Shown: positions 1 to 64,000 of the stretch, piece after piece
Numbering within the stretch: the first letter of the stretch is position 1
Layout: the number at the start of each line of letters is the position of its first letter
Assembly (NCBI GenBank): GCA_965205505.1
Contig: CBDBHB010000007.1
Coordinates: 320,001 to 384,000 of the forward strand
DNA length: 64,000 nt
Direction: 5' to 3'
Source of the DNA: Acidobacteriota bacterium
GTDB taxonomy: Bacteria > Acidobacteriota > UBA890 > WLXD01
Notes under the pieces: model-generated
What the model was told of the DNA's origin: nothing
Seen by the model: the letters and a program-made list of their open reading frames with translations, nothing else
The model's database searches: none
Made by a program: the position numbers and the translations under genes

Positions 1-1074
1 GTAGACGCGGTCGGAGAACGCCTGCAGACGGTTGGCCCAGTAGTCGCGCAGATAAACGAGCCGCGCTTCCTTGCGCTTGGAGCCGATGCCCTGATGGAAG
101 GTGAGGGCGTCGCCGATGGCGAGGTAGTTGGCCGCCGGATGCGTACCGATCTCCTCGAACTTGCGTATGTTCTCGTCCTGCCTCTCGTTCGCCGCCATCA
201 GCGGCCACAAGTCTTTGATCTTGTCGCGGCGCACGTACAACAGCCCGGTGCCGTGGGGGGCGAACAGCCACTTGTGCAGGCTGGTGGCGAAGTAGTCGCA
301 CTCGAGATCGGCGATGGTGAAGTCGAAGTGCGCCAGTGAGTGGGCACCGTCGACGATCACCGGGATGCCGTGTCGGCGGCCCATGTTGGCGACCTTGGCC
401 ACCGGCAGGATCTGGCCAGTGAGGTTGATCATGTGGCACATGTGGATGATGCGCGTGCGCGACGTGATGTTGCTTTCGAACAGGCGGACGATCTCATCGT
501 CGTCCTCGGCCGGAACCGGCACCGAGATCTGCCTGAGCACCACACCCTCGCGGCGCTCGCGCTGCTTGTAGGTGGTGATCATGCGACCGTAGTCCTGATT
601 GGTGGTCAGGATCTCGTCGCCGGGCTCGAGGTCGATGCCCAACTGGCAGATCTGTAGTCCCTCGGAGGCATTGCGCACCAGCGCCAGCTCCTCGGCGTCG
701 GTGTCCCACTCCATCGCCAAGCGCTCGCGAACCTGTTCGCGCTGCGGCTCGAGGATCTTCCACATCGCATAGGTGGGCGAAGTGTTGGAGTAATCGAGGT
801 AGCGTTTCATCGCCTCCTGTACCGGTAACGGCGAAGGGCTCACGCCGCCCGAGTTCAGGTTGATGATGCCGGCCTCGGCGCTGAACGACTGGCGCACGTC
901 GTACCAGAAATACTCGTCGTCGGAGAGCTCGGCGGCGGCGCCTGGATGAGCCGCGAGCCCCTCCGACGCGGCGATGGCATGCGCTCGGCGAACCGGGCTG
1001 AGAAAGGCACCACCACCGTATGCGGCAGCGGCCGGCCAGGAGAGCGCTCCGAGGAATTGACGCCGGTTGACCAT
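1..1074 (-). CDS. Tat-exported class V PLP-dependent aminotransferase (isopenicillin N epimerase-like); 3' end runs off the window
   Basis: Read manually: starts MVNRRQFLGALSWPAAAA (twin-arginine signal) after GAGGTG; contains LNSGGVSP, VDGAH and FATSLHKWLFAPHGTG (PLP lysine). Missing from the ORF track because there is no stop inside the window. Confidence 0.85.
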   Translation of the reverse strand, partial: MVNRRQFLGALSWPAAAAYGGGAFLSPVRRAHAIAASEGLAAHPGAAAELSDDEYFWYDVRQSFSAEAGIINLNSGGVSPSPLPVQEAMKRYLDYSNTSPTYAMWKILEPQREQVRERLAMEWDTDAEELALVRNASEGLQICQLGIDLEPGDEILTTNQDYGRMITTYKQRERREGVVLRQISVPVPAEDDDEIVRLFESNITSRTRIIHMCHMINLTGQILPVAKVANMGRRHGIPVIVDGAHSLAHFDFTIADLECDYFATSLHKWLFAPHGTGLLYVRRDKIKDLWPLMAANERQDENIRKFEEIGTHPAANYLAIGDALTFHQGIGSKRKEARLVYLRDYWANRLQAFSDRVY

Positions 1075-1158
1075 CGCTCGCACCTCAGGACGAAAGTACG
1101 GAAACATCCAGTGGAGTCGGATTCTACTCTGGAACCGCCGCGCAGCCCACTGGTGGAC

Positions 1159-2241
1159 TCAGCGGCAGCAACGCTGCGCCGGGTCGTCGGGCGAGGTGAA
1201 CTCCTCCGAGGCGAACACCAGCCGGATCCAGCGCTTGTCATTATCCATCGTGGCTTCCAGATCGACGCGCACCACGCGTCCGCCCGGCTCTACATACGCC
1301 TGGTCGATTCCATAGCCGACATCGAGCTCCCACGCGTGCATCGTCCGCGGCCCGACCTCCACATCAGTGCTGGGCCCGAGCTTGAGCTTCCAGGTGTCGA
1401 AGTAGCGGTCGCGATTGGCGAAGTTGTCGCGCTCTCGCGCCATCCAATTCCCTACGCCTACGGGTCGGAATGGCGACTCAGGGATCCCGGCAGGCATGAA
1501 GAACATGAACTCGCGCTCGACCTTCTTGGCGTCGCCGGCGGGATCGATGTGCTCGAACAGCGCCGGCAGGGCGATGCTCAGCAACCCCGGGTTGGCGAAC
1601 GCCGGATCTGTCTCGACGCATATCCTGCGCCCACTCCCCAGACACGCCAGCGCCGATGGCATCCAGGCGTACAGGCCCCGCGGCTTGTCGAGATCCATGT
1701 TCCGGTAGCCGGGAATGCTGACCTTGAAATCCCAGTCGCGGGTGCCAATTCTGAGGTCCTTGCGGAATCGCTTGTCCTCTTCGTTGTAGGTGAAGACAAC
1801 GTGGCGGCGACTGTCGATGGCCAGGTTCTCGCCACGTTGAGCGAAGCGCTGTTCGAACTCCACGCGCACCGGAAATCCGTCCAGCGTGACCTGAAGGTGA
1901 CCTTCCACCTGCACGCTCATGAGCTGCTGCGACGGCCGCAAGGCGCCTGGAATCATTTCGAGGCGCTCGTGCCCGAAGCTGAATTCAGCGAGCTTGATGT
2001 CGCCCTGCTCCACGAGCCCGTCGAACACGATCCACCACTCGGCCACCTCGCCGCCTGCCAGGGCGTCGGGGGGGCCGAGCACATAGCGACGCTCCTCGCC
2101 GGCCCTGAAACCGAAGGCCGAGTCCGTTCGCGGGGCCTGGGGCCGCGCCGAGCCGGCACTGGCGGCGAGGAAAATGATCGCTAGGGCGCCTGCGGTAGCG
2201 GGTAACAGCAAGGACCGTGGGATGACATGGCCGGTACGCAT
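1159..2241 (-). CDS. Exported hypothetical protein
   Basis: 360-aa ORF with signal-peptide-like N-terminus (LAIIFLAASAGSA); no recognised motif. Confidence 0.65.
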   Translation of the reverse strand: MRTGHVIPRSLLLPATAGALAIIFLAASAGSARPQAPRTDSAFGFRAGEERRYVLGPPDALAGGEVAEWWIVFDGLVEQGDIKLAEFSFGHERLEMIPGALRPSQQLMSVQVEGHLQVTLDGFPVRVEFEQRFAQRGENLAIDSRRHVVFTYNEEDKRFRKDLRIGTRDWDFKVSIPGYRNMDLDKPRGLYAWMPSALACLGSGRRICVETDPAFANPGLLSIALPALFEHIDPAGDAKKVEREFMFFMPAGIPESPFRPVGVGNWMARERDNFANRDRYFDTWKLKLGPSTDVEVGPRTMHAWELDVGYGIDQAYVEPGGRVVRVDLEATMDNDKRWIRLVFASEEFTSPDDPAQRCCR

Positions 2242-2526
2242 GGCTCCGATACTATCAACGAGACCGAGCCGGCGGCGACGACCGCCGGGGTCGTCATGGA
2301 ATGTGACTTACCCATGGAAGCTCTCGCCGATTGTTGCCAGCAAGAAGCTTCGCGTAGCCTCGCGAAGCGCCGCCGGGTCGCCCGCTGCGACGGATGCAAC
2401 AGGCTCGTGCTGTCCTACGGCGACCGCGCCGACTACGAGCGCACCATCGCGGAGCTGACCGACAACGGCGTGGAGTTTGAGGTCGGGTCGAGCGGCAAGC
2501 TCCTCATCATTGCCTACCAGCGTTGA
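2227..2526 (+). CDS. Small hypothetical protein with CC and CxxC motifs (possible metal binding); start may be downstream
   Basis: LADCCQQE...RCDGCNRLVLSYGD; fills the gap between 2241 and 2655. Confidence 0.5.
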   Translation: MAGTHGSDTINETEPAATTAGVVMECDLPMEALADCCQQEASRSLAKRRRVARCDGCNRLVLSYGDRADYERTIAELTDNGVEFEVGSSGKLLIIAYQR

Positions 2527-2654
2527 CGCGATACGCCCGTCATGGGTAGGCGTCGTACCGCCTGGTGCTCGGTGCTCCTGACCGCCCGGCTTGTGGGCGT
2601 CCTGCTGCTCGGTCATCTGGACGGCAGCACGCCAGCGCAATCTGGCGCCATCAA

Positions 2655-5600
2655 TCAGGCCGAACGCGCCTTGCGAAGGTGCTCTCGAATCGCCTCGACA
2701 AACCGTGGCACGGTATCCCAGACATCACCGACAATCGGATGCACGAGGGGTGTCTTGCGCTGCTCGTTGAGCTTCATCAGCGGTGCATCAGGGTCAACGT
2801 TGAACGACAAGATTACCGCTCGGTCGCCGATGTAGTCGACGTGCTGCGGCGCGCCGGATACCGCCAGGGCAATGATCAGCTTCGGGTTCACCGATACACC
2901 GGTTTGCCCGATCTGGCGATCGGCCGGAAGCAACTCGAGGTCCTGTGTGACCTTTCGCGTCGCCCCGATCATCACGTTGCGCAGGCCCATCTCATCAACG
3001 AGCAGCTGCCGCAGCGGCTCGGCGAGCTCATCGATGCCCGCTCGACCGCCGGCGCCGTAGCCGAAGTCGATGATGATCTCGGCGTCCTGCAGGGTGTCCT
3101 GGTCGCCCGCCAGACTCGCCAGGAATCGGGCCAGCGGATCGTGGCCGGCGTCGTACTCCAAATCGGGCGACCATTTGTAGACTTGGGGTTCCTGCTCCCG
3201 TTCGGAGGCTCTGCGTCCGCCAGTAAGATCGAGCTCCACCGTTGTCCCCAAAGTGAGGACACGGAGGCCGCTCTCGAGCGGCAGCTCGGCCTCCGCACGA
3301 GCTGCGCCTCCATAGATTCGCGTGGCGACGCGGGCGTGTCCGCCGCCATTCGAGATCGACTCGACGTTGTGCCAGCTCCAGCAACGACCGGCCTCGGTGT
3401 TCGCAACGCCGCCGGCCACGAAGCGGGCGAACAGCTCATTTGCCCAGGTTGCCGCAAGCAACCATCGGAGCTCACCGCGGTACTTGGCCCAGAACTCTTC
3501 GAACCACTCGAGATGGCCATGGGCGCTGAAGCCAGCCGCTCCGGCCATCGCTACGATGTACGCCCGACGCGGTCGCACGGCGGCCAGCACGGAGCCTGCC
3601 ACGACCTCCGCGGAAACCTGATCGGTATCGACGGGCACGACCACATCGAGCAACATGCCAACGCCGTCGGCAAGATCGCGAGCAAGACGGAGGTCGGAGT
3701 TGGCGCTTGCGGGGAGCTCGTCGCCGACCGGCGCCAAGACGAACAAACAGCTCCCCGCCTCGTCGTCGCTGGGCTGCTCACGCAGCGACAGCATCCGACC
3801 TTCGTAGGCACTGGCAGGGTCGGTCGCCGCAGCTCCGACCCCGGCTACATCGAGCAGCACACCAACCGCATCCTCCGGCGAGTCGACGCGTAAATCGCGT
3901 CCGTTGCTGGCCGCCACCGCTCGTGCACGATGACGAACACGTACGGTGGCTCGATCCCCCACCAGGTCCGCGGCCGACAGACGCTCGATCTCGGCGGTCG
4001 CAGCGTTCAACCAGGCGCTGAGATCATAGTCGGCTGCTTCGCCGAGACGCGGGAGGGTTGCGACCACACATGGGATCTGAACCGATAGCTCGCGGCCTTC
4101 CCATGAGGCAGCGGCTATCTTCAGCCTCGTGGCGGCACCATCGCCCCAGCGCAGGCTCTCTACTCCGCCATAGACCTTGCTGCCCAGCGCCACGGCCAGG
4201 TAGCTGGACACCACCCCTTGGCCGGTATCTGCGGCGCTCGCGCCGCAGACCACCACGTCGGCAGGTCGACGATTCAATGCGGCGGCGACCACACGTGCCA
4301 CGTAGTCCCCGTCGTGTCGCACCGAGCCAACGCCGTTGGAGGCAGATGAATCGAGATGTACGGCATGATCGGCGCCAAGTGCGAGTGCCGCACGGACGAC
4401 ACTGGCGCCATCGACCCCCGCCAACGTGTAGACGCTGACCTTTATGCGTTGAGGATCGCGTTTCTTGAGCGCGAGTGCCGCCAGTAGCGCGGTCTCATCT
4501 GCCGGATTAGTGAGGCGGAGCGGCTCGGCGAACTCACCATCGGCGAGCCGTGGTCGCGGCGCCGTCGCCGGCACCGGCTTGAGCAAGACCGCGATCTCGA
4601 TCTCGCGGGCGAGATCGGGCTGTTGTCGCTGCTCGATCAGATCGTCGGGCACGAGGCCCCAGCCCTCGGTCGGAGCTCCAGTCTCCTCCAAAGACAAGAA
4701 TCCCAGCTGCGTCTCCGGCGAGTACCGCCCCTCCACGAGATACTCGAGGGCGATCGCGCAGCGTCGCTCTAGCGCCTCGATGCGGGCCAAAGCGCGCTGT
4801 ACGAACAGCCGCGAGGCGCGCTCGAGGCGCGCCCGGTATTCGGCTGGGACTTGGCGCCGTGCGTTCCACTCGAGTCGGTAGAGCACTGCGTCTATCACCT
4901 TGGTCATCCCGGCGACCTCGGCCAAGCGGAAGAAGCACGGTTGCAGCCCGACGTTCGCCCAGACCAGCTGGCCGAAGCTCGCCACCGCACCCTCGAGGTG
5001 GTGGAGCAAACGCTGTCTGGCTCCACCGAGCGCCGCAACCAGCTCCGGATAGGCGAGCTCGTGGCCCTCGGGATCCCCGGCACCACGTTGCCACTCCGGC
5101 AGCACGCGCTGGACGAGGTCCTTCAGCAGCAGAAAGCGCTGCACCTCGTTGGTGCCCTCGTAGATGTTCAGCACCCGGGCGTCGCGCCGCGTCTTCTCGA
5201 CGCGGTGCAGCCAGGTCTGGCCCTCGAGCCCGCGCGCCCGCTCCATCCAGTCGATGCAGTCGTGCTCCGACTCGGTGCCGTAGTACTTGCCGATCGCCGA
5301 CTCCATGCGCACCGAGTCAGTGCACTTGTTGTCGAGCAGCCCGATCATCTCGTAGGTGACCGACGCCGTCCCGACGAGCTCTTCGGCAACACGCCCCATC
5401 CAATATCGCTCCAGCGGCCTCGCCGGGGCGCGCGGCGCATACTCGAAGCCGGGGGCAACGTCACCGCGCAGATAGGGAATCGCATCGGCGGCGAGCTCCG
5501 CGATCGTCGAATGGGTCGTCACCGCCAACCCCGCACGCCCGGTGTTCAAGGTTTCGAGCGCGTTGACCTGACCACGACCGCGGAAGCCGATAATCGCCTC

Positions 5601-8600
5601 GTGCGGCACACGGACGTTGTTGAGCGACAGCTCGTTGGTGGGCGAGCCACGCTGCCCCAGCTTCTCCTCATCGGCTCCCACGACGAGCCCTTCGGCGTGC
5701 CGGTCGACCATGAACCCGGTAACGCCCTCCGGCTCGGTGCGTGCGTACAGCGCCATGCAATGACAGAAGCGCCCGTTGGTAATCCACATCTTGGCGCCGT
5801 TGAGCACCCAGTACTCGTAGAAAGAGTTGCCGGCGGCGTCGGTTCGCAGCAGGCCGATGTCGATGAACTGAACCTTGCGACCACCGTGCATGTAGAAGCG
5901 CGTTCGCTCCGGCGCATCCTGGTCGTAGTCATACTCGGAATGATCGATGAGCGCCGGCTCGGCATCGTCTGCGAAGCGATAGAGCAACCGGCGTTCGTCG
6001 TAGTCGTGTTCCACCCGATCGGCGTCGAGCAAATAGCGTCGCTCGAGCTCGTTGTCCTGGTCGAGCCAGAACCACAGCACTCCGTCGTCGTCGCGGTGCA
6101 CGCGTCGCCGCGCGGCGCGCGCCATGGTTTTCACGCCTCCGGAATCGGACCCGGCAGTAGGCTCAGTAAGCGCGAACGCCGAGATGTAGCCGGCAGAGAT
6201 CGTCTTCAGGAAGAGCTCGTGCGCGCGCTGCCGACGCGGGTACTCCGCGAGGCGCTCCTCGACGGCACCGAGGACGTCATCGATGAGCTCGCGCGCCTGG
6301 CGCAGCTGCGCGCCGAAGCTCTCGAGATCGCGCTGCTGGCCGGCCCGTGTCGCCGCCTGGAACGCCCGCAAGAAACCGCCACCGAGGTACTTCAACACCA
6401 TCGACTCGGCGACGCGCTTCTTGACCAGCGAGCCGATCTCGGCGGTTGCCGCGGCAAGCGCATCGGTGTTCGGCCGTCTCAGCATCGCCAGCACGCGGTC
6501 GATGCCGTCACGGATGTCGCCGAGCACCTCGGGATGCTGGCGCACGCGCTCGAGCTCGGCGCGGGCGCGCGGCAAATCCTGGTACAGGCCGATGAGCGCC
6601 GGCGTCGTACCGATGCTCGTGTTGCCCATGATCGCCAGCGACAACGCCGCATCGCCGTACCGGCCGATGAGCATCGAGAGGATGTAGTACTCGGCCTTCA
6701 GGGCTCCCTCACCGCCGAGCTGTTGGGCAATCGGCATGCGCATGAAGCCCCGCCTGACCATGTAGTCGAGGTCCTCGTCGGGAATCATGTGGAGCTTCTC
6801 AAGATAACGTCCGTACGGCAGCCCATCGAATCTCGGCGCCTCGAAACGCTCACGGAGCTCGGTCTCTAGCTGCCTCCGATAACGCGCCAGCCCCGGGTCG
6901 TGGGCCAGTATCTCGGGCACGCAGCGACGCGACCCAGGGTCGAAGCCGTTGCGAAGCCACTCACCAGATTCATGCGGCTGATCGGCGGTGTAGACGCTCT
7001 CGTAGGGCTCGGAGTCCGGAATCGACGCCGCTGCGAAGTCGCCATTCTCGAGCAACTCGTCGCCGGCGATGAGCGTCGCCGGCGCGAGACCGGCCGCGTC
7101 GATCAATGCCGGAATCTCGGCATTGAGCCGATCGACAACCAACCGCGTCGCCTCGACCATCGCCTCGGTCGGTATGCCGGCGTCAATCCGCCGCATCGAC
7201 CGTACCAGCAAGCTCTTGGCGGCGAGCACCTCGATCACGATGTTGCCGGCAGCGTATGCGGTCAGATCATCGTCGGCACTGCCAAGGCCGCCCGCCCATT
7301 CCTCGGTCTGCTGACATGCAGCCTGGTAGCGTCGTGCCGCCTCGCCAAGCAAGGCATGCTCCGCGGCGCGTGCCGCCCATCGTTGCTCGTCGTCACCGCA
7401 CGGGATCAGGTCGCAGCCCGATCGGGCGGCGGCAAGCCGGCGCCGCCCGACCTGCACGCACAACGCATCGTCGTGGCCGAGCAAAAATCGAAACGGCGCA
7501 CTGTCGCGGTAGTACTTGGCGATGTCGTCATCTTCCGAAAAGGCGGTGCCCCCGAAGATCTGACCGGTGTTGTAGCTGAACGAGCGATCGCCCGGGCCGA
7601 AGGCCTGGCTGGCCAGCACCTTGCTGACCGCCTGCCCGGTCCATTGATCGCCGCCGCCCGGATTGGCGAGCGCCATCGACTCGAGCACGTAGCGGTGCAC
7701 CTCCATCTCAGCCAGCATCTGCTTGACAGCGCCGAACTTGGCCACCGTGTCTCGGCCGGCCTCGTCCTCGAACGTTCCCGGGAACTGCACGCGCCCGGCG
7801 GCGTGCTCGCGGGCACGCTGCAGCAGGTACCTTCCAGATCCGCGAACCGTCGCGAGGTAGCCGGGGAGCGCCACGCCGAGCACCGCCGCCCAAGGCTCTC
7901 CGGCCGCCGGCGCCTCGAGCACTACCTCGTCGACTACTCCCGAAAGGTCGACGCGCCGCGCCGCAGGCACCGTGATGCAGTCGCCGCGCAGGCGCCGGAT
8001 CCGCGCGCCGATCAGACCCACGCTGCCGACGTCCTCGATCACCAGTCGCGGGTCATCGGCATCGATGAGGAAGCCGTCGCTGCCGACGACCACGAGATAG
8101 CGTTGCGCCAGCGCGGTGGGAACGAAGTCGGCGCACACGTCGATCTCGACACCCCCGCCTTGCAGGCGGCGCGCGGCGCGCTGACCACCATGGATGGTCG
8201 CGGCAACCACGCGTGCCGCCTCCAGCTCGGTTTGCGGAGCACCGGCCAGCGCCAACAGGTCGACCGCGAGCAGATGCGACGACGCCATCAGCGCCAGCGC
8301 CGGGTCGGTTGCCGCGAGCTCTTCGAGCACTACGTCCCGAAGCCCGTAGCCGTCCGTTTGCGGCGCCGCGGCGGCAATCTGGTTCCGCAGCCAATCCTCC
8401 TGCTTGTCCGACATCGGTTCGCCGCGCTCCAGAGCACGCACTGCATGGTTGTCGAACCAGCGCTCGCAGCCCTCGCGCACCTCTCCGCGCCAGGCCTCGA
8501 AGTCACGCGGCTCCGCCTCCCGGCGCCGCCACTCGACCGCCTCGAGCTGCTGCTCGACGCACAGGTCGTCGCTCACGCCGACATCGGTCTCAGGCGGCGC

Positions 8601-11339
8601 GGCAGCGGCGTTGCAGACTGCCAAGATGGCGATGAAATGATGGTCCTCGAGCTGCCGGGCGAGCACATCGGCCCAGAAGAACCTGTGTGCCTGGGCATGC
8701 TGTTGCATCTGCTCGAGACGCTCCGCCGCGTCGTCCCAGACGGGTGTGAGCAACTTTGTTGCGGCATTGCTGCCCGAGTCGCTCGTCACCGCTTCCCAGG
8801 TCTGGCGGGCATCGACAAAGGCATCGCGAGCAGCCACAAGGAGGGCGCGGAGATGGCCGCGACGCCCCTCTTCCAAGGCCAGCGGAGAACGCGCCAGATC
8901 GGCACGATAGCCACGCAGGGCGGCGCGCGTGCGCTCCAGCCGAGCGCGCGTGGCTGCGTGGGATGGGCCCGGCAGCGCGCTCGCATCGGCATCGCGAATG
9001 GTATCCAGTAGCTCCGGCAGGAATCCCGGTCGTGAACCCAGACGCGGTTGTGGCTCGGGCCGGTCGGCGAGGTAGGCGTGGAGCTCTTGCTGCGCGGGTG
9101 TATAGGTCTGATAGATGAGCCGCTGCTGGGTGGCGCGGCTCCAGTGCACATCGCCCGTGGCGCGCCAACAAGTCTCGCATTTGATGCAGTTTTCGTAGTT
9201 GACCACCACCCCCGGCTGGCCCGCCGGGTTGCGCCGCACCTCGTAGACCTTGGCCGGACAGATGTTCCACAGCGCCGACGACGACAGGTTGTTCCGGTCG
9301 GCGAGCGGCGTCGGCCACATCACCTTGATGTGGGAGTGGTGGCCGGCCTGATACGTGATCGTGCCCAGCTTCGCCTCGTAGGTCGTGGTGATGGCAACGT
9401 GATCGTCATCGAGGCGGATGCGCTCGTGGTTGTCGGCCAGCAACCGGTTGGTGAGCCGCTGGCCGAAGCGGCTCGGCTCCCAACGCAATACCGAGCGCTG
9501 GAACCACTCGGCGGCCGCCTGCGTCAAGCTGGTTGCGATGACGGCAGCACCGCCGCCCGCGACCACGGCGACATCCCAGATCGACAAGCAACCGGCGAGA
9601 TGCCGTGCCGCGGCCCGGAGCTTGTCGGCCACGTCGGTATCGTCGTTGGTGTAGACCTCGCTGAAAGCGCTCGCCAGCGCGCCGCCGAAACGTCGCCAGT
9701 ACCAACGGAACAGCCACGGAGTCGTGCCGGACTGCTCCCCACCCGCCATCACGCGATACAGAGCCCGCAGCCGCGCTCCGTCGTGCGCCCGTGCCTCCGC
9801 CACGCCGGCCCCGGCTGCCGCTGCGACTGCAGGGTCGGAGCTCTCGGCCAGGCCAACGTGCGTACCCGATCGGCGCGGCAGGAAAGCCCCGACGGTGTTC
9901 CATAGCACCCGCAGCAGGTTGGCGGGCGTGGCCGCAGCGCGAACGAGCATGCCCAAGCCGACTGCGTGGGCCAGGGCGCGGCTGTCGGCCACGATCGAGC
10001 CGTTGCCATCCCTGACGACGCGACGCACGAGCCGCACCACGCTCCAGTAGCGCTTCCAGGAACCCAGCTCCGGACGCGACATGATGTAGGCGCTGTTGTT
10101 CAACAAATCGAGCTGCTTCTCGAAGAAGAACTGCGTGCGCTCGATGTAAGCCGGCCAGTCGTGCAGGTGCTGCACGCTGCGGTAGTAGTGACTCGACTTC
10201 ACCGCCTTGAGGTACGTGTGGCGCAATGCCCGCTCGGTAAACGGCGATTGCGTCGGATCGCCACTACGTCCGAGGCCACCAGAATCGGCGGCGATCTGAC
10301 GCACCGCAGCGGCAAAGTGCAGCCCCATCGCCGTCGCCGGCCCGGTAAAGTTCGGATAGGGAAAGTCGAGGCCGATACCGCTCGCGGCGCCGCCAATGGC
10401 CAGCCCCTCGTCGACCAGCCGCGGAATTTCCTTCAGGCCGCCGCCGCGGATGATCTTGGCGCCGTACGAGGTGAGCTCGCCGCCGTCGATCATGCGGGCG
10501 ATCTCCGGTAGGCCTTTGAACCACTCCATGAGGATGTTGTGGTCGCCTTCGAAGTGCTGCCGGAGGTTGTCGAGCGGTAGAACGAACCCGAGCGACAAGC
10601 TGTCGCGGTTGGTGTAGACGAAGCCGCCCATGTTGAGCCGCGCCGTGCGCCCCTTGCGCGAGGCGTTGCGGAGCAGCATCTCGAAGGCCACGCCTTCGCC
10701 CGGCGCCAAGCCAAAGCGCTCCTCGAGCACGTCCTCCGGGAGCGAGATCACCTCTTTCACGCCCTGCAGGAAGTGCGGTGCTCCCTCGGCTCGATCACGC
10801 TCCGAAACCTGCTCGTAGCCTTCCTGGGTGACCAAATGCGACGCGTCGCCCTCCGCGAGAAACACCACATCGGCATACGCCGGACCGCGCTCGGTGTGAA
10901 CACCGATGACGCGACCTCGATGCCGGATGAGGCTCTGAACAGTAGTCTCGCAGGCGAGCATGACGCCGTGCTGGCGCGCTACCTCGGCCAGATACCGATC
11001 GTAGACGGGCCGCAGCACCGTGTAACAAGAGCGGAAAACGTCGGGTGACAGAAGGCTGGCGCCGAGTAGGCTATGGCCGTTGTACAGGTAGGCGCCGCGC
11101 TCCACGAGTCGGCGCTCGTACGGCGCCGCCGCGACGATGTCGCGGCCGAAGGCATCCGGATGTTCCAGGTTCTCCGAAAAGTAGACGGCACCCGACCAGT
11201 TCTCGGCACCGGGGAAGATCCCCGCTTCGCAGACCAGCACCGCGATTCCGGCCCTGCCGAGGGCCATCGCGGCGATGATACCCGCCGGGCCGGCCCCAAC
11301 GACGATCACATCGAAGCGGTCGGGGGCCAACGTAGTCAT
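2655..11339 (-). CDS. Giant multidomain flavoprotein: FixC-like FAD oxidoreductase + FixX-like ferredoxin + two acyl-CoA dehydrogenase domains + ETF beta + ETF alpha
   Basis: FixC: VGAGPAG, GVKEVISLPEDVLEERFGL, GGFVYTNRDSLSLG. FixX: CPAKVY...CIKCETC. ACAD-1: RVQFPG...QIFGG. ACAD-2: FALTEPTAGSD, LNGAKMWITNG, EEKLGQRGSPTNEL, RVLNIYEGTNEVQR. ETF-beta: LLKPVP...NPADETAL. ETF-alpha: GATRKV, QIGQTGVSVNPKLIIALAVSGAPQH. Confidence 0.9.
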   Translation of the reverse strand: MTTLAPDRFDVIVVGAGPAGIIAAMALGRAGIAVLVCEAGIFPGAENWSGAVYFSENLEHPDAFGRDIVAAAPYERRLVERGAYLYNGHSLLGASLLSPDVFRSCYTVLRPVYDRYLAEVARQHGVMLACETTVQSLIRHRGRVIGVHTERGPAYADVVFLAEGDASHLVTQEGYEQVSERDRAEGAPHFLQGVKEVISLPEDVLEERFGLAPGEGVAFEMLLRNASRKGRTARLNMGGFVYTNRDSLSLGFVLPLDNLRQHFEGDHNILMEWFKGLPEIARMIDGGELTSYGAKIIRGGGLKEIPRLVDEGLAIGGAASGIGLDFPYPNFTGPATAMGLHFAAAVRQIAADSGGLGRSGDPTQSPFTERALRHTYLKAVKSSHYYRSVQHLHDWPAYIERTQFFFEKQLDLLNNSAYIMSRPELGSWKRYWSVVRLVRRVVRDGNGSIVADSRALAHAVGLGMLVRAAATPANLLRVLWNTVGAFLPRRSGTHVGLAESSDPAVAAAAGAGVAEARAHDGARLRALYRVMAGGEQSGTTPWLFRWYWRRFGGALASAFSEVYTNDDTDVADKLRAAARHLAGCLSIWDVAVVAGGGAAVIATSLTQAAAEWFQRSVLRWEPSRFGQRLTNRLLADNHERIRLDDDHVAITTTYEAKLGTITYQAGHHSHIKVMWPTPLADRNNLSSSALWNICPAKVYEVRRNPAGQPGVVVNYENCIKCETCWRATGDVHWSRATQQRLIYQTYTPAQQELHAYLADRPEPQPRLGSRPGFLPELLDTIRDADASALPGPSHAATRARLERTRAALRGYRADLARSPLALEEGRRGHLRALLVAARDAFVDARQTWEAVTSDSGSNAATKLLTPVWDDAAERLEQMQQHAQAHRFFWADVLARQLEDHHFIAILAVCNAAAAPPETDVGVSDDLCVEQQLEAVEWRRREAEPRDFEAWRGEVREGCERWFDNHAVRALERGEPMSDKQEDWLRNQIAAAAPQTDGYGLRDVVLEELAATDPALALMASSHLLAVDLLALAGAPQTELEAARVVAATIHGGQRAARRLQGGGVEIDVCADFVPTALAQRYLVVVGSDGFLIDADDPRLVIEDVGSVGLIGARIRRLRGDCITVPAARRVDLSGVVDEVVLEAPAAGEPWAAVLGVALPGYLATVRGSGRYLLQRAREHAAGRVQFPGTFEDEAGRDTVAKFGAVKQMLAEMEVHRYVLESMALANPGGGDQWTGQAVSKVLASQAFGPGDRSFSYNTGQIFGGTAFSEDDDIAKYYRDSAPFRFLLGHDDALCVQVGRRRLAAARSGCDLIPCGDDEQRWAARAAEHALLGEAARRYQAACQQTEEWAGGLGSADDDLTAYAAGNIVIEVLAAKSLLVRSMRRIDAGIPTEAMVEATRLVVDRLNAEIPALIDAAGLAPATLIAGDELLENGDFAAASIPDSEPYESVYTADQPHESGEWLRNGFDPGSRRCVPEILAHDPGLARYRRQLETELRERFEAPRFDGLPYGRYLEKLHMIPDEDLDYMVRRGFMRMPIAQQLGGEGALKAEYYILSMLIGRYGDAALSLAIMGNTSIGTTPALIGLYQDLPRARAELERVRQHPEVLGDIRDGIDRVLAMLRRPNTDALAAATAEIGSLVKKRVAESMVLKYLGGGFLRAFQAATRAGQQRDLESFGAQLRQARELIDDVLGAVEERLAEYPRRQRAHELFLKTISAGYISAFALTEPTAGSDSGGVKTMARAARRRVHRDDDGVLWFWLDQDNELERRYLLDADRVEHDYDERRLLYRFADDAEPALIDHSEYDYDQDAPERTRFYMHGGRKVQFIDIGLLRTDAAGNSFYEYWVLNGAKMWITNGRFCHCMALYARTEPEGVTGFMVDRHAEGLVVGADEEKLGQRGSPTNELSLNNVRVPHEAIIGFRGRGQVNALETLNTGRAGLAVTTHSTIAELAADAIPYLRGDVAPGFEYAPRAPARPLERYWMGRVAEELVGTASVTYEMIGLLDNKCTDSVRMESAIGKYYGTESEHDCIDWMERARGLEGQTWLHRVEKTRRDARVLNIYEGTNEVQRFLLLKDLVQRVLPEWQRGAGDPEGHELAYPELVAALGGARQRLLHHLEGAVASFGQLVWANVGLQPCFFRLAEVAGMTKVIDAVLYRLEWNARRQVPAEYRARLERASRLFVQRALARIEALERRCAIALEYLVEGRYSPETQLGFLSLEETGAPTEGWGLVPDDLIEQRQQPDLAREIEIAVLLKPVPATAPRPRLADGEFAEPLRLTNPADETALLAALALKKRDPQRIKVSVYTLAGVDGASVVRAALALGADHAVHLDSSASNGVGSVRHDGDYVARVVAAALNRRPADVVVCGASAADTGQGVVSSYLAVALGSKVYGGVESLRWGDGAATRLKIAAASWEGRELSVQIPCVVATLPRLGEAADYDLSAWLNAATAEIERLSAADLVGDRATVRVRHRARAVAASNGRDLRVDSPEDAVGVLLDVAGVGAAATDPASAYEGRMLSLREQPSDDEAGSCLFVLAPVGDELPASANSDLRLARDLADGVGMLLDVVVPVDTDQVSAEVVAGSVLAAVRPRRAYIVAMAGAAGFSAHGHLEWFEEFWAKYRGELRWLLAATWANELFARFVAGGVANTEAGRCWSWHNVESISNGGGHARVATRIYGGAARAEAELPLESGLRVLTLGTTVELDLTGGRRASEREQEPQVYKWSPDLEYDAGHDPLARFLASLAGDQDTLQDAEIIIDFGYGAGGRAGIDELAEPLRQLLVDEMGLRNVMIGATRKVTQDLELLPADRQIGQTGVSVNPKLIIALAVSGAPQHVDYIGDRAVILSFNVDPDAPLMKLNEQRKTPLVHPIVGDVWDTVPRFVEAIREHLRKARSA

Positions 11340-11355
11340 GACGTATAAGAGGAAG

Positions 11356-11382
11356 AACAGATGAAAAGAAAAACAGATGAAA
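11356..11382. promoter_or_regulatory. Direct repeat AACAGATGAAA x2 in an AT-rich tract upstream of the giant ORF (candidate operator)
   Basis: Exact 11-mers at 11356-11366 and 11372-11382 in the divergent intergenic region. Confidence 0.4.
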
Positions 11383-11478
11383 TAAAGACGTACGGATATG
11401 AATCCATGGTATTCGAGAGAGCAGAAGTCGACTAGCAGGCCCGACTAGTGGCCTGTTGCAGGCCACAAGAGGGGAGCT

Positions 11479-13005
11479 ATGTACCGTCATCGTGTGATCG
11501 GCCGCGCACTCCTGCTGTTGATGGCGACCACGGTCGCCGACGCCACGACCGGCCAGTCGGAGCCGGGCCGACAGCTGCTCGTCGGTGCCACGATCGTCGA
11601 TGGCACAGGTAGCACCGCGTACCGCGGCGAGGTGTTGCTCGAGGGCGACCGTATTGCCGCCGTCGGCACAAACGGATCGCTGCGCCCATCGGACTCCGAG
11701 GCGACGCTGACGGTGATCGATCTCGCTGGCCTCATCCTGGCGCCAGGGTTCATCGACATCCACAACCACTCCACCCAAAGTTTGCGAGACGACCCGCTGG
11801 CGACGACGCAGATCGCGCAGGGGGTAACGACGATCGTGGTGGGCGCCGACGGCTCCTCCCCGTGGCCCATCGGCGAGTATCTCGACGACATCGACGCGCT
11901 TTCGACAACGCTGAATGTCGGCACGCTCGTGGGTCACGGCACCGTTCGACGCGACGTGCTGGGCGACGATTACCGACGTGTCGCCAGCACCACCGAAGTC
12001 AGGGAGATGGCGCTCCGGGTGCGGCAGGGGATGCTGGAGGGTGCCTTCGGCCTTTCGAGCGGCCTCGAATACGATCCTGGCTACTACTCGACCACCGAAG
12101 AGCTGATCGAGCTGGCGAGCGTCGCCGGTGGGCTCGGCGGTTTCTACATGTCGCACGTTCGCGACGAGGAGGACGGCCTTCTCGACGCGATCGACGAGGC
12201 CCTGCGCATCGGCGTCGAGGGCAAGCTGCCGGTACAAATCTCGCACATCAAGACCGGCAACGCCGCGGTGTGGGGCCAGGCGCGTGCGGTTCTGGGGCGG
12301 CTCGCAGCGGCTCGCGTCGCGGGGCTCGACGTGACCGCCGATCAGTACCCCTACACCGCCTGGCAGTCGGGACTCGGGATCGTCGTGCCCTCACGACGCT
12401 TCGACGATCCGGTCGCGGTGGCGGAGGGCCTCGCGGCCGTCGGCGGCGGTTCGCGTTTGCAGATCGTCGGCTACGACGCGGACCCCGCGGCTCACGGCAT
12501 GAGGCTGAGCGAGGTCGCCGCCCGCGCCGGCAAGAGCGAGGTCGAGATGTACATGGAAATGATGGCCAACGGCGGCTCGGGCATCATCGGCCACACCATG
12601 AGCCAGGAGGATGTCGACACCTTCATGACCTCGCCGCTGGTGATGACCGCCAGCGATGGCGGCGTTGGCAGCAGCCATCCGCGCGGCGCAGGTGCCTTTG
12701 CTCGTATTCTCGGCCACTACCTGCGCGAGCGCGAGATGCTATCGCTCGAGCGTGCGGTGCAACGGGCCACCAGGATGCCGGCGCAGCGCCTTGGCCTCGA
12801 CGATCGCGGCGTCATTCGACCAGGAGCCATGGCCGACCTGGTGGCATTCGACGCCGCCACCATCACGGACCACAGCACCTTTACCGATCCTCTCCGGTCA
12901 GCCACGGGCGTGCACGCAACCTGGGTGTCCGGGCAAAGGGTATGGGCCGAAGGACACCCGACCGGCGTACGCCCCGGACGAGGACTGCGGCACCCGGCTC
13001 AATAA
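11479..13005 (+). CDS. N-acyl-D-amino-acid deacylase (D-aminoacylase) family amidohydrolase, exported
   Basis: PGFIDIHNH, QGVTTIVVGADG, GLSSGLEYDPG, YMSHVRDE, QISHIK, HPRGAGAF; signal peptide. Confidence 0.85.
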   Translation: MYRHRVIGRALLLLMATTVADATTGQSEPGRQLLVGATIVDGTGSTAYRGEVLLEGDRIAAVGTNGSLRPSDSEATLTVIDLAGLILAPGFIDIHNHSTQSLRDDPLATTQIAQGVTTIVVGADGSSPWPIGEYLDDIDALSTTLNVGTLVGHGTVRRDVLGDDYRRVASTTEVREMALRVRQGMLEGAFGLSSGLEYDPGYYSTTEELIELASVAGGLGGFYMSHVRDEEDGLLDAIDEALRIGVEGKLPVQISHIKTGNAAVWGQARAVLGRLAAARVAGLDVTADQYPYTAWQSGLGIVVPSRRFDDPVAVAEGLAAVGGGSRLQIVGYDADPAAHGMRLSEVAARAGKSEVEMYMEMMANGGSGIIGHTMSQEDVDTFMTSPLVMTASDGGVGSSHPRGAGAFARILGHYLREREMLSLERAVQRATRMPAQRLGLDDRGVIRPGAMADLVAFDAATITDHSTFTDPLRSATGVHATWVSGQRVWAEGHPTGVRPGRGLRHPAQ

Positions 13006-13013
13006 CGCACCTG

Positions 13014-13373
13014 CTACGCGATCTCCGCGCGCACCGCGCGAGTGAGCCCGTCGAACACCAACTGCCAAGAATGCTCCACCAACTCGACAATCAACGCGCG
13101 CGGCACCGTACCGTCGAGCAGCACCGTGTTCCAGTGTCTCTTACTCATGTGATGGCCGGGCACGACGCCGTCGGGGTAGCGCTCTCGTAGCTCCATGGCG
13201 CGCTCCGGGTCGCACTTCAGGTTCACCTGCGGCGGCATCCGCTCGAGCGCGATGAGCGCGAACATCTTCCTGCCGACCCGGTAAACGGCCGTGTCGGGGC
13301 CGAACGGCATGTCGTCGGTAGCGCCGCGTTGGGCCAGCAGCAGCTCGTGTATCTCGTCCAGTTCCATGCTCAC
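13014..13373 (-). CDS. MmcQ/YjbR family protein
   Basis: PFGPDTAVYRVGRKMFAL, NLKCDPE, PGHHMSKRHWNTV. Confidence 0.85.
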   Translation of the reverse strand: MSMELDEIHELLLAQRGATDDMPFGPDTAVYRVGRKMFALIALERMPPQVNLKCDPERAMELRERYPDGVVPGHHMSKRHWNTVLLDGTVPRALIVELVEHSWQLVFDGLTRAVRAEIA

Positions 13374-13565
13374 AGCCTGGTGCGATTATCTGCCCATGTC
13401 CAGAGGTGAGCCGCGCACAACGCGCCAAACGACGCTGCTCGGATCGTCGCGGTGGCGCACACTAGCACCCAACGCTGTGGCCCGAGATCGCTCGACATGC
13501 GCATGGTGTAGTCTCGCTTCGCTACGCGCGCCCGCGCCGTTTCGCCGCATCGGAGACCATCCGCG

Positions 13566-14315
13566 ATGTCCGCAAACAAGCGCCTCGGCCTCATCGGGTT
13601 CGGACAGTTCGGTCGGTACGCCGTACCGTTCCTGACGCCCCACTTCGAGATCGTCGTGTACGACACTGCCGACATCGCTGCGAGCGCCAGCGAGCTCGGC
13701 GTTCGCAGCGTCATGCTCGAGGAAGCGGCAAGCTGCGAGATCGTCGTCCTGGCAGTGCCGATGCAGGCGTTGCAAGCGACCCTTCGACAGATGGCCGGAA
13801 GCGTCTGCGCCGGGGCGCTCATCGTCGATGTTTGCTCGGTCAAGGCAGCACCGGTGCGTTGGATGCGCGACGCGCTGCCCGAGCATGTTGAGATCATCGG
13901 CACGCACCCGATGTTCGGACCCCACAGCGGCGGCGACTTGCTCGAGGGCCAGCAGATCGTCGTCTGCCCGGAGCGCACGACGCGACTGGATCGCGTACAG
14001 ACGTTCCTGGAGAGCCTCGGGCTGAGGGTGATCGTAGCGGATCCCGATCGCCACGATCGTGAGTGTGCCCATACCCAGGCACTCGCCCAGTACCTCGGCC
14101 GGGCACTGCGACGTGTCGAGGGCCGCCAGCTCGACATCCGCACGCCGGCCGCGACCCTGCTGCGCGAGGTCGAGCGCATCGTCGAGGCCGACTCGTGGGA
14201 GCTGTTCGCCGCTATCGAGACAGTGAACCCGTATGCGGCCGAGATGCGTCGGGAGCTTCGTGAGCGGCTCGAAGAGCTCGAAAGGCGCTTGTCGGCCGAG
14301 CCAACGTGCGAATGA
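13566..14315 (+). CDS. tyrA: Prephenate/arogenate dehydrogenase
   Basis: GFGQFG, DVCSVK, IGTHPMFGP, HDRECAHTQALAQ. Confidence 0.8.
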   Translation: MSANKRLGLIGFGQFGRYAVPFLTPHFEIVVYDTADIAASASELGVRSVMLEEAASCEIVVLAVPMQALQATLRQMAGSVCAGALIVDVCSVKAAPVRWMRDALPEHVEIIGTHPMFGPHSGGDLLEGQQIVVCPERTTRLDRVQTFLESLGLRVIVADPDRHDRECAHTQALAQYLGRALRRVEGRQLDIRTPAATLLREVERIVEADSWELFAAIETVNPYAAEMRRELRERLEELERRLSAEPTCE

Positions 14316-15130
14316 ACAAGGGCCTTCGCTGCGAGGACCACGGCCCGGTGCGCTGCTACCGGCTGACCCGGTATCTGGCCGGCCGACGCATCATGGGCGT
14401 GGTGGTCTATGTAGTCGATGGGTTGATGATCGATACTGGCCCGCGCAGCTGCCGAAGGGCTTTCGAGGAGATTCTCCAGCGGGAGAAGGTGCGCCGCATC
14501 GTCCTCACCCATCACCACGAAGACCACGTTGGCAATGCGGCCGTCGCAGCGCAACACACCGAAACCAAGCCGAGCATTCATCCGCTCGGTATGGAGCTGG
14601 TCCGTACTGTGCCGTCGTTGCCCTTCTATCGGCGCGTCGTCTGGGGATCGCCAGAGTCAGTCGACGTCGCGCCATTAGGTGAAGAGCTGCACACCGATAA
14701 CTACACGTTCCGCGTGCTGCATACGCCGGGCCACGCAACCGATCACGTCGCGCTGCACGAGCCCGAGCAAGAGTGGTTGTTCTGCGGCGATCTGTACATC
14801 ACCGAGCGTCCGCGCCGGGCGTTCGATTTCGAGAACATCGGCGAGCTGGTCGCCTCGCTGCGCCACGTACTGGCCCTCCCCGACTGCGAACTGTTCTGCC
14901 AACACAACGGGCGCTTTGCCAGCCACCAGCACCGGCTAGGCCGGCGGCTCGACAACCTGCTGGGGCTGCGGGAACGAGCTGTGGTGTGCTTCGAGGAGGG
15001 TCGATCGATACGCGAGATCGCCGTCGCACTGGGCGTTCGCGATGGCTTCAACCGCTTTCTGAGCAGCAACGAGTGGACCGGGCGAAATCTGGTAATGGGC
15101 CTTCTCCGTGATGCCGGCAAGATCGACTGA
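14312..15130 (+). CDS. MBL-fold metallo-hydrolase
   Basis: THHHEDH, HTPGHATDH, LFCGDL; ATGA overlap with the tyrA stop. Confidence 0.85.
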   Translation: MNKGLRCEDHGPVRCYRLTRYLAGRRIMGVVVYVVDGLMIDTGPRSCRRAFEEILQREKVRRIVLTHHHEDHVGNAAVAAQHTETKPSIHPLGMELVRTVPSLPFYRRVVWGSPESVDVAPLGEELHTDNYTFRVLHTPGHATDHVALHEPEQEWLFCGDLYITERPRRAFDFENIGELVASLRHVLALPDCELFCQHNGRFASHQHRLGRRLDNLLGLRERAVVCFEEGRSIREIAVALGVRDGFNRFLSSNEWTGRNLVMGLLRDAGKID

Positions 15131-16289
15131 AGAAGTTGCCGAAGAGATCTCGCTGATCGAGCCGACCGCCATGGCGGCGCTCGTAAGCTGGTACGAAATC
15201 GAAGCGCGCGACCTGCCCTGGCGGCGAACCCGCGACCCGTACCGGATCTTGGTCTCGGAGGTGATGCTCCAGCAGACTCGGGTCGAGACGGTAATCGAAC
15301 GCTACGAGCGCTTCCTGCGCGTCTTCCCCGACCTCGGCAGCCTGGCGGCGGCATCTGAGAACGATGTGCTCGCCGAATGGTCGGGTCTCGGCTACTACCG
15401 TCGAGCACGCAACCTGCACCGGCTGGCGCGTCGGGTCATAGCCGACGGATCAGACCGGCTACCCGAAGATGTGGATGCGCTGCGTGCGCTGCCGGGCATC
15501 GGCGACTACACGGCCGCGGCGGTGGCGTCGATCGCTTTCGATCGTCCGCACCTGTCAATCGATGGCAACGTCGGACGCGTACTGTGCCGAGTGCTGGACG
15601 TCCGTGACGGCCATAATCGCGCCGCCGTCCGGCGCCACATGCGCCGCGCCTGTGCGCCAGCCCTGAGGGCACATGCGCCCGGCGAGGTCAATCAAGCGCT
15701 GATGGAGCTCGGAGCCCGCCTGTGCACCCCGCGGGCGCCGCGCTGTGACGCTTGCCCGCTCGGCGACGCCTGCGTCGCAGCCGCCGAACAGACGCAGGAG
15801 CTCCTCCCGGTTCGCACCCAGCGCAAGGTGCGAGCCGTCGAGGAGGGCGCCGCGGTGATCGAACGTGACGGCCACTTCCTGCTATTGCGCGGCCAGCGGC
15901 CCGGAGCGCTGTCGGACATGTGGGAGTTTCCGACCCTGGACTCGCGTATCGGTGAGCAGATCGTCGCCGAAGCGGCGCCGCCCGCCGATCTCACCGCGAC
16001 CAGTCCTGCGTTGGCGAACGACAACGTCGCCCAGGCACTGCAGCAACACCTGAACGACATCGGGATCCATATCCGTGATCTCGAGCCCATCGGCGAGATT
16101 CGCCACGGCATAACCAATCGCCGCATCCGTTGCCACATCTACCGCCCCGAGACGGTGAGCATCGCGACCGACCACACGGCCCCTGTCGGCGCGCCCGAGC
16201 GCGACTGGTTCACACCCGAGGAGATGGCCAAGATCCCGCTGGGGTCCACCGCCGCCAAGATCCTCCGGCTGCTCGAGGCACGCGCTTGA
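15108..16289 (+). CDS. mutY: A/G-specific adenine glycosylase MutY
   Basis: RDLPWR, SEVMLQQT, GLGYYRRARNL, LPGIGDYTA, 4Fe-4S motif CTPRAPRCDACPLGDAC, C-terminal MWEFP (NUDIX-like). Confidence 0.92.
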   Translation: MMPARSTEEVAEEISLIEPTAMAALVSWYEIEARDLPWRRTRDPYRILVSEVMLQQTRVETVIERYERFLRVFPDLGSLAAASENDVLAEWSGLGYYRRARNLHRLARRVIADGSDRLPEDVDALRALPGIGDYTAAAVASIAFDRPHLSIDGNVGRVLCRVLDVRDGHNRAAVRRHMRRACAPALRAHAPGEVNQALMELGARLCTPRAPRCDACPLGDACVAAAEQTQELLPVRTQRKVRAVEEGAAVIERDGHFLLLRGQRPGALSDMWEFPTLDSRIGEQIVAEAAPPADLTATSPALANDNVAQALQQHLNDIGIHIRDLEPIGEIRHGITNRRIRCHIYRPETVSIATDHTAPVGAPERDWFTPEEMAKIPLGSTAAKILRLLEARA

Positions 16290-16377
16290 GACCCCACCTT
16301 TGCGTCGTGCCCGCGCGATAAGAACCGGCTTGCGGTGGCTGCGCTTGCTCGCTACCGTTGACAGCTGCCTGACTTGT

Positions 16378-16452
16378 GGCCCTATCGTCTAGCCTGGCCA
16401 AGGATACCGCCCTCTCAAGGCGGAGACAGGGGTTCAAATCCCCTTAGGGCTA
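16378..16452 (+). tRNA. tRNA-Glu (anticodon CTC)
   Basis: Acceptor stem GGCCCTA/TAGGGCT, anticodon arm CCGCC-CTCTCAA-GGCGG, T arm AGGGG-TTCAAAT-CCCCT; CCA not encoded. Confidence 0.95.
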
Positions 16453-16457
16453 CCTCC

Positions 16458-16497
16458 AAGAGCCGCGGCGCCTCGGTGTCGCGGCTCTTCTGATTTC
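16458..16497 (+). terminator. Probable intrinsic terminator after tRNA-Glu
   Basis: Stem AAGAGCCGCGGCGCC / GGTGTCGCGGCTCTT followed by CTGATTT (weak U tract). Confidence 0.55.
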
Positions 16498-16561
16498 TGC
16501 GGCATGACGAATCTATGTCCCCGCGCCACAGTCGCGGAGCGAGCCGCCTGAGCGCCTCCGG

Positions 16562-16588
16562 TTGACAGCTGTAGTCGCCGTCTATAAT
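16562..16588 (+). promoter_or_regulatory. Sigma70-consensus promoter candidate for the CocE/NonD gene
   Basis: TTGACA at 16562-16567 and TATAAT at 16583-16588 (15-bp spacer), 10 nt before ATG 16599. Confidence 0.5.
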
Positions 16589-16598
16589 CAAGCGCCTC

Positions 16599-18223
16599 AT
16601 GCGATCTCTCCGCGTCGTCTTATTGACACTCTCGTTGATCGTTGCCTGCGGCGGTTCGGTGCAACGCGGCGATGACGCGGCAGAGGAGAGCGACTCGCCC
16701 TGGTCGATGGGCGACGTGCGTGTGCCAATGCGGGACGGCGTCGGACTCTTCACGGATGTCTACCTGCCGGGCGACGGGCCGTTCCCCGTGGTTCTTACCC
16801 GCGTGCCCTACGGCAAGCGTTCCGACTACGTGTACCTGCCGAGAATCGGCCAGTTCTGGGCGCAGCATGGCTACGCGTTCGTTGGTCAAGACGTGCGCGG
16901 GCGATTCGGCTCCGAGGGGTCGTTCTCGCCGTACGCGTCCAACGACCAGGAGGGCCTGGATGCGTACGACACGACTGAGTGGATCGCCCGACAGCCGTGG
17001 AGTGACGGCAACGTCGGCATGATGGGCGAGTCGTACTACGGGTACACGAGCCTGGCCGGCGCAAGGAGCGGTCATCCGGCACTGAAGGCAATCTCGCCCG
17101 GGAACATCACCATGGCGCGGGAGAAGCAGGTTCTCGATGGTGCCTATCCGTTACAGGCCAGCGGCCTGTGGACACTCAACATGGACGACGTCGAGGATGG
17201 CGAGTACCAAGACCTCTCAAACATCGACCTGATGCACCTGCCGTTGATCACCATGGGTGAAGTCCACGGTCTACGCGACAACCTGTGGCGGGACCGTGTC
17301 GGCGGCTACTTGCACCGATCGGAAGACTGGCGGGAACAGCTCCATCAGCGTTACGCGCAGGTTCGCGTACCGGCGCTGCATTTTGGCGGGTGGTACGACT
17401 CGTTCACGAGAGGATCGATCGCCATCTGGGAGGGCATACGCGAGCACAGCCGCGACGAGCGTGCGCGCAACATGCAGTGGTTGGTGATGGGACCCTGGGA
17501 TCACAACGCCATGTCCGTGCACCTGTCGGGCGCCCCGGGATTGACCCAGATCGGCCGTATGCCGATCGGCGATTCGTCCGTGACGACCTACGAGGAGCGA
17601 CTCGTCGAGTTCTTCGACCACACGCTTCGCGGGCGGGACAATGCTTTCAGCAACGGGCCGAGAGTCCAGTATTTCACCATCGGCGACAACGAGTGGCGCT
17701 CGAGTAGCCAGTGGCCGCCGCAGGCTACGCAGATGACGCCCCTGTACCTGCGCGCCAACGTCGCAGCGACGGGGCCCGAGACCGGGAGGTTGGAGACGAC
17801 AGCACCGGACAGTGAGCCCGCCGACACGTATCGCTACGACCCCAATGACCCCGTGACTATCAGCTCTCAGACCGATATCTGGGGAAAGGCATCCGCCTTG
17901 CCGGATCGCGCCGCATTGCTGGAGCGCGCCGACGTGCTCACCTACACGAGCGATCCGCTCGATGAGGCCCTGGAGATCACCGGCCCGATAACGGTCAACC
18001 TGTTCGCGTCATCGTCGGCACCGGACACCGACTTCACCGCTACCCTTGTCGATGTCTACCCCGATGGATACAGCCTCTCTCGAGCAACTTCCCCCGGTTC
18101 ACCCGGAATCTCAATACCGGTCACGATTTCGGGATGAGCGATGAGATCGCGGTCGCTGACCAGACCGTGTATCACACGGCGCAGCACCCATCGCACGTGC
18201 TGCTCCCCGTTGTTCCGCGTTAG
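16599..18223 (+). pseudogene. CocE/NonD family hydrolase (lipoprotein) with an internal deletion and frameshift near 18078
   Basis: TRVPYGK, QDVRGRFGSEG, GESYYG, GWYD, GPWDH. The frame is lost after LVDVYPDGYSL; the family C-terminus SSNFPRFTRNLNTG...HPSHVLLPVVPR* follows immediately in another frame to 18223. Confidence 0.8.
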
Positions 18224-18259
18224 TCGACGCGGCCGGGCTACGAGGCGGACTTGCACGAC

Positions 18260-20047
18260 ATGACGCCGCGATCGCTCACCACCTTCCTGTTGGCTGCCGT
18301 GTCGGGGCTGTTGTGCGCCTGCGCGGCCGCCCCGGAGACGCCCGAGCGTCCCAACGTCATTCTCATCATGACCGACGACCAGGGTTATGGTGACCTGGGC
18401 GTCACGGGCAATCCCGTCATCCGAACGCCGAACCTCGACGCGATGGCGTCGAGAAGCGCTCGAATGACGACGTTCTACGTCAGCCCCGTATGTGCCCCGA
18501 CACGCGCGTCGCTCATGACCGGTCGATACAACTACCGGACTCGCGTCATCGACACCTATGTCGGACGGGCAATGATGGAGCCCGAGGAAGTAACGATTGC
18601 CGAGATCCTGCGCGACGCCGGTTACAGCACCGGAATCTTCGGCAAATGGCACCTGGGCGACGCCTTTCCGCTGCGAGCAATTGATCAGGGCTTTCAAGAG
18701 GCCCTGGTTCACCGTGGTGGCGGCATCGGTCAACCTTCGGACCCGCCCGGCGGCGAAGGGAAGTACACCGACGCCATCCTTTTTCACAATGGTGAACCGA
18801 TTCAGACGGTGGGATACGTCACGGACGTCATCTTCGACCGGGCGTTGAATTGGATAGAGCAACAGCACGACCGGGGCGACAGTTTCTTTGCCTACATCGC
18901 CACCAACGCGCCACATGGGCCCTTCCACGACGTTCCGGAGGACCTGCTAGCCGAATACTCCCGGATGGATTTGAGCGCCGCTGCATTCCCGCAGGATCGA
19001 GGCCATCCCTTGCCGGAGGATACCGATACCGACCGGCTCGCTCGCATCTTCGCGATGATCACCAACATCGATGACAACCTCGGAGAGCTCTTCGAACGCC
19101 TGGATTCACTCGGATTGACAGACAACACGATCGTCGTCTTTCTGGTCGACAACGGGCCCTGGGGTCGCCGCTATGTGGCCGGTATGCGAGGACAAAAGTC
19201 AGACGTATACGAGGGCGGCGTTCGCTCACCGTTCTTTATTCAGGGGCCGGCCCGGCTTGCCGCCGGGCGCGCCTCGGATCGCGTCGCTGCACACATCGAC
19301 GTGCTGCCGACGTTGCTCGACGCGGCAGGTTTGGAGCTCCCGGAAGGAATCGGAATCGATGGCCGTAGCTTCCTGCCGCTGTTGACCGGCAAGACGACAG
19401 ACTGGCCCGATCGCAGCATCGTCATACAGGCTCATCGGGGCGATCTTCCGCAACGCTTTCACAACTTCATGGTGCGCAACCAACGGTGGAAGCTCGCCCA
19501 CCCCAGCGGCTTTGGTCGCGAGAGCTTTGACAGTGACCCGGTGTTCGAGCTCTACGATATGGAGGCCGACCCCCTGGAGCTAGAAGATGTGGCCGACCAA
19601 GAGCCGGAGATCGTCGAAGAGTTGACTGCCGCCTACGACACTTGGTTCGACGAGGTTGGCAGCACGCGCCCGGACAACTACCTGCCCCCACGGATCAGGA
19701 TCGGTACGCCCCACGAATCTCCCACCATACTGACCCGACAAGACTAGCGTCACACGAAAGGACGGCCGTGGGGGCGGGACTCCAACGGCTATTGGGAGCT
19801 CGAGGTCGTTACCCCCGGTGAATATGACATCGATCTTCGCTTCCCGGCGACCGCGACCAGCGGAACGGCGACGCTCAGCCTCAACGACGCAACCTATCGG
19901 GCCGAGTTGGCGGCTGGCAGCGACACTCTGACCATCCAGGCCGTCCGGTTGTCTGCTGGCCCGCTGCGCCTCCAAGTCACCCTGGAGGCCGACAACGTCT
20001 CGAAGGGCCCGTGGCAAGTTGACGTGAGCTTGCGACTCGGCGGCTGA
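18260..20047 (+). pseudogene. Arylsulfatase with an in-frame TAG at 19745-19747 (catalytic domain complete, C-terminal domain cut off)
   Basis: DDQGYGD, CAPTRASLMTGR, GKWHLG. The frame continues after LTRQD* as RHTKGRPWGRDSNGYWELEV...RLGG* to 20047. Confidence 0.8.
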
Positions 20048-20113
20048 TGACAGCGCTGGTCGGGATCCGCCTCTTTTTTGCGTTGCCCCTGCGATCGCGA
20101 CCGAGGTTTGCGA

Positions 20114-20257
20114 TCAATCGAGCGTGGGGCACACTGCTCCGGTGATTTCCGTCGTACAGCTCGCAACCGTTCCACCGATCAGGTAGTCAACGCCATGCTC
20201 CTCCAGCAGGGCCAGCACGGGAGCAAGCGCGGCGATGAGGTCGGGGACGCCAGTCAC
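20114..20257 (-). pseudogene. Truncated nucleotidyltransferase N-terminal remnant
   Basis: GTG overlaps the upstream stop (GTGA); VTGVPDLIAALAPVLALLEEHGVDYLIGGTVAS then diverges and stops before a DxD motif. Confidence 0.55.
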
Positions 20258-20499
20258 TCCCCGTCGCTACCGATGCGCAGGGCGCGGACGAGCCGAGAGC
20301 CGTAGAGAAGCTCGGCCCACGCCGCACGACGCTCTGGCTCGGTCGCCCCAGGCATTCGTTCCTGCAGATTCCCCCATGACAGCGCCCGTACCTGCTGGGT
20401 GATCGAACAGGCGGCGGCCACACGCTGTTGCGGAAGGGCCTTACGGAACAGCCGGACTTGCTCCCGCTGTGCTTCAGGGTGCGTATCGGTGCGGAACAT
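20254..20499 (-). CDS. Small helical protein of the type found upstream of minimal nucleotidyltransferases (putative antitoxin/partner)
   Basis: MFRTDTHPEAQREQVRLFRKALPQQR...WAELLYG; coupled to the NTase remnant. Confidence 0.6.
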   Translation of the reverse strand: MFRTDTHPEAQREQVRLFRKALPQQRVAAACSITQQVRALSWGNLQERMPGATEPERRAAWAELLYGSRLVRALRIGSDGE

Positions 20500-20599
20500 G
20501 AAATCTCCGGACAGGTATGTCGCAGTGGCCAACACAGGTGCCCGGCTCCAAGTGACCTCCTGGTCCAGGGTGGACGCCCATTGTGAGGCACAATGACGT

Positions 20600-21061
20600 A
20601 TGCGCGATATTCCGGATCTGGTCGCTGAGCTCCGAGCCGTGCTGGCGGCACTCGACGACGCTGCTGTCCAGTACGCCCTCTGTGGCGGACTCGCGGCGAA
20701 CATCTACGGAGCGGATCGCTTCACTAAGGATATCGACCTGCTCGTGGCACCGGAGGATCTCGAGACCGCGCTCAAGGTAGCTCATGCCTCGGGTTTCACG
20801 ACCGATTCCGGCATCATCCCGCTGTCGGGTGGCACCTACCGGATGCACCGCGTGGTGAAGCTCGAAAAGGGCTGGGAGGAGCCGCTATCCTTGGACCTCA
20901 TGATCGCCGACGGCGGCACATATGCGTCCGCGTACGAATCACGTCACGCAGTTCAACACGAGGATCGACAACTGTGGTTGGTCACGCTCGAGACTCTGAT
21001 CGAGATGAAACGCGAATCAGGTCGGCCGATCGATCAACAGGACATCGAAAGGCTGACCTGA
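20600..21061 (+). CDS. Nucleotidyltransferase family protein (AbiEii/DUF6036-like)
   Basis: YALCGGLAANIYG...TKDIDLLV and C-terminal K...GRPIDQQDI. Confidence 0.8.
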   Translation: MRDIPDLVAELRAVLAALDDAAVQYALCGGLAANIYGADRFTKDIDLLVAPEDLETALKVAHASGFTTDSGIIPLSGGTYRMHRVVKLEKGWEEPLSLDLMIADGGTYASAYESRHAVQHEDRQLWLVTLETLIEMKRESGRPIDQQDIERLT

Positions 21062-21353
21062 CGCCCGAGTTGGTCGCTCGGCGTCTCGCGCTACTCACCG
21101 AGATCCGCCGTTTGTCAGCCTGGCTGCCGCGACTCTCACGGTCTTCGGCAACGTCTACACCCATCTGATCGGCGGCTTTCCAGCCCAGCGCCCCGTCGCC
21201 GGATCTCCTCGGTCCGGGACAAAGTCGAATGTGATGTAGCCACGCGCGAACCGCCGGGCAGGCTGGCGCCACCGCCTCGGGCGACCGCTCATCAACTCCA
21301 GGAGGTGACTCTACGCTACCGAACTCTTCTGGCTTGGCGACCGCCCCTTCATA

Positions 21354-24113
21354 TCAGTCGGCGCGCAATGCTTGCACGGGATCCAGCCGCGCGGCGCGGC
21401 GAGCCGGCAACCAGTTGGCGAGGCCGGCGACCAGCAGCAGGATCAGGAACGCCGCTGCGAACGCCAGTGGATCGAGGGCGCCGACGCCGTAGAGAACGGA
21501 TGCGAGTGCTCGGGACAGTAGTGCCGAGGCGACGCCCCCGACGGCCGCACCGATCGCTACCAGCCCGAGACCGCGTCGCAAGACCAACTGCACGACGTCC
21601 GCGCTGGCGGCGCCGAGCGCCATCCGCACGCCGATCTCCTTGGACCGTCGCGCCACGGAGTAAGCGATCACACCGTATAGACCCACCGACACGAGCAGGA
21701 GCGCGATCACGCCCGCGGAAATCAGCATGGCCGCGCCGAAGCGGACCGGGAACAGTGCCATCGCCAGGATTCCGAGCATGTCGCTGTCGTTCGTGAAGAC
21801 AAGCTCAGGCTCTATGGCGAGCAGCTCCTGCCGTACTGCGGTGCGCAGCTGCGGCGTGTCGCGGTCGAGCCGCACGGCGATGGTCCCATTCGAACGCGAA
21901 TTCTGCTCATCCGCATAGTAGAGATACGGGATGGGTTCCTCGCCGACGGTGCGGACCTTCGTGTCGGCCACCACACCGATGATCTCGTAGCTCGGTCCGT
22001 CGAGGCCGTCGGTGTGGAACCTCTGGCCGACGGCCCCGCCAGGGAAATCGCGCTCCGCGAGAGCCATGGAGACCATCGCGACGGCGAGTGACTCCGGCGT
22101 GTCCTGTGCGCCAAAGGCGCGCCCGCGCAGCAGCGGCACACCGAGAGCATCGAAGTAGCCGCTGTCGACCGTCGTGATGTCGACCGCGATGGCCGGGTCG
22201 TCGGACGTTACTTGCCGACCTTCGATGTAGATCCCGTCCTGGCTGAGGCCCAGACTCAGTGGCATGCGGCTGGTACGCCCTACGGCACGTACGCCGGGCA
22301 GCGCGCCGATCCGCGCTACGGCAGTATCGAAGAACTGATCGGCGTCCTCGCGGGAGTAGTCGAGCAGGTCCAGATCCACTGTGTAAGCCAGGAGGCCGTT
22401 GGGATCGAACCCCAGGTCCACGTTGGTCGCCGATTGCACGCTGCGCACCATCAATGCCGCGCCGACGAGCAGCACGATGCAGACCGCGACCTGCACCACG
22501 ACGAGGGCGCCTCGAAGTCCGTACTTGCGGCCGGACCCCTCGCTTCCACGCGCGCCGTCCTTGAGCGCAGCGACCAGGTCGGTTCGGGAGCCGCGGAGCG
22601 CCGGCGCGAGGCCGAAGATCAGGCCGGCGGCTACCGCCAGGGCGAAGGTGAAGGCGATGACTCTGCCGTCCATCGGGAGGTTCCAACTCACGGGAATCGC
22701 GCTTGGCGGCCGGAAACTCAGCAGCAACCCGCGCAGCCAGATTGTCAGGCCGACACCACCGATCCCGCCGAGAAACGCGAGCACCAGGCTCTCGGTAAGC
22801 AGCTGGCGCACGAGGCGCGCTTTGCCGGCGCCAAGGGCCAGACGAACGGCGATCTCGCGGCTTCGCGCCGACGCTCGCGACAGGGTCATCGCAGCGATGT
22901 TCGTACAGGCGCTGACCAGTACGAGACCGACCATGCCGAGCAGGAGGGCCGCGACCGGGGCCAGATAGCCGTCGGCCATCGGGTGGACGCGCACGCTGGT
23001 GGCAGGCAGCACACGGGCTCCCCATCCTTCATTGATGTCGGGGTACTCGACTGCAAGCCGCGCGAAGATCGCGTCCATCTCTGCTTGCACCTGTGCCACG
23101 CTGGCACCTTGGGCGAGACGCCCCTTGAGCATCATCCAACGGCTACCGCGCTGTTCGGGGCGCGTGTCTCCCGGCGAAGTCTCATAGGACAGGACGCCGA
23201 ACGGGTCGATCTCTTCGGCCATCGTAGCCGGGAGCCACAGTTGAGCGTCGAACACGTGGACGAGGCCGTTGAACTCTGGCGGCGCGATGCCGATCACCGT
23301 GTAGGGTCGACCGTTCAGAGTCAGCGCCTCCCCGATGATCGATTTGTCGCCGGCGAAACGGTCGTGCCAGAAACCGTGCCCCAGCACTACGACTGGATGG
23401 CCGCCGGGCACGCGGTCGTCATCGGGGCCGATCAGCCGCTCCATCTGCGGCGTGATTCCCAGGAGCTCGAAGAAGTTGCCGGTGATGAACTCGCCGTAGA
23501 CCATCTCGGCGCGGCCGTTCGACGTCATGCTCGCGCCGAGCATGGAATGGCCCGCAATACCGCTGACCGTCGTGGCCGATTCGCTGATGCTCAGATAGTC
23601 GGGGTAAGAGCTCGTGATCGGAACGCCGTACTCGGCATTGAACGAGTAGATCTCGACCAGCTCCTCGGGCGCCCGCACGGGCAGCGGCCGCAGCAGCAAC
23701 GTGTTGACCATCGTGAAGATCGTGGCGTTGATCCCGACCCCGATCGTCAGCGTGAGCACCACAACGGCGACATACATCGGGCTGCGCCCGAGCGTGCGAA
23801 CCGCGAACCGCATGTCCTGCCAGATTGTTTCCATGATGAAGGCGTCTCGGGGGAACTTCGGAAGGTGCCGCCGGCCCGAAGGTTGCTTGAGAGAAAGAGC
23901 GACCCGGTGCGAATCGCGCGCAAAGAGAAGGCGAACCGGCGTGACGAGGACGTGGCGCGCATACCAGGCGGTGGCACGGACCCTGCCGTCGCGCCGAGCG
24001 CGGTAGCGAAACAGCTCGGCGAGATCGGCGGGCAGCACATCGCGGTCGCGTCGCGGCAGCGTCAGCCGGAGGATGCCGGCCAACAGTCGAGGTGGAGCGA
24101 GCCGCGCGCTCAT
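21354..24113 (-). CDS. Duplicated orphan ABC permease (ADOP, MacB/FtsX x2)
   Basis: QDMRFAVRTL, LTIGVGINATIF, REIAVRLALGA, SKEIGVRMALGA, PARRAARLDPVQALRAD; no ATPase domain. Confidence 0.9.
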   Translation of the reverse strand: MSARLAPPRLLAGILRLTLPRRDRDVLPADLAELFRYRARRDGRVRATAWYARHVLVTPVRLLFARDSHRVALSLKQPSGRRHLPKFPRDAFIMETIWQDMRFAVRTLGRSPMYVAVVVLTLTIGVGINATIFTMVNTLLLRPLPVRAPEELVEIYSFNAEYGVPITSSYPDYLSISESATTVSGIAGHSMLGASMTSNGRAEMVYGEFITGNFFELLGITPQMERLIGPDDDRVPGGHPVVVLGHGFWHDRFAGDKSIIGEALTLNGRPYTVIGIAPPEFNGLVHVFDAQLWLPATMAEEIDPFGVLSYETSPGDTRPEQRGSRWMMLKGRLAQGASVAQVQAEMDAIFARLAVEYPDINEGWGARVLPATSVRVHPMADGYLAPVAALLLGMVGLVLVSACTNIAAMTLSRASARSREIAVRLALGAGKARLVRQLLTESLVLAFLGGIGGVGLTIWLRGLLLSFRPPSAIPVSWNLPMDGRVIAFTFALAVAAGLIFGLAPALRGSRTDLVAALKDGARGSEGSGRKYGLRGALVVVQVAVCIVLLVGAALMVRSVQSATNVDLGFDPNGLLAYTVDLDLLDYSREDADQFFDTAVARIGALPGVRAVGRTSRMPLSLGLSQDGIYIEGRQVTSDDPAIAVDITTVDSGYFDALGVPLLRGRAFGAQDTPESLAVAMVSMALAERDFPGGAVGQRFHTDGLDGPSYEIIGVVADTKVRTVGEEPIPYLYYADEQNSRSNGTIAVRLDRDTPQLRTAVRQELLAIEPELVFTNDSDMLGILAMALFPVRFGAAMLISAGVIALLLVSVGLYGVIAYSVARRSKEIGVRMALGAASADVVQLVLRRGLGLVAIGAAVGGVASALLSRALASVLYGVGALDPLAFAAAFLILLLVAGLANWLPARRAARLDPVQALRAD

Positions 24114-24442
24114 TTCGCCTCGTCCAGGCGTTCCTCGACGCCATCCCAGAGCGTGACCAGCGCTTTGCGCGACGCGCTCAGCGTGTCGATGCCCTCGGGC
24201 GTGATGCTGACCACGCGCCGCGTGCGTGACCCACGTGCGCCCGCCGCATCGTCGAGGCGCGAAGCGACAAGGCCCTTCTTCTCGAGTCTTCGCAGAGCGA
24301 TGTACACGGCCGCCGGCGCCGCCTCACGACCCGTCTGCTCTTCAAGCTCGAGTACGATCGGCACCGTGTAGGTGTCGTCGCCGAGCCGCAGGATCGACAG
24401 CAGAATCTGATGTTCGAAGCCGCCAAGCACGTCGCGTCCCAT
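24110..24442 (-). CDS. PadR family transcriptional regulator (acidobacterial type)
   Basis: LGGFEHQILLSILRL, AVYIALRRLEKKGLV; ATGA overlap with the permease. Confidence 0.88.
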   Translation of the reverse strand: MGRDVLGGFEHQILLSILRLGDDTYTVPIVLELEEQTGREAAPAAVYIALRRLEKKGLVASRLDDAAGARGSRTRRVVSITPEGIDTLSASRKALVTLWDGVEERLDEAK

Positions 24443-24503
24443 AGGGTTCGTCCTAGTTCCAATAGCGTTGCCGGGTGACCAGATCGTTACACTGATCAGT
24501 CCA

Positions 24504-24518
24504 TCTAACAACGTTAGA
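24504..24518. promoter_or_regulatory. Inverted repeat TCTAAC-AAC-GTTAGA upstream of padR (candidate operator)
   Basis: Perfect 6-bp arms about 60 bp upstream of the padR start. Confidence 0.4.
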
Positions 24519-24654
24519 CGAACGAGGGAGCCAAGAGTTTCGTAGAATCGGATCCTCGACCCCCCTCGGAGTCACCACGCCGGTCGGGCGTTGTCGGAGA
24601 GCATCGGCTACGATCCCGGCCAGAGGGACGCGCCAAGATGTCGGACGCGGATAG

Positions 24655-25131
24655 TTGAAAAAGGGCGAGCCAGGGTCGGCGGATCAAGCTACCGGTGCGG
24701 CGCGCTCCGACGGTGCGCCGAAAACCACAGGCCAGGACAAGAAAGACGGATCTCGGGTTGCAGCCCTACTCATGTCTTGGGTTGCAGCTTTGCTCATGCC
24801 CTGGCTCGTCGGCGCGGTCGTCTTCTTCTGGGTATTCGCTGCAATCGATACGTTTGTTGGAATCCCGAGTACCGTCCGCCAGGTTCTCTATGGTGTGTTT
24901 ATCGTGCCCTGGGCGCTGTTGTTCGCCTTGTTGGTTCCTTTCGCGGTGGTCAATGGAATCACGTGGTTTCGAAGTGCTCCGCCCGCCGATACCAGGAAGT
25001 CGGTCCGCACGATGGTTGGTGTCGTCCTGACCCTCATCGTGATGGCGATGATTCTGAGTGGCGTCTTCGATCCGGCAGTCGACCGAATCGTCAGTTTTCT
25101 TGCCGCACTTCGGACACGTGTGTCGCGCTGA
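24655..25131 (+). CDS. Hypothetical membrane protein
   Basis: About three long hydrophobic segments; start uncertain. Confidence 0.5.
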   Translation: MKKGEPGSADQATGAARSDGAPKTTGQDKKDGSRVAALLMSWVAALLMPWLVGAVVFFWVFAAIDTFVGIPSTVRQVLYGVFIVPWALLFALLVPFAVVNGITWFRSAPPADTRKSVRTMVGVVLTLIVMAMILSGVFDPAVDRIVSFLAALRTRVSR

Positions 25132-25148
25132 ACGTTCGTTGGCAGTTG

Positions 25149-25427
25149 CTAGCAGGCCGTGGTGGAAGTGTGGCGGGCTTGGTTACGGCGAGTTGGGGCC
25201 AGATGGAAGGCGGCCCGACGCAGGCGATGCCCTAGCCATCGTCCAGGAGGGCCAACGCCGCAGATGGCCCCAAATCGTCGTAACCCTCCGGGCGACAGGG
25301 GGTTGCGCGCGTATGCTACGTCGTTCGTCGTCAACGATGGGGCAACCATCGCCTCCTTCTCTCTCCTTGCCTCCGCCTCCCAAGACCCGGTCGCCAGGCC
25401 CGCCACACTTTCACCACGGCCTGCTAG
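25149..25427. mobile_element. MITE/REP-like element, long copy (279 bp) with ~30-bp terminal inverted repeats bounded by CTAG
   Basis: CTAGCAGGCCGTGGTGGAAGTGTGGCGGGC ... GCCCGCCACACTTTCACCACGGCCTGCTAG; internal hairpins; right half homologous to 56085-56256. Confidence 0.85.
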
Positions 25428-26417
25428 CGCTTGTGGTTCTCGCGAGCCCAGCTCTCGAGCAACTCGACGCGACGACGCACGTCTCGAGACAGATCACCGA
25501 TAGACGTGAGGGTGGGCAACGCAAAGGGCAACGTCGCTTGACCTCCGATCGACCAGGTCGATCACGCCGGTGAGCTCGTTTCGCCCCCTTTGCCGCCTTT
25601 GCGCGTCATCCCGACCCTCCACATCCACGATCGACCCTGACCCCACGTTCAGGTCCGTGGTCACCCCGTCGACGAATGCTGCCGTCCTGCCCTGGACATC
25701 GCCCGGACGGCCGTCCAGCGAGGCGCTGGCCGCACCGCCGTAATCTTCGACGTTCACCACGACGACATAGTCGGCGAGCTCCATCAACCGCACTAGGCCG
25801 AAGTTGGGCGAGTCTCGAAGCGCTTTCTCGATTTGCTGTTGCACGACGATCAGCTCTCCTTGGATCTGCATGAGAGCCGCCTCCATCGCGCTGTTGTGTT
25901 CGGTGACGCTCGTGTCCATCGGACCGACGATGACCCGCGGCGCGTTCAGGCGCTCCTCGAGATCCTCCGGCGGCTCGATTACCTCCTTGAGCTGCACGAT
26001 CTCCTTGCTCATGTCCTGGCCGGCCTGGTGCGCCAGGATAGTCATCTCCCAGCAGGTGTCGTAGTCGCCCACGCCGAAGGCGGCGATGCCCGCCATGAGG
26101 TACACCTCGGGCACCCCGAGCTGGCGCTCATCGGCGGCCAGAAATGCCTCCAGGGCATCATCCTCGTCACCCATTTGACCGTGTGCCATGCCCTTCCAGT
26201 AATAGGTCACCCACAACCGGTCGTTGTCCTCGATCATGTCTTCGAGCACATCGAGCGCCTCTTTCGGCTCACCCTGATCGATGTACTCTCGGACGCGCTT
26301 CAGTTGCTCCTGCAGCTCCTGAACGTCCTGCTGTGGCAGCGGGCCGGCTGCAGCAGCCGCAGAGACCGCCAGGATGGCTATCCCGAACGTGACGATACTT
26401 CTCGACACTGGATTCAC
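25424..26417 (-). CDS. Exported TPR-repeat protein; apparent frameshift near 25535
   Basis: Signal peptide and TPR-like helices (YYWKGMAHGQMG, YLMAGIAAFG). The alternative frame PFALPTLTSIGDLSRDVRRRVELLESWARENHKR* matches the paralog at 56640-57614 and ends on the element's CTAG. Confidence 0.7.
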
Positions 26418-26660
26418 GGCTGGCTTTTACCTTCTGTGGGGAGTAGGTGGCAGGAACGTTGCCAACTTTACGATATGCGAGGCACCTTGAGACAGTAGCC
26501 CCACCGACAGATCGAAATCGTCCGTTGCCGGACGACACACCCGGCGAGCATCGAACGCCAGACACAGGAAAGCCGCAACGCGGGAAACGTCGCGGCTCTC
26601 TGTGTGAGTCGGTTCAGGTCGACGTCGAATCACGACATCGGACGCCGGCCGGCCAGAAAA

Positions 26661-26936
26661 CTACCAGCGTCGGTCGCCGCCACCGCCGCGCTCACCACGC
26701 GGCTGTGCTTCGTTGACACGCAGCCTCCGGCCATCCATGTCCTGACCATCGGCTTGAGAGATCGCTTTTTCAGCGTCGGCATCATCCATTTCGACGAACC
26801 CGAAGCCGCGCGAGCGACCGGTGTCGCGGTCGGTGATTACAGCCGCGGAGTGCACCTCACCGTATGCGGAGAAAAACTCGCGCAGCTCAGTGTCACCGGT
26901 GCCCCAGGACAAGTTTCCAACGTAGATCTTCTTCAC
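26661..26936 (-). CDS. RRM RNA-binding protein with Gly/Arg tail
   Basis: RNP2 IYVGNL, RNP1 RGFGFVEM, GRRLRVNEA. Confidence 0.92.
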   Translation of the reverse strand: MKKIYVGNLSWGTGDTELREFFSAYGEVHSAAVITDRDTGRSRGFGFVEMDDADAEKAISQADGQDMDGRRLRVNEAQPRGERGGGGDRRW

Positions 26937-27106
26937 TTACCAAACACTCCCATCCAGCGATTCTGCAATAAGGGGAGCGCACGCTGTGCGCACCCCGTCC
27001 GGGAGCCAGGGTAGCAGCTTTCCCTCGATGAAGGGCAGTAGGTGCGGCCGGTCGCCTCTGCGTTGGAGTCCGGCGCGCCGGCGGTGGTGGTAGCGTCGAA
27101 CGCGCT

Positions 27107-27949
27107 TCAGCCCAGCCGTCGCATGGTCCAGCTCACTAGCCGCGGCAACATCCACAGAAAAGCCAGCGGCATTGCGATGGTCTGCAAGGTGAATACCACG
27201 ACCAGGTGCAACAGCTGCTCGGTTACCGTCGCCAGCCGCTGGCGGAACGCTTCGATTCGTTCGCGGACATCGAGGCGCTCGACGGTATCGGCGAACCACG
27301 CCGAGACGCGCTGCATCCAGGTTGCATCGGCGTCGAGCTCACTTTCGACGCCGAGTCGCTCCAGCTCGCGGATGTCGCCGCTGGTCTGCTCGATGGCTCC
27401 GACCGCCTCGGCTTGGGTGGAAGCCAGGAAGTGCTCGAAGAAAAGGCCGGAGCCGAGCGCATAGAGCGGCAATGCAAACCGCACAACCAGGGCCACGACG
27501 AAGGCGCCGGCAATAAGCTGGCGGACCGGCTCGTCGACCGCCTCGGGGTACCAGAGCACGGCGATCCGGGCGATGGTAAGCAACCCTAACAACACGCCGA
27601 GCACCCACCACTGGCTGACGCGCAGGAGTACGCTCTGCAGCCCCAGCGAGGTCGTGGCGATGAGCATGAGCGATGAGAACTGCTCCACCAGATCGTTTAC
27701 CGGGTCGAGCAACTCGCCGGCGCTGACCGTCACCCCTATCCCCGCCGGCTGCAACGCGATCTCGGTGCCCTGCGCCAGGGAGATCGCACCGTCGAGCGTA
27801 CGCGCGGCTGCGAAGGTGATCAGCGCGCGTCGAAACACCGCGCCCGATATCTCCTGTGCACGTCGATCGATCGCCCCCGTAGCAGTCAACGCCAGCAAAG
27901 CGATGAGCGCGATGGTGCCGCCGAGACGGAGTCTCTGAGGCGCAATCAT
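27107..27949 (-). CDS. Hypothetical membrane protein
   Basis: MIAPQRL...; FAAARTLDGAISLAQGT...LDPVNDLVEQFS; several hydrophobic segments. The ORF-track start at 28615 overlaps the neighbouring gene. Confidence 0.7.
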   Translation of the reverse strand: MIAPQRLRLGGTIALIALLALTATGAIDRRAQEISGAVFRRALITFAAARTLDGAISLAQGTEIALQPAGIGVTVSAGELLDPVNDLVEQFSSLMLIATTSLGLQSVLLRVSQWWVLGVLLGLLTIARIAVLWYPEAVDEPVRQLIAGAFVVALVVRFALPLYALGSGLFFEHFLASTQAEAVGAIEQTSGDIRELERLGVESELDADATWMQRVSAWFADTVERLDVRERIEAFRQRLATVTEQLLHLVVVFTLQTIAMPLAFLWMLPRLVSWTMRRLG

Positions 27950-27974
27950 CGGGGCTCTCCTGCCACCGTAACGC

Positions 27975-29375
27975 TCACCGGCCGCGCGTGTACCAGACGC
28001 CGCCGCTACCGTCGTAGCTCTCGCCGGCGCCCCAGACAATGTGGTTGCGCCCGTCGCCGTCGACGGCAAGCTGGAAGTAATCACCGTAGGGGAAGGCGTA
28101 CCCATCGAGGTCGGAGTAGCTGGTCTCCGGCCCCCCGCCAGAGAGGCGTACGCGGCCCTTCCAGGTGGCACCGGCGTCGGCGGTACGCGCCAGCCAGGTG
28201 TTCCACCGCGCCTGTGGAGCATGGCGGTCGTCCATCCAGGCGATGCGGAAGTCTCCGGCTTCCGGACCTGCAACGACGACCGGGAACGCAAAGTCGACAA
28301 GCGGTGAAGGGCGCGGAAACGGTCGGCGCGGGCCCCACCGGCTGGCGTCAGTCGAGGTTCTATACCAGAGGCGCTGCGAACGACCGCCACGGACACCGGC
28401 GTTATACACGAGCATGAAAGTGCCGCCGGCATCGACGGCAAGGTCGGCACGCGGCCCCAGGAACCCGAAGTAACAGCCCTCCGCCCAATCACACGCGGGG
28501 GCCTCGGCTGAGCTGTCGACTCGCGCACTGACCCACGACCCGCCACCATCGGTAGAACGCACCACGTTGAGATGCGCTTCGCCCTCGTAGCTCTGGGAGT
28601 AGTCGACGGCGGCAATGACCACCTCGCCGTTGGCGGCTACCACGCCGCCCGTCTGAAACCAGTACCGATCGTCATCGTTGGTGCGTACGGGCGGGGCGAA
28701 TGTCAATCCGCCGTCGTGGGAGGCGGTAATCCAACTGTCGCCGTTGCTAAACGCGACGTATACGTCCTGCCCGTCGTCGGAGATCAGCAGCAGCGGGTGA
28801 TCCGACCACCGCGGCTGTCGCTCGCCCGTGAAGTGCGCTGGCTCACTCCAGGTGATGCCGTTGTCGGTCGAGCGTGAGAACCGTACCCCCGGTCTCCATT
28901 CTTGAAGCCAGGCAGCGAACACGGTCCCGTCTGCGGCAACCGCAAGCTGTGGGTCGTTCTGCCAACCGCCGCCGGTAAACGGGTAGCGATCATCCTCCCA
29001 GCTAACACCGCCGTCGGGCGATCGCCGGAAGACCATGATCGGGTCGGGGCATCCCTCGCAGGGTGGCGCGTAGTAGCGACTTGCCATCTGGTAGACCCAG
29101 TCGGAGTTAGGGTCTGTCGCCACCGCCGGCTCCCAGTCGACATGGGGACTCCAGAGTCGCTCGCGATCCCAGCCGGCATTGCGCCCCAGCGTCGGAAGGC
29201 GCTCGATCGCCGCGTCCGATTGGTAGTCGGGCGCGCCGCGCACGCGTTGAGCATCGGGCGCACCGCGATCGCGCTGCTTCGCAGCCGCAACGCCACGGCG
29301 AGGAGGCTCAGCGGGGTCTGGAGCGCATCCTGCCGTGAGCAGCGTCAAGCTGAGAATGATCCGCAATCGGCTCAT
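27975..29375 (-). CDS. BNR/Asp-box repeat sialidase-family lipoprotein
   Basis: Lipobox TAGC; Asp-boxes SPDGGVSW, STDNGITW, SHDGGLTF, STDGGGSW, TADAGATW; C-terminal GDY. Confidence 0.8.
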   Translation of the reverse strand: MSRLRIILSLTLLTAGCAPDPAEPPRRGVAAAKQRDRGAPDAQRVRGAPDYQSDAAIERLPTLGRNAGWDRERLWSPHVDWEPAVATDPNSDWVYQMASRYYAPPCEGCPDPIMVFRRSPDGGVSWEDDRYPFTGGGWQNDPQLAVAADGTVFAAWLQEWRPGVRFSRSTDNGITWSEPAHFTGERQPRWSDHPLLLISDDGQDVYVAFSNGDSWITASHDGGLTFAPPVRTNDDDRYWFQTGGVVAANGEVVIAAVDYSQSYEGEAHLNVVRSTDGGGSWVSARVDSSAEAPACDWAEGCYFGFLGPRADLAVDAGGTFMLVYNAGVRGGRSQRLWYRTSTDASRWGPRRPFPRPSPLVDFAFPVVVAGPEAGDFRIAWMDDRHAPQARWNTWLARTADAGATWKGRVRLSGGGPETSYSDLDGYAFPYGDYFQLAVDGDGRNHIVWGAGESYDGSGGVWYTRGR

Positions 29376-29470
29376 TAGCTCATGGTAACGGAACCACTTG
29401 CTCGCCTGTCGGGCGGCCAGCACCCCGAGCGGTCGCGACGAGCGGCCGGGTCTTCGATCTAGCCGCCCGT

Positions 29471-32155
29471 TTATTGACCCGATCGAAGCCCGATGGCCGG
29501 GTCCACCGCCGCAGCCCGACGAGCCGGCAAGTATGTCGCCGCCAGCGCCACACACAGCAGCAACAACGCCATGGCAACGAAGGTCACAGGATCGCCGGCG
29601 TTGATCTCGTACAACAGGCTGTCGAGCGCCCGGGTGACGGCGAAGGCGGCCAGCAGCCCCATCAACACCCCCGCCAGCGTCACCACGGCGCCCTCGCGCA
29701 AAACCATCTGCCGTACGTCGGCAGCGCGCGCCCCCAACGCCATGCGCAGACCGATCTCCCGCGAGCGCTGGCTGACGGTATACGAGATCACTCCGTAAAG
29801 ACCGATGGTGCCGAGAAACAGTGCCACGCCCGCCGCAATGATGAGCAGCGTCATGGTGAAGCTGGTACGCACCGACGCGCTGGCGACGAGGCTCTCGAGA
29901 GTACGGATGTTGGCAATCGGCAGGTTGGCATCGGCCGCCGCGACCGCCTCCCGTATCGAGCCCGCGATGGCCAGCGGATCGCCGTTCGTACGCACCACCA
30001 GGCTAAAGGTGTACGAGAACGTGTCGTCGTCGATCGCTCCTTCGAGCATCGGATAGTAGAAGATCGGTGTGGGGTCGTCGGCGATGTCGCGGTCGCTGCC
30101 CACCACGCCTGCCACGGCGTTGAACGCCGGCCCACGCGACAGGTCCTGTCCGGCTCGCTTCTGCAGCGCCGATTCCTGCGGCCACATCTGATCGGCCAGT
30201 GCGGCGTTGACCATCACCGAGCTAGCCGCGGCGTCGTAGTTGTAACGATCAACGACCGTGCCATCGAGCAGCGGAATCCCCATCACGTCGAAGTATCCGG
30301 CCGTGGTGTGCTTGAACGTAACGACCGGCAACAACACGTTGGGATCCAGCTCGCTGCCCTCGACGTAGAGCGGATCGAAGCGCACCCCTGGAGTCAACGG
30401 CAGCGCGCTGACCGCACCGGCCCGCTGCACGCCCGGGATCGCTTCCACCCGCTCGATGATGGTGTTGAGCAAGCGCACCACATCATCTGAAGCAACGTAG
30501 TCGTTGGGCGGCGCGACGATCTGAGCGGTAAGGACACCACCGGGGCGGAAGCCGAGGTCGACATCGCGAAGACGCCAGAAGCTCTGCACCATCAGAGCCG
30601 ATCCCACCAACAATGTAAGGGCCAGCGCGACCTGCGCGGCGACCAGCAGATTGCGGCCACGATGTTGCTGGCGCGAGGCTGTGGACGACCGAGCGTCGTC
30701 CTTGAGTGTCGATGCCAGATCGGAGCGCCCGTAGCGGACGATCGGCAGGCATCCCAAAGCGACACCAGCGAGTCCCGCGAGCAAGGCGGTGAAGGCGATC
30801 ACCTCGCCGCTGACACGCACCTCGTGCAGCCGCGGGATGCCAGCCTCCGACGCCACCACTGCACCGACTCCCGCATAGGCGATCGCCAGGCCGAGAAGGC
30901 ATCCGGCACCGGCGAGCAGCAGCGCCTCAGACAGAAAGTAGCGGGCCATCTGCACCCGCGACGCCCCCAGCGCCAGGCGCACCGCCACCTCACGATGACG
31001 GCTCTCCGATCGCACCAGGAACAAGTTGGCTACGTTGGCGCAGGCGATCGTCAACAGCAACGCGACGCTGCCGAGCAACACCCAAAGCGCCCGCCCGATG
31101 CCGCCCAGGAAGTGGTCCTTGAGTGGTTCGACGAGAAGCGTGAGGCCCGAGCTCTCGATCATTTCTGGCGGCACACCGTAGACCTCCGACAACGCCGGAA
31201 TGAGGCCGTCGAGCTCGGCCTTCACCTGCGCCGGGGTTACGCCGGGCCGCATGCGCCCGACGCCGGGTCGGAAGAGCCCGCCGAAGCGGATATCGTCGGG
31301 GCTCGGGTTGGTGGTGGTGTACAGATCGACACCGGGGCTCGGAAAATTGACTCCACGTGGCAGCACGCCGATTACCTCGCGGGGGCGGCTGTTGATCCGC
31401 AGGGTGCGCCCGACAATCTCCGCATCACCGCCGTAGCGGCGCTGCCAAAATCCGTGACTGAGAATCACCGTGTTGGGCTCCGGCGTGGCATTGTCGGCCT
31501 CGCTGAAGTCGCGCCCCAGCAGCGGCCGTATCCCGAGTGTGTTGAGCAGCGGTGGGATGGTCGTTACCACGTTGATGCGCTCCGGCTCCCCCTCACCCGA
31601 CAGGTTGGCCGACGTCTCGACGATGAACGCGGCGTTCTCCAGGGTTTGCGTGTGCTCCATGTAGTGAAGGTAAGTACCGTACGAGAGCCCGATCACCGGC
31701 AAGTCGAGTCCGGGCGCTGAATGTTCGAGAGCGACGAGACGATCCGGAGCCTCATAAGGCAGCGGCTGGATGAGCACGCCGTGCACGAGGCTGAAGATGG
31801 CGGAGTTGGCGCCGATCCCGAGCCCGAGCGTAACTACGGCAGCGAGGCTGAATCCGGGGGCCTTCACCAATCTACGGGTTGCCTGTAGCAGTGCAGCAAG
31901 GGTGCTTTCCATAGCTGAGCTCGCGTCGAGGTTGGAGGGATATTGCCGGGAGATGGCGGCACGATGGCGAAGGCTGGGACCGATGGAGCGCGCCAGCTCG
32001 CGCCAGTACCATGCCGCGACGTCGGCCGGGCGATCACCGCCTTGCAATCGCCGCCGATAGTCTTCGGAGAGATCGTCGAGGATGAACTGCCGGTGCTTCG
32101 GCGCCAGCACACGGCGAAGCACGGCCCTGGCAATTCGTGGCGGCTGGGCGCTCAT
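29471..32155 (-). CDS. Duplicated orphan ABC permease (ADOP)
   Basis: LGLGIGANSAIFS, IACANVANLFL, REVAVRLALGA, REIGLRMALGA, PARRAAAVDP. Confidence 0.9.
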   Translation of the reverse strand: MSAQPPRIARAVLRRVLAPKHRQFILDDLSEDYRRRLQGGDRPADVAAWYWRELARSIGPSLRHRAAISRQYPSNLDASSAMESTLAALLQATRRLVKAPGFSLAAVVTLGLGIGANSAIFSLVHGVLIQPLPYEAPDRLVALEHSAPGLDLPVIGLSYGTYLHYMEHTQTLENAAFIVETSANLSGEGEPERINVVTTIPPLLNTLGIRPLLGRDFSEADNATPEPNTVILSHGFWQRRYGGDAEIVGRTLRINSRPREVIGVLPRGVNFPSPGVDLYTTTNPSPDDIRFGGLFRPGVGRMRPGVTPAQVKAELDGLIPALSEVYGVPPEMIESSGLTLLVEPLKDHFLGGIGRALWVLLGSVALLLTIACANVANLFLVRSESRHREVAVRLALGASRVQMARYFLSEALLLAGAGCLLGLAIAYAGVGAVVASEAGIPRLHEVRVSGEVIAFTALLAGLAGVALGCLPIVRYGRSDLASTLKDDARSSTASRQQHRGRNLLVAAQVALALTLLVGSALMVQSFWRLRDVDLGFRPGGVLTAQIVAPPNDYVASDDVVRLLNTIIERVEAIPGVQRAGAVSALPLTPGVRFDPLYVEGSELDPNVLLPVVTFKHTTAGYFDVMGIPLLDGTVVDRYNYDAAASSVMVNAALADQMWPQESALQKRAGQDLSRGPAFNAVAGVVGSDRDIADDPTPIFYYPMLEGAIDDDTFSYTFSLVVRTNGDPLAIAGSIREAVAAADANLPIANIRTLESLVASASVRTSFTMTLLIIAAGVALFLGTIGLYGVISYTVSQRSREIGLRMALGARAADVRQMVLREGAVVTLAGVLMGLLAAFAVTRALDSLLYEINAGDPVTFVAMALLLLCVALAATYLPARRAAAVDPAIGLRSGQ

Positions 32156-32478
32156 TGCGATCCCAGCTCGACGCCGTCCCACATGCGCTGCATGGCCTCA
32201 CGGGCATCAGCCAGAGCGCGTTCGCCGTCGGGGCGAATGCGGAAGTGCTTGCGTGCCCGCCCGCCGCGCTCACGAATCGGCTCCGACAGCCAGACCTGCA
32301 CATAGCCGCGCCGTTGCAGTCGATCGAGAGCCGCGTACACCGCCGCCATCGACACCGGGCGCTGCGCCCGCGCCTCGATCTCCTCGCGCACGGTGACTCC
32401 GTAGGCATCGGTGCCCAGCCGCGCCAGCGACAACAGCACGAACTGTTCGATCTCATTCAGCGATGCGGATCGGCTCAT
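32152..32478 (-). CDS. PadR family transcriptional regulator
   Basis: EIEQFVLLSLARL, AYGVTVREEI, AVYAALDRL, RGGRARKHF; ATGA overlap with the permease. Confidence 0.9.
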   Translation of the reverse strand: MSRSASLNEIEQFVLLSLARLGTDAYGVTVREEIEARAQRPVSMAAVYAALDRLQRRGYVQVWLSEPIRERGGRARKHFRIRPDGERALADAREAMQRMWDGVELGSQ

Positions 32479-32574
32479 GAGTCTGAGTACGACCAGGCTT
32501 TCTTCTTGTTTCAAGAAAAAACACACGGGCCGATCCGGTCGAGACGTCGCGCGTCGAGTGGTATGAAGGGGTGC

Positions 32575-32877
32575 ATGACGCACCTATCAGAATCGGATCT
32601 GGTCAACTTCGGGCGTGACGAGCTGGGCGAACGTAAGAAGGCCCGCATCATCGCCCACTGCAAGGAGTGCCCGCCTTGCGCCGACCGCCTCATCGACGCC
32701 GCCCGGGAGCACGCACCAGACCCAGGACCGATCAAGCTATCGCTCTGGAACAAGATCTCGCTGGTCGCCATGGTGGTGGCGCTGATCGCCATCGTGCTCG
32801 GGATGTTCTGGTTCTTCCGCCAACTCGGCGACATGGGGCGCATCCCACCGACTATGGAGACCCCGAATGACCCATAA
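32575..32877 (+). CDS. zf-HC2 (zinc anti-sigma-like) small membrane protein
   Basis: HLS...AHCKECPPC (HxxxCxxC) followed by one TM helix. Confidence 0.65.
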   Translation: MTHLSESDLVNFGRDELGERKKARIIAHCKECPPCADRLIDAAREHAPDPGPIKLSLWNKISLVAMVVALIAIVLGMFWFFRQLGDMGRIPPTMETPNDP

Positions 32878-34585
32878 GCCCAGTCCTCACTGCTGCAAAG
32901 TGATAGCTCTGGCCTCGCTGCTCGGGTTCGTCATCACCACAGCGAGCGTGGCGTTGGCGCCGGCCGCGCTGCCAACCGGGCCCACCGTCGCGGCCAACGG
33001 GATGGTGGCCTCGCCCGAACCGTTCGCCACCGACGTTGGAGTGGCGATTCTCCAGGCAGGCGGGAACGCCTTCGACGCCACGGCAGCGGTGCATTTCGCG
33101 CTCGCGGTGACCTATCCCACTGCTGGCAACATCGGTGGCGGTGGTTTCCTCGTCGGCCTGCCGGCTAACGGGAAGCCGTTCGCGCTCGACTTCCGCGAGG
33201 CAGCGCCGTCGGCAGCCGCCGGCGACATGTATCTCGATGCCGACGGCGAAATGATCGACGGGCTCAGCACGCGCACGCACAAGGCCGTCGGCGTGCCTGG
33301 AAGCGTCGACGGCATGCTCAAGCTAGTGGAGCGCCACGGCAAGTTGAGCCGCCAGCAAGTGCTCGCACCAGTCATTGCCTTGGCGCGCGATGGTTTCCCG
33401 GTTTCGTATCGGCTCAGCAGCAGCCTGCGGCGATCAGACAAGCTGCGCCAGTTTCCGGCCACTGTCGCGGCATTCGGGTTGGATGGAGATGGGCCCTCAA
33501 TGGGTACCGTGCTCGTCCAGTCCGACCTGGCAAGCACTCTGGAGACGGTCTCGCGACAGGGCCGCGCCGGGTTCTATTCGGGACGCGTCGCCGATCTCAT
33601 CGTGGCCGACATGCAGGCTCACGACGGGCTGATTACCCACGCCGACCTGGAGAGCTACAGCGCCGCGTGGCCTGCTCCCCTCGTGTTCACGCATGGCGAC
33701 TACGAGTGGATCACCCACCCAGTGCCGAGCTCGGGCAGCATGACGATCGCACAAATGCTCGGACTGTTGCATGTGCCGACGATGAAGGCGGCCGGCTACC
33801 ACTCCTCGAAAGCAATCGCGATGACCACCGAGGCGCAGCGGCTGGCGTTCGCCGACCGCAATTACTGGCTAGGCGACCCGAGCTTCTTCGACGTCTCGGT
33901 GGCACGCTTGACCTCGTCACGGTACATCGAACGGCGGCGACGCTTGTTGCCGGCAGACGGCCTTGCTGGCGACAGCGACGGCGTCGCCCACGGGCAGGCG
34001 GAGTCCGAAGAGACCATGCACTACACCGTCGTCGACCGGTGGGGCAACGTCGCCGCCGTCACCACGACCCTCAACAGCGGCTACGGCATGGGCGCCGTGG
34101 CCACCGGCGCCGGATTCCTGTGGAACAACCAGATGGACAACTTTTCGGCCAAACCGGGGGTTCCCAACCAGTACGGAATGCTGGGCGCTGAGGCCAACGC
34201 CATCGAGCCCGGCAAGCGCCCGCTGTCGTCGATGACCCCGTCCATCATCCGGCGAGACGGCGAGTTCTTCATGACGATGGGGAGTCCCGGCGGCCCGACG
34301 ATCATCAACACCGTGTTGCAGATCTACCTGAACGTCACCGTCTGGGGCATGGACATCCAGAAAGCCATCGATGCCCAGCGCATCCACAGCCAGTGGTTCC
34401 CGGACGTCATTTACCACGAACGCTTCGCAATCTCCGCCGACACGCAAGCCGAACTCTGGCGAATGGGCTACGAGCTCCGCGAACGCAGCGCCATCGGGAT
34501 GGCCGCCGGCATCATGCGCACGCCGGAGGGCTATCTCGCCGGCCACGCGGACCGTCGTGGCGCCGGGACCGCCAAGGGCTACTAG
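32867..34585 (+). CDS. ggt: Gamma-glutamyltransferase
   Basis: GGNAFDA, AGNIGGGGF, DFREAAP, ESEETMHY (nucleophile Thr), NNQMDNF, PGKRPLSSMTP, GSPGG. Confidence 0.92.
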   Translation: MTHKPSPHCCKVIALASLLGFVITTASVALAPAALPTGPTVAANGMVASPEPFATDVGVAILQAGGNAFDATAAVHFALAVTYPTAGNIGGGGFLVGLPANGKPFALDFREAAPSAAAGDMYLDADGEMIDGLSTRTHKAVGVPGSVDGMLKLVERHGKLSRQQVLAPVIALARDGFPVSYRLSSSLRRSDKLRQFPATVAAFGLDGDGPSMGTVLVQSDLASTLETVSRQGRAGFYSGRVADLIVADMQAHDGLITHADLESYSAAWPAPLVFTHGDYEWITHPVPSSGSMTIAQMLGLLHVPTMKAAGYHSSKAIAMTTEAQRLAFADRNYWLGDPSFFDVSVARLTSSRYIERRRRLLPADGLAGDSDGVAHGQAESEETMHYTVVDRWGNVAAVTTTLNSGYGMGAVATGAGFLWNNQMDNFSAKPGVPNQYGMLGAEANAIEPGKRPLSSMTPSIIRRDGEFFMTMGSPGGPTIINTVLQIYLNVTVWGMDIQKAIDAQRIHSQWFPDVIYHERFAISADTQAELWRMGYELRERSAIGMAAGIMRTPEGYLAGHADRRGAGTAKGY

Positions 34586-34625
34586 CAGGCCGTGGTGAAA
34601 GTGTGGTGGGTCTGGCGACTGAGTC
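34582..34625. repeat. Half copy (one terminal repeat) of the CTAG MITE family
   Basis: CTAGCAGGCCGTGGTGAAAGTGTGGTGGGTCTGGCGACTGAGTC; begins on the ggt TAG and fills the ggt-mpg gap. Confidence 0.8.
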
Positions 34626-34626
34626 G

Positions 34627-35259
34627 ATGACGAAGCGCGCTTCCGCACCGCGCCTGTCGCGGCGCTTCTTTCGGCGCGACGCGGCGACGCTGGCTCGCGC
34701 TCTGCTCGGACAGCGCCTCGTGAGCGCGGTCGGAGGGGCGAGAACGGCGGGAGTGATCGTCGAGACCGAGGCCTACCTGGGGATTCAGGACAAGGCAGCG
34801 CACACCTACGGCGGCCGGCGGAGCGCCCGCAACGGGAGCATGTGGGGCGATGGCGGCCACGCCTACGTCTACTTCGTCTATGGCATGCACCATTGCGTCA
34901 ACGCGGTCGCCGGGCGCGCTGAGGAACCGATGGGAGTACTGATCCGTGCTCTACACCCGGACGAGGGGTTGTCGCAGATGTACACGCGCCGCCAAAGGGC
35001 GCGCCACGACACCGATCTGTGCTCCGGACCGGCCAAGCTCTGTGAGGCGCTCGGCATCACTCGCCAGCTCGACGGCGTCGATCTGACCGCAGCTGGAGAG
35101 CTGTTCATCGAGCGCCGGCTCGATCGCCCGTTGCCGGAGTCGTCGGTTGTCATGGGGCCGCGCGTCGGTATTGGCTACGCGGAAGAGTGGCAGCGTGAGC
35201 TGTTGCGATTCTTCGTCCACGGAAACCCCCACGTCAGCAGCGGGCCGCGGTCGGAGTAG
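34627..35259 (+). CDS. mpg: DNA-3-methyladenine glycosylase (MPG/AAG family)
   Basis: GVIVETEAYLG, AYVYFVYGMHHC, VLIRA, SGPAKLCEALGI, GPRVGI. Confidence 0.88.
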   Translation: MTKRASAPRLSRRFFRRDAATLARALLGQRLVSAVGGARTAGVIVETEAYLGIQDKAAHTYGGRRSARNGSMWGDGGHAYVYFVYGMHHCVNAVAGRAEEPMGVLIRALHPDEGLSQMYTRRQRARHDTDLCSGPAKLCEALGITRQLDGVDLTAAGELFIERRLDRPLPESSVVMGPRVGIGYAEEWQRELLRFFVHGNPHVSSGPRSE

Positions 35260-35290
35260 TTCATTTTGGTGGGTTGACGCTAGCGGCGTG

Positions 35291-36208
35291 CTAGCAGGCC
35301 GACGGTGGAGCGACGATCAGCGCGTGACGGCGCAGCAGCTCGATCTCGATCTCACGCCGAGGCGGCATCGGGTCGCCGTCGACTTGCCAGCGGAACGGCC
35401 GCTTGGCGGTAACCCGATAAGACACGGCGCCGCCGTACTCTGCCACCATCTCCGGCACGCGGCGATGCAGTATCGCGGCGGCGATGGTCCAGAGCACGAA
35501 CCACGGCGCCGAGCGGCGGTTGGCCTGATGGTCGAGGCGCCCGTCTCGGATGTCGGCTCCGGGGGTCATCGCCCAACCGAGCCCGTACGTCTCGGCGTTG
35601 CTGAACACAGCGGAGGGATAGCGTCGAGACAGTACCTTCCCGTCGGCTTCGATGCAGACGCGGTTCGGAATCGCTCTCAGCAGCAACGGTGGAAGGCCAG
35701 CTAGCACGTAGAGAGCACTAGAGCCGCCGTGCCGATAGAGCCACCCGCCGAGACGGGTACGGCGCAGCCGGTCAACGCCGGTAATGGTCCAGCCGTCGTA
35801 TCCGACGCTGACCATGCTCAGGAAGATCAAATCATCGACGCGGCCGACATCGATCGCCAGCGGCTCCCCGGAGGTGAGCAGCGGGATGGAATGCTCGGCG
35901 CGGCGCGGGATATTCAACTCGCGCGCCAGCACATTCGCATTGCCCATCGGCACGAAGCCGACGGGAACCGGTGCGCCATCGAGCCCGGCGACTGCCTCCC
36001 GTACGGTACCGTCGCCACCGACGACGACAATCAGGTCGGCGGTATCGAGACACGCCTGCGCCAGCTCGGTGGCGTGCCCGGCCGCGTTGGTCGGTCGAAC
36101 GCCAACTTCCCAGCCGCGCTCCTCGAGGTGGATCCGGGCCTCGTCTGCGACGCGCATCGGTGCACCCTGGCCGGCGATCGGGTTGACGATGACTTCGGCG
36201 CGCTGCAT
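35291..36208 (-). CDS. Diacylglycerol kinase family lipid kinase (YegS/DgkB-like)
   Basis: IVNPIAG, GGDGTVRE, PMGNANVLAREL, QVDGD. Confidence 0.85.
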   Translation of the reverse strand: MQRAEVIVNPIAGQGAPMRVADEARIHLEERGWEVGVRPTNAAGHATELAQACLDTADLIVVVGGDGTVREAVAGLDGAPVPVGFVPMGNANVLARELNIPRRAEHSIPLLTSGEPLAIDVGRVDDLIFLSMVSVGYDGWTITGVDRLRRTRLGGWLYRHGGSSALYVLAGLPPLLLRAIPNRVCIEADGKVLSRRYPSAVFSNAETYGLGWAMTPGADIRDGRLDHQANRRSAPWFVLWTIAAAILHRRVPEMVAEYGGAVSYRVTAKRPFRWQVDGDPMPPRREIEIELLRRHALIVAPPSAC

Positions 36209-36219
36209 GTGATGCTTAT

Positions 36220-36265
36220 CAGGCCGTGGTGGAAGTGAGGCCGGCCTGGTTGCGGCGAGTTGGGG
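36220..36265. repeat. Degenerate left end of the CTAG MITE family
   Basis: CAGGCCGTGGTGGAAGTGAGGCCGGCCTGGTTGCGGCGAGTTGGGG, similar to 25153-25198. Confidence 0.7.
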
Positions 36266-36309
36266 TCACTCCGTGCATACGACTCTTGCGGCTCCCCGAG
36301 GCTATCAAG

Positions 36310-36342
36310 GCAAAGGCCCCGACGCCGTTCGGCGCCGGGGCC
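36310..36342 (-). terminator. GC hairpin, probable terminator for a minus-strand transcript
   Basis: Minus strand reads GGCCCCGGCGCCG-AA-CGGCGTCGGGGCC then TTTG. Confidence 0.55.
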
Positions 36343-36449
36343 CTGCCATAGCTGTTGGTCGGTGACAGTGGGATTCCCCGCTAGGGGGCGCGTCCCTCTG
36401 CAGCGCCAATAAACGCTGGAGCCTTCAGCTCTAAAAGAAGGATCTCCCG

Positions 36450-36494
36450 TTACGGGGCTGCCACCTCCGTCAAGCCGTGTTTGTCAGATAACAC
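36450..36494 (-). other. Candidate 14-aa small ORF (MLSDKHGLTEVAAP) in a structured intergenic region
   Basis: AAAAGGAGGTGATCTAA directly before the GTG; TAA lies in the hairpin CCCGTAACGGG. Confidence 0.45.
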
Positions 36495-36718
36495 TTAGAT
36501 CACCTCCTTTTCGAGCGAGTCCGTATCGGCGGATCCCATTACCGCCCGGCTCAATAGGCCGCTCATAGCCTCGACCGAACCGTCACGCGTATCCCTCCGG
36601 AAACCGTGAGAAACCTTTTGCCGAGCAGCCCGATTCGGTACCGCGACTGCCCCAGGCGCTCGAATCAATGAGCGCCCAGCTGGATCGTAGCATGCGATCC
36701 GTTGTTCACTACCGGTCG

Positions 36719-38260
36719 ATGTCTGAGCCTTCGAACGTCCAGTGGGGCGCGGTGCTGGTCATGGCCGTGTTCTACGTGCTGATCTTCGCGGTGGGCCTCT
36801 ACGCCGCCCGCCGCAAATCACACGGTACCGCTGAGGACATGTTGCTCGCCGGGCGGGCCCTGCCGATCTGGATCGGCGTGTTGACCATGTCGGCAACTTG
36901 GGTCGGCGGCGGCTACATCAACGGATCGGCCGAGGCCGCCTACTCGAGCGGGCTGGTATGGGTGCAGGCGCCGTGGGGCTATTCGCTCAGCATGGTGGTC
37001 GGCGGTCTGTTCTTCGCGCCCATCATGCGGCGCCACGGTTTCACCACCATGCTCGACCCGCTGCACCAGCGCTTTGGACGGCGCATGGCGGCGCTCCTGT
37101 ATCTACCGGCATTGACCGGTGAGATCTTCTGGAGCGCGGCCATCCTCACGGCGCTGGGAACGACATTCGGAACCGTGCTGAATCTCGACTTCACCGTGTC
37201 GATTCTGCTGTCAGCCGCCGTCGCGGTCGGCTACACGCTCATCGGGGGGCTCTGGGCCGTAGCGCTGACCGATGTCGTGCAGCTTCTGTTGCTCGTCGTC
37301 GGCCTGTGGCTCGTGGCGCCGATCGCCGCCGAGGCGCTTGGCGGCATCGACCAGGCGTGGGCAACGTACGTCGATCGCATGGGGCCGGCGGCGTCCGTCA
37401 TCCCTGCTTGGGGATCGTGGCGCGATCCGGCATGGGGGAACTCGTACTGGAGCTGGTGGGACTCGATGCTCATGCTGATCTTCGGCGGCCTGCCGTGGCA
37501 CGGCTATTTCCAGCGCGTGCTGGCGATGCGCGACGCTGCCGCGGCGCGCACGGCGTCGCTGATCGGGGCAGCCGTGTGTGTGATCGCAGCGATTCCCGCC
37601 GTGCTGATCGGCATCGTCGGCGCAGGAGTCGACTGGGAGGCACTCGGAGTCCCGACACCGGAACCGGCGCTGATCCTTCCGTGGGTATTGCGCTATCTGA
37701 CCGATCCGTGGGTCGCTGCGCTGGGGCTCGGAGCGCTCGCTGCCGCGGTCATGTCGTCGGTCGACTCGTCGATCCTGTCGGCGTCATCCATGGGTGCCTG
37801 GAACGTCTACCGGCCGCTTTGGAAGCCCAACGTATCGGCCGATCAGCTCACCCGCGTGATCCGACGCACCATCGTGCTGGTGGGCGTATCGGCGACGATC
37901 CTGGCGCTGCGGGTACAGAGTGTCTACGCGCTTTGGTACCTGTCGAGCGATTTCGTCTACTGCATCCTGTTCCCGCAGCTTCTGGTGGCGCTTTACGATC
38001 GGCGAGCCAACCGCATCGGGTCGATGGCTGGATTCGTGGTCTCGTTCATCATGCGTTTCGGCGGTGGCGAGCCCCTCTTCGGTCTTCCGGCCCTGTTGCC
38101 CTACCCGATGATCGACGCCAGCGGTGTGGTGCTGTTCCCGTTCAAGACCCTTGCGATGCTGTGCGGGCTGCTGACGATCGTCGTGGTTTCGCGGCTCACG
38201 CTCGCTCGCGCCGCGCCGCGAGCGCTCGCCGCGCCGCAATCTGGGTCAGATAAACACTGA
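36719..38260 (+). CDS. Sodium:solute symporter, high-affinity choline transporter (SLC5A7/CHT1)-like
   Basis: TMSATWVGGGYINGSAE, GLVWVQAPWGYSLS, TMLDPL, GGLPWHGYFQRVL, AAVMSSVDSSILSASSM, FPFKTLAM resemble the CHT1 subfamily. Confidence 0.8.
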   Translation: MSEPSNVQWGAVLVMAVFYVLIFAVGLYAARRKSHGTAEDMLLAGRALPIWIGVLTMSATWVGGGYINGSAEAAYSSGLVWVQAPWGYSLSMVVGGLFFAPIMRRHGFTTMLDPLHQRFGRRMAALLYLPALTGEIFWSAAILTALGTTFGTVLNLDFTVSILLSAAVAVGYTLIGGLWAVALTDVVQLLLLVVGLWLVAPIAAEALGGIDQAWATYVDRMGPAASVIPAWGSWRDPAWGNSYWSWWDSMLMLIFGGLPWHGYFQRVLAMRDAAAARTASLIGAAVCVIAAIPAVLIGIVGAGVDWEALGVPTPEPALILPWVLRYLTDPWVAALGLGALAAAVMSSVDSSILSASSMGAWNVYRPLWKPNVSADQLTRVIRRTIVLVGVSATILALRVQSVYALWYLSSDFVYCILFPQLLVALYDRRANRIGSMAGFVVSFIMRFGGGEPLFGLPALLPYPMIDASGVVLFPFKTLAMLCGLLTIVVVSRLTLARAAPRALAAPQSGSDKH

Positions 38261-38915
38261 CGGCCGCGTAGAACGCCACGTACGACAGCGACAGCCAAAA
38301 CAGCCAGCGCGCCGGATCGGGATACTGGATCAGCATCGCCACCACGCTGGCGCCCCAGATCATCGTGACCGACATCGTGAGCGTGCGCATCTCGAGCATG
38401 CGCGACGGGTAGGCCCACTTCAGGGGCACGAAGACACCGACGCACAAGATCGCCAGAATGGCCATGTTGGCACGCCCGTCGACGCGCGCGAAAAACAAGT
38501 AAAACACGGCCACGTTCCAGAACGACGGGAAGCCCTTGAAGAAGTGATCGCTAGTCTTGGCACCGGCCTGGCAGAACTGATACGCCGACGCGAGCAAGAT
38601 CGCGACGGCCATCGGTAGGCCGAGCGCCACCGGCACGAGCTCCATTCTCCATACGAAGTAGGCAGGCACCACGGCGTAGTTCAAGTAGTCGAGCGTGGCG
38701 TCGAGCAACGTCCCGTCGAAGCCGGGCAGGACTTTCTTCACGCCAACGGCGCGCGCCAGCATGCCGTCGAACGAGTCGACGGTCATCGCCACCACCATCC
38801 ATAGCAACGCCCAGCGCGCATCGTCACGCGCCACCGAGTCGAGCGCCAGCACACCCCAGATCGCACCGCTGGCGGTCAGCAAGTGGACTGCCCAGGCTGC
38901 AATCGTCCGTCTCAT
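38196..38915 (-). CDS. pcs: Phosphatidylcholine synthase (CDP-alcohol phosphatidyltransferase)
   Basis: AWAVHLLTASGA, DSFDGMLAR...DGTLLDATLDYLNY, KTSDHFFKGFPSFWN. Confidence 0.8.
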   Translation of the reverse strand: MRRTIAAWAVHLLTASGAIWGVLALDSVARDDARWALLWMVVAMTVDSFDGMLARAVGVKKVLPGFDGTLLDATLDYLNYAVVPAYFVWRMELVPVALGLPMAVAILLASAYQFCQAGAKTSDHFFKGFPSFWNVAVFYLFFARVDGRANMAILAILCVGVFVPLKWAYPSRMLEMRTLTMSVTMIWGASVVAMLIQYPDPARWLFWLSLSYVAFYAAVSVYLTQIAARRALAARRERA

Positions 38916-38973
38916 CTCAACTGCGAACATATCAGAGCTGGCGGCGGATTCGCTCGCCAGGGCTCCACCCGCG

Positions 38974-40278
38974 TCAACGCTCTGGCAGGCGTAGATCCAG
39001 CCAGACCAGGTGATGGTCCGAGGCTTCTTCCGCCAGGCGGGCTCCTTCGGCATCGGTCTCGGCCGACGGCCAGAAGACGCCGCCGTCGACCACCTCGAGC
39101 CCGGTCGAGGGCAGCAGGTAGTCGATGCGAGCGCCTTGGCCGCCAAAGGCCGTCGTAGCGTCGGGGCGTTCGGCGGGCGCACCGTCGCTCAACAGCACAG
39201 CCGGGTCCTGGATGCGCACATGGTCCAGCAGTTGGCGCATCGCCGCAATGCCGTCGTAGACCGATTCGGTGTCGTCCGGCCTGGCGTTGAGGTCGCCGGC
39301 AACCACGAACGACTCCTCACTGCCATAGCCGCCGGAGCGGCCCCGATCGTCGACGATCCACTCCGCCCCGTCGAGGTAGTCGGCCCAGATACGGATCTCG
39401 TCCCAGTTGCGACGCCCGTTGTGGTCCTCCTCGGCGTCGAACACCGGCGGGGTCGGGTGAGAAAGCAGCAGGTGGAGGCGTATTCCGTCGACAACGAGCG
39501 GGACATCCTGGTGCGACTTGCTCGATAGCCGGAACACCTCCAACACCTCGTCCGAGTAGAAGCCGGAGGGGATATGGTTGTCTGGCATGCTCCGCCAGAG
39601 AAGCTTGCGGAAGGTGCGTACCGCACCTTCGTCGATCGGGTAGCGCGCCAAGACCGCCATCGAATATTGGCCCGGGTACTCACCATAGCCGAAAACATCG
39701 TTGCCGTAGATGCGCTCACCGCGGTCAGCTTCGGTGGCGACGCGGCCGTCCCCGTCGAGGTCCATACCCGAGAGGATGCCGGTGTTGCTGGGCGCCGCCC
39801 AGGCATGCTTGTATTCGAGCGGTGCGCCGCCGGTCGCTAGGTAGTTGTCGGCAAACCGGCGCGCGTTGAGCGCGTAACCACCTTCGGCGAGCGAGTCGTA
39901 GTCGTGGTCGATCTCGTTGATCACGAGCACGTCCGGCCGCACGCGCTGAATGATCTCCGCCGCGGCGCGCGCCTGCGCGTCGTTCCGCCGGCCCTCGGCA
40001 TCGACCGCGGTGATCTTGGCGGTCGACAACTCCCAAATATTGAACACCGCCAGTCGGACCGAGGGCGCCGACGCCGCAGACCCGGTGGAAGGACCAGCCG
40101 GTTCGCCAGCTGCGGATGTCGCCGGCACTTGCTTCTCGGGCGCACAGGCCGAGCCGGCGGCCAACCCCAGGACAAGTGCCATCGCTACCAGAGGTAGCGG
40201 CGCGGTGTCCCTGTGCCACAGGAGTACCGCTACGCTAGTCCAGCCCTTCACGCGCATCAAAAACGTCTCGTTCGCCAT
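38974..40278 (-). CDS. Endonuclease/exonuclease/phosphatase family lipoprotein; start uncertain
   Basis: RPDVLVINEID, LSSKSH, SHPTPPVFD, GDLNA, RIDYLLPS, ASDH. Confidence 0.85.
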   Translation of the reverse strand: MANETFLMRVKGWTSVAVLLWHRDTAPLPLVAMALVLGLAAGSACAPEKQVPATSAAGEPAGPSTGSAASAPSVRLAVFNIWELSTAKITAVDAEGRRNDAQARAAAEIIQRVRPDVLVINEIDHDYDSLAEGGYALNARRFADNYLATGGAPLEYKHAWAAPSNTGILSGMDLDGDGRVATEADRGERIYGNDVFGYGEYPGQYSMAVLARYPIDEGAVRTFRKLLWRSMPDNHIPSGFYSDEVLEVFRLSSKSHQDVPLVVDGIRLHLLLSHPTPPVFDAEEDHNGRRNWDEIRIWADYLDGAEWIVDDRGRSGGYGSEESFVVAGDLNARPDDTESVYDGIAAMRQLLDHVRIQDPAVLLSDGAPAERPDATTAFGGQGARIDYLLPSTGLEVVDGGVFWPSAETDAEGARLAEEASDHHLVWLDLRLPER

Positions 40279-40326
40279 GGGTACGTCCGTATCCGTCCGG
40301 ACCCATCAGAGTTCTTCAGCACCCTG

Positions 40327-41292
40327 CTAGAACACCACTACCATCACCATGCCGCGCTGGCCCCGAGGGTCGACAGCCGGAACCAGGGTCCAACGACGCT
40401 CGCCCAGAGGCTCACCCGCGGAGCGAACGACCGATCGACCGGTGATGAACCCCACCGCGGCACCGGCGACGACGTCGCTGAGGAAGTGACTGCCACGGTG
40501 GATGCGTGATCCCGCCACCAAGGTGGCGAAAGCGTACATCGGCAAGCCGAGCTTCTTGCCGAAGTGGTGATCGATCACCGTCGCCCAAGTGAAGGCGTTC
40601 GAGGTGTGGCCGGAAGGGAACGATTTGTTGTCGGCACCATTCGGACGCGTTCGGTCGATCGTCATCTTGAGCGCCTCGGTGTACAGCAAGTTCACTGCCG
40701 TGGCGGTGAAGAGGTCGTAGCTGGCGTCGCGAAACCTGCCGGCGCTCGCGGCGCGCCCGCCGAGCAACAGCCCGGTTGCCGCGGCCGCCACGAAGACCGG
40801 ATTGCCGAAACCGTTGCCGAGCTCGCCGAAGTCGCTGTTGGCGCCGTCAGGAAACGCCACGTGATCGTCGAACCCACGAGCGGCGCCCGTGGCGGCGAGA
40901 CCAACCAGCACCGGCAGGAGGCTGTCGAGCGAGAACACCCCGCCGATGCCGCGCGCAACGTTCTGCGGCAGCCGCGCCAGCGTGCAGCGGCCATCGCCGG
41001 CGACACGATCGGCGTCGTCGGGTTCCTGGCGCAGCGGACGTCGAGCCTCGGGCGTGGTGTCGGGCTTTTCCTGGCGCCCGGTCGGAGCGGGATGCTGGGC
41101 CCACACGGGAGTTGCAACCGACGCGGCGAGGATCACCGCACCGACGATGAGCAGGCGCCCAAACTGCCTGTCGCCTCGCGCCGTCACGACGATTGCGAGC
41201 CGCGACGATCTCTTCTTCACACGCACCTCAACGGGTAGTCCAAGACCGTCCAGCAACCTTACACTGAGCGATTCTGGCACCTTACCCGGCAC
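40327..41292 (-). CDS. PAP2 family phosphatase; start uncertain
   Basis: KMTIDRTRP, SFPSGHT, SRIHRGSHFLSDV. Confidence 0.85.
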   Translation of the reverse strand: MPGKVPESLSVRLLDGLGLPVEVRVKKRSSRLAIVVTARGDRQFGRLLIVGAVILAASVATPVWAQHPAPTGRQEKPDTTPEARRPLRQEPDDADRVAGDGRCTLARLPQNVARGIGGVFSLDSLLPVLVGLAATGAARGFDDHVAFPDGANSDFGELGNGFGNPVFVAAAATGLLLGGRAASAGRFRDASYDLFTATAVNLLYTEALKMTIDRTRPNGADNKSFPSGHTSNAFTWATVIDHHFGKKLGLPMYAFATLVAGSRIHRGSHFLSDVVAGAAVGFITGRSVVRSAGEPLGERRWTLVPAVDPRGQRGMVMVVVF

Positions 41293-41356
41293 GCGTCGAC
41301 ACCTCCCGGCGCGCGCCCTGGCGGCGCCCCGCTACGGCGGCTAGTGATCAGGAGCC

Positions 41357-41776
41357 CTAGTCGCTATAGAAGTAGGCTCCTGCCATCGCTGCGACCGGTA
41401 GCTCGACCAGACCCCATACGAGCCCTGTGACTACGAGCGGCGTACCGAGCATGCCGAGGATCCAGAAATTGCCGAGCCCCTGGAAGTAGTAGAGGACCCA
41501 CACGACGACGCCGGCACACATGGCCGTCTTGGGGCCGGCGCCGAAACGATCCCGCAGGACAACGTAAAGCCACATCATCGTGCAGGAGGCGACAAACGTC
41601 ATGACCACGAACATGCCGATCTGCGACCCGCCCACGCCCGCGACGCCCAGGGCGTCAAGGGCAGCTTCCTGCTGCTCGACGAGCAGGCCCTCGTTGAGCA
41701 CCAGCTGACTGATGGTCATCACGATACCGGCGACGATGCCGCTGACGATCAGCTTGCCCGTGTTGATTCCTTCCAT
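41357..41776 (-). CDS. Hypothetical membrane protein (about 4 TM)
   Basis: MEGINTGKLIVSGIVAG...RFGAGPKTA...AGAYFY; AGGAGG RBS. Confidence 0.75.
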   Translation of the reverse strand: MEGINTGKLIVSGIVAGIVMTISQLVLNEGLLVEQQEAALDALGVAGVGGSQIGMFVVMTFVASCTMMWLYVVLRDRFGAGPKTAMCAGVVVWVLYYFQGLGNFWILGMLGTPLVVTGLVWGLVELPVAAMAGAYFYSD

Positions 41777-42020
41777 CGGTGCGCCTCCTTCGCGCGGCGT
41801 CGCAAAGCGACGCCGGACGCGGACAGCAGTAGTCTGAGAGACGGCGGGATGGTACGCGCGCGCCGGGCGAAGGGTCAAAGGGGAGGCCGGGGAGCCCGGT
41901 CTAGCAAGCGTTGTCTCCCACCGGGCACCTAAGTAGAGTTAGCCTGCCCTGCCGCTCGAACGACGATGTCGCCGGCGCGCCGCGAGCGCCTGCGCCCGCG
42001 TCCAGACTTCCGGAGATCAC

Positions 42021-43667
42021 ATGTTCACCACAAAGCGCCGTCCGCTCGTCATCACCCTGATGCTGTTTCTCGCTGCCACAATCGCCGCTCCCGCTGCGGG
42101 GCGCGCCCAGCAAGACGACTTCGGCGGCATGCTTCCGGCTCCTGATCGCCGCCCTGACGAGGGCGTCGGCCCGTTCGGTCGCTTGATCATACGTGGGGTC
42201 ACCGTGATCGACGGCACCGGCGGTCCGCCGATGGGACCGGTGGACGTGGTGGTGGAGGGAAACCGCATCACCGAGGTGCAGAGCGTCGGTTACCCGGGTC
42301 TGCCGATCGACGAAGACCGGCGTCCGGGCGACGCAGACCACGAGATCGACGCTTCCGGCATGTATCTGCTGCCGGGTTTCATCGACCTGCACGGCCATAC
42401 CGGCGGCAGCACCAAGGCGCCCGACGCGGAGTACAGCTACAAGCTGTGGTTGGCGCACGGGATCACCACCTCGCGCGGCGTCGGGCATGGCAACTTCGAG
42501 TTCTCGCTGCACGAGCGGGAACGCTCCGAGAACAACGAGATCGTGGCGCCGCGCATGGTTTCCTTCGTGCGACCTGGCTCCGGCGCCGACTACCAAGGAC
42601 CCTCTGTGGAGGATCCCGGGAGTGCCCGCGAGTGGGTGCAGTACGCTGCACAGAAGGGCGCCGACGGCCTCAAGCTGGGCGCCCTCCCTCCCGACATCAT
42701 GGAGGCGCTGATCGACGAAGCCCACAAGCAGGGCATGGGCTCCACGGCCCACCTGGCGCAGACCGGAGTAATACAGATGAACGCGCTCGATGCTGCCCGC
42801 GTCGGCCTCGATTCGATGACCCATTACTACGGCCTGTTCGAAGCGCTGTACGAGGGAACCAGCATTCAGCCGTACCCTGTCGACCACAACTACTCGGACG
42901 AGCAGCACCGCTTCGGCCAGGTGGCGCGACAGTGGGAGCTGGTGAAGCCGGGCGGCGAGAAGTGGAGGGCTGTCATGCAGGAGATGCTCGACCTGGACTT
43001 CTACCTCAACCCGACGATGACGATCTACTCCGCCGGCCGCGACGTCATGCGAGCCCGCAACGCCGACTGGCACGAGGAGTACACGCTGCCCACGCAGTGG
43101 GATTTCTACCAGCCGTCGCGCCGGGCGCACGGCTCGTATTGGTTCTACTGGACGAGCTGGGACGAGATCGCTTGGAAGAACTTCTACCGCGTCTGGATGC
43201 AGTTCCTCGACGAGTACAAGGATCGCGGCGGCAAGGTAACCACCGGCTCGGACAGCGGTTTCATCTACCAGCTCTACGGCTTCGGCTACATCCTCGAGCT
43301 GGAGATGCTCCAAGAGGCGGGCTTCCACCCGCTCGAGGTTATCCGGGCGGCGACCTTGCACTCGGCGATGGAGATCAACAAGCCACGCGCCGAGGCCGAC
43401 CGGCTCGAGATCGGCCTTGTGCGTCGCGGCTACCTGGCCGACATGATCCTCGTGGATGAGAACCCGCTCGAGAACCTCAAGGTTCTCTACGGCACCGGTG
43501 CCGTGAAGCTCATGGACGACGGCACGGTGACGCGGGTCGGCGGCATCAAGTACACGATCAAGGACGGCATCGTGTATGACGCCGAGAAGCTGCGAGCCGA
43601 TGTCCGCGACATGGTGGCGCAGGCAAAGATGGAGCGCGCCATGGAAACTACCGCTGGCCAGGAGTAA
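42021..43667 (+). CDS. Exported amidohydrolase family protein
   Basis: PGFIDLHGH, TAHL, GSDSG, GYLADM, NPLENLK; signal peptide. Confidence 0.85.
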   Translation: MFTTKRRPLVITLMLFLAATIAAPAAGRAQQDDFGGMLPAPDRRPDEGVGPFGRLIIRGVTVIDGTGGPPMGPVDVVVEGNRITEVQSVGYPGLPIDEDRRPGDADHEIDASGMYLLPGFIDLHGHTGGSTKAPDAEYSYKLWLAHGITTSRGVGHGNFEFSLHERERSENNEIVAPRMVSFVRPGSGADYQGPSVEDPGSAREWVQYAAQKGADGLKLGALPPDIMEALIDEAHKQGMGSTAHLAQTGVIQMNALDAARVGLDSMTHYYGLFEALYEGTSIQPYPVDHNYSDEQHRFGQVARQWELVKPGGEKWRAVMQEMLDLDFYLNPTMTIYSAGRDVMRARNADWHEEYTLPTQWDFYQPSRRAHGSYWFYWTSWDEIAWKNFYRVWMQFLDEYKDRGGKVTTGSDSGFIYQLYGFGYILELEMLQEAGFHPLEVIRAATLHSAMEINKPRAEADRLEIGLVRRGYLADMILVDENPLENLKVLYGTGAVKLMDDGTVTRVGGIKYTIKDGIVYDAEKLRADVRDMVAQAKMERAMETTAGQE

Positions 43668-43672
43668 TCGTC

Positions 43673-44662
43673 ATGTCCGAGATGATGCGCGCAGTCTGGT
43701 TCGAGCAATTCGGTGCGGCGGCCGAGGTACTCAACGTCGGCGAGCTGGAAGCGCCGCAACCTGAAGCCGGCGAGGTGCAGGTTCGCATCGCGGTCTCCGG
43801 CGTGAACCCGGTCGATGTGAAGCGACGCCTTGGCGGCCGCGGCGCGAGCCAAGGGTCACAGGTGGTGCCACATTTCGACGGGGCCGGCACCATCGAGTCG
43901 GTCGGCGACGGCGTGCCTGACTCCCGCCTGGGCGAACGGGTCTGGGTGTACGAGGCGCAGTACGAACGCGCCTTCGGAACCGCCGCCGAGCTCGCGGTGG
44001 TGGCTTCCGATCTCGCGGTACCCTTGCCCGACGTCGCCGACTTTCACGCCGGCGCCTGTCTGGGCATCCCCGCGCTCACCGCACACCGCTGCGTGTTCGC
44101 CGACGGGTCGGTGGCCGGGCAGACGGTGCTGGTGACGGGAGGGGCCGGAGCGGTGGGCAATTACGCCGTCCAGTTCGCCAAGCTCGACGGCGCGACGGTC
44201 ATCACCACCGTGAGCAGCGACGAAAAGGCCGAGCTAGCGCACCAAGGCGGCGCCGACCACGTGGTGAACTACCGCACCGAAGATGTCGCCGAGCGCCTCG
44301 GCGAGCTCGCCGGTGCATCGGGGCTCGATCGCGTCGTCGAGGTCGAGTTTGGCGGCAACCTCGAGGCCAGCATGGGCGCCCTCAGGAACAACGGCGTGAT
44401 CGCCACCTACGCGTCGCAGGCCAACCCGGAGCCGGCGGTGCCGTTCTATGCCCTGGCCTACAAGAACATCACCGTGCGACACGTGCTCGTTTTCGGCATG
44501 CCCGACGACACCAAGAGGCAGGCAGTCGCCGATATCTCGCGATGGCTGGAGGGCGGTCAGCTGCGACATCACCTGGGGCCGCGGTTCAGCCTCGATCAGA
44601 TCGCCGCTGCGCACGAGGCGGTCGAAGCCGGTGTCTTCGGCAAGGTGCTCGTCGATCTCTAG
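43673..44662 (+). CDS. NADPH:quinone reductase (zeta-crystallin/MDR family)
   Basis: SGVNPVDVK, PHFDGAG, GGAGAVG, GKVL. Confidence 0.88.
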   Translation: MSEMMRAVWFEQFGAAAEVLNVGELEAPQPEAGEVQVRIAVSGVNPVDVKRRLGGRGASQGSQVVPHFDGAGTIESVGDGVPDSRLGERVWVYEAQYERAFGTAAELAVVASDLAVPLPDVADFHAGACLGIPALTAHRCVFADGSVAGQTVLVTGGAGAVGNYAVQFAKLDGATVITTVSSDEKAELAHQGGADHVVNYRTEDVAERLGELAGASGLDRVVEVEFGGNLEASMGALRNNGVIATYASQANPEPAVPFYALAYKNITVRHVLVFGMPDDTKRQAVADISRWLEGGQLRHHLGPRFSLDQIAAAHEAVEAGVFGKVLVDL

Positions 44663-44673
44663 CAGGCCGTGGT
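44659..44673. repeat. Short terminal remnant of the CTAG MITE family on a stop codon
   Basis: CTAGCAGGCCGTGGT overlapping the TAG of the quinone reductase. Confidence 0.6.
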
Positions 44674-44682
44674 CACCGTGGG

Positions 44683-45462
44683 CTACTTGCTCTCGGTGTG
44701 GCAATCGACGGCAAGCGCCTGTCCGGAGACGTGGCCACCGGCGTCTGAACACACAAAAAGGATCATCGCGGCTACGTCGTCCGGCGTCACGAACGAGCGC
44801 ATCGAAATCTGCGCCGTCCATTCTTCTCGAACCGCTCGCTCCGAGACATCCCGAGCGGCTGCCTCTGCGGCGATGACACGGTCGATGCGCTCGCCCTCGA
44901 CAGCCCCGGGGCAGATGGCATTGACTCGAATACCGTGCGGCCCGAGCTCCATCGCCAACGTCTTGGTAAGGCCGATGAGCGCCCACTTCGACGCCACGTA
45001 GGGCGATCGACGGGCGAACCCGAGGAGGCCGGCGGTCGAGGACATGTTGATGATGGATCCGCCGCCGGTCGCCTTCAGCAGCGGCACGGCGTAGCGGGCG
45101 CAGTGGAACGCGCCGTCGAGGTTCACCGAAAGGGTGGCGCGCCAATCCTCGATCGAGACTTCCTCGACCGGCGCCACCGGCCCGGCGATGCCAGCGTTGT
45201 TCACCAGGATGTCGAGCCCGCCCAGCCCCGCCACCGCCTCTTCAAAAAGCCCTGCTACCTGATCCGCGTCAGCCACGTTGGCGAGCGTCGCTCCGAGGCC
45301 GGGAAGCTCTTGCGCCGCAGTGGCAAGGGCGTCGGCGTCGATATCGCAGACGTGAACCCTCGCTCCGGCCTCCACGAAGCGCCCGGCCACTACTCGGCCG
45401 ATACCGGAGGCCCCGGCAGTAATAATGACCCGCTTGTCGGCGAGATCCGGTGGAGTCGACAC
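44683..45462 (-). CDS. SDR family oxidoreductase
   Basis: TAGASGIG, NNAGI, YVASK, RVNAICPG. Confidence 0.9.
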   Translation of the reverse strand: MSTPPDLADKRVIITAGASGIGRVVAGRFVEAGARVHVCDIDADALATAAQELPGLGATLANVADADQVAGLFEEAVAGLGGLDILVNNAGIAGPVAPVEEVSIEDWRATLSVNLDGAFHCARYAVPLLKATGGGSIINMSSTAGLLGFARRSPYVASKWALIGLTKTLAMELGPHGIRVNAICPGAVEGERIDRVIAAEAAARDVSERAVREEWTAQISMRSFVTPDDVAAMILFVCSDAGGHVSGQALAVDCHTESK

Positions 45463-45572
45463 GCTTCAGTTCCTCCCTTGACGATCGTTGCCGGAACCGC
45501 GATGCTCCGCTGCCGTCCGCGGATTGCGCAGCATAACGTAGCGTCACCCTTTTCGAGATCGGTCGCCGACAC

Positions 45573-46115
45573 GTGAACCTCCCCACGCTGACCTTCGCTG
45601 CCCTGCTGCTGACGGCGTTGGTGGTCGGCGCAATCCTGCTCGCTCCGGGCGCCGAGATCGCCGAGCACGTTCCGCACCCGCGCGTCGGGGCGATGTTCGC
45701 GGGTGGCGATGGCGCTGCACGACACGACTCGACCCTGGCGCTCGGCTGGGTCTTCGGAACGCTCCAGTTGCTGTTCTTCGCCGCCCTGATGGCCCTCGGG
45801 GTCCGGAAGAAGGGATCGCTGCGGGGGTTCCTACCGACGCTCGGGTTCTGTACCGGCGTTCAGCTCGTCCTCTGGACGTCCATAGTGCTCACCTACCGCA
45901 GCTATGCCGCCGGCTCCGAAAGCGTCCTGATTCTGGGCATGCATGCGTCGACCGCACTCGTGATGCTGGGCTTCTGGCCGCTATCGGCGATATACACAGT
46001 GGCCTTTGTCGCCGGCTTCGACCGCTGGGTGCTGACGCCCGAGGACGAAGCCGAGTATGAGCGCCTTCTCGCCGCGCGCGGCAGGTCGGGCAGCCGCGAC
46101 ACAGAGCCGAGCTGA
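45573..46115 (+). CDS. Hypothetical membrane protein coupled to a solute symporter
   Basis: Several TM segments; TGA/ATG overlap with the next gene. Confidence 0.7.
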   Translation: MNLPTLTFAALLLTALVVGAILLAPGAEIAEHVPHPRVGAMFAGGDGAARHDSTLALGWVFGTLQLLFFAALMALGVRKKGSLRGFLPTLGFCTGVQLVLWTSIVLTYRSYAAGSESVLILGMHASTALVMLGFWPLSAIYTVAFVAGFDRWVLTPEDEAEYERLLAARGRSGSRDTEPS

Positions 46116-47611
46116 TGGAGGCGCTTCGTACCGAGATCGTTCTCGCGTTCGTCGTCATCTACATGGGCGCCTGCATCGGAGTCGGCCTGTGGGCCCTGCG
46201 GCGCACCGAGTCGACGCGTGACTTCTTCATGGCTGGCCGCGACATCGGCATCGCCGTCACCGGCCTGGCGATTTTCTCGAGCACGATGAGCGGCTTCGGT
46301 TTCGTCGGCGGCCCCGGGCTGGTGTACTCGATGGGCATCGCCTCGATATGGATCGTGCTCACCGCCGCGGCCGGGTGGGGAGTCAACGACTTTCTCATCG
46401 CCAAACGGCTGCGCATGTTTGCCGGTTTCTTCGACACCGTGTCGCTGCCCGATGCTGTCGCTGCGCGATACGGCAACGAGACCACTCGGCTGCTTACCGC
46501 GCTGGCGATCCTGCTTGGCGTGATGGGTTACTTGGCCACGCAGATCCTCGCCATGGCGACCGTGCTGCAGAGCATCCTGCAGGGCACCGACAAGTTCGCC
46601 GATGTCGGCCTGGTTGCCTGTGTGGTGGTATCGCTGTCGGTGTTGCTGTTCTACTGCGTCACCGGTGGGATTCTCGCCTCGGTCTACACGGACGTCTTCC
46701 AGGGTTCCGTGATGATCGTGGCGGCCGTGCTGGTGTTCATCGCCGCCTGGGTGGCCCTGCCGGGCGGACCCACGGAAGTAATGGAGACGATCGCGCTTGA
46801 CGATCCCGAAGCCGCGGGCCCGTGGGGCACCTTGGGCATGATCGGTTGCCTGTCGTGGATGTTCATGTTTGCGGTGGGCGTGGCCGGCCAGCCGCATCTG
46901 CTCACCAAGGGCATGATGATCCAGCGGCTGCGTGACTACCGCTGGGTACCGGCGCTCACGGTGTTTGGTTACATGGTCGCTTCGCTGTTGTGGGTCGGCA
47001 TCGGCCTGGTCATGCGCGCGCTGGTACTACAGGGAGCGCATCCGGAGCTCGCGACTGCCGACGCGGCGGCGCCGGAATTCCTGCAGAGCTACGCCCATCC
47101 GCTGCTCGCCGGCGTTGTCATCGCCGGGCTCTTCGCGGCCATCATGTCGACGGCTGATGGTTTCTTGAACATCGGCGCCGCGGCCATCGTGCACGACATT
47201 CCCCATGCGCTGCGCGGCCGATCGCTGGAGCACGAGCTGTTCTGGGCGCGCACCGGCACGGTGTTGATCGGCGTCGTCGCTGCGGTCTTCGCACTCTACT
47301 CGCATTACCAGAACGCCCGGTTGGTGGCGCTCCTGGGCGCCTTCGGCTGGGGCACGTTCGGGGCCGCTCTGGTGCCGGTGGTAGCAGTCGGGTTCAACTG
47401 GAAGCGTGCCACGGCGCTAGCCGCCAACACTGCAATCGCCACCAGCCTGGTCATCAACTTCTCGGTGGAAGTATTCAACATCTCGTTGCCGCACAACATC
47501 CATGGCGGCACGCTGGCGCTGTTGGTATCGCTGTTACTTTTCTTCGGCATCTCCTACGCGTCACCGCCGCCGGTGCTCGATCCTGATGTCGAAGCGTTGA
47601 TGGACATCTGA
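46115..47611 (+). CDS. Sodium:solute symporter (PutP/PanF-like)
   Basis: DFFMAGR, SGFGFVGGPG, YTDVFQG, GQPH, AAIMSTAD. Confidence 0.88.
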   Translation: MEALRTEIVLAFVVIYMGACIGVGLWALRRTESTRDFFMAGRDIGIAVTGLAIFSSTMSGFGFVGGPGLVYSMGIASIWIVLTAAAGWGVNDFLIAKRLRMFAGFFDTVSLPDAVAARYGNETTRLLTALAILLGVMGYLATQILAMATVLQSILQGTDKFADVGLVACVVVSLSVLLFYCVTGGILASVYTDVFQGSVMIVAAVLVFIAAWVALPGGPTEVMETIALDDPEAAGPWGTLGMIGCLSWMFMFAVGVAGQPHLLTKGMMIQRLRDYRWVPALTVFGYMVASLLWVGIGLVMRALVLQGAHPELATADAAAPEFLQSYAHPLLAGVVIAGLFAAIMSTADGFLNIGAAAIVHDIPHALRGRSLEHELFWARTGTVLIGVVAAVFALYSHYQNARLVALLGAFGWGTFGAALVPVVAVGFNWKRATALAANTAIATSLVINFSVEVFNISLPHNIHGGTLALLVSLLLFFGISYASPPPVLDPDVEALMDI

Positions 47612-47646
47612 CCGGCCGGTTCTGTCGCACTGCAGGGGCGACGGGC

Positions 47647-47760
47647 TCAGATCCGGCGATGCGGCTGCACCTGATAGAGCACGACCGACATCAGACGCCC
47701 GAGACCGGCCGCCAGTAGGAGTCCAACGGCGGTTCCGATCACCAGCTGCCGCATTCCCGT
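47647..47760 (-). pseudogene. Fragment of an ABC (ADOP-type) permease C-terminus
   Basis: GMRQLVIGTAVGLLLAAGLGRLMSVVLYQVQP resembles the final TM region of the intact permeases in this window. Confidence 0.5.
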
Positions 47761-47940
47761 GTACCCGGGCGTACAGTGAGCAGCGTCGGCCCGCTTCGGT
47801 TCCCGCTGCGCTCGCGTAGCACGGAATCCCGGCGGCCCAATCTCCATGACACATCGATCGACTACGCAGTAAGGTCTCCGGCGACCACCGTGAGACGCGG
47901 AGGTCGACCTGTACCGACGGCTGCTGGACGACGCGGGCGA

Positions 47941-47994
47941 ATGAGCGATCAGTTCTTTGAGAGACCGATTCTCAACAACCCCTACGAGTACCCA
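47941..47994 (+). pseudogene. N-terminal remnant resembling a type III restriction endonuclease (Res subunit)
   Basis: MSDQFFERPILNNPYEYP, recalled as the N-terminus of BPTD_3080-like Res proteins; similarity is lost after about 18 codons. Confidence 0.45.
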
Positions 47995-48133
47995 AACTCC
48001 AAGCGTTCAGGTGTCCACGGAAGTGAGGTAACTTCACCCCCCTCACCAACTGCAGCAGCGTGACCGGACACCGCCTAGCTGGTAACTCTCGGCTACAATC
48101 TCCACCTTCTGCATCTCAAGCACCCCACGGATC

Positions 48134-50634
48134 ATGAAGAAGACCGTCTCTATCTGGGCCATTGTGGTAATCACAGCAGGCTTGTCAATAGGCATTGGTT
48201 GTCGTGGAACTTCTGTAGACACAGCGCCACCCCGAGCCATCGAAGGTGTCCTTGACCTGACCGATTGGGATTTTGACGAGGATGGTCCCATCGACCTTTC
48301 CGGCGAATATGAGTTTCGCTGGCAACACCACTCGATACCGACAGCGCCGCCGGGACCAGACCGCTCAGACATAGATGGCTTCATTGAGGTGCCTGGATCC
48401 TGGAACGGTCATGAGGTCGATGGAAAGAAACTCCCCGGCCTGGGTCATGCTACGTACCGGTTAAGGGTTCTTCTGAAAGATACTCTTCCTCTCGCCTTCA
48501 AGTTCTTGGATATGGGTACCGCATACACAGTAATTGCAAACGGCGACGAGATTCTATCTGTCGGCAAAGCCGGTTCGACCCCCAGACAACCGTGCCTCGG
48601 TATTTCCCTCAAGTGGTCGAGTTTGTGCCCGGACTAAATCGTATCGACCTTGTGTATCAGGTATCGAACTTCCATCACAGAAGCGGTGGCACGTGGGAAG
48701 TTGTCCGCCTGGGAACCAGGGAATAGATCCACAGAATCAGAGACAACCGCCTTGCCGGCGACTTGATCTTGTTCGGAAGCATTCTAATTATGGGCCTTTA
48801 TCACATTGGCCTTTTTGCATTCAGACGAAAGGACGCGTCACTAATCTATTTTGCGCTGTTCTGACTTCTGGTCGCGGTTAGAATCCTTACTACAGCGGAA
48901 CGATACCTTCTTCATCTCTTTCCGACCATGAGCTGGGAACTATTCGTTAAGATCGAGTATCTCTCCTATTATCTCGGAGTCGGGGCTTTTGCTCTGTTCT
49001 TTCGCTCTCTATTTAGCAACGACTTCAACACGACTCCATTGAGTAAGGGTTTCAATACAACGGTTCTGCGCATAGTTGTCGCGGTTAGCGTTGTATGTTC
49101 CTTGGTCGTCTTGACGACGCCGGTGATAATTTTCTCCTATACGTCCCAAGGGTATCAGCTATTCACGATATGGATCCTTAGTTATGGATTCTATGTTGTC
49201 CTTCGGGAGACGATTCGCAAGAGAGAAGGAGCGATCTTCATTCTAGCCGGCTACTCAGTTCTGTTCATAGCAATCATTAACGACATCTTGGATGTCAACG
49301 AGATAGTTCAGACTGGGCACATGCTGGGATTGGGGCTGTTTGGATTTATTCTTTCGCACGCATTGCTGCTGTCATTTCGTTATTCGAGCGCTTTCAGGAT
49401 TATTGACTTGCAGCGCCAGGACTTGGAACGGACAAATATCAGATATAGGAACGAAATGATCGAGCGAAGGCTGGCTGAAGAAGAAGCCCTGGAATTGCAA
49501 AGCAGGCTTGCGCGTTCACAGAAGATGGAAGCCATTGGGCGCTTGGCGGGTGGCATCAGCCACGACTTCAACAACCTCTTGACTTCCATCATGGTGGGCA
49601 GTGAACTCGTTTGGGACGGCCTTCGGCGCACAGACCCGCTCCGCAAAGAGGTGGAGGACATCACGGCGGCGGCCTACCGTGGCGCTTCGCTGACGGCTGG
49701 GCTCCTGTCGTTCAGTCGTCAGCGGGTGCTTCAGCCGGAAGTCCTGCACCTTGACGCTGTCGTCACTGGAGTCGAAAAGGTGCTCCGGCGCGTCATGAAT
49801 GAGAACATCGAGCTGGTCAGGGTGCCGGACGGGGGACGCGGATGCGTCAATGCCGACCCAGGGCAGGTCGAGTCGCTCATCTTGAATCTGGCTGTCAATG
49901 TCGGGGACTCTATGCCCAAAGGTGGCACGCTCACGATTAGGACCGCCGACGTTGATCTGGACGAGGACTATTGCAATAGGCGTGTTGATGCCAGGCTAGG
50001 GCCTTACGTGGTGTTGGTAATGACCGACACCGGTTCTAGTATGGACGCCGAGACTCAAAGCCACATCTTTGAGCCTTTCTTCACGACCAAAGAGAAAGGC
50101 AAGGGGACGGGGCTGGGTCTGTCGACGGTCTACGGCTTCGTAAAGCAGAGCGGCGGGCACATAGAGGTCGACAGTGACCCCGGGCGAGGAACGAGCTTCA
50201 GGATCTACCTGCCGCGGGTCGACGAAGCGGTCGGAAAGCTACCACCTCAAGCGACCTCTGAGCTGCCGCATGGGTCGGAGACCATTATGCTCGTGGAAAA
50301 CGGAGAGCGAGTTCGGCGAGCGCTGGTCAAGGTGTTGCGCCACTGCGGCTACGAGGTGTTCGATATAGGGCACCCTGTCGACGCGATTCAGGCGTGTAGA
50401 GATCACAGTGGACCGATTCATCTGATGGTAACCGACATCGTGATGCCCGAGATGACCGGCGTGAAGCTGGCCGAAAAGATAGCCTGGATGTACCCGGACA
50501 TAAAGATCTTGTTCATGTCGGGCTATACCGAAGAACTCGTTCATCCATTACCGTCGGGATCCGCGTTCCTGGCGAAGCCGTTTGGCTCCCGAGACCTGGC
50601 GCAGAAGGTGCGCAAGCTGCTGGATTCCGCTTGA
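48134..50634 (+). pseudogene. 7TM-DISM hybrid sensor histidine kinase/response regulator, disrupted
   Basis: DLSGEYEF, VPGSWN, GHATYRL; frameshift near 48580; in-frame TAG 48724 and TGA 48862; then GRLAGGISHDFNNLL, FEPFFTTK, GTGLGL and a receiver domain (TDIVMP, MSGY, KPF). Confidence 0.85.
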
Positions 50635-50804
50635 ATAGCGGTCCGTGGCGGTAGTGGATTTCAAGCCGGGTAGGCAGAAGCGGGGGAACAAGGCGCCGTT
50701 TCAAGAAGAAGTGCGGAGATCAGGCGGCGTTGGTGCATGGCTCCTGATCTCAGCGCATCATCGTGGCAAGGTCCCCGATCTGGAGTTGCCACCCATGAAG
50801 TACC

Positions 50805-50900
50805 CCGTGACGATCCGCGGGGAGCGCCACTACTTCTGGCGCGCTGTTGATCAGGACGGCGACGTGATCGATATCTTGGTCCAACGGCGACGAAACGCCT
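50805..50900 (+). mobile_element. IS6 family transposase fragment
   Basis: VTIRGERHYFWRAVDQDGDVIDILVQRRRN. Confidence 0.75.
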
Positions 50901-51087
50901 GCGCCGCCAACTTCGAGGGCGGGCCTTTGGGACCTGGGGCAAGGTAGTCACCGCCTGAGCCAAGTCGGCTCTAGGCCGCAGCTCGCCCGGAGCCGAGCGT
51001 CGCGTCCTTAACTTGACAGTGCCCTCGCGTAAGTTCAACAGACGGCAAAGGAAATCAACTCTCGTTAACCGAGTCCTCATCACACAC

Positions 51088-51124
51088 GGTGGAAGTCCCA
51101 GGTTCAAATCCCGGTGCGCCCACT
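51088..51124 (+). other. Degenerate 3' tRNA fragment (possible att remnant)
   Basis: CCAGG-TTCAAAT-CCCGG T arm followed by TGCGCCCA; no 5' half. Confidence 0.45.
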
Positions 51125-51129
51125 CCTGA

Positions 51130-51604
51130 ATATCGCAGAGCTTCGTTCCGCCATTCCGCGCCTGGGCTCGCTGTTCGCTCCCAGGCGAGGGGAGCCCGCC
51201 TGCCTAGGTCTTGGGCTTGGTCACCCGGTTGCCCACCGGTTTGTGGACGCGGAGACGACAGGGCCTCCCAGGTTCCTGGGCATCCCTCGTGCGCGCATGC
51301 CCCGCTCTCGGACCCCGGTGGAATCTCGGTGTCAGGCCCTTTCCGACACCTCGATGCTGCCTTCCGCTGTTGTGACGGCGTCGGCTTCTACGCCTTCCAA
51401 CTTTCGGGGCTCTATCACGCAGCCTGCTCGCTCCCTGTGTACGCTTCGCGGCGCCGGTTACCCGCTCACCACGCAACACTCGGTTCCGGCTGGTGGCCAG
51501 CCTTTGCCGGGCGGGGCTGTTTACCCGCCGGGATGCTCAGAGGATTTCCGAGCCTGTCATCTTTCGACCTCTCTTCCCTCCTCTCCAGGCTTTGCCTGGC
51601 GCAA
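51130..51604 (-). mobile_element. Group II intron 5' fragment (domain I and downstream), no RT ORF and no D5/D6
   Basis: Minus strand begins TTGCGCCAGGCAAAGCCTGG and contains CCAGCCGGAACCGAGTGTTGCGTGG, GCGAAGCGTACACAGGG, AGCCCCGAAA, GCGGAAGGCAGCA, CCACCGGGGTCCGAGAGCGGGGCATG, CCCAGGAACCTGGGAGGCCC. Confidence 0.75.
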
Positions 51605-52199
51605 CACAACTTCCGGGTATATCTCTTTCTCAGATGGAAGAAGGTAGAGGATGCGATAGTCTTTACGAAGCAGAATGTCCTCTCCGTCCTTAAGCAATGC
51701 AACGATCAGATCTACTCCGACAAGGTAGAGATTGTCCCTCTGTCCGACGTCATCAAAACCCACGGCGTTCGTCGGCCGTTGCCTAAGGATGCTGACGCGA
51801 GAAAGAAGTTGCTAATCCACAGTGGGTTTCTCAAAGAGAAAGGGGTTCCCTTCTACCTTTCCACGCGCAAGAAGGGGACGCTTGATCCGACATTCGATGC
51901 ATCGTCGCTGCGGTAGCGTCTCGTTCGGCTCAACGCACAATGTCGCTATCGCGGCACGAATGGCGCACACTCGCCGAGACGACAGCCTACCCCTCGCCCA
52001 GCGTAGTTCCCCTACTAGACCATAGCCGACGGGCTCGGCGTCCGCAGGAAATAAGTCGAGGCCTCAGAATTGATTCTGGCGGCCGTCGACGAGGCCTCCA
52101 CAGCCGGTGCTGGTCTTGAAGAACTCCGATAGCTGCGGATCGCCATCATCTGGATACGAGTCTCTCCTACCGAGCGGCGTCGACCATAGAGAGGAGAAT

Positions 52200-53231
52200 A
52201 TGATCCAGTCTTGCAACACGCCCGGGGGTAGGCTCGTTGCCTCGGCCCTAGTTTTCTTGCTGGCTAGCACCGTAGTCCGAGCCGACACCGGGATTCGGCT
52301 CGAGCTGGTGTCGTCCGAGGGAGGTATGACCACGGCGCTGGTCGATCCCCGCGATGGAACCGGCCGTCTCTTCATCGTGAAGCGGCCCGGGCAGATCTTG
52401 ATTCTCGAGGGCGGCAACGTCCTGCCTATCCCGTTTCTCGATCTCTCGAACAAGGTGTCGTGCTGTGAAAGCGAGCGCGGGATGGCGAGTCTCGCTTTCC
52501 ATCCTGACTACGAGACCAACGGCCGCTTCTTCGTCGGCTACGTCAACAACAACATCGAAACGGTGGTTTCGCGGTTCACGGTCTCAGCCGATCCGAGCCG
52601 AGCCGACCCTGCCTCCGAGCGCGAGCTACTGAGCTGGGAAAAGATCGGCACCCATCATCACGGTGGCATTCTGGCCTTCGGCCCCGACGGCTATCTCTAC
52701 GTCGCCAACGGTGAAGGAGACGAGCGGCTCGAGGCGCAGGATCTCGGGACGTTCCCGGGCACGATCCTACGGCTCGACGTTGACCGCGGCTCGACCTACA
52801 AGATTCCGCCGGACAACCCGTTCCGCAACATGCCCGGGGTGCTACCCGAGGTCTGGGCCTGGGGCGTGCGCAACCCCTGGCGGATCAGCTTCGATCGCAA
52901 GACCGGGGATCTTTTTATCGGCGACGTCGGCAGAACGCGCTACGAGGAGATCAACTTCGCTCCGGCCTCGAGTGAAGGTGGGCTCAACTACGGTTGGCCG
53001 ATCAAGGAGGCCGAGGAATGTCTCAAGAGTGAAGAGAAGTGCGCTGATCAGACGCTCGTCGATCCGATCATCCAGTACCCGCACGATCCAGATGACGATG
53101 AGTGCAATGCGGTCATCGGCGGCTACTTCTATCGCGGCCCTAAGGCTCCGACGCTGTACGGCACCTATATGTACGGAGATTTCTGCACCGGACAGATCTG
53201 GGGAGCACGACGTAACTCCGCTGGCGAGTAG
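52200..53231 (+). pseudogene. PQQ-dependent sugar dehydrogenase (glucose/sorbosone dehydrogenase family), C-terminally truncated
   Basis: ERGMASLAFHPDY, HHGGILAFGPDGYLY, GVRNPWRISFD, NYGWP, YGDFCTG; stops at AGE*ITNELLDTGL and lacks the usual terminal SFGED blade. Confidence 0.75.
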
Positions 53232-53442
53232 ATCACCAATGAGCTTCTCGACACTGGTCTCAAAGGCGATTCTGAGCCTGGGGTCAGTAGGGGGGTCCGC
53301 GGCAAAATGACGCCAGATCTTGAAACGAAGCCGGAGCCGACGGATCTCGATGCGATCCAACCGCGGTAATCATTCCGCGCTAGGACCGACTGTGCCCTTG
53401 ACCACCGGGGGCCTTATAGGTGTTAGATGGCTGTGCACCTCA

Positions 53443-53615
53443 TCAGTCGAAATTGACAGATACCTTGACGCCGCCCATTCCCGCCGCCGGAAGGACGTAT
53501 TCAGCCACGAGCCTATGTGGCAGCAGAAGCACGTCTTCATCGAACCGGTCGTAGTTGCCACGCGTCACCACGACGATCAGATCTAGCTCGGGAAACAGGA
53601 AAGCGCATTGCCCTT
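53443..53615 (-). pseudogene. C-terminal remnant of a serine hydrolase/beta-lactamase family gene
   Basis: GQCAFLFPELDLIVVVTRGNY...EYVLPA. Confidence 0.5.
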
Positions 53616-53673
53616 GTGCATAGATCATCGCGTGGCGCAGATCGCTGTGTCCAATTAGCTGCAACTCTCTCCA

Positions 53674-55170
53674 TCACGGGCGACTGTGGCCTTGTTGCCG
53701 GTACTGATCCAGCAGGGCTGTCAGGCGTGCCACCACATCGGGGTGTTGCCGGTAGATGTTGTTCGTCTCGCCGAGGTCTTCCGACAGGTTGTAGAGTTGC
53801 CCGGCGGGCTCACCCGGCCCCGGTTCGATGCGGATCGGCTCGGTAAAGCCGCCGGAGCCGCGCCCTTCGACCAGCTTCCAGGGTCCCTGGCGGATGGCGA
53901 ACATGCCGTCCGACGAATGATGGATAGCGGCGTCGCGCAGGGGCGTCTCCGGATTCTCACCCAGCAGGACGGGCAGCAGGCTGTAGCTGTCCTCCCCGGC
54001 GTCGCGAGGCAGTTCCGCTCCGACGACGGCAGCAAAGGTAGCCAACATGTCCGTCAGCGAGACCAGGGCGTCGCTCTGCGAAGCCGGCGCGATGCGGCCG
54101 GGCCAACGGATGATGAACGGAACCCGGTTGCCCCCTTCCCAGATGTCGGCCTTCTGCCCGCGCAGGTTCAGGTTGGCCCGGTGATCAAACTCGTCGATCT
54201 TGCTCCGCGGCCAGATGGCGCCATTGTCGCTGGTGAGGATAACCAGCGTGTTGTCCGTAATCCCCAGCCGGTCGACCGCGTCGAGGATCTGGCCGACGAC
54301 GCTGTCTACTTGCGCGGTGAAGTCGCCGTATTCGCCCACCACGGTCGTGCCCACGTACGGCGGCAGCGGCAACCATGGCGTGTGGGGCGCCGACAGGGGA
54401 ACGTACAAAAAGAAGGGCTGCTCCCTCGAGGCCCGGTCTTCGATGAACGCGACGGCCTTCTCGGCAGTGATCGGCAACACCTGATCGTGCTCGAAGCTCG
54501 GCGATATCGCCCCCTCCCGCCAGAACGCGCCGAAACAACATTCGAGGTTGCCTTCCGTGCGGGCGGTGGGCGCCTCGACAACGTGGTCGTTCTCGAAGTA
54601 GAGATACGGTTCAAAGTCCAGCGATGCGGGGATCCCGTAGTAATAGTCAAACCCCAGCGACGCGGGGCCTGGGCGCAGCGGCTTGCTGTAGTCGGTCCTC
54701 TCTTCATCGCCGAGGCCCAGGTGCCATTTTCCTACGCCGCCGGTGGCATAGCCCTGCTGCTTCAGCAACGACGCCACCGTCGTCCGGTTCGTGTCAATCA
54801 GGCTGGGCGAATAGCCTAGGAGGACGCCTTCTTTTAGATGGGTCCGCCAGGAATACTGCCCGGTCAGGAGCCCGTAACGCGTAGGCGTGCAGACGCCGGA
54901 GGGCGAATGCGCATCGGTAAACCGCATCCCCTCGGCAGCCAGGCGATCCATGTGCGGCGTCGGAATCTTGGAATCAGGGTTGTAGCTGCCCGGATCCCCG
55001 TAGCCCATGTCGTCGGCCAGGATGAGGATGATGTTGGGCGATTGCCGAGACGACGCTGCGGACGGCTCCTCCCCGGCTGTCTCCGGCCCGCACGATGCGA
55101 GCAGGAACATCGTCGACAGGGCTGCGCAGGCGCCGAGAATCTGGCGTATCGGACGGAATCGTCTGGTCAT
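53674..55170 (-). CDS. Arylsulfatase (lipoprotein)
   Basis: Lipobox [40 protein letters not shown]. Confidence 0.9.
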
Positions 55171-55262
55171 GGGAGGGCGCTGTCTGGGAGCGGGCAATCT
55201 GTCGTGTCCCGGCTTCCGTTGGCCGGAAGACTACGGGTTCAGGTCTGGATCCCCAAGAGAGT

Positions 55263-55528
55263 CGTGTCGAGCGGCTCAACAAGGAGGTTCGCCGGCGCAC
55301 CGATGTCGTCGGCATCTTCCCGAATCGAGCAGCCCTGATCCGCCTGGTTGGCGCCGTGCTCGCGGGACAGAACGTGGGCTATCTCCCGTCGCTATGTGAG
55401 CCTCGAGGTGATCTCCGAGGCGCTCTCCCCCCAACCCATCCACCAGCGTGATGAGGGCCTGCTCGTCATCAGCGCTTGAAAAGGGACCGACTCAGTGACC
55501 TTCATACACCACTTGACGGGACGTGACC
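55263..55528 (+). mobile_element. IS256 family remnant: transposase C-terminus plus right end
   Basis: [31 protein letters not shown], then TACACCACTTGACGGGACGTGACC resembling an IS256 terminal repeat. Confidence 0.8.
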
Positions 55529-55553
55529 AACACACGCTCTCAATTAAGCATAA

Positions 55554-56588
55554 TTGCTGGTCATGCTCACGGATCCTCCACATCTCGCAGCCCTTTCAGC
55601 CCGCCTGTTGATGGCAATCACCATCGCGGTCGTGCCTGCCATCGTCGCAGCCCAGCAAACGGGCGAGCCGGCAGAGGATGAACCTCCGCGCCGCGCCATC
55701 GTCGAGGCGTTGAGCACCGATCGTCCCGGTTTCTGGTGCGGTCCCTACGTCGTGGGGACCGGTATCTTGCAGATCGAGAGCGGGGTTGCCATCGACTGGT
55801 CACGTCGGGGTGATCAACGGTCGAATGGCCTCAGCACGCCTCTGGTACTGCGATACGGGTTGTCGGATCGCGTCGAGATGCGACTGAAGACGAGCGGGCT
55901 GGTGGTGGCTCGCGAGAGCAGCACCGACGTGCCCCGCACCACTAACGAGGGCATCGCCGCGCCGACCGTCAAGGCCAAGTGGCAACTGACCGAGAGCGAC
56001 GGCCCGACGTTGGCGCTGCTGCTGTCGACCGCCCTGCCGATCGGCAGCCCGGAGCTTCGCCCCGGCGAGCTTCAACCGGCGGCCCTAGCAGGCCGTGGTG
56101 AAAGTGTGGCGGGCCCTCCGGGCGATAGGGGGTTGCGCGCGTATGCTGCGTCGTTCCTCGTCAACGATGGGTATCCATCGCCTCCTCCTCTCTCCTTGCC
56201 TCCACTTCGCAAGACCCTGTCGCCAGGCCCGCCACACTTCCACCACGGCCTGCTAGTGTCGGCTGATCTGCCGGTGAGCGGCTCGGCAAGCATCTCGCTC
56301 AATGCCGGGGTAGTTTCCGCATTCGACGATGGCCTCGAGGGTCGGTTCGCGCAGGGTTTCTTCGCCGGCGTGCTCGGCTTCGCGCTAGCCGACGACTGGG
56401 GTGGTTTCGTCGAGGTGGCTGCCACGACCCCCGATGCCAAAGACGGCGACTCGGCGTTGTTCATCGACGGCGGAGTGAGCTGGGTAGTGAACCCGGATCT
56501 ACAGCTCGACCTGTCGGCGATTCGCGGAGTCACGGCAGCCGCCACAGACTGGACGGCGATGGTGGGGGTCAGCCTGCGATTCCGCTAG
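55554..56588 (+). CDS. Outer-membrane beta-barrel transporter (phenol degradation MetA-like) carrying an in-frame 56-aa repeat insertion
   Basis: Signal peptide, STDRP, LQIESG, LRYGLSDRVEMR, DLQLDLS, C-terminal GVSLRF. Confidence 0.75.
   Translation: MLVMLTDPPHLAALSARLLMAITIAVVPAIVAAQQTGEPAEDEPPRRAIVEALSTDRPGFWCGPYVVGTGILQIESGVAIDWSRRGDQRSNGLSTPLVLRYGLSDRVEMRLKTSGLVVARESSTDVPRTTNEGIAAPTVKAKWQLTESDGPTLALLLSTALPIGSPELRPGELQPAALAGRGESVAGPPGDRGLRAYAASFLVNDGYPSPPPLSLPPLRKTLSPGPPHFHHGLLVSADLPVSGSASISLNAGVVSAFDDGLEGRFAQGFFAGVLGFALADDWGGFVEVAATTPDAKDGDSALFIDGGVSWVVNPDLQLDLSAIRGVTAAATDWTAMVGVSLRFR
56085..56256. mobile_element. MITE/REP-like element, short copy (172 bp including both CTAG), inside a CDS
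   Basis: Same terminal repeats and right-hand interior as 25149-25427; net insertion 168 bp = 56 codons. Confidence 0.9.
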
Positions 56589-56639
56589 CCGTCTGCAGGG
56601 CTGTCTCGACGCGGGCGATCGGTCGACAAGCTCGCAGAG

Positions 56640-57614
56640 TCAGCGCTGATCCTGCTCCGCTCGTATCTTCCTCAGCCACGACTCGAGCTCGTCGACGATG
56701 AGCTCTACCTCGCCGCGCAACACGCCACCGGCACCGATATCGGCGAGCTCGATATTGCGCCGGTAGCCCACTACCCCGCTTTCGCGCGCCACCAGCTCGA
56801 GGTAGCCCGCCATCGTTCGTGGGGGGCGTTCGGCCAGCTCGTCGACCGCGATACGTAGCTCGTACTCGGCTAGCTCAGGATCGACGACGAGGCCGTAGGC
56901 GCGCGAGTCGGCGATCGATTTGCGGAACTGTCGCTCCACACTGCGCAGGTCTGCCAGGGTCTCCTGCACCAGCTCGCGGCCGAGAATGTCGGCCGCTATG
57001 CCGCTACGATTCTCGTCTACGGGCTGTCCGGTGGGCGAAGGCGTGTTGCCCCGCGCCATGTTGTTGCGATCGAAGGGCCCCTCGGCACGAGTCTCGATCT
57101 CGGTAAGGTCCACCTCCGGCACATAGATGCGCGGCGCCAGGACGCGGTCCTGGAAGTCGTCGGGGGGCGGCCCCGCCTGTGCCATTCGCTGGATCTGGAA
57201 GGTCACATCGCCACCCGAGAGGTAAGCGAGAATGACCTGATCCCAGGCGACCTCGCTATCGCCCGCCCCCCAGGCGGCAACCGCAGCGAGCTGGTGCACG
57301 TGCGGTGCGCCTGGATTCAGCTCGGCGGCGCGCAACAGCGCGCCCACCGCCTCGCCCAGCTGGCCCATCAGTCCCAGCGTGCGCCCCCGCTGATAGTGGG
57401 CCTCCCACCACCCCGGCTCCGCCGCGATTGCCGCGTCGAGCTCCGCCAACGCGTCCGGTAGTCGGTCCGCCTGCGCCAGCTGAGCGGCACGCGCCATGCG
57501 CTCGCGCGTGTCCGGCGATTGGGCCGCGGGTACCAACGGGGCCGCCATCAAGACCACGGCCAGGGTACACGCCCCGTGCAGGAACCAGAAGCTCGAACCC
57601 GGTCGTCGATTCAT
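56640..57614 (-). CDS. Exported TPR-repeat protein (paralog of 25424-26417)
   Basis: AHYQRGRTLGLMG, RVLAPRIYV, YGLVVDPELAEYEL, ELESWLR. Confidence 0.75.
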   Translation of the reverse strand: MNRRPGSSFWFLHGACTLAVVLMAAPLVPAAQSPDTRERMARAAQLAQADRLPDALAELDAAIAAEPGWWEAHYQRGRTLGLMGQLGEAVGALLRAAELNPGAPHVHQLAAVAAWGAGDSEVAWDQVILAYLSGGDVTFQIQRMAQAGPPPDDFQDRVLAPRIYVPEVDLTEIETRAEGPFDRNNMARGNTPSPTGQPVDENRSGIAADILGRELVQETLADLRSVERQFRKSIADSRAYGLVVDPELAEYELRIAVDELAERPPRTMAGYLELVARESGVVGYRRNIELADIGAGGVLRGEVELIVDELESWLRKIRAEQDQR

Positions 57615-57743
57615 TACGGCAACAAACTCCAGTGGCGAAACGTTTCTACAGCATATCAAGGCACGGGGTCGCCTCGACGCTCGGTGGCGCCGTGCTGCGG
57701 CGACCGCCAGCGCCGCAAGGAGCCAGGCTGTTATGGTCGCCGC

Positions 57744-59561
57744 ATGAGCGAGGCAACATTGCCGGCAGGGACCGCGGAAGGTACCAAACTCCGCGCCTGG
57801 CCACTGGTAGTGCGGTTCTGGCCGTGGGTGCGCCCGCACCGCAGATACGCCTGGACGATCTTCGGCCTGCTGCTGTTGAGCACGCCGTTGTCGCTCGTAT
57901 CGCCGCTCATCGTGCGCCGCGTGGTGGACGATGCGGTCGAGCGGTCGAGCCCCGACGAGGTGCTGTTCTGGGGACTCGTGCTGATTGCCATGACAGCCGT
58001 GAGCGTGCTGCTCGGGCTCGGCATCGGCTACGCCGCCACGCTGCTGCACAACAAGGTCCTCCGCGACCTGCGGGTCAGCCTCTACCTCCACATGCAGGCG
58101 CTGTCGCTACGTTACTACAACGACAAGGAGACCGGCTGGTTGATGTCGCGCCAGATGGACGACATCGACAACCTCGAGGGCGTCATGGCCGACACCTTCG
58201 CGCGCGGCGCCGTCGACGTCATTCGCGGCCTCGGCTACATGGTCATGATCTTCTACATCGAGTGGCGCATGGCGAGCGGCGGCCTGCTGCTGGCTGTGGT
58301 GATCTTCGGTTTCCAATTCCTCATCTCGCCGCGCCTGCGGCTGCTCTCGAAGACGGCGAGAGAGAAATGGACGATCGTCAGCCAGTCGCTGCATCAGTCG
58401 CTCTCAGGCCATCAGCTGGTACAGGCGACGGCATCGGAGCGCCGCGAGTCGCTGCGCTTCATGGGCGTGCTGCATGCCAGCGTACGAGCGCAAGTGCGGC
58501 GCGACATGTTCTCGTTGTGGACCAACAACGTGTTCGGTCTGATTGGCGGCGTCGCACCGACGATCATCGTGCTTGGCGGTGTCTACTTGATCGTCACCAG
58601 CGACTTCACCATCGGCGGCCTGTTCGCATTCTTCATGTACCTGATGCAGATGTTCGGCGCGGTCGGCCGGTTGACACGCTTGAACCCGCGGTTGCAGCGC
58701 TCGCTCGCTTCGCTGGAGCGCATATACGAGGTGCTCGACACCGCGCCCGAGATCGTCTCGCCGCCCGGAGGACTGCGCCCCGAGCAGGTCGCGGGCACGA
58801 TCACGTTTGACCAGGTGGAGTTCGAGTATCTGGAAGGACAGCCAGTGCTACGACGCCTCGATCTGGAGGTCGAGGCGCGCACGATGGTAGCCGTGGTTGG
58901 ACGATCGGGAGCCGGGAAGACGACGCTCGCCAGCCTCGTGCCGCGTTTCTACGACCCCACCCACGGCAGCGTGCGCATCGACGGCCACGACCTGCGCGAG
59001 CTCGATTTGCGCTGGTATCGAGGCCACGTCGGGCTGGTGCCGCAGGAGATCTTTCTGTTCGATCGGAGCGTCGCCGACAACATCGCGTACGGCACCAAGG
59101 GCGCCACGACGGACGGAATCCGCGACGCGGCGCGCGCCGCCAATGCGCTCGAGTTCATCGAGCGCATGCCCGACAAGTTCGATACGCTGATCGGCGAGCG
59201 AGGCGTGAGGCTATCCGGTGGACAGCGTCAGCGCCTGGCGATCGCGCGCGAGATCCTCCGTGACCCGGAGATCTTGATCCTCGACGAGGCCACCTCGTCG
59301 CTCGACTCGGAAACCGAGGCGCTTATTCAACAGGCGCTCGGCACCCTGCTGCAGGGTCGCACGTCGATCGTCATCGCACATCGGCTGTCAACGGTGGTGC
59401 GAGCCGACGTCATCGTCGTAATGGACGATGGGCGCATCGCTGAGATCGGCCGCCACGCCGAACTGCTGGCGCGCGACGGACCGTACGCGAATCTGTACCG
59501 TTCGCAGTTCCACGACGCCGCTCATTCGTCGTCACGAACGGATCGGCGGGGTCTGCGCTAG
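57744..59561 (+). CDS. ABC transporter fused permease/ATP-binding protein (MsbA-like exporter)
   Basis: TM domain, Walker A GRSGAGKT, LSGGQRQR, ILDEATSSLD, AHRLST. Confidence 0.92.
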   Translation: MSEATLPAGTAEGTKLRAWPLVVRFWPWVRPHRRYAWTIFGLLLLSTPLSLVSPLIVRRVVDDAVERSSPDEVLFWGLVLIAMTAVSVLLGLGIGYAATLLHNKVLRDLRVSLYLHMQALSLRYYNDKETGWLMSRQMDDIDNLEGVMADTFARGAVDVIRGLGYMVMIFYIEWRMASGGLLLAVVIFGFQFLISPRLRLLSKTAREKWTIVSQSLHQSLSGHQLVQATASERRESLRFMGVLHASVRAQVRRDMFSLWTNNVFGLIGGVAPTIIVLGGVYLIVTSDFTIGGLFAFFMYLMQMFGAVGRLTRLNPRLQRSLASLERIYEVLDTAPEIVSPPGGLRPEQVAGTITFDQVEFEYLEGQPVLRRLDLEVEARTMVAVVGRSGAGKTTLASLVPRFYDPTHGSVRIDGHDLRELDLRWYRGHVGLVPQEIFLFDRSVADNIAYGTKGATTDGIRDAARAANALEFIERMPDKFDTLIGERGVRLSGGQRQRLAIAREILRDPEILILDEATSSLDSETEALIQQALGTLLQGRTSIVIAHRLSTVVRADVIVVMDDGRIAEIGRHAELLARDGPYANLYRSQFHDAAHSSSRTDRRGLR

Positions 59562-59678
59562 TGGCACGGCGGCAGGCTCTAGCACGGCCTGCTGGCCCTG
59601 AACCCGGTAAACGGACGTTTTGCGGGGGGGAGACCCCGTGTGTCCGCTGACGCTACCAGTTCGCGGCCCGTCGGTCCA

Positions 59679-61073
59679 CTAGTGGCCTGTAGCAGATGAT
59701 CGTTGCCTGTCGTGGTGGCGCTGGTTGCGGCCAGCTGCGGTTCCTAAAGCCAGGAGATGTTGCTCGGTGCGCACGTACCACCTTCCGTCGACGAGCGCCG
59801 GCGATGCCAGCGTGCGCTCGCCGATCCGGTTCACGTGCAGCAGCCTGAACTCGTCGCCCGCCGCCAGGACGAACGTCTCGCCGGCGTCGTTGGTGAAGAA
59901 CACCTTGCCGTCGATTACCACCGGCGATGCCGAGAAGCTCTCGCGCTGCGCCCGCCCCAGCCGCCCCTGGTATAGAACCTCTCCGCTGCGAGCGTGGTAG
60001 GCGGTCAGCACCGAAGCAATGTCGTTGATCATGTAAAGGTTTTCGCCGTACAGCAGAGTCGAGGGAACGAACGGCGACCCCTTGGGGCTACTCCAGGCCA
60101 CGTGGGTCTCGGTAACATCGCCGCGCCCGCCCGGCCGGATCGCCAGCGTCGGCCCGGCACGTCCCGACGAAGAGAACACAAGACCATGCCCGACCACGGG
60201 AGTCGGAATCACTTCGAAAAGGTTGCCGCCGGCGTTCCAGAGCTGCTCTCCCGTGCTCGCCGAGTAGCCGTAGACCATGTACTGACTGCTGACCACGATC
60301 TCGTCGTGGTCGCCAACCCGGATGGCGATGGGCGTTCCCCAGCCGGTGTCCTCTTTCCGGTCCGTCCACCACACGGTGTCGCCCGTGCGCGCATCCAGCG
60401 CGGCAATAAACGAACGCACCTGCGACCCTCGCTGCATGTCCTGGTAGAAGATCACGCGATCACGATACAGGAGGACGGAGCCCGCCGTACCGTGCGATGC
60501 GTGGATCTGGCCGAAGTCGCGATGCCAGACGATCTCCCCTTGCATGTCAGTCGCTATCAGGCCGTGGTTGCCTAGGTAGGCATACACGCGCTCGCCGTCG
60601 GTGGCCGGCGTCCCCGACGCGTGGCCGTTCTTTTCGTGCGCGCGCTCCACCGGCGCGCGCGCCGGCGCCGCCTCCCAGAGCAGCCGACCGTCGCTGCGAT
60701 CGAACGCCAGCAAGGCCACCCGCGCTCCGCGCTCCGTGGCGCTGCTTAGGAAGATCCGATCGTCCCACACGATCGGCGAGGAGTTACCGCGCCCGGGAAC
60801 AGCGACCTTCCATAGCACGTTGTCGGTGTCCGACCAGGTGTCGACGTAGCCGCTTCCGGTGACCAGACCCTGCCCCGATGGCCCACGCCAGCGGCTCCAG
60901 TAGCGCGCCGCCTCGCCTTCCACCGGGATCATCTGCACGTCGTCTGCGGCCGGCATCGTAGGAGCCGCGACGAGCGTCGCCGGAAGTGCGGCGGGACCGG
61001 CGTTGGTGTCGACCAACAACACCGCACCGCTTGCGAGTAGCCCGGCAACTGCCACAACTGGTTTCCATGCCAT
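59679..61073 (-). CDS. PQQ-like beta-propeller repeat protein (BamB-like)
   Basis: WSRWRGP, GNSSPIVW, TPATDGERVY, WGTP, FSASPV, TLASPA. Confidence 0.85.
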   Translation of the reverse strand: MAWKPVVAVAGLLASGAVLLVDTNAGPAALPATLVAAPTMPAADDVQMIPVEGEAARYWSRWRGPSGQGLVTGSGYVDTWSDTDNVLWKVAVPGRGNSSPIVWDDRIFLSSATERGARVALLAFDRSDGRLLWEAAPARAPVERAHEKNGHASGTPATDGERVYAYLGNHGLIATDMQGEIVWHRDFGQIHASHGTAGSVLLYRDRVIFYQDMQRGSQVRSFIAALDARTGDTVWWTDRKEDTGWGTPIAIRVGDHDEIVVSSQYMVYGYSASTGEQLWNAGGNLFEVIPTPVVGHGLVFSSSGRAGPTLAIRPGGRGDVTETHVAWSSPKGSPFVPSTLLYGENLYMINDIASVLTAYHARSGEVLYQGRLGRAQRESFSASPVVIDGKVFFTNDAGETFVLAAGDEFRLLHVNRIGERTLASPALVDGRWYVRTEQHLLALGTAAGRNQRHHDRQRSSATGH

Positions 61074-61147
61074 TTTGTTTTCCGTGGTGGGGGATTCATC
61101 GAGGTGGTCAGTCTGTCACGAAAACCGAGCCGACGGCTACGGCTGGG

Positions 61148-63808
61148 TCAATCGGTGCGCAGCGCTACGATCGGTTCGACGCGCGCCGCCCGCCGGGCCG
61201 GGAGCACGCCGGCAAGCAAGGCGGTAAGCAGCATCGTAGCCCCCACCGCAGCATAGATCGCCGGGTCGTTGGGCTCGACACCGAAGAGCATGCTCGCCAG
61301 CAGCCGGCTGGCAAGAAGCGCTGCGCCGAGGCCCAGAGCGACGCCAAACATCACCGGCACCATCCCACCAACTAGGACGTCTCGAACCACGACGCTCGCC
61401 GGCGCTCCGAGCGCCACGCGGATGCCGATCTCACGAGTCCTGCGGCTGACGACGTAGGACATGACGCCGTACACGCCTACCGCTCCGAGCACCAACGCCA
61501 GGCCCGCGAAGCCGCTCAGCAGCCAAGCGGAGAAGCGCTCCCGGCCGAGCGAGCCGCCCATCACCTCAGGCATACTCTGGATGCTGGAGATCGGCACCTG
61601 TGGATCCAACGATCGAATCACCTGCAACACCGGCGCGATGGTGGCTCCCGGTTGCAAGCGCACCGCCACTACCATGCTGGCCAGCGGATATTGCTCAGTC
61701 GGTCGGTACAGGCTCACAAACGCCGGCCAATCGAGCCGATGCTGGCGTACGTCGCCAACCACACCCACCACCTCGCGGTTCTGGTTGCCGAACAGCGCCA
61801 CGTTCTTGCCGATCGCCGATTCGCCCGGCCAGTATTGATCGGCAAAGCTCTGGTTGACGATCACCACATCCGGAGAATCGGGTCCGTCACGCTCGTCGAA
61901 CAAGCGGCCGTCGATCAGCGGGATAGCCATGGTGCGGAAGTAGTTCGCCGCCACCCCCGGAAGTTGACTACCGGCAACGGGCGCCCCTCCTCAGGCTCGT
62001 ACCCCTCGGCCACGAACGGAAAGCTCCAGTTGCCGGCGTGAAGCGGCAAGATGTGGATCGCACCGGCGCTGTCCACGCCCGGAGCGGCGGCGATCTGCTC
62101 CATCAACTGCGCCCAGTATTGGCGCTGCTGCGGGCCCTCGGAGTAGCGCGAGTCCGGAGCGGTGACGCGCATAGTCACCACATCACGAGCATCGAATCCC
62201 GGCGCCACCGCCCACAGTTGTGTGAGGCTGCGCACCAACAACGCAGCAGCCACCACGAGCACACACGACAGGGCCACCTCGGCGACAACCAGGATCTGGT
62301 TCGTGCGCATGCTCGCCAGGCTGCCCCCGGCACCCGGGGCCCCGTCGCCGAGCGCGTCGCGTAAATCGCCACTCATGGAGCGGAAGGCGGGCGCAGCCCC
62401 GAACAGTAAGCCCGCGAGGATGGAGATCGACAGGGCATACGCGAGCACCACAACGTCCACCGTGATCGCCTCCGCCCTCGGCAAGGTGCCCTGCATCCAC
62501 CGCGCTACGAATCCGACGAGCTGGGTGGCCAGCAGCACCCCCGTCGCGCCCCCGACCAGACCCAGAAGCACCGACTCGGTGAGCAGCTGCACCATCAGGC
62601 GCACGCGCCCAGCGCCCAGCGCCGCTCGCACGGCGAGCTCGCGCCGACGAGCCGACGAACGAGCCAGCAAGAGATTGGCGACGTTGGTGCACGCGATGAG
62701 CAGCACCAGGGCGACTCCGCCCAACAGCACCAACAGCGTCGTGCGCACCGATCCCACCGTGTGCTCGTGCAGTCCGACGACGCGCGCCAGTGACAGGTCT
62801 TCCTTTTGGTCCAGGCCCAACCGCGCGTCGATGCCAAGCCGAACGAACAGCGCGGCGAGCTCGGCCGACGCTTCGGCAACACTCGCCTGCGGCTTCAACC
62901 GACCTCCTGCCTGCAAGTACCACGAGTGGTAGTAGTCCCCTTCCTGGCCAGGGTCGATTGGCAGCGGCGTCCAGAGCTCCCACTCCTCGCCCAGGGGCCG
63001 ATGATCGGCGCCCATCACGCCGATCACGCGCCGGGAAGCGGCGTGTTCGTTGCCAATGTCCACTCGCCGACCGACGATGTCCGGATCGGCGCCGAATCGC
63101 CGTTGCCACAGGCCGTGGCTGAGCACCACCACATCGTGGTTGCCGGAAATTGATTCCTCGGCACGGAACGAACGGCCGAGCACGGGTTGCTCTCCGAGCA
63201 CGCCGAAGTGGTTGGTGGCCACCACGCCACCGGAGACCGACTCGGACTCTTCGATGCCGGTGATCGTGAAGCCCCAGCCCGACCAAACTGTGGTGTCGAC
63301 GTAGACAGTCGACTCTTGTTGCAGCCGCTGGTGGAGCGCTTTGGTGACGTTTTCGCCGGGCCAGATGCGTACCAGCCGATCGGGCTCGGCATAGGGCAGA
63401 GGCTGCAGCAACACTGCGTTGACAACGCTGAAGATCGCCGTGTTGGCCCCCACCCCGAGTGCAATGGTGATGATGGCGACGCCGGAAAACGAAACGTTGC
63501 CGAGCAGGTCTCGGAACGCGTATCGGAGGTCCTGCGGAAAGCCGAACATGGCACGCACTATCCTTGGGGAACGGTAAGCGCTGGCTGGGGGAATACCGCG
63601 CGATAGCACATCGGCCCACTGCCGCGCAGCACCGACGAGCAACCCGGCCGACTCGCGCATTACGAAGACGAGGCGCCGCTGCCGAATCGGACGCGCCAGG
63701 CGCTCGGCGAGACGCTCATCCAGCGTCTCGAGCATGGCGGCGCCGTAGTCACGTCGAACGGCACGCGGGTACAGCGCCACCAGGAGTCGGAACAGCAGTC
63801 GGCCTCAC
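61148..63808 (-). pseudogene. Duplicated orphan ABC permease (ADOP) split by a frameshift in a G5 run (61954-61958), with a second shift near the start
   Basis: ORFs 61915..63780 and 61148..61954 join as ...VVNFRG|VAANYFRTM...; GTG at 63808 is out of frame with [12 protein letters not shown]. Confidence 0.8.
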
Positions 63809-63817
63809 GGCGCGACC

Positions 63818-64000
63818 TCAGGAGCGCTCGGGCGCCAGGCTCTTGGCGCGTACGACCGCCACCAGCTCTTCGAGTCGCGCCGCCTCCAGATTCATGACCT
63901 CGTGCCCGCGCAGGGTGAGACAGAAGTACTTGCGCCGCGGGTCGCGGGCGGCGCCCGCCGGAGCCCCGGCCGACGCCACCAGGCCGCAGGCGTCGAGGCG
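63818..64000 (-). CDS. PadR family regulator, C-terminal part (5' end outside the window)
   Basis: RLDACGLV...DPRRKYFCLTLRGHEVMNLEAARLEELV...ERS*; directly upstream of the permease. Confidence 0.8.
   Translation of the reverse strand, partial: RLDACGLVASAGAPAGAARDPRRKYFCLTLRGHEVMNLEAARLEELVAVVRAKSLAPERS

Follow-up and report, generated by a model that had tools for sequence, protein, structure and literature searches.

We read the evidence jointly: the two ACAD domains encoded in tandem in the 64,000-nucleotide stretch of DNA analysed here (the window) probably form a pseudo-heterodimer with one composite active site, acting as a module of a single-chain path from acyl-CoA to quinone. The protein of this family is most likely a self-contained acyl-CoA:quinone oxidoreductase.

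Architecture of the fusion protein

The gene (P0001; 2655..11339; ATG start) encodes a 2,894-aa fusion protein, as judged from the ORF list, the translation, and the Pfam and NCBIfam domains. It lies on the minus strand, as do all features described below. The region 4700-8480 is coding on this strand entirely within the ORF, and all eight motifs quoted in the earlier note are found where it had placed them. The domains are arranged in the order FixC-FixX-ACAD-1-ext1-ACAD-2-ext2-ETFβ-ETFα in one polypeptide. A homologue (P0002) is identical in length and shows 83% identity over the searched region (aa 960-2110).

The FixC-like FAD-dependent ETF:quinone oxidoreductase domain (aa 6-416; 10092..11324) matches NF007450 (E 1.4e-49) and FixC NF007542 (E 6.4e-43), both under the curated cut-offs, as well as Thermotoga FixC 7koe_C (E 1.6e-32, aa 8-416) and ETF-QO 2gmh (E 7.5e-9). 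The FixX/ETF-QO-type [4Fe-4S] motif CPAKVYE...CIKCETC with four Cys residues (aa 694-724; 9168..9260) scores 23.8 bits (E 5e-5) for PF05187, where the cut-off is 24, and its Cys columns show almost no variation in alignments A1 and A2. The ETF is complete, with both β and α present. The β-subunit-like domain (aa 2247-2484; 3888..4601) matches PF01012 (1.3e-10) and, in Foldseek, ETF β chains such as 1t9g_S and 1efv_B (TMt 0.73-0.81). The α-subunit-like domains, including the FAD domain (aa 2529-2894; 2658..3755), match PF00766 (1.1e-14), 5ol2_A (5.7e-12), 7koe_B (1.5e-11), and, in Foldseek, 4kpu_A (E 1e-14). The FixC, FixX, ETF, and ACAD_N matches are under the curated cut-offs in NCBIfam, and partly also in Pfam. 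The nucleotide motif of the ETFβ domain differs from the canonical one-FAD type (compared with PMC8958531), suggesting that a simple acyl-CoA-to-quinone path may be incomplete.

Complementary motifs in ACAD-1 and ACAD-2

ACAD-1 (aa 926-1308; 7416..8564) has a complete but degenerate ACAD fold and is predicted to be a helper pseudo-subunit for the ADP part of FAD. The AlphaFold2 (AF2) model shows helical, β, and helical domains, and a profile of 25 sequences matches ordinary ACADs over nearly the full length (2dvl, 5.1e-14; 7p98, 6.3e-14; VLCAD, 1.8e-11). Pfam, run on the whole protein, gave ACAD-1 no domain call of its own and no N- or middle-domain match inside it. ACAD-1 is followed by ext1, a VLCAD-like helical extension (aa 1316-1432; 7044..7394; AF2 helices, fragment 397-513).

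Conservation was scored over 118 family members aligned with MAFFT, i.e., the 120 listed hits minus the N-terminally truncated fragments P0021 and P0030. RVQFPG in ACAD-1 (aa 1183-1188; nt 7776-7793, RVQF at 7782..7793) is equivalent to RxQF(G): 'HAAGRVQFPG' pairs with 'HATNRTQFG' of VLCAD, and Arg1183, Gln1185, and Phe1186 are each conserved in 118/118. QIFGG (aa 1260-1264; 7548..7562) is equivalent to QxxGG and is aligned to QIMGG of VLCAD ('QIFGGTAF' with 'QIMGGMGF'); Gln1260, Gly1263, and Gly1264 are each conserved in 118/118, as are Ser1268, Glu1269, Arg1278, and Asp1279. In ordinary ACADs, as is textbook knowledge for MCAD, RxQF(G) contacts the pyrophosphate/ADP of the FAD in the partner subunit, and QxxGG contacts its adenosine. 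Such a partner-subunit role agrees with reviews on ChsE and CasC (PMC11153573, PMC8399759).

The family-specific conserved insertion PGTFEDEAGRDTVAK (7737..7781), immediately following RVQF, exceeds VLCAD and canonical ACADs by about nine residues. Asp1192 and Lys1201 are conserved in all 118 members, Phe1190 in 114, and Asp1197 in 113. The insertion has low pLDDT in the ligand-free AF2 model (fragment 265-282), and pLDDT is below 50 in the loop directly following Arg1183. The motif KFGAVKQMLAEME (aa 1201-1213), quoted in the earlier note, is also present.

The catalytic-Glu region of ACAD-1 is FLLGHDD (aa 1285-1291). 'FRFLLGHDD' is aligned to 'FRIFEGTND' of VLCAD, and therefore Leu1287 (7479..7481) occupies the place of the catalytic Glu; the family column holds L58, G20, I17, V6, F4, A3, and others, with no Glu in 118. 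The flavin loop (TEPxxGSD) and strand (KxWITN) are missing from ACAD-1, both in alignments to ordinary ACADs and in the family columns. The N and middle (β) domains of ACAD-1 are poorly conserved across the family. The flavin pocket of ACAD-1 itself shows no conservation, and about 46 of the 118 members lack part of it. None of the 120 listed family proteins lacks the ACAD-1 C-domain, not even the short forms of ~2,480 aa. Invariant partner-type elements next to an unconserved pocket make sense only if ACAD-1 serves the flavin of another ACAD domain.

ACAD-2 (aa 1475-2084; 5088..6917) matches PF02770 (2.5e-18) and PF00441 (6.9e-21), both above the cut-off, and in its AF2 model the N domain carries helical insertions and the β domain a long one. 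It matches CarC (6fah_C, 2.7e-32), MmgC (5lnx), ACAD9, and VLCAD; the best NCBIfam match is NF058590 (VLCAD/ACAD9/Bacillus FadE type). TEPTAGSD (aa 1725-1732; 6144..6167), the flavin/ribityl loop, is aligned to LTEPGAGSD of CarC, with Glu1726, Gly1730, and Asp1732 conserved in 118/118 and the T, P, and S in 117/118. In KMWITN (5775..5792; KMWITNG, aa 1850-1856), the flavin-contacting β strand, Lys1850, Trp1852, Thr1854, and Asn1855 are invariant. The stretch RDARVLNIYEGTNEVQR (5136..5186) contains IYEGTNEVQR (aa 2059-2068) with the catalytic Glu2061 (nt 5157-5159); Arg2052, Asp2053, Arg2055, Ile2059, Tyr2060, Glu2061, Gly2062, Asn2064, Glu2065, and Gln2067 are each conserved in 118/118.

The partner-type elements of ACAD-2 are lost. 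The decayed RxQFG equivalent YLRGDVAPGFEYAPRAPARP (5415..5474) has an Asp in place of the Arg of CarC, MmgC, and canonical ACADs ('YLRGDVAPG' with 'YAKERKQFG' of CarC or 'YAKQRVQFG' of Bacillus MmgC), and the region of aa 1958-1975 is variable and indel-rich across the family. ARGLEG (aa 2035-2040; 5220..5237) replaces QxxGGxG: 'ARGLEGQTW' pairs with 'QIHGGYGYI' in the CarC and Bacillus MmgC comparison, the Gln column holds I65/L35/A8/V8, and the second-Gly column holds E75/D18/A16. The helical extension ext2 (aa 2098-2226; 4662..5048; helices at fragment 14-142 in AF2 model 2) lies behind ACAD-2 and is collinear with ext1 by hhalign. Profile homology between ACAD-1 and ACAD-2 is weak (hhalign E 3.9e-4, probability 36%).

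The complementary pattern is found in 118/118 aligned members, in which ACAD-2 alone has the catalytic Glu and the elements for the isoalloxazine, and it is far beyond chance. The motif equivalences hold in the pairwise alignments, to VLCAD (a comparison proposed in the earlier note) for ACAD-1 and to CarC and MmgC for ACAD-2, and for both domains also against two ordinary ACADs from related loci. That note had described ACAD-1 and ACAD-2 as keeping opposite halves of the FAD site in an intramolecular heterodimer. The retention and loss that it listed prove exact and family-wide, which supports the heterodimer, with pairing in cis as the probable form. Each domain has half a flavin site; together they should thus form one active site.

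Pairing of the two domains

The AF2 model of a single chain (aa 920-2110, 1,191 residues; pLDDT 86.0, pTM 0.85) contains two complete three-domain ACAD units. In Foldseek, its top matches are VLCAD and ACAD9 (3b96 and 8phe; ~570 aligned columns, TMt 0.65-0.66). A pTM of 0.85 over this length suggests that the ACAD bodies are confidently placed relative to each other, and the model would imply fixed packing of ACAD-1 on ACAD-2. We infer that the geometry and the FAD contacts are those of a canonical ACAD dimer.

ACAD-1 and ACAD-2 would then be an ancient tandem pair packed as an ACAD-type pseudo-heterodimer. ACAD-2 would contribute the acyl-CoA pocket and the catalytic base, Glu2061, and would bind the isoalloxazine ring through TEP..GSD and KMWITN. 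ACAD-1 would be a pseudo-enzyme whose sole conserved task is to close the ACAD-2 site from the opposite side, with Arg1183/Gln1185/Phe1186 and Gln1260/Gly1263/Gly1264 contacting the ADP part of the ACAD-2 FAD. The mirror-image FAD site would have decayed in both domains, so that a single FAD is predicted for the pair. Electrons would presumably pass from acyl-CoA to the ACAD-2 FAD, the C-terminal ETFβ-ETFα FAD, the N-terminal FixX [4Fe-4S]/FixC FAD, and finally to quinone as the putative acceptor. On this reading, each chain combines a single ACAD site with one ETF and one quinone reductase.

The same composite site might be formed in trans, with ACAD-1 pairing with ACAD-2 of a second chain in a domain-swapped dimer of the megaprotein having two sites per dimer. 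Sequence conservation is compatible with cis and trans alike, and the ~170 residues of ext1 and linker between the domains permit either arrangement. ACADs of the VLCAD type, with their C-terminal extension, form dimers and not tetramers; by this likeness, a cis pair would be complete by itself. ChsE-type enzymes are described as α2β2 heterotetramers in PMC8399759, in line with trans pairing. However, the confident single-chain model favours the intramolecular arrangement, and we regard trans pairing as rather unlikely.

It is highly improbable that ACAD-1 is a structural relic or spacer of an old duplication, with ACAD-2 binding FAD alone or as an ACAD-2 homodimer. The poorly conserved N and β domains, which are trimmed in the short forms, and the lack of a separate Pfam call would fit such a relic. 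However, the invariant elements are exactly those of the partner type while neighbouring positions vary, and because ACAD-2 has lost them, neither FAD of an ACAD-2 homodimer would have its usual ADP contacts. Hardly any more credible is an ACAD-1 that binds its own nucleotide (ADP, AMP, or a second FAD) for a structural or regulatory role independent of the ACAD-2 flavin: the conserved Arg and Gln-Gly-Gly could hold any ADP-containing ligand, but ACADs carry these elements on the partner-facing surface, where they form no closed pocket, and the flavin loop and strand are absent from ACAD-1. The structural AMP of ETF is a precedent for such a nucleotide (PMC8958531).

Family, ancestry, and relation to known systems

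Members of the family are found in Acidobacteriota, Planctomycetota, Verrucomicrobiota, Gemmatimonadota, and Nitrospirota. In a C-domain tree of 51 rows, ACAD-1 and ACAD-2 form one clade each (SH-aLRT 100) with matching sub-groupings, indicating that the tandem is older than the family radiation. Of 41 related loci, 5 have a co-directional thiolase and a FadB-type hydratase/3-hydroxyacyl-CoA dehydrogenase next to the gene. β-Oxidation neighbours were found neither in the window nor in the locus DNA examined for the other 36. The gene context points to fatty-acid β-oxidation. Our literature searches found no description of a FixC-FixX-ACAD'-ACAD-ETFβ-ETFα fusion or its family.

The best structural match is the VLCAD/ACAD9/Bacillus FadE type, whose likeness extends to the helical extension behind each ACAD unit. 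ACADs of this type form homodimers in which both FAD sites are complete, whereas here the halves are fused and diverged, with one predicted site left. FixABCX/EtfABCX, Bcd-EtfAB, CarCDE, and the mitochondrial ACAD-ETF-ETF:QO relay have the same parts, and ACAD-2 is nearest to CarC and Bcd (best 60 of 72 matches). Those systems are multi-subunit or freely diffusing, while all parts here are in one polypeptide.

The earlier note had drawn its parallel to ChsE heteromers that split the FAD site over two genes, in agreement with the literature. In PMC11153573 and PMC8399759, ChsE4-ChsE5, ChsE1-ChsE2, IpdE1-IpdE2, and Scd1AB are α2β2 heteromeric ACADs with one FAD per αβ pair, in which α provides the isoalloxazine site, the Glu, and the substrate site, and β binds the ADP-ribose part. 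The split is the same here, but in one chain instead of two genes. Among the best 60 of 78 solved-structure matches of the ACAD-1 profile and the best 60 of 72 of ACAD-2, SCAD, Bcd, CarC, and VLCAD rank first and no ChsE/IpdE chain occurs, suggesting that the tandem likely arose independently of the ChsE-type heteromers.

A metagenomic tandem of the P0230 type (723 aa; two ACAD units by Pfam) has a half with TEPHAGSD, KMFVTN, and IGEGTNE but without RxQFG/QxxGG, and a half with RSTFG and IHGGYG but without the Glu. It differs in having the catalytic half first and no FixCX or ETF, and it shows 31% identity over just 25% of the query.

CasC and ChsE3/FadE34 are ~700 aa long. They are a closer published precedent than the two-gene heteromers, which alone were considered in the earlier note. 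PMC11333196 describes both ChsE3 and CasC as consisting of two fused ACAD domains. For CasC of Rhodococcus jostii RHA1, PMC8399759 reports a catalytic Glu in the C-terminal domain only and an N-terminal domain needed for FAD binding. By this description, CasC resembles the present tandem in having two ACADs in one polypeptide, helper first and catalytic second. According to the same source, CasC and ChsE3/FadE34 occur in actinobacteria as free-standing enzymes, which act on the C5 side chains of steroids. In contrast, the tandem reported here belongs to a family in other phyla, is flanked by FixCX and ETF within a chain of 2,894 aa, carries a VLCAD-like extension on each unit, and has a context pointing to fatty acids. 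The split-site principle is thus already known from smaller steroid-degrading enzymes, and what is new is its setting in an all-in-one fatty-acid-to-quinone chain.

Tandem ACAD units and their proposed FAD site

The two ACAD units belong to a giant ORF of 2,894 residues (P0001; 2655-11339, minus strand), which encloses the region 4700-8480 noted earlier. Pfam and NCBIfam place on this chain, from the N terminus, a FixC-like FAD oxidoreductase (aa 6-407), an ETF-QO/FixX-type 4Fe-4S motif (aa 689-724), the middle and C-terminal domains of an ACAD, above threshold (aa 1841-2072), an ETF domain (aa 2278-2458), and an ETF α FAD domain (aa 2750-2834). In a scan of the whole 2,894-aa protein, Pfam assigns no separate domain to the first ACAD unit, ACAD-1 (aa 926-1308). 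The second, ACAD-2 (aa 1475-2084), exceeds the cut-offs for PF02770 (66.4 bits, cut-off 33.3) and PF00441 (75.4 bits, cut-off 22.4) and matches 72 solved ACADs at E ≤ 1e-3.

ACAD-1 has the ACAD fold, judging from both its layout and its sequence kinship. Searched by itself against solved structures, ACAD-1 reaches VLCAD (E 1e-6), in its C-terminal half. When 25 ACAD-1 sequences are combined into a profile, the matches span nearly the whole of ordinary ACADs, including 2dvl (5.1e-14, chain residues 62-355), 7p98 (6.3e-14), VLCAD (1.8e-11), and 8i4p (residues 11-386), and the AlphaFold2 secondary structure gives the three-domain α/β/α layout. TAL-effector matches in the profile search (E ~0.02) involve a short helical stretch and were dismissed as chance. 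The ESM Atlas look-alikes of ACAD-1 are ACAD-family clusters of 320-390 aa; Pfam recognises mainly the C-terminal domain in these, a lead that points towards β-type subunits. One stand-alone ACAD-like protein (P0209, 369 aa), 28% identical to ACAD-1, has REQFG and QLHGG without the catalytic Glu, and by its sequence resembles a β-type subunit.

The earlier note had claimed that ACAD-1 and ACAD-2 keep complementary halves of the FAD site and thus form one composite active site per chain. All eight motifs quoted in it are found in the ORF at the places given, and their assignments are borne out by alignment to VLCAD and to two ordinary ACADs from the fetched loci for ACAD-1, and to CarC and MmgC for ACAD-2. 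For ACAD-1, VLCAD has R-T-Q-F opposite RVQF, QIMGG opposite QIFGG, and IFEGTND opposite FLLGHDD; therefore, Leu1287 replaces the catalytic Glu. In ACAD-2, TEPTAGSD, KMWITNG, and IYEGTNEVQR align with their equivalents in CarC and MmgC. The position of "Y..(E/Q)R.QFG" in these two enzymes is occupied by "YLRGDVAPG" in ACAD-2, with Asp at the Arg site, also in the alignment with canonical ACADs, and "ARGLEG" stands in place of QxxGGxG at the position of their "QIHGGY". In MCAD-type enzymes, RxQFG and QxxGG provide the ADP contacts of the partner subunit. ACAD-2 lacks an RxQFG and a QxxGG of its own and does not have the make-up of a self-complementary homodimer.

Conservation was examined across the homologues of P0001. 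A word-indexed search with aa 960-2110 gave 379 proteins, and the best 120, nearly all of them 2,450-3,040 aa long and alike in their Pfam set, were listed; 118 of them were aligned, leaving out the N-terminally truncated fragments P0021 and P0030. In ACAD-1, R1183, Q1185, F1186, Q1260, G1263, G1264, S1268, E1269, R1278, and D1279 are invariant (118/118), while no member has Glu at column 1287 (0/118). The flavin loop and strand are lost from this unit: the stretch equivalent to TEP..GSD/WITN is unconserved and is gapped in about 46 of the 118 members, and the N-terminal and β domains are poorly conserved. ACAD-1 is thus not an ACAD enzyme by itself. The invariant parts of ACAD-2 comprise the flavin loop, the W-I-T-N strand, and RDAR..IYEGTNE.Q, with E2061, W1852, T1854, N1855, E1726, and D1732 each present in 118/118, and the equivalent of RxQFG is a variable, indel-rich stretch and that of QxxGG has neither the Gln nor the second Gly. 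Since the invariant and decayed columns are reciprocal in the 118 members, the two units keep exactly reciprocal halves of the FAD site and the pattern is under selection. One half has the Glu and the isoalloxazine site, and the other has no Glu but the ADP-contact Arg, as in the heteromeric α/β ACADs.

The AlphaFold2 model of aa 920-2110, built on a 27-row alignment, has a mean pLDDT of 86.0 and a pTM of 0.85. The helical N, β, and helical C domains of the ACAD layout appear in both units; a helical extension of ~120 residues (ext1) comes after ACAD-1, and in ACAD-2 the N domain has additional helices and the β domain a long insertion. Random placement of bodies of ~500 and ~600 residues could not give such a pTM, and therefore the two units are predicted to pack confidently on each other. 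The best Foldseek matches of the tandem model are VLCAD and ACAD9 (~570 aligned columns, TMt 0.65-0.66), followed by SCAD, CarC, and Bcd (TMt ~0.8). Sequence, conservation, and the confident fold model together support the reading of the earlier note, with a composite site predicted in each tandem and one FAD predicted to be shared between the halves.

A family-specific insertion, PGTFEDEAGRDTVAK (window 7737-7781, minus strand; aa 1187-1201), follows directly after the FAD-contact Arg in the RVQF segment of ACAD-1. It is conserved, with D1192 and K1201 present in 118/118 members, and has a pLDDT below 50 in the ligand-free model. The insertion may become ordered upon FAD binding or touch another module.

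Origin, spread, and size variants of the family

The C domains of 20 family members, each taken twice, and of 11 ordinary ACADs were placed in a tree of 51 rows. ACAD-1 falls into one clade and ACAD-2 into another (SH-aLRT 100 each), with parallel groupings inside them, which makes the tandem ancestral to the family; the kinship of the two clades to the ordinary ACADs is left without resolution in this tree. Profile-profile comparison (hhalign) of ACAD-1 plus ext1 with ACAD-2 plus its own helical extension (ext2) is collinear over 300 columns, extensions included, at a weak score (E 3.9e-4, probability 36%). An origin by internal duplication is plausible.

With ACAD-1 alone as query, HMMER was run exhaustively over 1.84 billion representatives and gave 115 proteins at E ≤ 1e-3 (representatives at 50% identity). 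The match lies at ~850-1250 in most of the long proteins, which are chains of ~2,300-2,900 aa, and the short ones look like fragments. For ten of the short matches (e.g., P0127, P0137, and P0214), BLAST to P0001 and the positions of their ends suggest mostly fragments or frameshifted pieces. A search of shorter proteins for stand-alone relatives of ACAD-1 found only fragments, 5 matches that all lie on 2-9 kb contigs. A search for smaller forms among proteins of 655-2,085 aa gave 8 matches, namely 5 family fragments and 3 unrelated tandem ACADs of 722-723 aa.

In a scan of species-representative genomes, 80 loci were kept, of which L001-L041 carry the family and L042-L080 ordinary ACADs. The 41 family loci all come from metagenome-assembled genomes and belong to Acidobacteriota, Planctomycetia/Gemmataceae, Verrucomicrobiia, Nitrospirota, Gemmatimonadota, Leptospirillia, and Lentisphaeraceae. 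A short form of ~2,480 aa (range ~2,470-2,590) accounts for 48 of the 113 scored members; it is ~170 residues shorter in the stretch from the FixX motif to RVQF, its ext1 is also reduced, and the C domain of ACAD-1 is kept. Verrucomicrobiia carry this form, which is without much of the N/β region of ACAD-1 (P0039-P0093 and others; loci L011, L015, L016, L020, and L021). According to their Pfam lists, P0057 (1,933 aa, on a 146-kb contig) and P0066 (2,100 aa, on an 809-kb contig) end before the ETF α domain, and the gene may be naturally split in these cases, with the ETF encoded separately.

Predicted electron path and gene neighbourhood

The modules flanking the tandem are of the kinds that pass electrons from ACADs to quinone. 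The N terminus combines a FixC-type FAD domain with a four-Cys [4Fe-4S] ferredoxin-like motif. It matches Thermotoga FixC (7koe_C, E 1.6e-32 over 409 residues) and also ETF-QO, and the FixX-type motifs CPA..VYE and C-x2-C-x2-C are found, their four Cys residues being nearly invariant. Because the FixCX NCBIfam scores fall below the equivalog cut-offs, this part is, by its sequence, a relative and not an orthologue. The C-terminal part contains a β-type domain, an α N-domain, and an α FAD domain, with PF01012 and PF00766 above cut-off. The AlphaFold2 model of aa 2085-2894 (pLDDT 84.9, pTM 0.72) consists of the helical ext2 and then a complete ETF with β before α, for which Foldseek finds matches to both chains of canonical and bifurcating ETFs. 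FixC-FixX-ACAD'-ACAD-ETFβ-ETFα, where ACAD' is ACAD-1, is in principle a complete acyl-CoA-to-quinone electron chain on a single polypeptide. Read most economically, the megaprotein would be an acyl-CoA:quinone oxidoreductase that is self-contained and serves β-oxidation.

A reservation arises from the nucleotide "zipper" of the ETF β domain. This six-residue motif is given as DGDTAQ for two-FAD bifurcating ETFs and DDDxNQ for canonical (FAD + AMP) ETFs in PMC8958531; P0001 has AADTGQ (window 4218-4235, minus strand; aa 2369-2374), which is closer to the former. Among the 50 members recovered, conservation is only moderate (D 40/50, T 37/50, G 24/50, and Q 35/50), and where canonical ETFs have Asn, the five most frequent residues do not include it. 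The DTGQ-type motif, as against the canonical DxNQ type, would hint at a second, bifurcating FAD in the ETF module; acyl-CoA/enoyl-CoA chemistry would then be coupled to the (mena)quinone pool and to a low-potential carrier or NAD(H). We regard it as rather unlikely that the megaprotein is such a single-chain FixABCX-type machine for flavin-based bifurcation or confurcation with a built-in one-site ACAD. The phyla carrying the megaprotein are menaquinone users, and bifurcation, if true, would explain the 1:1:1 fusion of all partners in them.

The preferred assignment to acyl-CoA:quinone oxidoreduction in β-oxidation can be set beside the gene neighbourhood. A thiolase and a FadB-type enoyl-CoA hydratase/3-hydroxyacyl-CoA dehydrogenase adjoin the giant gene co-directionally in 5 of the 41 related loci (L025:885-3179 and L031:2-1270, on the strand of the giant gene; also L009, L036, and L040). 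Verrucomicrobiia loci have, downstream, a glycerol-3-phosphate-dehydrogenase-like (GlpD-like) gene in 8 cases and a glycerophosphodiester phosphodiesterase in 5. Within the 64-kb window, the giant gene has no β-oxidation neighbours; the two ORFs directly downstream (1159-2241 and 2308-2640, minus strand) have no Pfam match. The window also contains four MacB/FtsX-type permease ORFs (21354-24113, 29471-32182, 61148-61954, and 61915-63780, minus strand), one of them preceded by a PadR regulator (24110-24511, minus strand), as well as two sulfatases, an S15 peptidase, a γ-glutamyltranspeptidase, and MutY, and no link of any of these to β-oxidation was found within it. The stretch 48001-52000 has a GC of 0.562 versus ~0.65-0.67 elsewhere and carries a 7TMR-DISM histidine kinase/response-regulator hybrid (48928-50634) alongside ORFs without Pfam matches.

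No account of a FixCX-ACAD-ETF fusion turned up in a full-text literature search, and this undescribed megaprotein is a more interesting object than the composite site itself. Its greater value lies in the context, a quinone reductase, an ACAD pair, and both ETF subunits fused into one chain, in a family widespread in abundant soil and water phyla. The one-site ACAD is predicted to give the megaprotein a clean 1:1:1 stoichiometry. In unfused systems, docking and electron transfer among ACAD, ETF, and ETF:quinone reductase depend on transient complexes, and to see both, the naturally fused chain would offer a convenient target for single-particle work. The family's present database labels, which go no further than "acyl-CoA dehydrogenase family protein" or "ETF-quinone oxidoreductase", would be corrected.

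Comparison with known split-site ACADs

Descent from the two-gene heteromeric ACADs is not suggested by the searches. The closest relatives of either domain, among the matches listed, are not ChsE/IpdE subunits, and no ChsE/IpdE chain is found among the best 60 of 78 solved-structure matches of the ACAD-1 profile or the best 60 of 72 of ACAD-2; the tandem, judged by sequence, does not look like a ChsE relative by descent. The metagenomic tandem ACADs P0230 (723 aa), P0231, and P0232 show the same complementary decay as P0001 in reversed order, with the catalytic half first and the helper half, with RxFG/HGGYG, second; P0230 suggests that the split-site solution has more than one origin. The composite site on its own is another, probably independent, case of an established split-FAD principle, which would likewise point to repeated evolution.

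The primary paper on CasC/FadE34 reportedly includes arginine mutagenesis. The α/β ACAD principle is defined in PMC11153573 and PMC8399759; for ChsE4-ChsE5 and ChsE1-ChsE2, the former assigns isoalloxazine binding and the Glu to the α subunit and binding of the FAD ADP-ribose to the β subunit. ChsE3 and CasC are described as two fused domains (PMC11333196), and CasC is defined as having two ACAD domains per chain, an N-terminal FAD helper and a C-terminal catalytic one (PMC8399759). By this definition, P0001 is like CasC/ChsE3 in having two ACADs per chain, helper first and catalytic second. The family differs from them in its neighbours, which are thiolase and FadB (5/41 loci) and not steroid clusters. 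The composite-site mechanism is therefore already established, with the same domain order, in steroid-degrading actinobacteria.

Follow-up and report, generated by a model that had tools for sequence, protein, structure and literature searches.

One gene in the window (the whole 64,000-nucleotide stretch of DNA analysed here) encodes a quinone reductase, two acyl-CoA dehydrogenase (ACAD)-like domains and an electron-transfer flavoprotein (ETF) in a single polypeptide. This chain is likely to be a self-contained, non-bifurcating acyl-CoA:quinone oxidoreductase of roughly 310 kDa; the quinone would here probably be menaquinone, and the electron wire is possibly reversible. The gene (2655..11339, on the reverse strand, as are all its parts described below) starts with ATG and consists of 2894 codons plus a stop; its translation of 2894 residues contains no internal stop, and the start codon fits the amino-terminal consensus of its relatives, MxxxxFDVIVVGAGPAG. 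According to family models and folds, the modules follow each other in the order FixC-like FAD reductase, FixX/ETF-QO-like 4Fe-4S domain, ACAD-1, ACAD-2, EtfB-like module and EtfA. Such parts are normally found as four to six separate proteins. The original prediction, made from the DNA alone, had proposed a stop-free frame of this length, these six modules in this order and a wire from acyl-CoA to quinone. Translation bears out the frame; Pfam, NCBIfam and PDB sequence searches with the fusion protein recover the modules where they had been predicted and, with the folds, support their order; and the wire is supported by the domain models, by the folds and by cofactor motifs that are conserved.

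The fusion protein belongs to a conserved family that is already present in public databases and is apparently undescribed. A database search gave 208 proteins of 1591–5065 amino acids at E ≤ 1e-3, including at least 117 near-full-length relatives (2409–3036 amino acids) that align across all modules, which answers the earlier call for full-length homologues. Residue counts below use these 117, which are the proteins of at least 2400 amino acids among the 120 of the 208 matches that were listed. By their depositors' names they come from Acidobacteriota, Verrucomicrobiota and Planctomycetota, and automatic annotation has labelled them, for instance, 'acyl-CoA dehydrogenase family protein'. A search for related loci with the fusion protein alone returned two close relatives and one unrelated ACAD. 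A search for shorter proteins with residues 740–1500 returned one protein, a 635-residue piece on a 2040-bp contig. When 1.84 billion representatives were scanned with HMMER, 107 matches were obtained at E ≤ 1e-3. The short HMMER matches inspected mostly begin mid-domain and resemble contig-end fragments; three of them (P0192, P0198 and P0201, 1139–1459 amino acids) have a proper FixC amino terminus and end early. No clear split operon of the fusion parts was found among the short protein matches from both searches. The earlier statement that no six-domain fusion of this kind had been described agrees with our literature searches on such a fusion, which found no description, but the protein itself is not unique.

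That separate adjacent genes were read through by an assembly or annotation error has almost no chance of being correct. Stop-free frames of 2805–3053 codons occur in 11 of the 12 whole-length matches listed, all from other genomes of the same order, and to these are added the relatives of 2400 or more residues. Logan contigs from four runs, each belonging to a separate study, leave no bin of the gene uncovered and show no frameshift. Long pieces have 0 gaps; the sole listed indel, seen in one run, inserts GCC and keeps the frame. None of the runs listed as carrying the gene was an RNA run. In the family alignment, conservation runs on through the linkers between modules. No support for an artefact was found; a single TAA was noted inside the gene copy of the relative in genome G055.

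The FixC/EtfC-like FAD-dependent quinone reductase module (aa 1–407; 10119..11339), assigned by NCBIfam, phmmer and Foldseek, gives a FixC-like match over aa 6–407. The GxGxxG motif of an FAD-binding Rossmann fold is present as GAGPAG at aa 15–20, with G15, G17 and G20 invariant. NCBIfam matches are to PRK10015 (1.4e-49, 169 bits, cut-off 466) and FixC (6.4e-43, 147 bits, cut-off 610); because these scores lie far under the cut-offs, which are of the equivalog type, the module is taken as a divergent member of the FixC/EtfC–ETF-QO group. It matches the T. maritima subunit 7koe_C both in sequence (phmmer, 1.6e-32) and in fold (Foldseek E 9.1e-25, TMt 0.87). The AF2 model of aa 1–930 (pLDDT 87.2, pTM 0.89) also aligns with ETF-QO 2gmh over 792 columns, the FixC part resembling ETF-QO less closely than FixC (E 9.6e-17 versus 9.1e-25). 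A quinone-binding model, PF21162 (ETFQO_UQ-bd), matches weakly at aa 236–297 (E 0.0017, 19.3 bits versus a cut-off of 27.7). The FixC part is followed by a mostly helical insert (aa 408–688; 9276..10118; AF2 model and hydropathy) to which no Pfam family was matched. A hydropathy scan of the fusion protein made no transmembrane helix evident; apart from the Rossmann and ACAD cores, the sole stretch of marked hydrophobicity is at aa 584–602, within this insert.

The FixX/ETF-QO-like ferredoxin domain (aa 689–745; 9105..9275) is matched by Fer4_ETF_QO (PF05187) at aa 689–724 (3.9e-6; 27.4 versus a cut-off of 24 when scanned as a segment). It contains one 4Fe-4S motif, formed by C694, C718, C721 and C724 (CPAKVY at 694 and CIKCETC at 718), with all four cysteines present in 117 of 117 relatives and aligned with the single CP...CxxCxxC motif of ETF-QO 2gmh. 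Among the same relatives there is no further conserved cysteine column near this motif. For T. maritima EtfX, the available text of PMC10734219 gives two 4Fe-4S clusters; because the second of these has no counterpart here, the domain is ETF-QO-like in its cluster count. A helical linker region in the AF2 model, with no Pfam family matched, leads to the dehydrogenases (aa 746–934; 8538..9104).

ACAD-2 (aa 1471–2090; 5070..6929) is predicted from Pfam, PDB matches and motifs to be catalytically competent. Its Pfam domains lie at aa 1511–1580 (N), 1841–1909 (M) and 1921–2072 (C), and it carries TEPTAGSD (1725–1732), WITNG (1852–1856) and IYEGT with the catalytic glutamate, E2061. The relatives conserve E2061 in 117/117, and likewise the A-G-S-D of TEPxAGSD. 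Two family-specific inserts are present at about 1590–1710 and 1740–1830. A PDB search gave 71 ACAD sequences at E ≤ 1e-5, the best being 6fah_C (3.3e-32), which is CarC, the reductase component of the caffeyl-CoA reductase complex, with the dehydrogenases ACAD9, VLCAD and SCAD matching nearly as well; the second-best ACAD match in NCBIfam is acryloyl-CoA reductase. A helical extension and the linker to the ETF part follow (aa 2091–2244; 4608..5069); in the AF2 model of the ETF part the helices are at model residues 8–136, or aa 2098–2226.

ACAD-1 (aa 935–1310; 7410..8537), delimited by Pfam, VLCAD alignment and hhalign, is degenerate. Pfam Acyl-CoA_dh_1 matches its carboxy-terminal domain alone (5.5e-8, at about aa 1168–1300), its PDB sequence matches are VLCAD chains only (1.3e-6), and in local mode hhalign aligns it with ACAD-2 at E 5.9e-4. 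The position of the catalytic base is occupied by L1287, and in the relatives by Leu (56), Gly (29), Ile (12), Val (5) or others, with Glu or Asp in 0/117. The WITNG and TEPxAGSD FAD-loop motifs are absent, FVPTA standing in the place of WITNG, and the occupancy of the beta-domain across the family is 0.5–0.7. Retained are R1183-x-Q-F and G-Q-[IV]-F-G-G-T; R1183, Q1185 and F1186 are invariant in a 49-row alignment, and G1259, Q1260, G1263 and G1264 are present in 117/117. As in the MCAD and VLCAD structures, these motifs may contribute to the FAD site of the partner in trans. The possibility that IFGGT (aa 1261–1265) is a degenerate YEGT was ruled out, as the VLCAD alignment and hhalign place it in a QIxGGxG motif. 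Judged by its residues, ACAD-1 is a pseudo-enzyme, with an ACAD-like fold and the dimer-interface motifs of ACADs, rather than an enzyme of the family. Two acyl-CoA dehydrogenases had originally been proposed; one of them, ACAD-2, stands as competent by its motifs, but ACAD-1 has lost the base and the FAD loops. A region of low conservation (0.36) with no Pfam family matched follows ACAD-1 (aa 1311–1470; 6930..7409).

Structure prediction pairs ACAD-1 with the active ACAD-2. Complex prediction for the two scored 0.75, while the best of three controls scored 0.00; the mark was attained by 58 of 80 solved complexes versus 2 of 110 mismatched pairs. Between runs, at least 73% of contacts agree, the partner pLDDT is at least 83, and the predicted interface is on the carboxy-terminal domains, between aa 1259–1291 and aa 2026–2069. 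This pairing is like that of solved ACAD dimers, and the pass may reflect that likeness.

In the ETF part, modelled with pLDDT 89.2 and pTM 0.78, both ETF subunits are matched by fold. The EtfB-like module (ETF domain III; aa 2245–2490; 3870..4607) contains a match to ETF PF01012 above the cut-off (aa 2278–2458, 1.3e-11), and EtfB chains match the ETF part with a TMt of 0.69–0.80 (1t9g_S 0.80); its nucleotide-site motifs are degenerate. EtfA chains align over 366–390 columns (4kpu_A, 3.8e-17; 7koe_B, 1.6e-14). The EtfA domain I-like region (aa 2491–2725; 3165..3869) keeps the fold with an unconstrained sequence: conservation is 0.40, no column reaches 90%, and neither its sequence nor a 13-row profile gave a PDB match. 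EtfA domain II, the mobile FAD domain (aa 2726–2894; 2658..3164), is matched by ETF_alpha PF00766 above the cut-off (aa 2750–2834, 9.6e-16) and aligns with 5ol2_A, 7koe_B and 1efv_A. The residues of its electron-transfer FAD site, R2795, T/S2813, S2828, Q2832 and H2833, are conserved in 116 of 117 relatives and include the counterparts of the Arg, Ser/Thr and His of this site named in the available text of PMC10279923.

The mechanism that we propose is as follows. The FAD of ACAD-2 would oxidise acyl-CoA, E2061 serving as the catalytic base, and the dead paralogue ACAD-1 would stand in for the other protomer of an ACAD dimer, completing the ACAD-2 FAD site in trans. A structural base would be made up of the EtfB-like module and EtfA domain I, while domain II with its electron-transfer FAD would swing between ACAD-2 and the FixX-like domain. 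There, domain II would hand single electrons to the one [4Fe-4S] cluster; the FixC FAD would receive them next and deliver them to quinone at the surface of the membrane. Three FAD and one [4Fe-4S] are expected per chain.

As for the quinone, the genome appears from its gene content to use menaquinone only: the futalosine-pathway family PF02621 is present at 206 bits, and for MenD and the Ubi hydroxylases nothing scored above the cut-off in the genome. Midpotentials are about −74 mV for menaquinone and about −10 mV for acyl-CoA, and because of these values, acyl-CoA oxidation with menaquinone is slightly uphill. Rather speculatively, and with little expectation of being right, one may see in the welded dehydrogenase, carrier and quinone reductase of menaquinone-only bacteria a stand-alone enoyl-CoA/acyl-CoA:menaquinone redox engine at the membrane surface. 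Tethering, or an unseen coupling site in the ~700 residues without a family (aa 408–688, 746–934, 1311–1470 and the ACAD-2 inserts), might then handle the near-isopotential or uphill step in a way that free ETF systems do not.

Among known systems, ACAD-1 resembles VLCAD and ACAD-2 the dimeric ACAD9/VLCAD type, followed by a helical extension. In the mycobacterial heteromeric alpha2beta2 ACADs of the FadE26/27 type, an active and an inactive protomer form one FAD site. The fusion differs from both in that the two protomers are in one polypeptide, placed between quinone reductase and ETF. The mitochondrial and bacterial ACAD–ETF–ETF-QO chain (PDB 1T9G/2A1T for MCAD:ETF; 2GMH for ETF-QO) has the same three functions and electron order, and the electron-transfer FAD site aligns with that of human EtfA; that chain consists of three freely diffusing proteins with an ETF that serves many dehydrogenases, whereas here the parts are tethered 1:1:1. 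T. maritima Fix/EtfABCX (PDB 7KOE) shares the FixC-like FAD module, the ferredoxin-like Fe-S module, EtfB and EtfA with a mobile FAD domain, and the delivery of electrons to menaquinone, which is proposed here. It has four subunits, two 4Fe-4S clusters in EtfX, an NADH-fed bifurcating FAD and no ACAD; the fusion is one chain with one Cys4 motif and a built-in ACAD pair, and is without conserved markers of the bifurcating (Bf) site. In the SaETF of Sulfolobus acidocaldarius, EtfB also precedes EtfA in one chain, but according to the available text of PMC12042025 that protein is an ETF alone and bifurcating. In this 2025 text the two-subunit fusion is presented as a new identification, and the parts available mention ACAD, ETF/Qor and FixCX as gene neighbours only. 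Bcd-EtfAB (5OL2) and CarCDE (6FAH) likewise join an ACAD-family enzyme stably to EtfAB, and among the best sequence matches, CarC and the 5OL2 ACAD appear for ACAD-2 and their Etf subunits for the ETF part. Those complexes are non-covalent, bifurcating enoyl-CoA reductases without a quinone reductase.

ACAD, ETF and ETF-QO are the textbook case of proteins that pass on electrons in transient encounters, with a flavin domain that swings. A version in which nature has joined them covalently at 1:1:1 would be a ready object for cryo-EM and kinetics, and could reveal domain II shuttling between donor and acceptor, as well as the contact of an ETF with its quinone reductase in a case other than the bifurcating EtfABCX. 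It also presents a pseudo-enzyme ACAD apparently kept within one chain for structural or cofactor-completing reasons, and could serve as a model for engineering electron wires in a single chain. The hosts are abundant, mostly uncultured soil and water bacteria, and the spread of the family over the three phyla bears on acyl-CoA electron flow into or out of the menaquinone pool.

The original prediction also allowed for a fused bifurcating complex. Here, a second FAD in the base formed by EtfB and domain I would take NADH electrons and split them between a low-potential acceptor and a high-potential branch (ACAD-2 and/or FixCX to quinone), or run the confurcating reverse. We consider this very unlikely, even with the bifurcating T. 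maritima EtfABCX as closest structural relative of the FixC part. The bifurcating 4kpu, 7qh2 and 7koe are among the top fold matches of the ETF part, but canonical ETF chains fit equally well. In the available text of PMC10279923, the Bf-FAD marker Asp, D93' of AfeETF EtfB, is 100% conserved in 228 Bf-ETFs, and the Bf-site Arg R146 in EtfA domain I is 99% conserved. In the phmmer alignment, the Asp of GGADT in 4kpu_B falls on a Gly here; the GGADT stretch itself is absent and its equivalent is variable across the family, while the G(K/R)QAIDxD nucleotide loop is deleted in the two Verrucomicrobia-type rows listed. One basic column in domain I, R2652, the best there at 75% conservation, could speak for bifurcation. 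Against it are the lack in domain I of any column at 90% and of a sequence or profile match to solved EtfA, the single 4Fe-4S motif, and the covalently attached ACAD, which already supplies electrons. Mean conservation is 0.64–0.73 in FixC, FixX, ACAD-2 and EtfA domain II versus 0.40–0.45 in the base of the ETF. By these markers, the ETF base looks non-bifurcating, and AMP-type or structural as in canonical ETF. Electrons might instead run backwards along the whole wire, from menaquinol via FixC FAD, 4Fe-4S and electron-transfer FAD to ACAD-2, with enoyl-CoA as the electron sink. All modules would be reversible in principle, the flow from menaquinol to enoyl-CoA would be downhill by the midpotentials in a genome that appears to be menaquinone-only, and the CarC and acryloyl-CoA reductase matches of ACAD-2 point the same way. 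The nearly equal matches to SCAD, VLCAD and ACAD9 weigh against such a menaquinol-dependent enoyl-CoA reductase, the sequence fixes no direction, and other menaquinone organisms oxidise fatty acids via ETF to menaquinone according to the available text of PMC13083937; we regard this reverse use as unlikely.

The oxidation of acyl-CoA remains our preferred reading; the neighbourhood of the gene bears on the substrate. An amidohydrolase (Amidohydro_3; 11479..13005, forward strand) lies divergently upstream. All 11 loci have an ORF of this family upstream on the other strand, and in 10 of them it is within 252 nt. Downstream lies P0121 (1159..2241, reverse strand), a 360-residue protein with a signal-peptide-like amino terminus and no family assigned, whose counterpart is on the same strand in all 11 loci. 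Both neighbours are kept at both paralogous fusion copies in genome G118; they do not point to classical beta-oxidation. As originally predicted, no separate etf or fix genes are nearby: the 5.98-Mb host genome has two EtfB/EtfA pairs and separate FixC/FixX elsewhere, with the only other ETF_alpha and Fer4_ETF_QO matches on another contig. As these can serve general use, the fusion would have some special role. The wire could thus be real and act on another thioester or on a product of the amidohydrolase pathway, a reading that the two family-specific ACAD-2 inserts also favour. A non-standard substrate is nevertheless doubtful: the synteny is known within one order only and may be inherited by descent, ACAD-2 retains the usual motifs of an ACAD and has its best matches among CoA-dependent enzymes, and the conserved neighbours at the 11 loci include neither a CoA ligase nor a hydratase. 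Between P0121 and the fusion gene, a 110-residue ORF (2308–2640, reverse strand) matches no family, is without a conserved counterpart in the flanks at ORF lengths of 110 residues or more, and is probably spurious. For P0121 itself, an Atlas search gave a weak lead to DUF3108/DUF6134 (0.91, 145–155 shared features).

The giant gene at 2655-11339 (minus strand) is a single open reading frame of 2894 amino acids with an ATG start and no internal stop in its translation; its G+C content is even along its length (0.62-0.69). The genome, with the window at C7:320001-384000, is 5.98 Mb in 9 contigs and 96% complete. Mapping by Pfam and NCBIfam, plus a scan of seven overlapping segments of the protein, recovered all six modules of the original prediction in the order and at the coordinates claimed: a FixC-like domain (residues 6-407; PRK10015, 1.4e-49; FixC, 6.4e-43), Fer4_ETF_QO (689-724; CPAKVY...CIKCETC), an acyl-CoA dehydrogenase (ACAD) C-terminal domain only (ACAD-1, about 1168-1300; 5.5e-8), a full ACAD with N, M and C domains (ACAD-2, 1511-1580, 1841-1909 and 1921-2072; Pfam/NCBIfam and segment scan) and, from the segment scan, ETF PF01012 (2278-2458) and ETF_alpha (2750-2834).

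An assembly or annotation artefact is excluded by the relatives, by stop-free copies in other genomes and by gap-free contigs from independent studies. Among proteins of 1591-5065 residues, 208 relatives were found at E ≤ 1e-3; of the 120 listed, 117 have at least 2400 residues (2409-3036). These full-length homologues align over all modules (MAFFT), with occupancy near 1 across the modules and most linkers. Mean column conservation is 0.70 for FixC, 0.73 for FixX, 0.64 for ACAD-2 and 0.66 for EtfA domain II, and lower for the EtfB-like module (0.45), EtfA domain I (0.40) and ACAD-1 (0.48). The family-specific region of residues 740-1500 has 107 matches (E ≤ 1e-3) among 1.84 billion representative proteins, at the same position in the full-length ones. 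Depositors' names of the relatives include Acidobacteriota, Verrucomicrobiae/Verrucomicrobiia, Planctomycetes/Planctomycetota and Gemmataceae; automatic annotation calls them "acyl-CoA dehydrogenase family protein" or "electron transfer flavoprotein-quinone oxidoreductase".

In 301 sampled genomes of the phylum, surveyed with a stricter first look that makes the tallies a lower bound, all 11 genomes of the same family (the present one counted in) and 12 of 15 of the sister family of the same order have multi-kilobase matches at E = 0. Of the 12 whole-length matches listed from other genomes, 11 are stop-free open frames of 2805-3053 residues; several other copies are truncated at contig ends. 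In the remaining 275 genomes, a tally that alone counts in three unpublished ones (G024, G049, G152), the top match covers one module only, with E of at least 1.5e-48, either FixC-like (about 32-39% identity over the first 350-400 or so residues) or ACAD (about 29-37% over residues ~1830-2090). A near-identical gene is present in 20 sequencing runs from 10 studies. When contigs from four runs, each of a different study, are aligned to the gene, they cover 30 of 30 bins in each run without a frameshift, the sole indel being an in-frame GCC insertion behind 10030 (run X8). Gap-free single contigs span 5775-11339 (runs X4, X6, X7) and 2655-5305 or 2655-5802 (X4, X7, X8). Contigs of all four end within about 30 nt, at 5773-5804. 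This stretch, where the WITNG motif of ACAD-2 is encoded, recurs in many further contigs; it looks as though the assembly graph branches at a conserved motif, and the break does not seem to be a property of the gene itself.

Some family members depart from the common form. One copy (L021, G055:C5:128817-137579) has one in-frame TAA, which may be a sequencing error or mark a pseudogene. Proteins P0039-P0083, with Verrucomicrobia-type names, form a shorter size class of about 2470-2590 residues in which all modules are kept and several linkers and portions of the ACAD-1 beta-domain are missing. P0192, P0198 and P0201 (1139-1459 residues) open with a proper FixC N-terminus and run no further than the ACAD-1 region; they may be truncated calls or real, shorter variants lacking ACAD-2 and ETF. 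Genome G118, of the same genus, has two full-length copies (C14:524191-532920 and C15:996457-1005159), 55% and 90% identical to the present protein respectively; the C14 copy clusters by identity with sister-family copies, suggesting an old duplication or transfer within the order.

At the quinone-reductase end, phmmer against the PDB matched FixC of T. maritima EtfABCX (7koe_C, 1.6e-32 over residues 8-416) and porcine ETF-QO (2gmh), whose 4Fe-4S stretch FCPAGVYEF...NCVHCKTC aligns with ICPAKVYEV...NCIKCETC of the fusion. An AlphaFold2 model of residues 1-930 (49-row alignment; pLDDT 87.2, pTM 0.89) retrieved 7koe_C first with Foldseek (E 9.1e-25, TMt 0.87, rmsd 3.1) and ETF-QO second, over 792 columns spanning the FAD and Fe-S parts. 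The FixC and FixX parts are separated by some 280 residues, mostly helical and without a family match, which contain the single notable hydrophobic stretch (584-602). ETF-QO carries one 4Fe-4S cluster. The four motif cysteines are present in 117 of 117 relatives and that alignment has no further conserved Cys column nearby, so one cluster is expected in the FixX-like domain; T. maritima EtfX, in contrast, has two according to PMC10734219.

Both ACAD modules are present, but only one retains the residues of an enzyme, which qualifies the original prediction of two acyl-CoA dehydrogenases. ACAD-2 keeps Glu2061 of IYEGT and the A-G-S-D of TEPxAGSD in 117 of 117 relatives and matches 71 ACAD sequences in the PDB at E ≤ 1e-5, led by CarC (3.3e-32), a bacterial ACAD (5lnx) and ACAD9, then VLCAD and SCAD entries. 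It carries two family-specific inserts (about 1590-1710 and 1740-1830) and is followed by a helical extension (helices at 2098-2226 in the model). In ACAD-1, Pfam sees no N or M domain; its PDB matches are VLCAD chains only (1.3e-6), and profile-profile comparison with ACAD-2 (hhalign) gives E 5.9e-4 over 337 columns. In both the VLCAD and hhalign alignments the catalytic Glu falls on Leu1287, a column (L 56, G 29, I 12, V 5, F 4, W 4, A 3, Y 2, T 1, P 1) that is acidic in 0 of 117 relatives. FVPTA replaces the expected WITNG, and roughly one third to one half of the family lack part of the beta-domain (occupancy 0.5-0.7).

Arg1183, Gln1185 and Phe1186 of ACAD-1 are nonetheless invariant (49-row alignment), as are Gly1259, Gln1260, Gly1263 and Gly1264 (117/117). 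In ordinary ACADs these two stretches, RxQFG and QIxGGxG, lie at the dimer interface and, in MCAD, contact the partner subunit's FAD. ACAD-2 has lost its own equivalents, with ERARGLEGQTW where QIxGGxGY is expected and poor conservation at 1951-1980. We infer complementary degeneration, with ACAD-1 a silent second protomer completing ACAD-2. Complex prediction of residues 940-1310 against 1470-2090 supports this putative pairing: it scored 0.75 (best of three controls, 0.00), with contact agreement between runs of at least 73%, partner pLDDT of at least 83 and an interface of 1259-1291 against 2026-2069. Of 80 solved complexes 58 reach the mark that it passed, as do 2 of 110 mismatched pairs. 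ACAD dimers have been solved many times, so the pass may reflect that resemblance.

The model of residues 2091-2894 (pLDDT 89.2, pTM 0.78) retrieved with Foldseek both EtfA chains over 366-390 columns (4kpu_A, 3.8e-17; 7koe_B, 1.6e-14; human 2a1u_A) and EtfB chains over 225-290 columns (1t9g_S, TMt 0.80; 7koe_A, 0.69), so the fusion contains a complete ETF, EtfB before EtfA, the order of monomeric SaETF in PMC12042025. The domain II flavin site (R2795, T/S2813, S2828, Q2832, H2833) is kept in 116 of 117 rows, with a gap in the 117th, and aligns with Arg, Ser/Thr and His residues in solved EtfAs, which PMC10279923 names for the electron-transfer site.

The original prediction had entertained a wire or a fused bifurcating complex; the modules, motifs and folds of the wire are found, but the marker Asp of the bifurcating site is not preserved. 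Asp93' of AfeETF EtfB (4kpu_B), 100% conserved among 228 bifurcating ETFs according to PMC10279923, aligns to Gly, and the GGADT stretch is absent from the fusion in the alignment to 4kpu_B. The region varies across nine members compared, and the two Verrucomicrobia-type members examined (P0041, P0060) lack the nucleotide loop G(K/R)QAIDxD. No EtfA domain I column reaches 90% conservation in the family alignment (best basic column, R2652, 75%), and neither sequence nor a 13-row profile aligned domain I to solved EtfAs. The EtfB-like module and domain I are read, from sequence, as a scaffold that would lack the bifurcating flavin.

Beyond the modules, motifs, folds and conservation, which are observed, an electron path, with its shuttling, membrane step, substrate and direction, can be proposed. 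Acyl-CoA electrons would pass to the FAD of ACAD-2, to the electron-transfer FAD on a swinging domain II, and through one 4Fe-4S cluster and the FixC FAD to menaquinone, with ACAD-1 and the ETF base as scaffold. The acceptor is probably menaquinone, since the futalosine-pathway family PF02621 is present in the genome (206 bits, over cut-off) and nothing there scores over cut-off for MenD or Ubi hydroxylases. The main rival is reverse flow, making the fusion a menaquinol:enoyl-CoA reductase; with midpotentials of about -10 mV for enoyl-/acyl-CoA and about -74 mV for menaquinone, that reaction is downhill, hence its place as main rival. The fusion is real, conserved and uncharacterised, and models and sequence argue for a single-chain wire.

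Literature searches, with thin coverage of subscription journals, found no description of an ACAD-ETF-FixCX fusion. PMC12042025, from 2025, reports the EtfB-EtfA fusion by itself as newly identified; beside the genes of monomeric ETFs it lists those of ACAD, ETF/Qor and FixCX, as neighbours and not fused to them. Each module is of a known kind; what is new, as far as the searches reach, is their combination in one chain.

The gene also stands apart from other etf/fix genes, as first noted: nothing related was found within the 64-kb window. Elsewhere in the genome, all on contig C9, at about 2.862, 2.893 and 2.565 Mb (L006, L007, L008), are a separate FixC (434 residues) with FixX (103 residues) and two canonical-looking EtfB/EtfA pairs, both EtfBs lacking the GGADT stretch of bifurcating EtfBs; the fusion therefore comes on top of these systems and is not the cell's sole ETF route. 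Downstream lie a class-V aminotransferase and a 360-residue protein (1159-2241, minus strand), and upstream, divergent, an Amidohydro_3 protein (11479-13005, plus strand). Across 11 loci from 10 genomes of the order, both G118 copies taken in, the 360-residue protein, which has a signal-peptide-like start, follows the gene on its own strand at all 11; it has no Pfam or NCBIfam family and a weak Atlas lead to DUF3108/DUF6134. The amidohydrolase lies upstream of the gene on the other strand at every one of the 11 loci, in 10 of them no more than 252 nt away, and these conserved neighbours may reflect inherited synteny.
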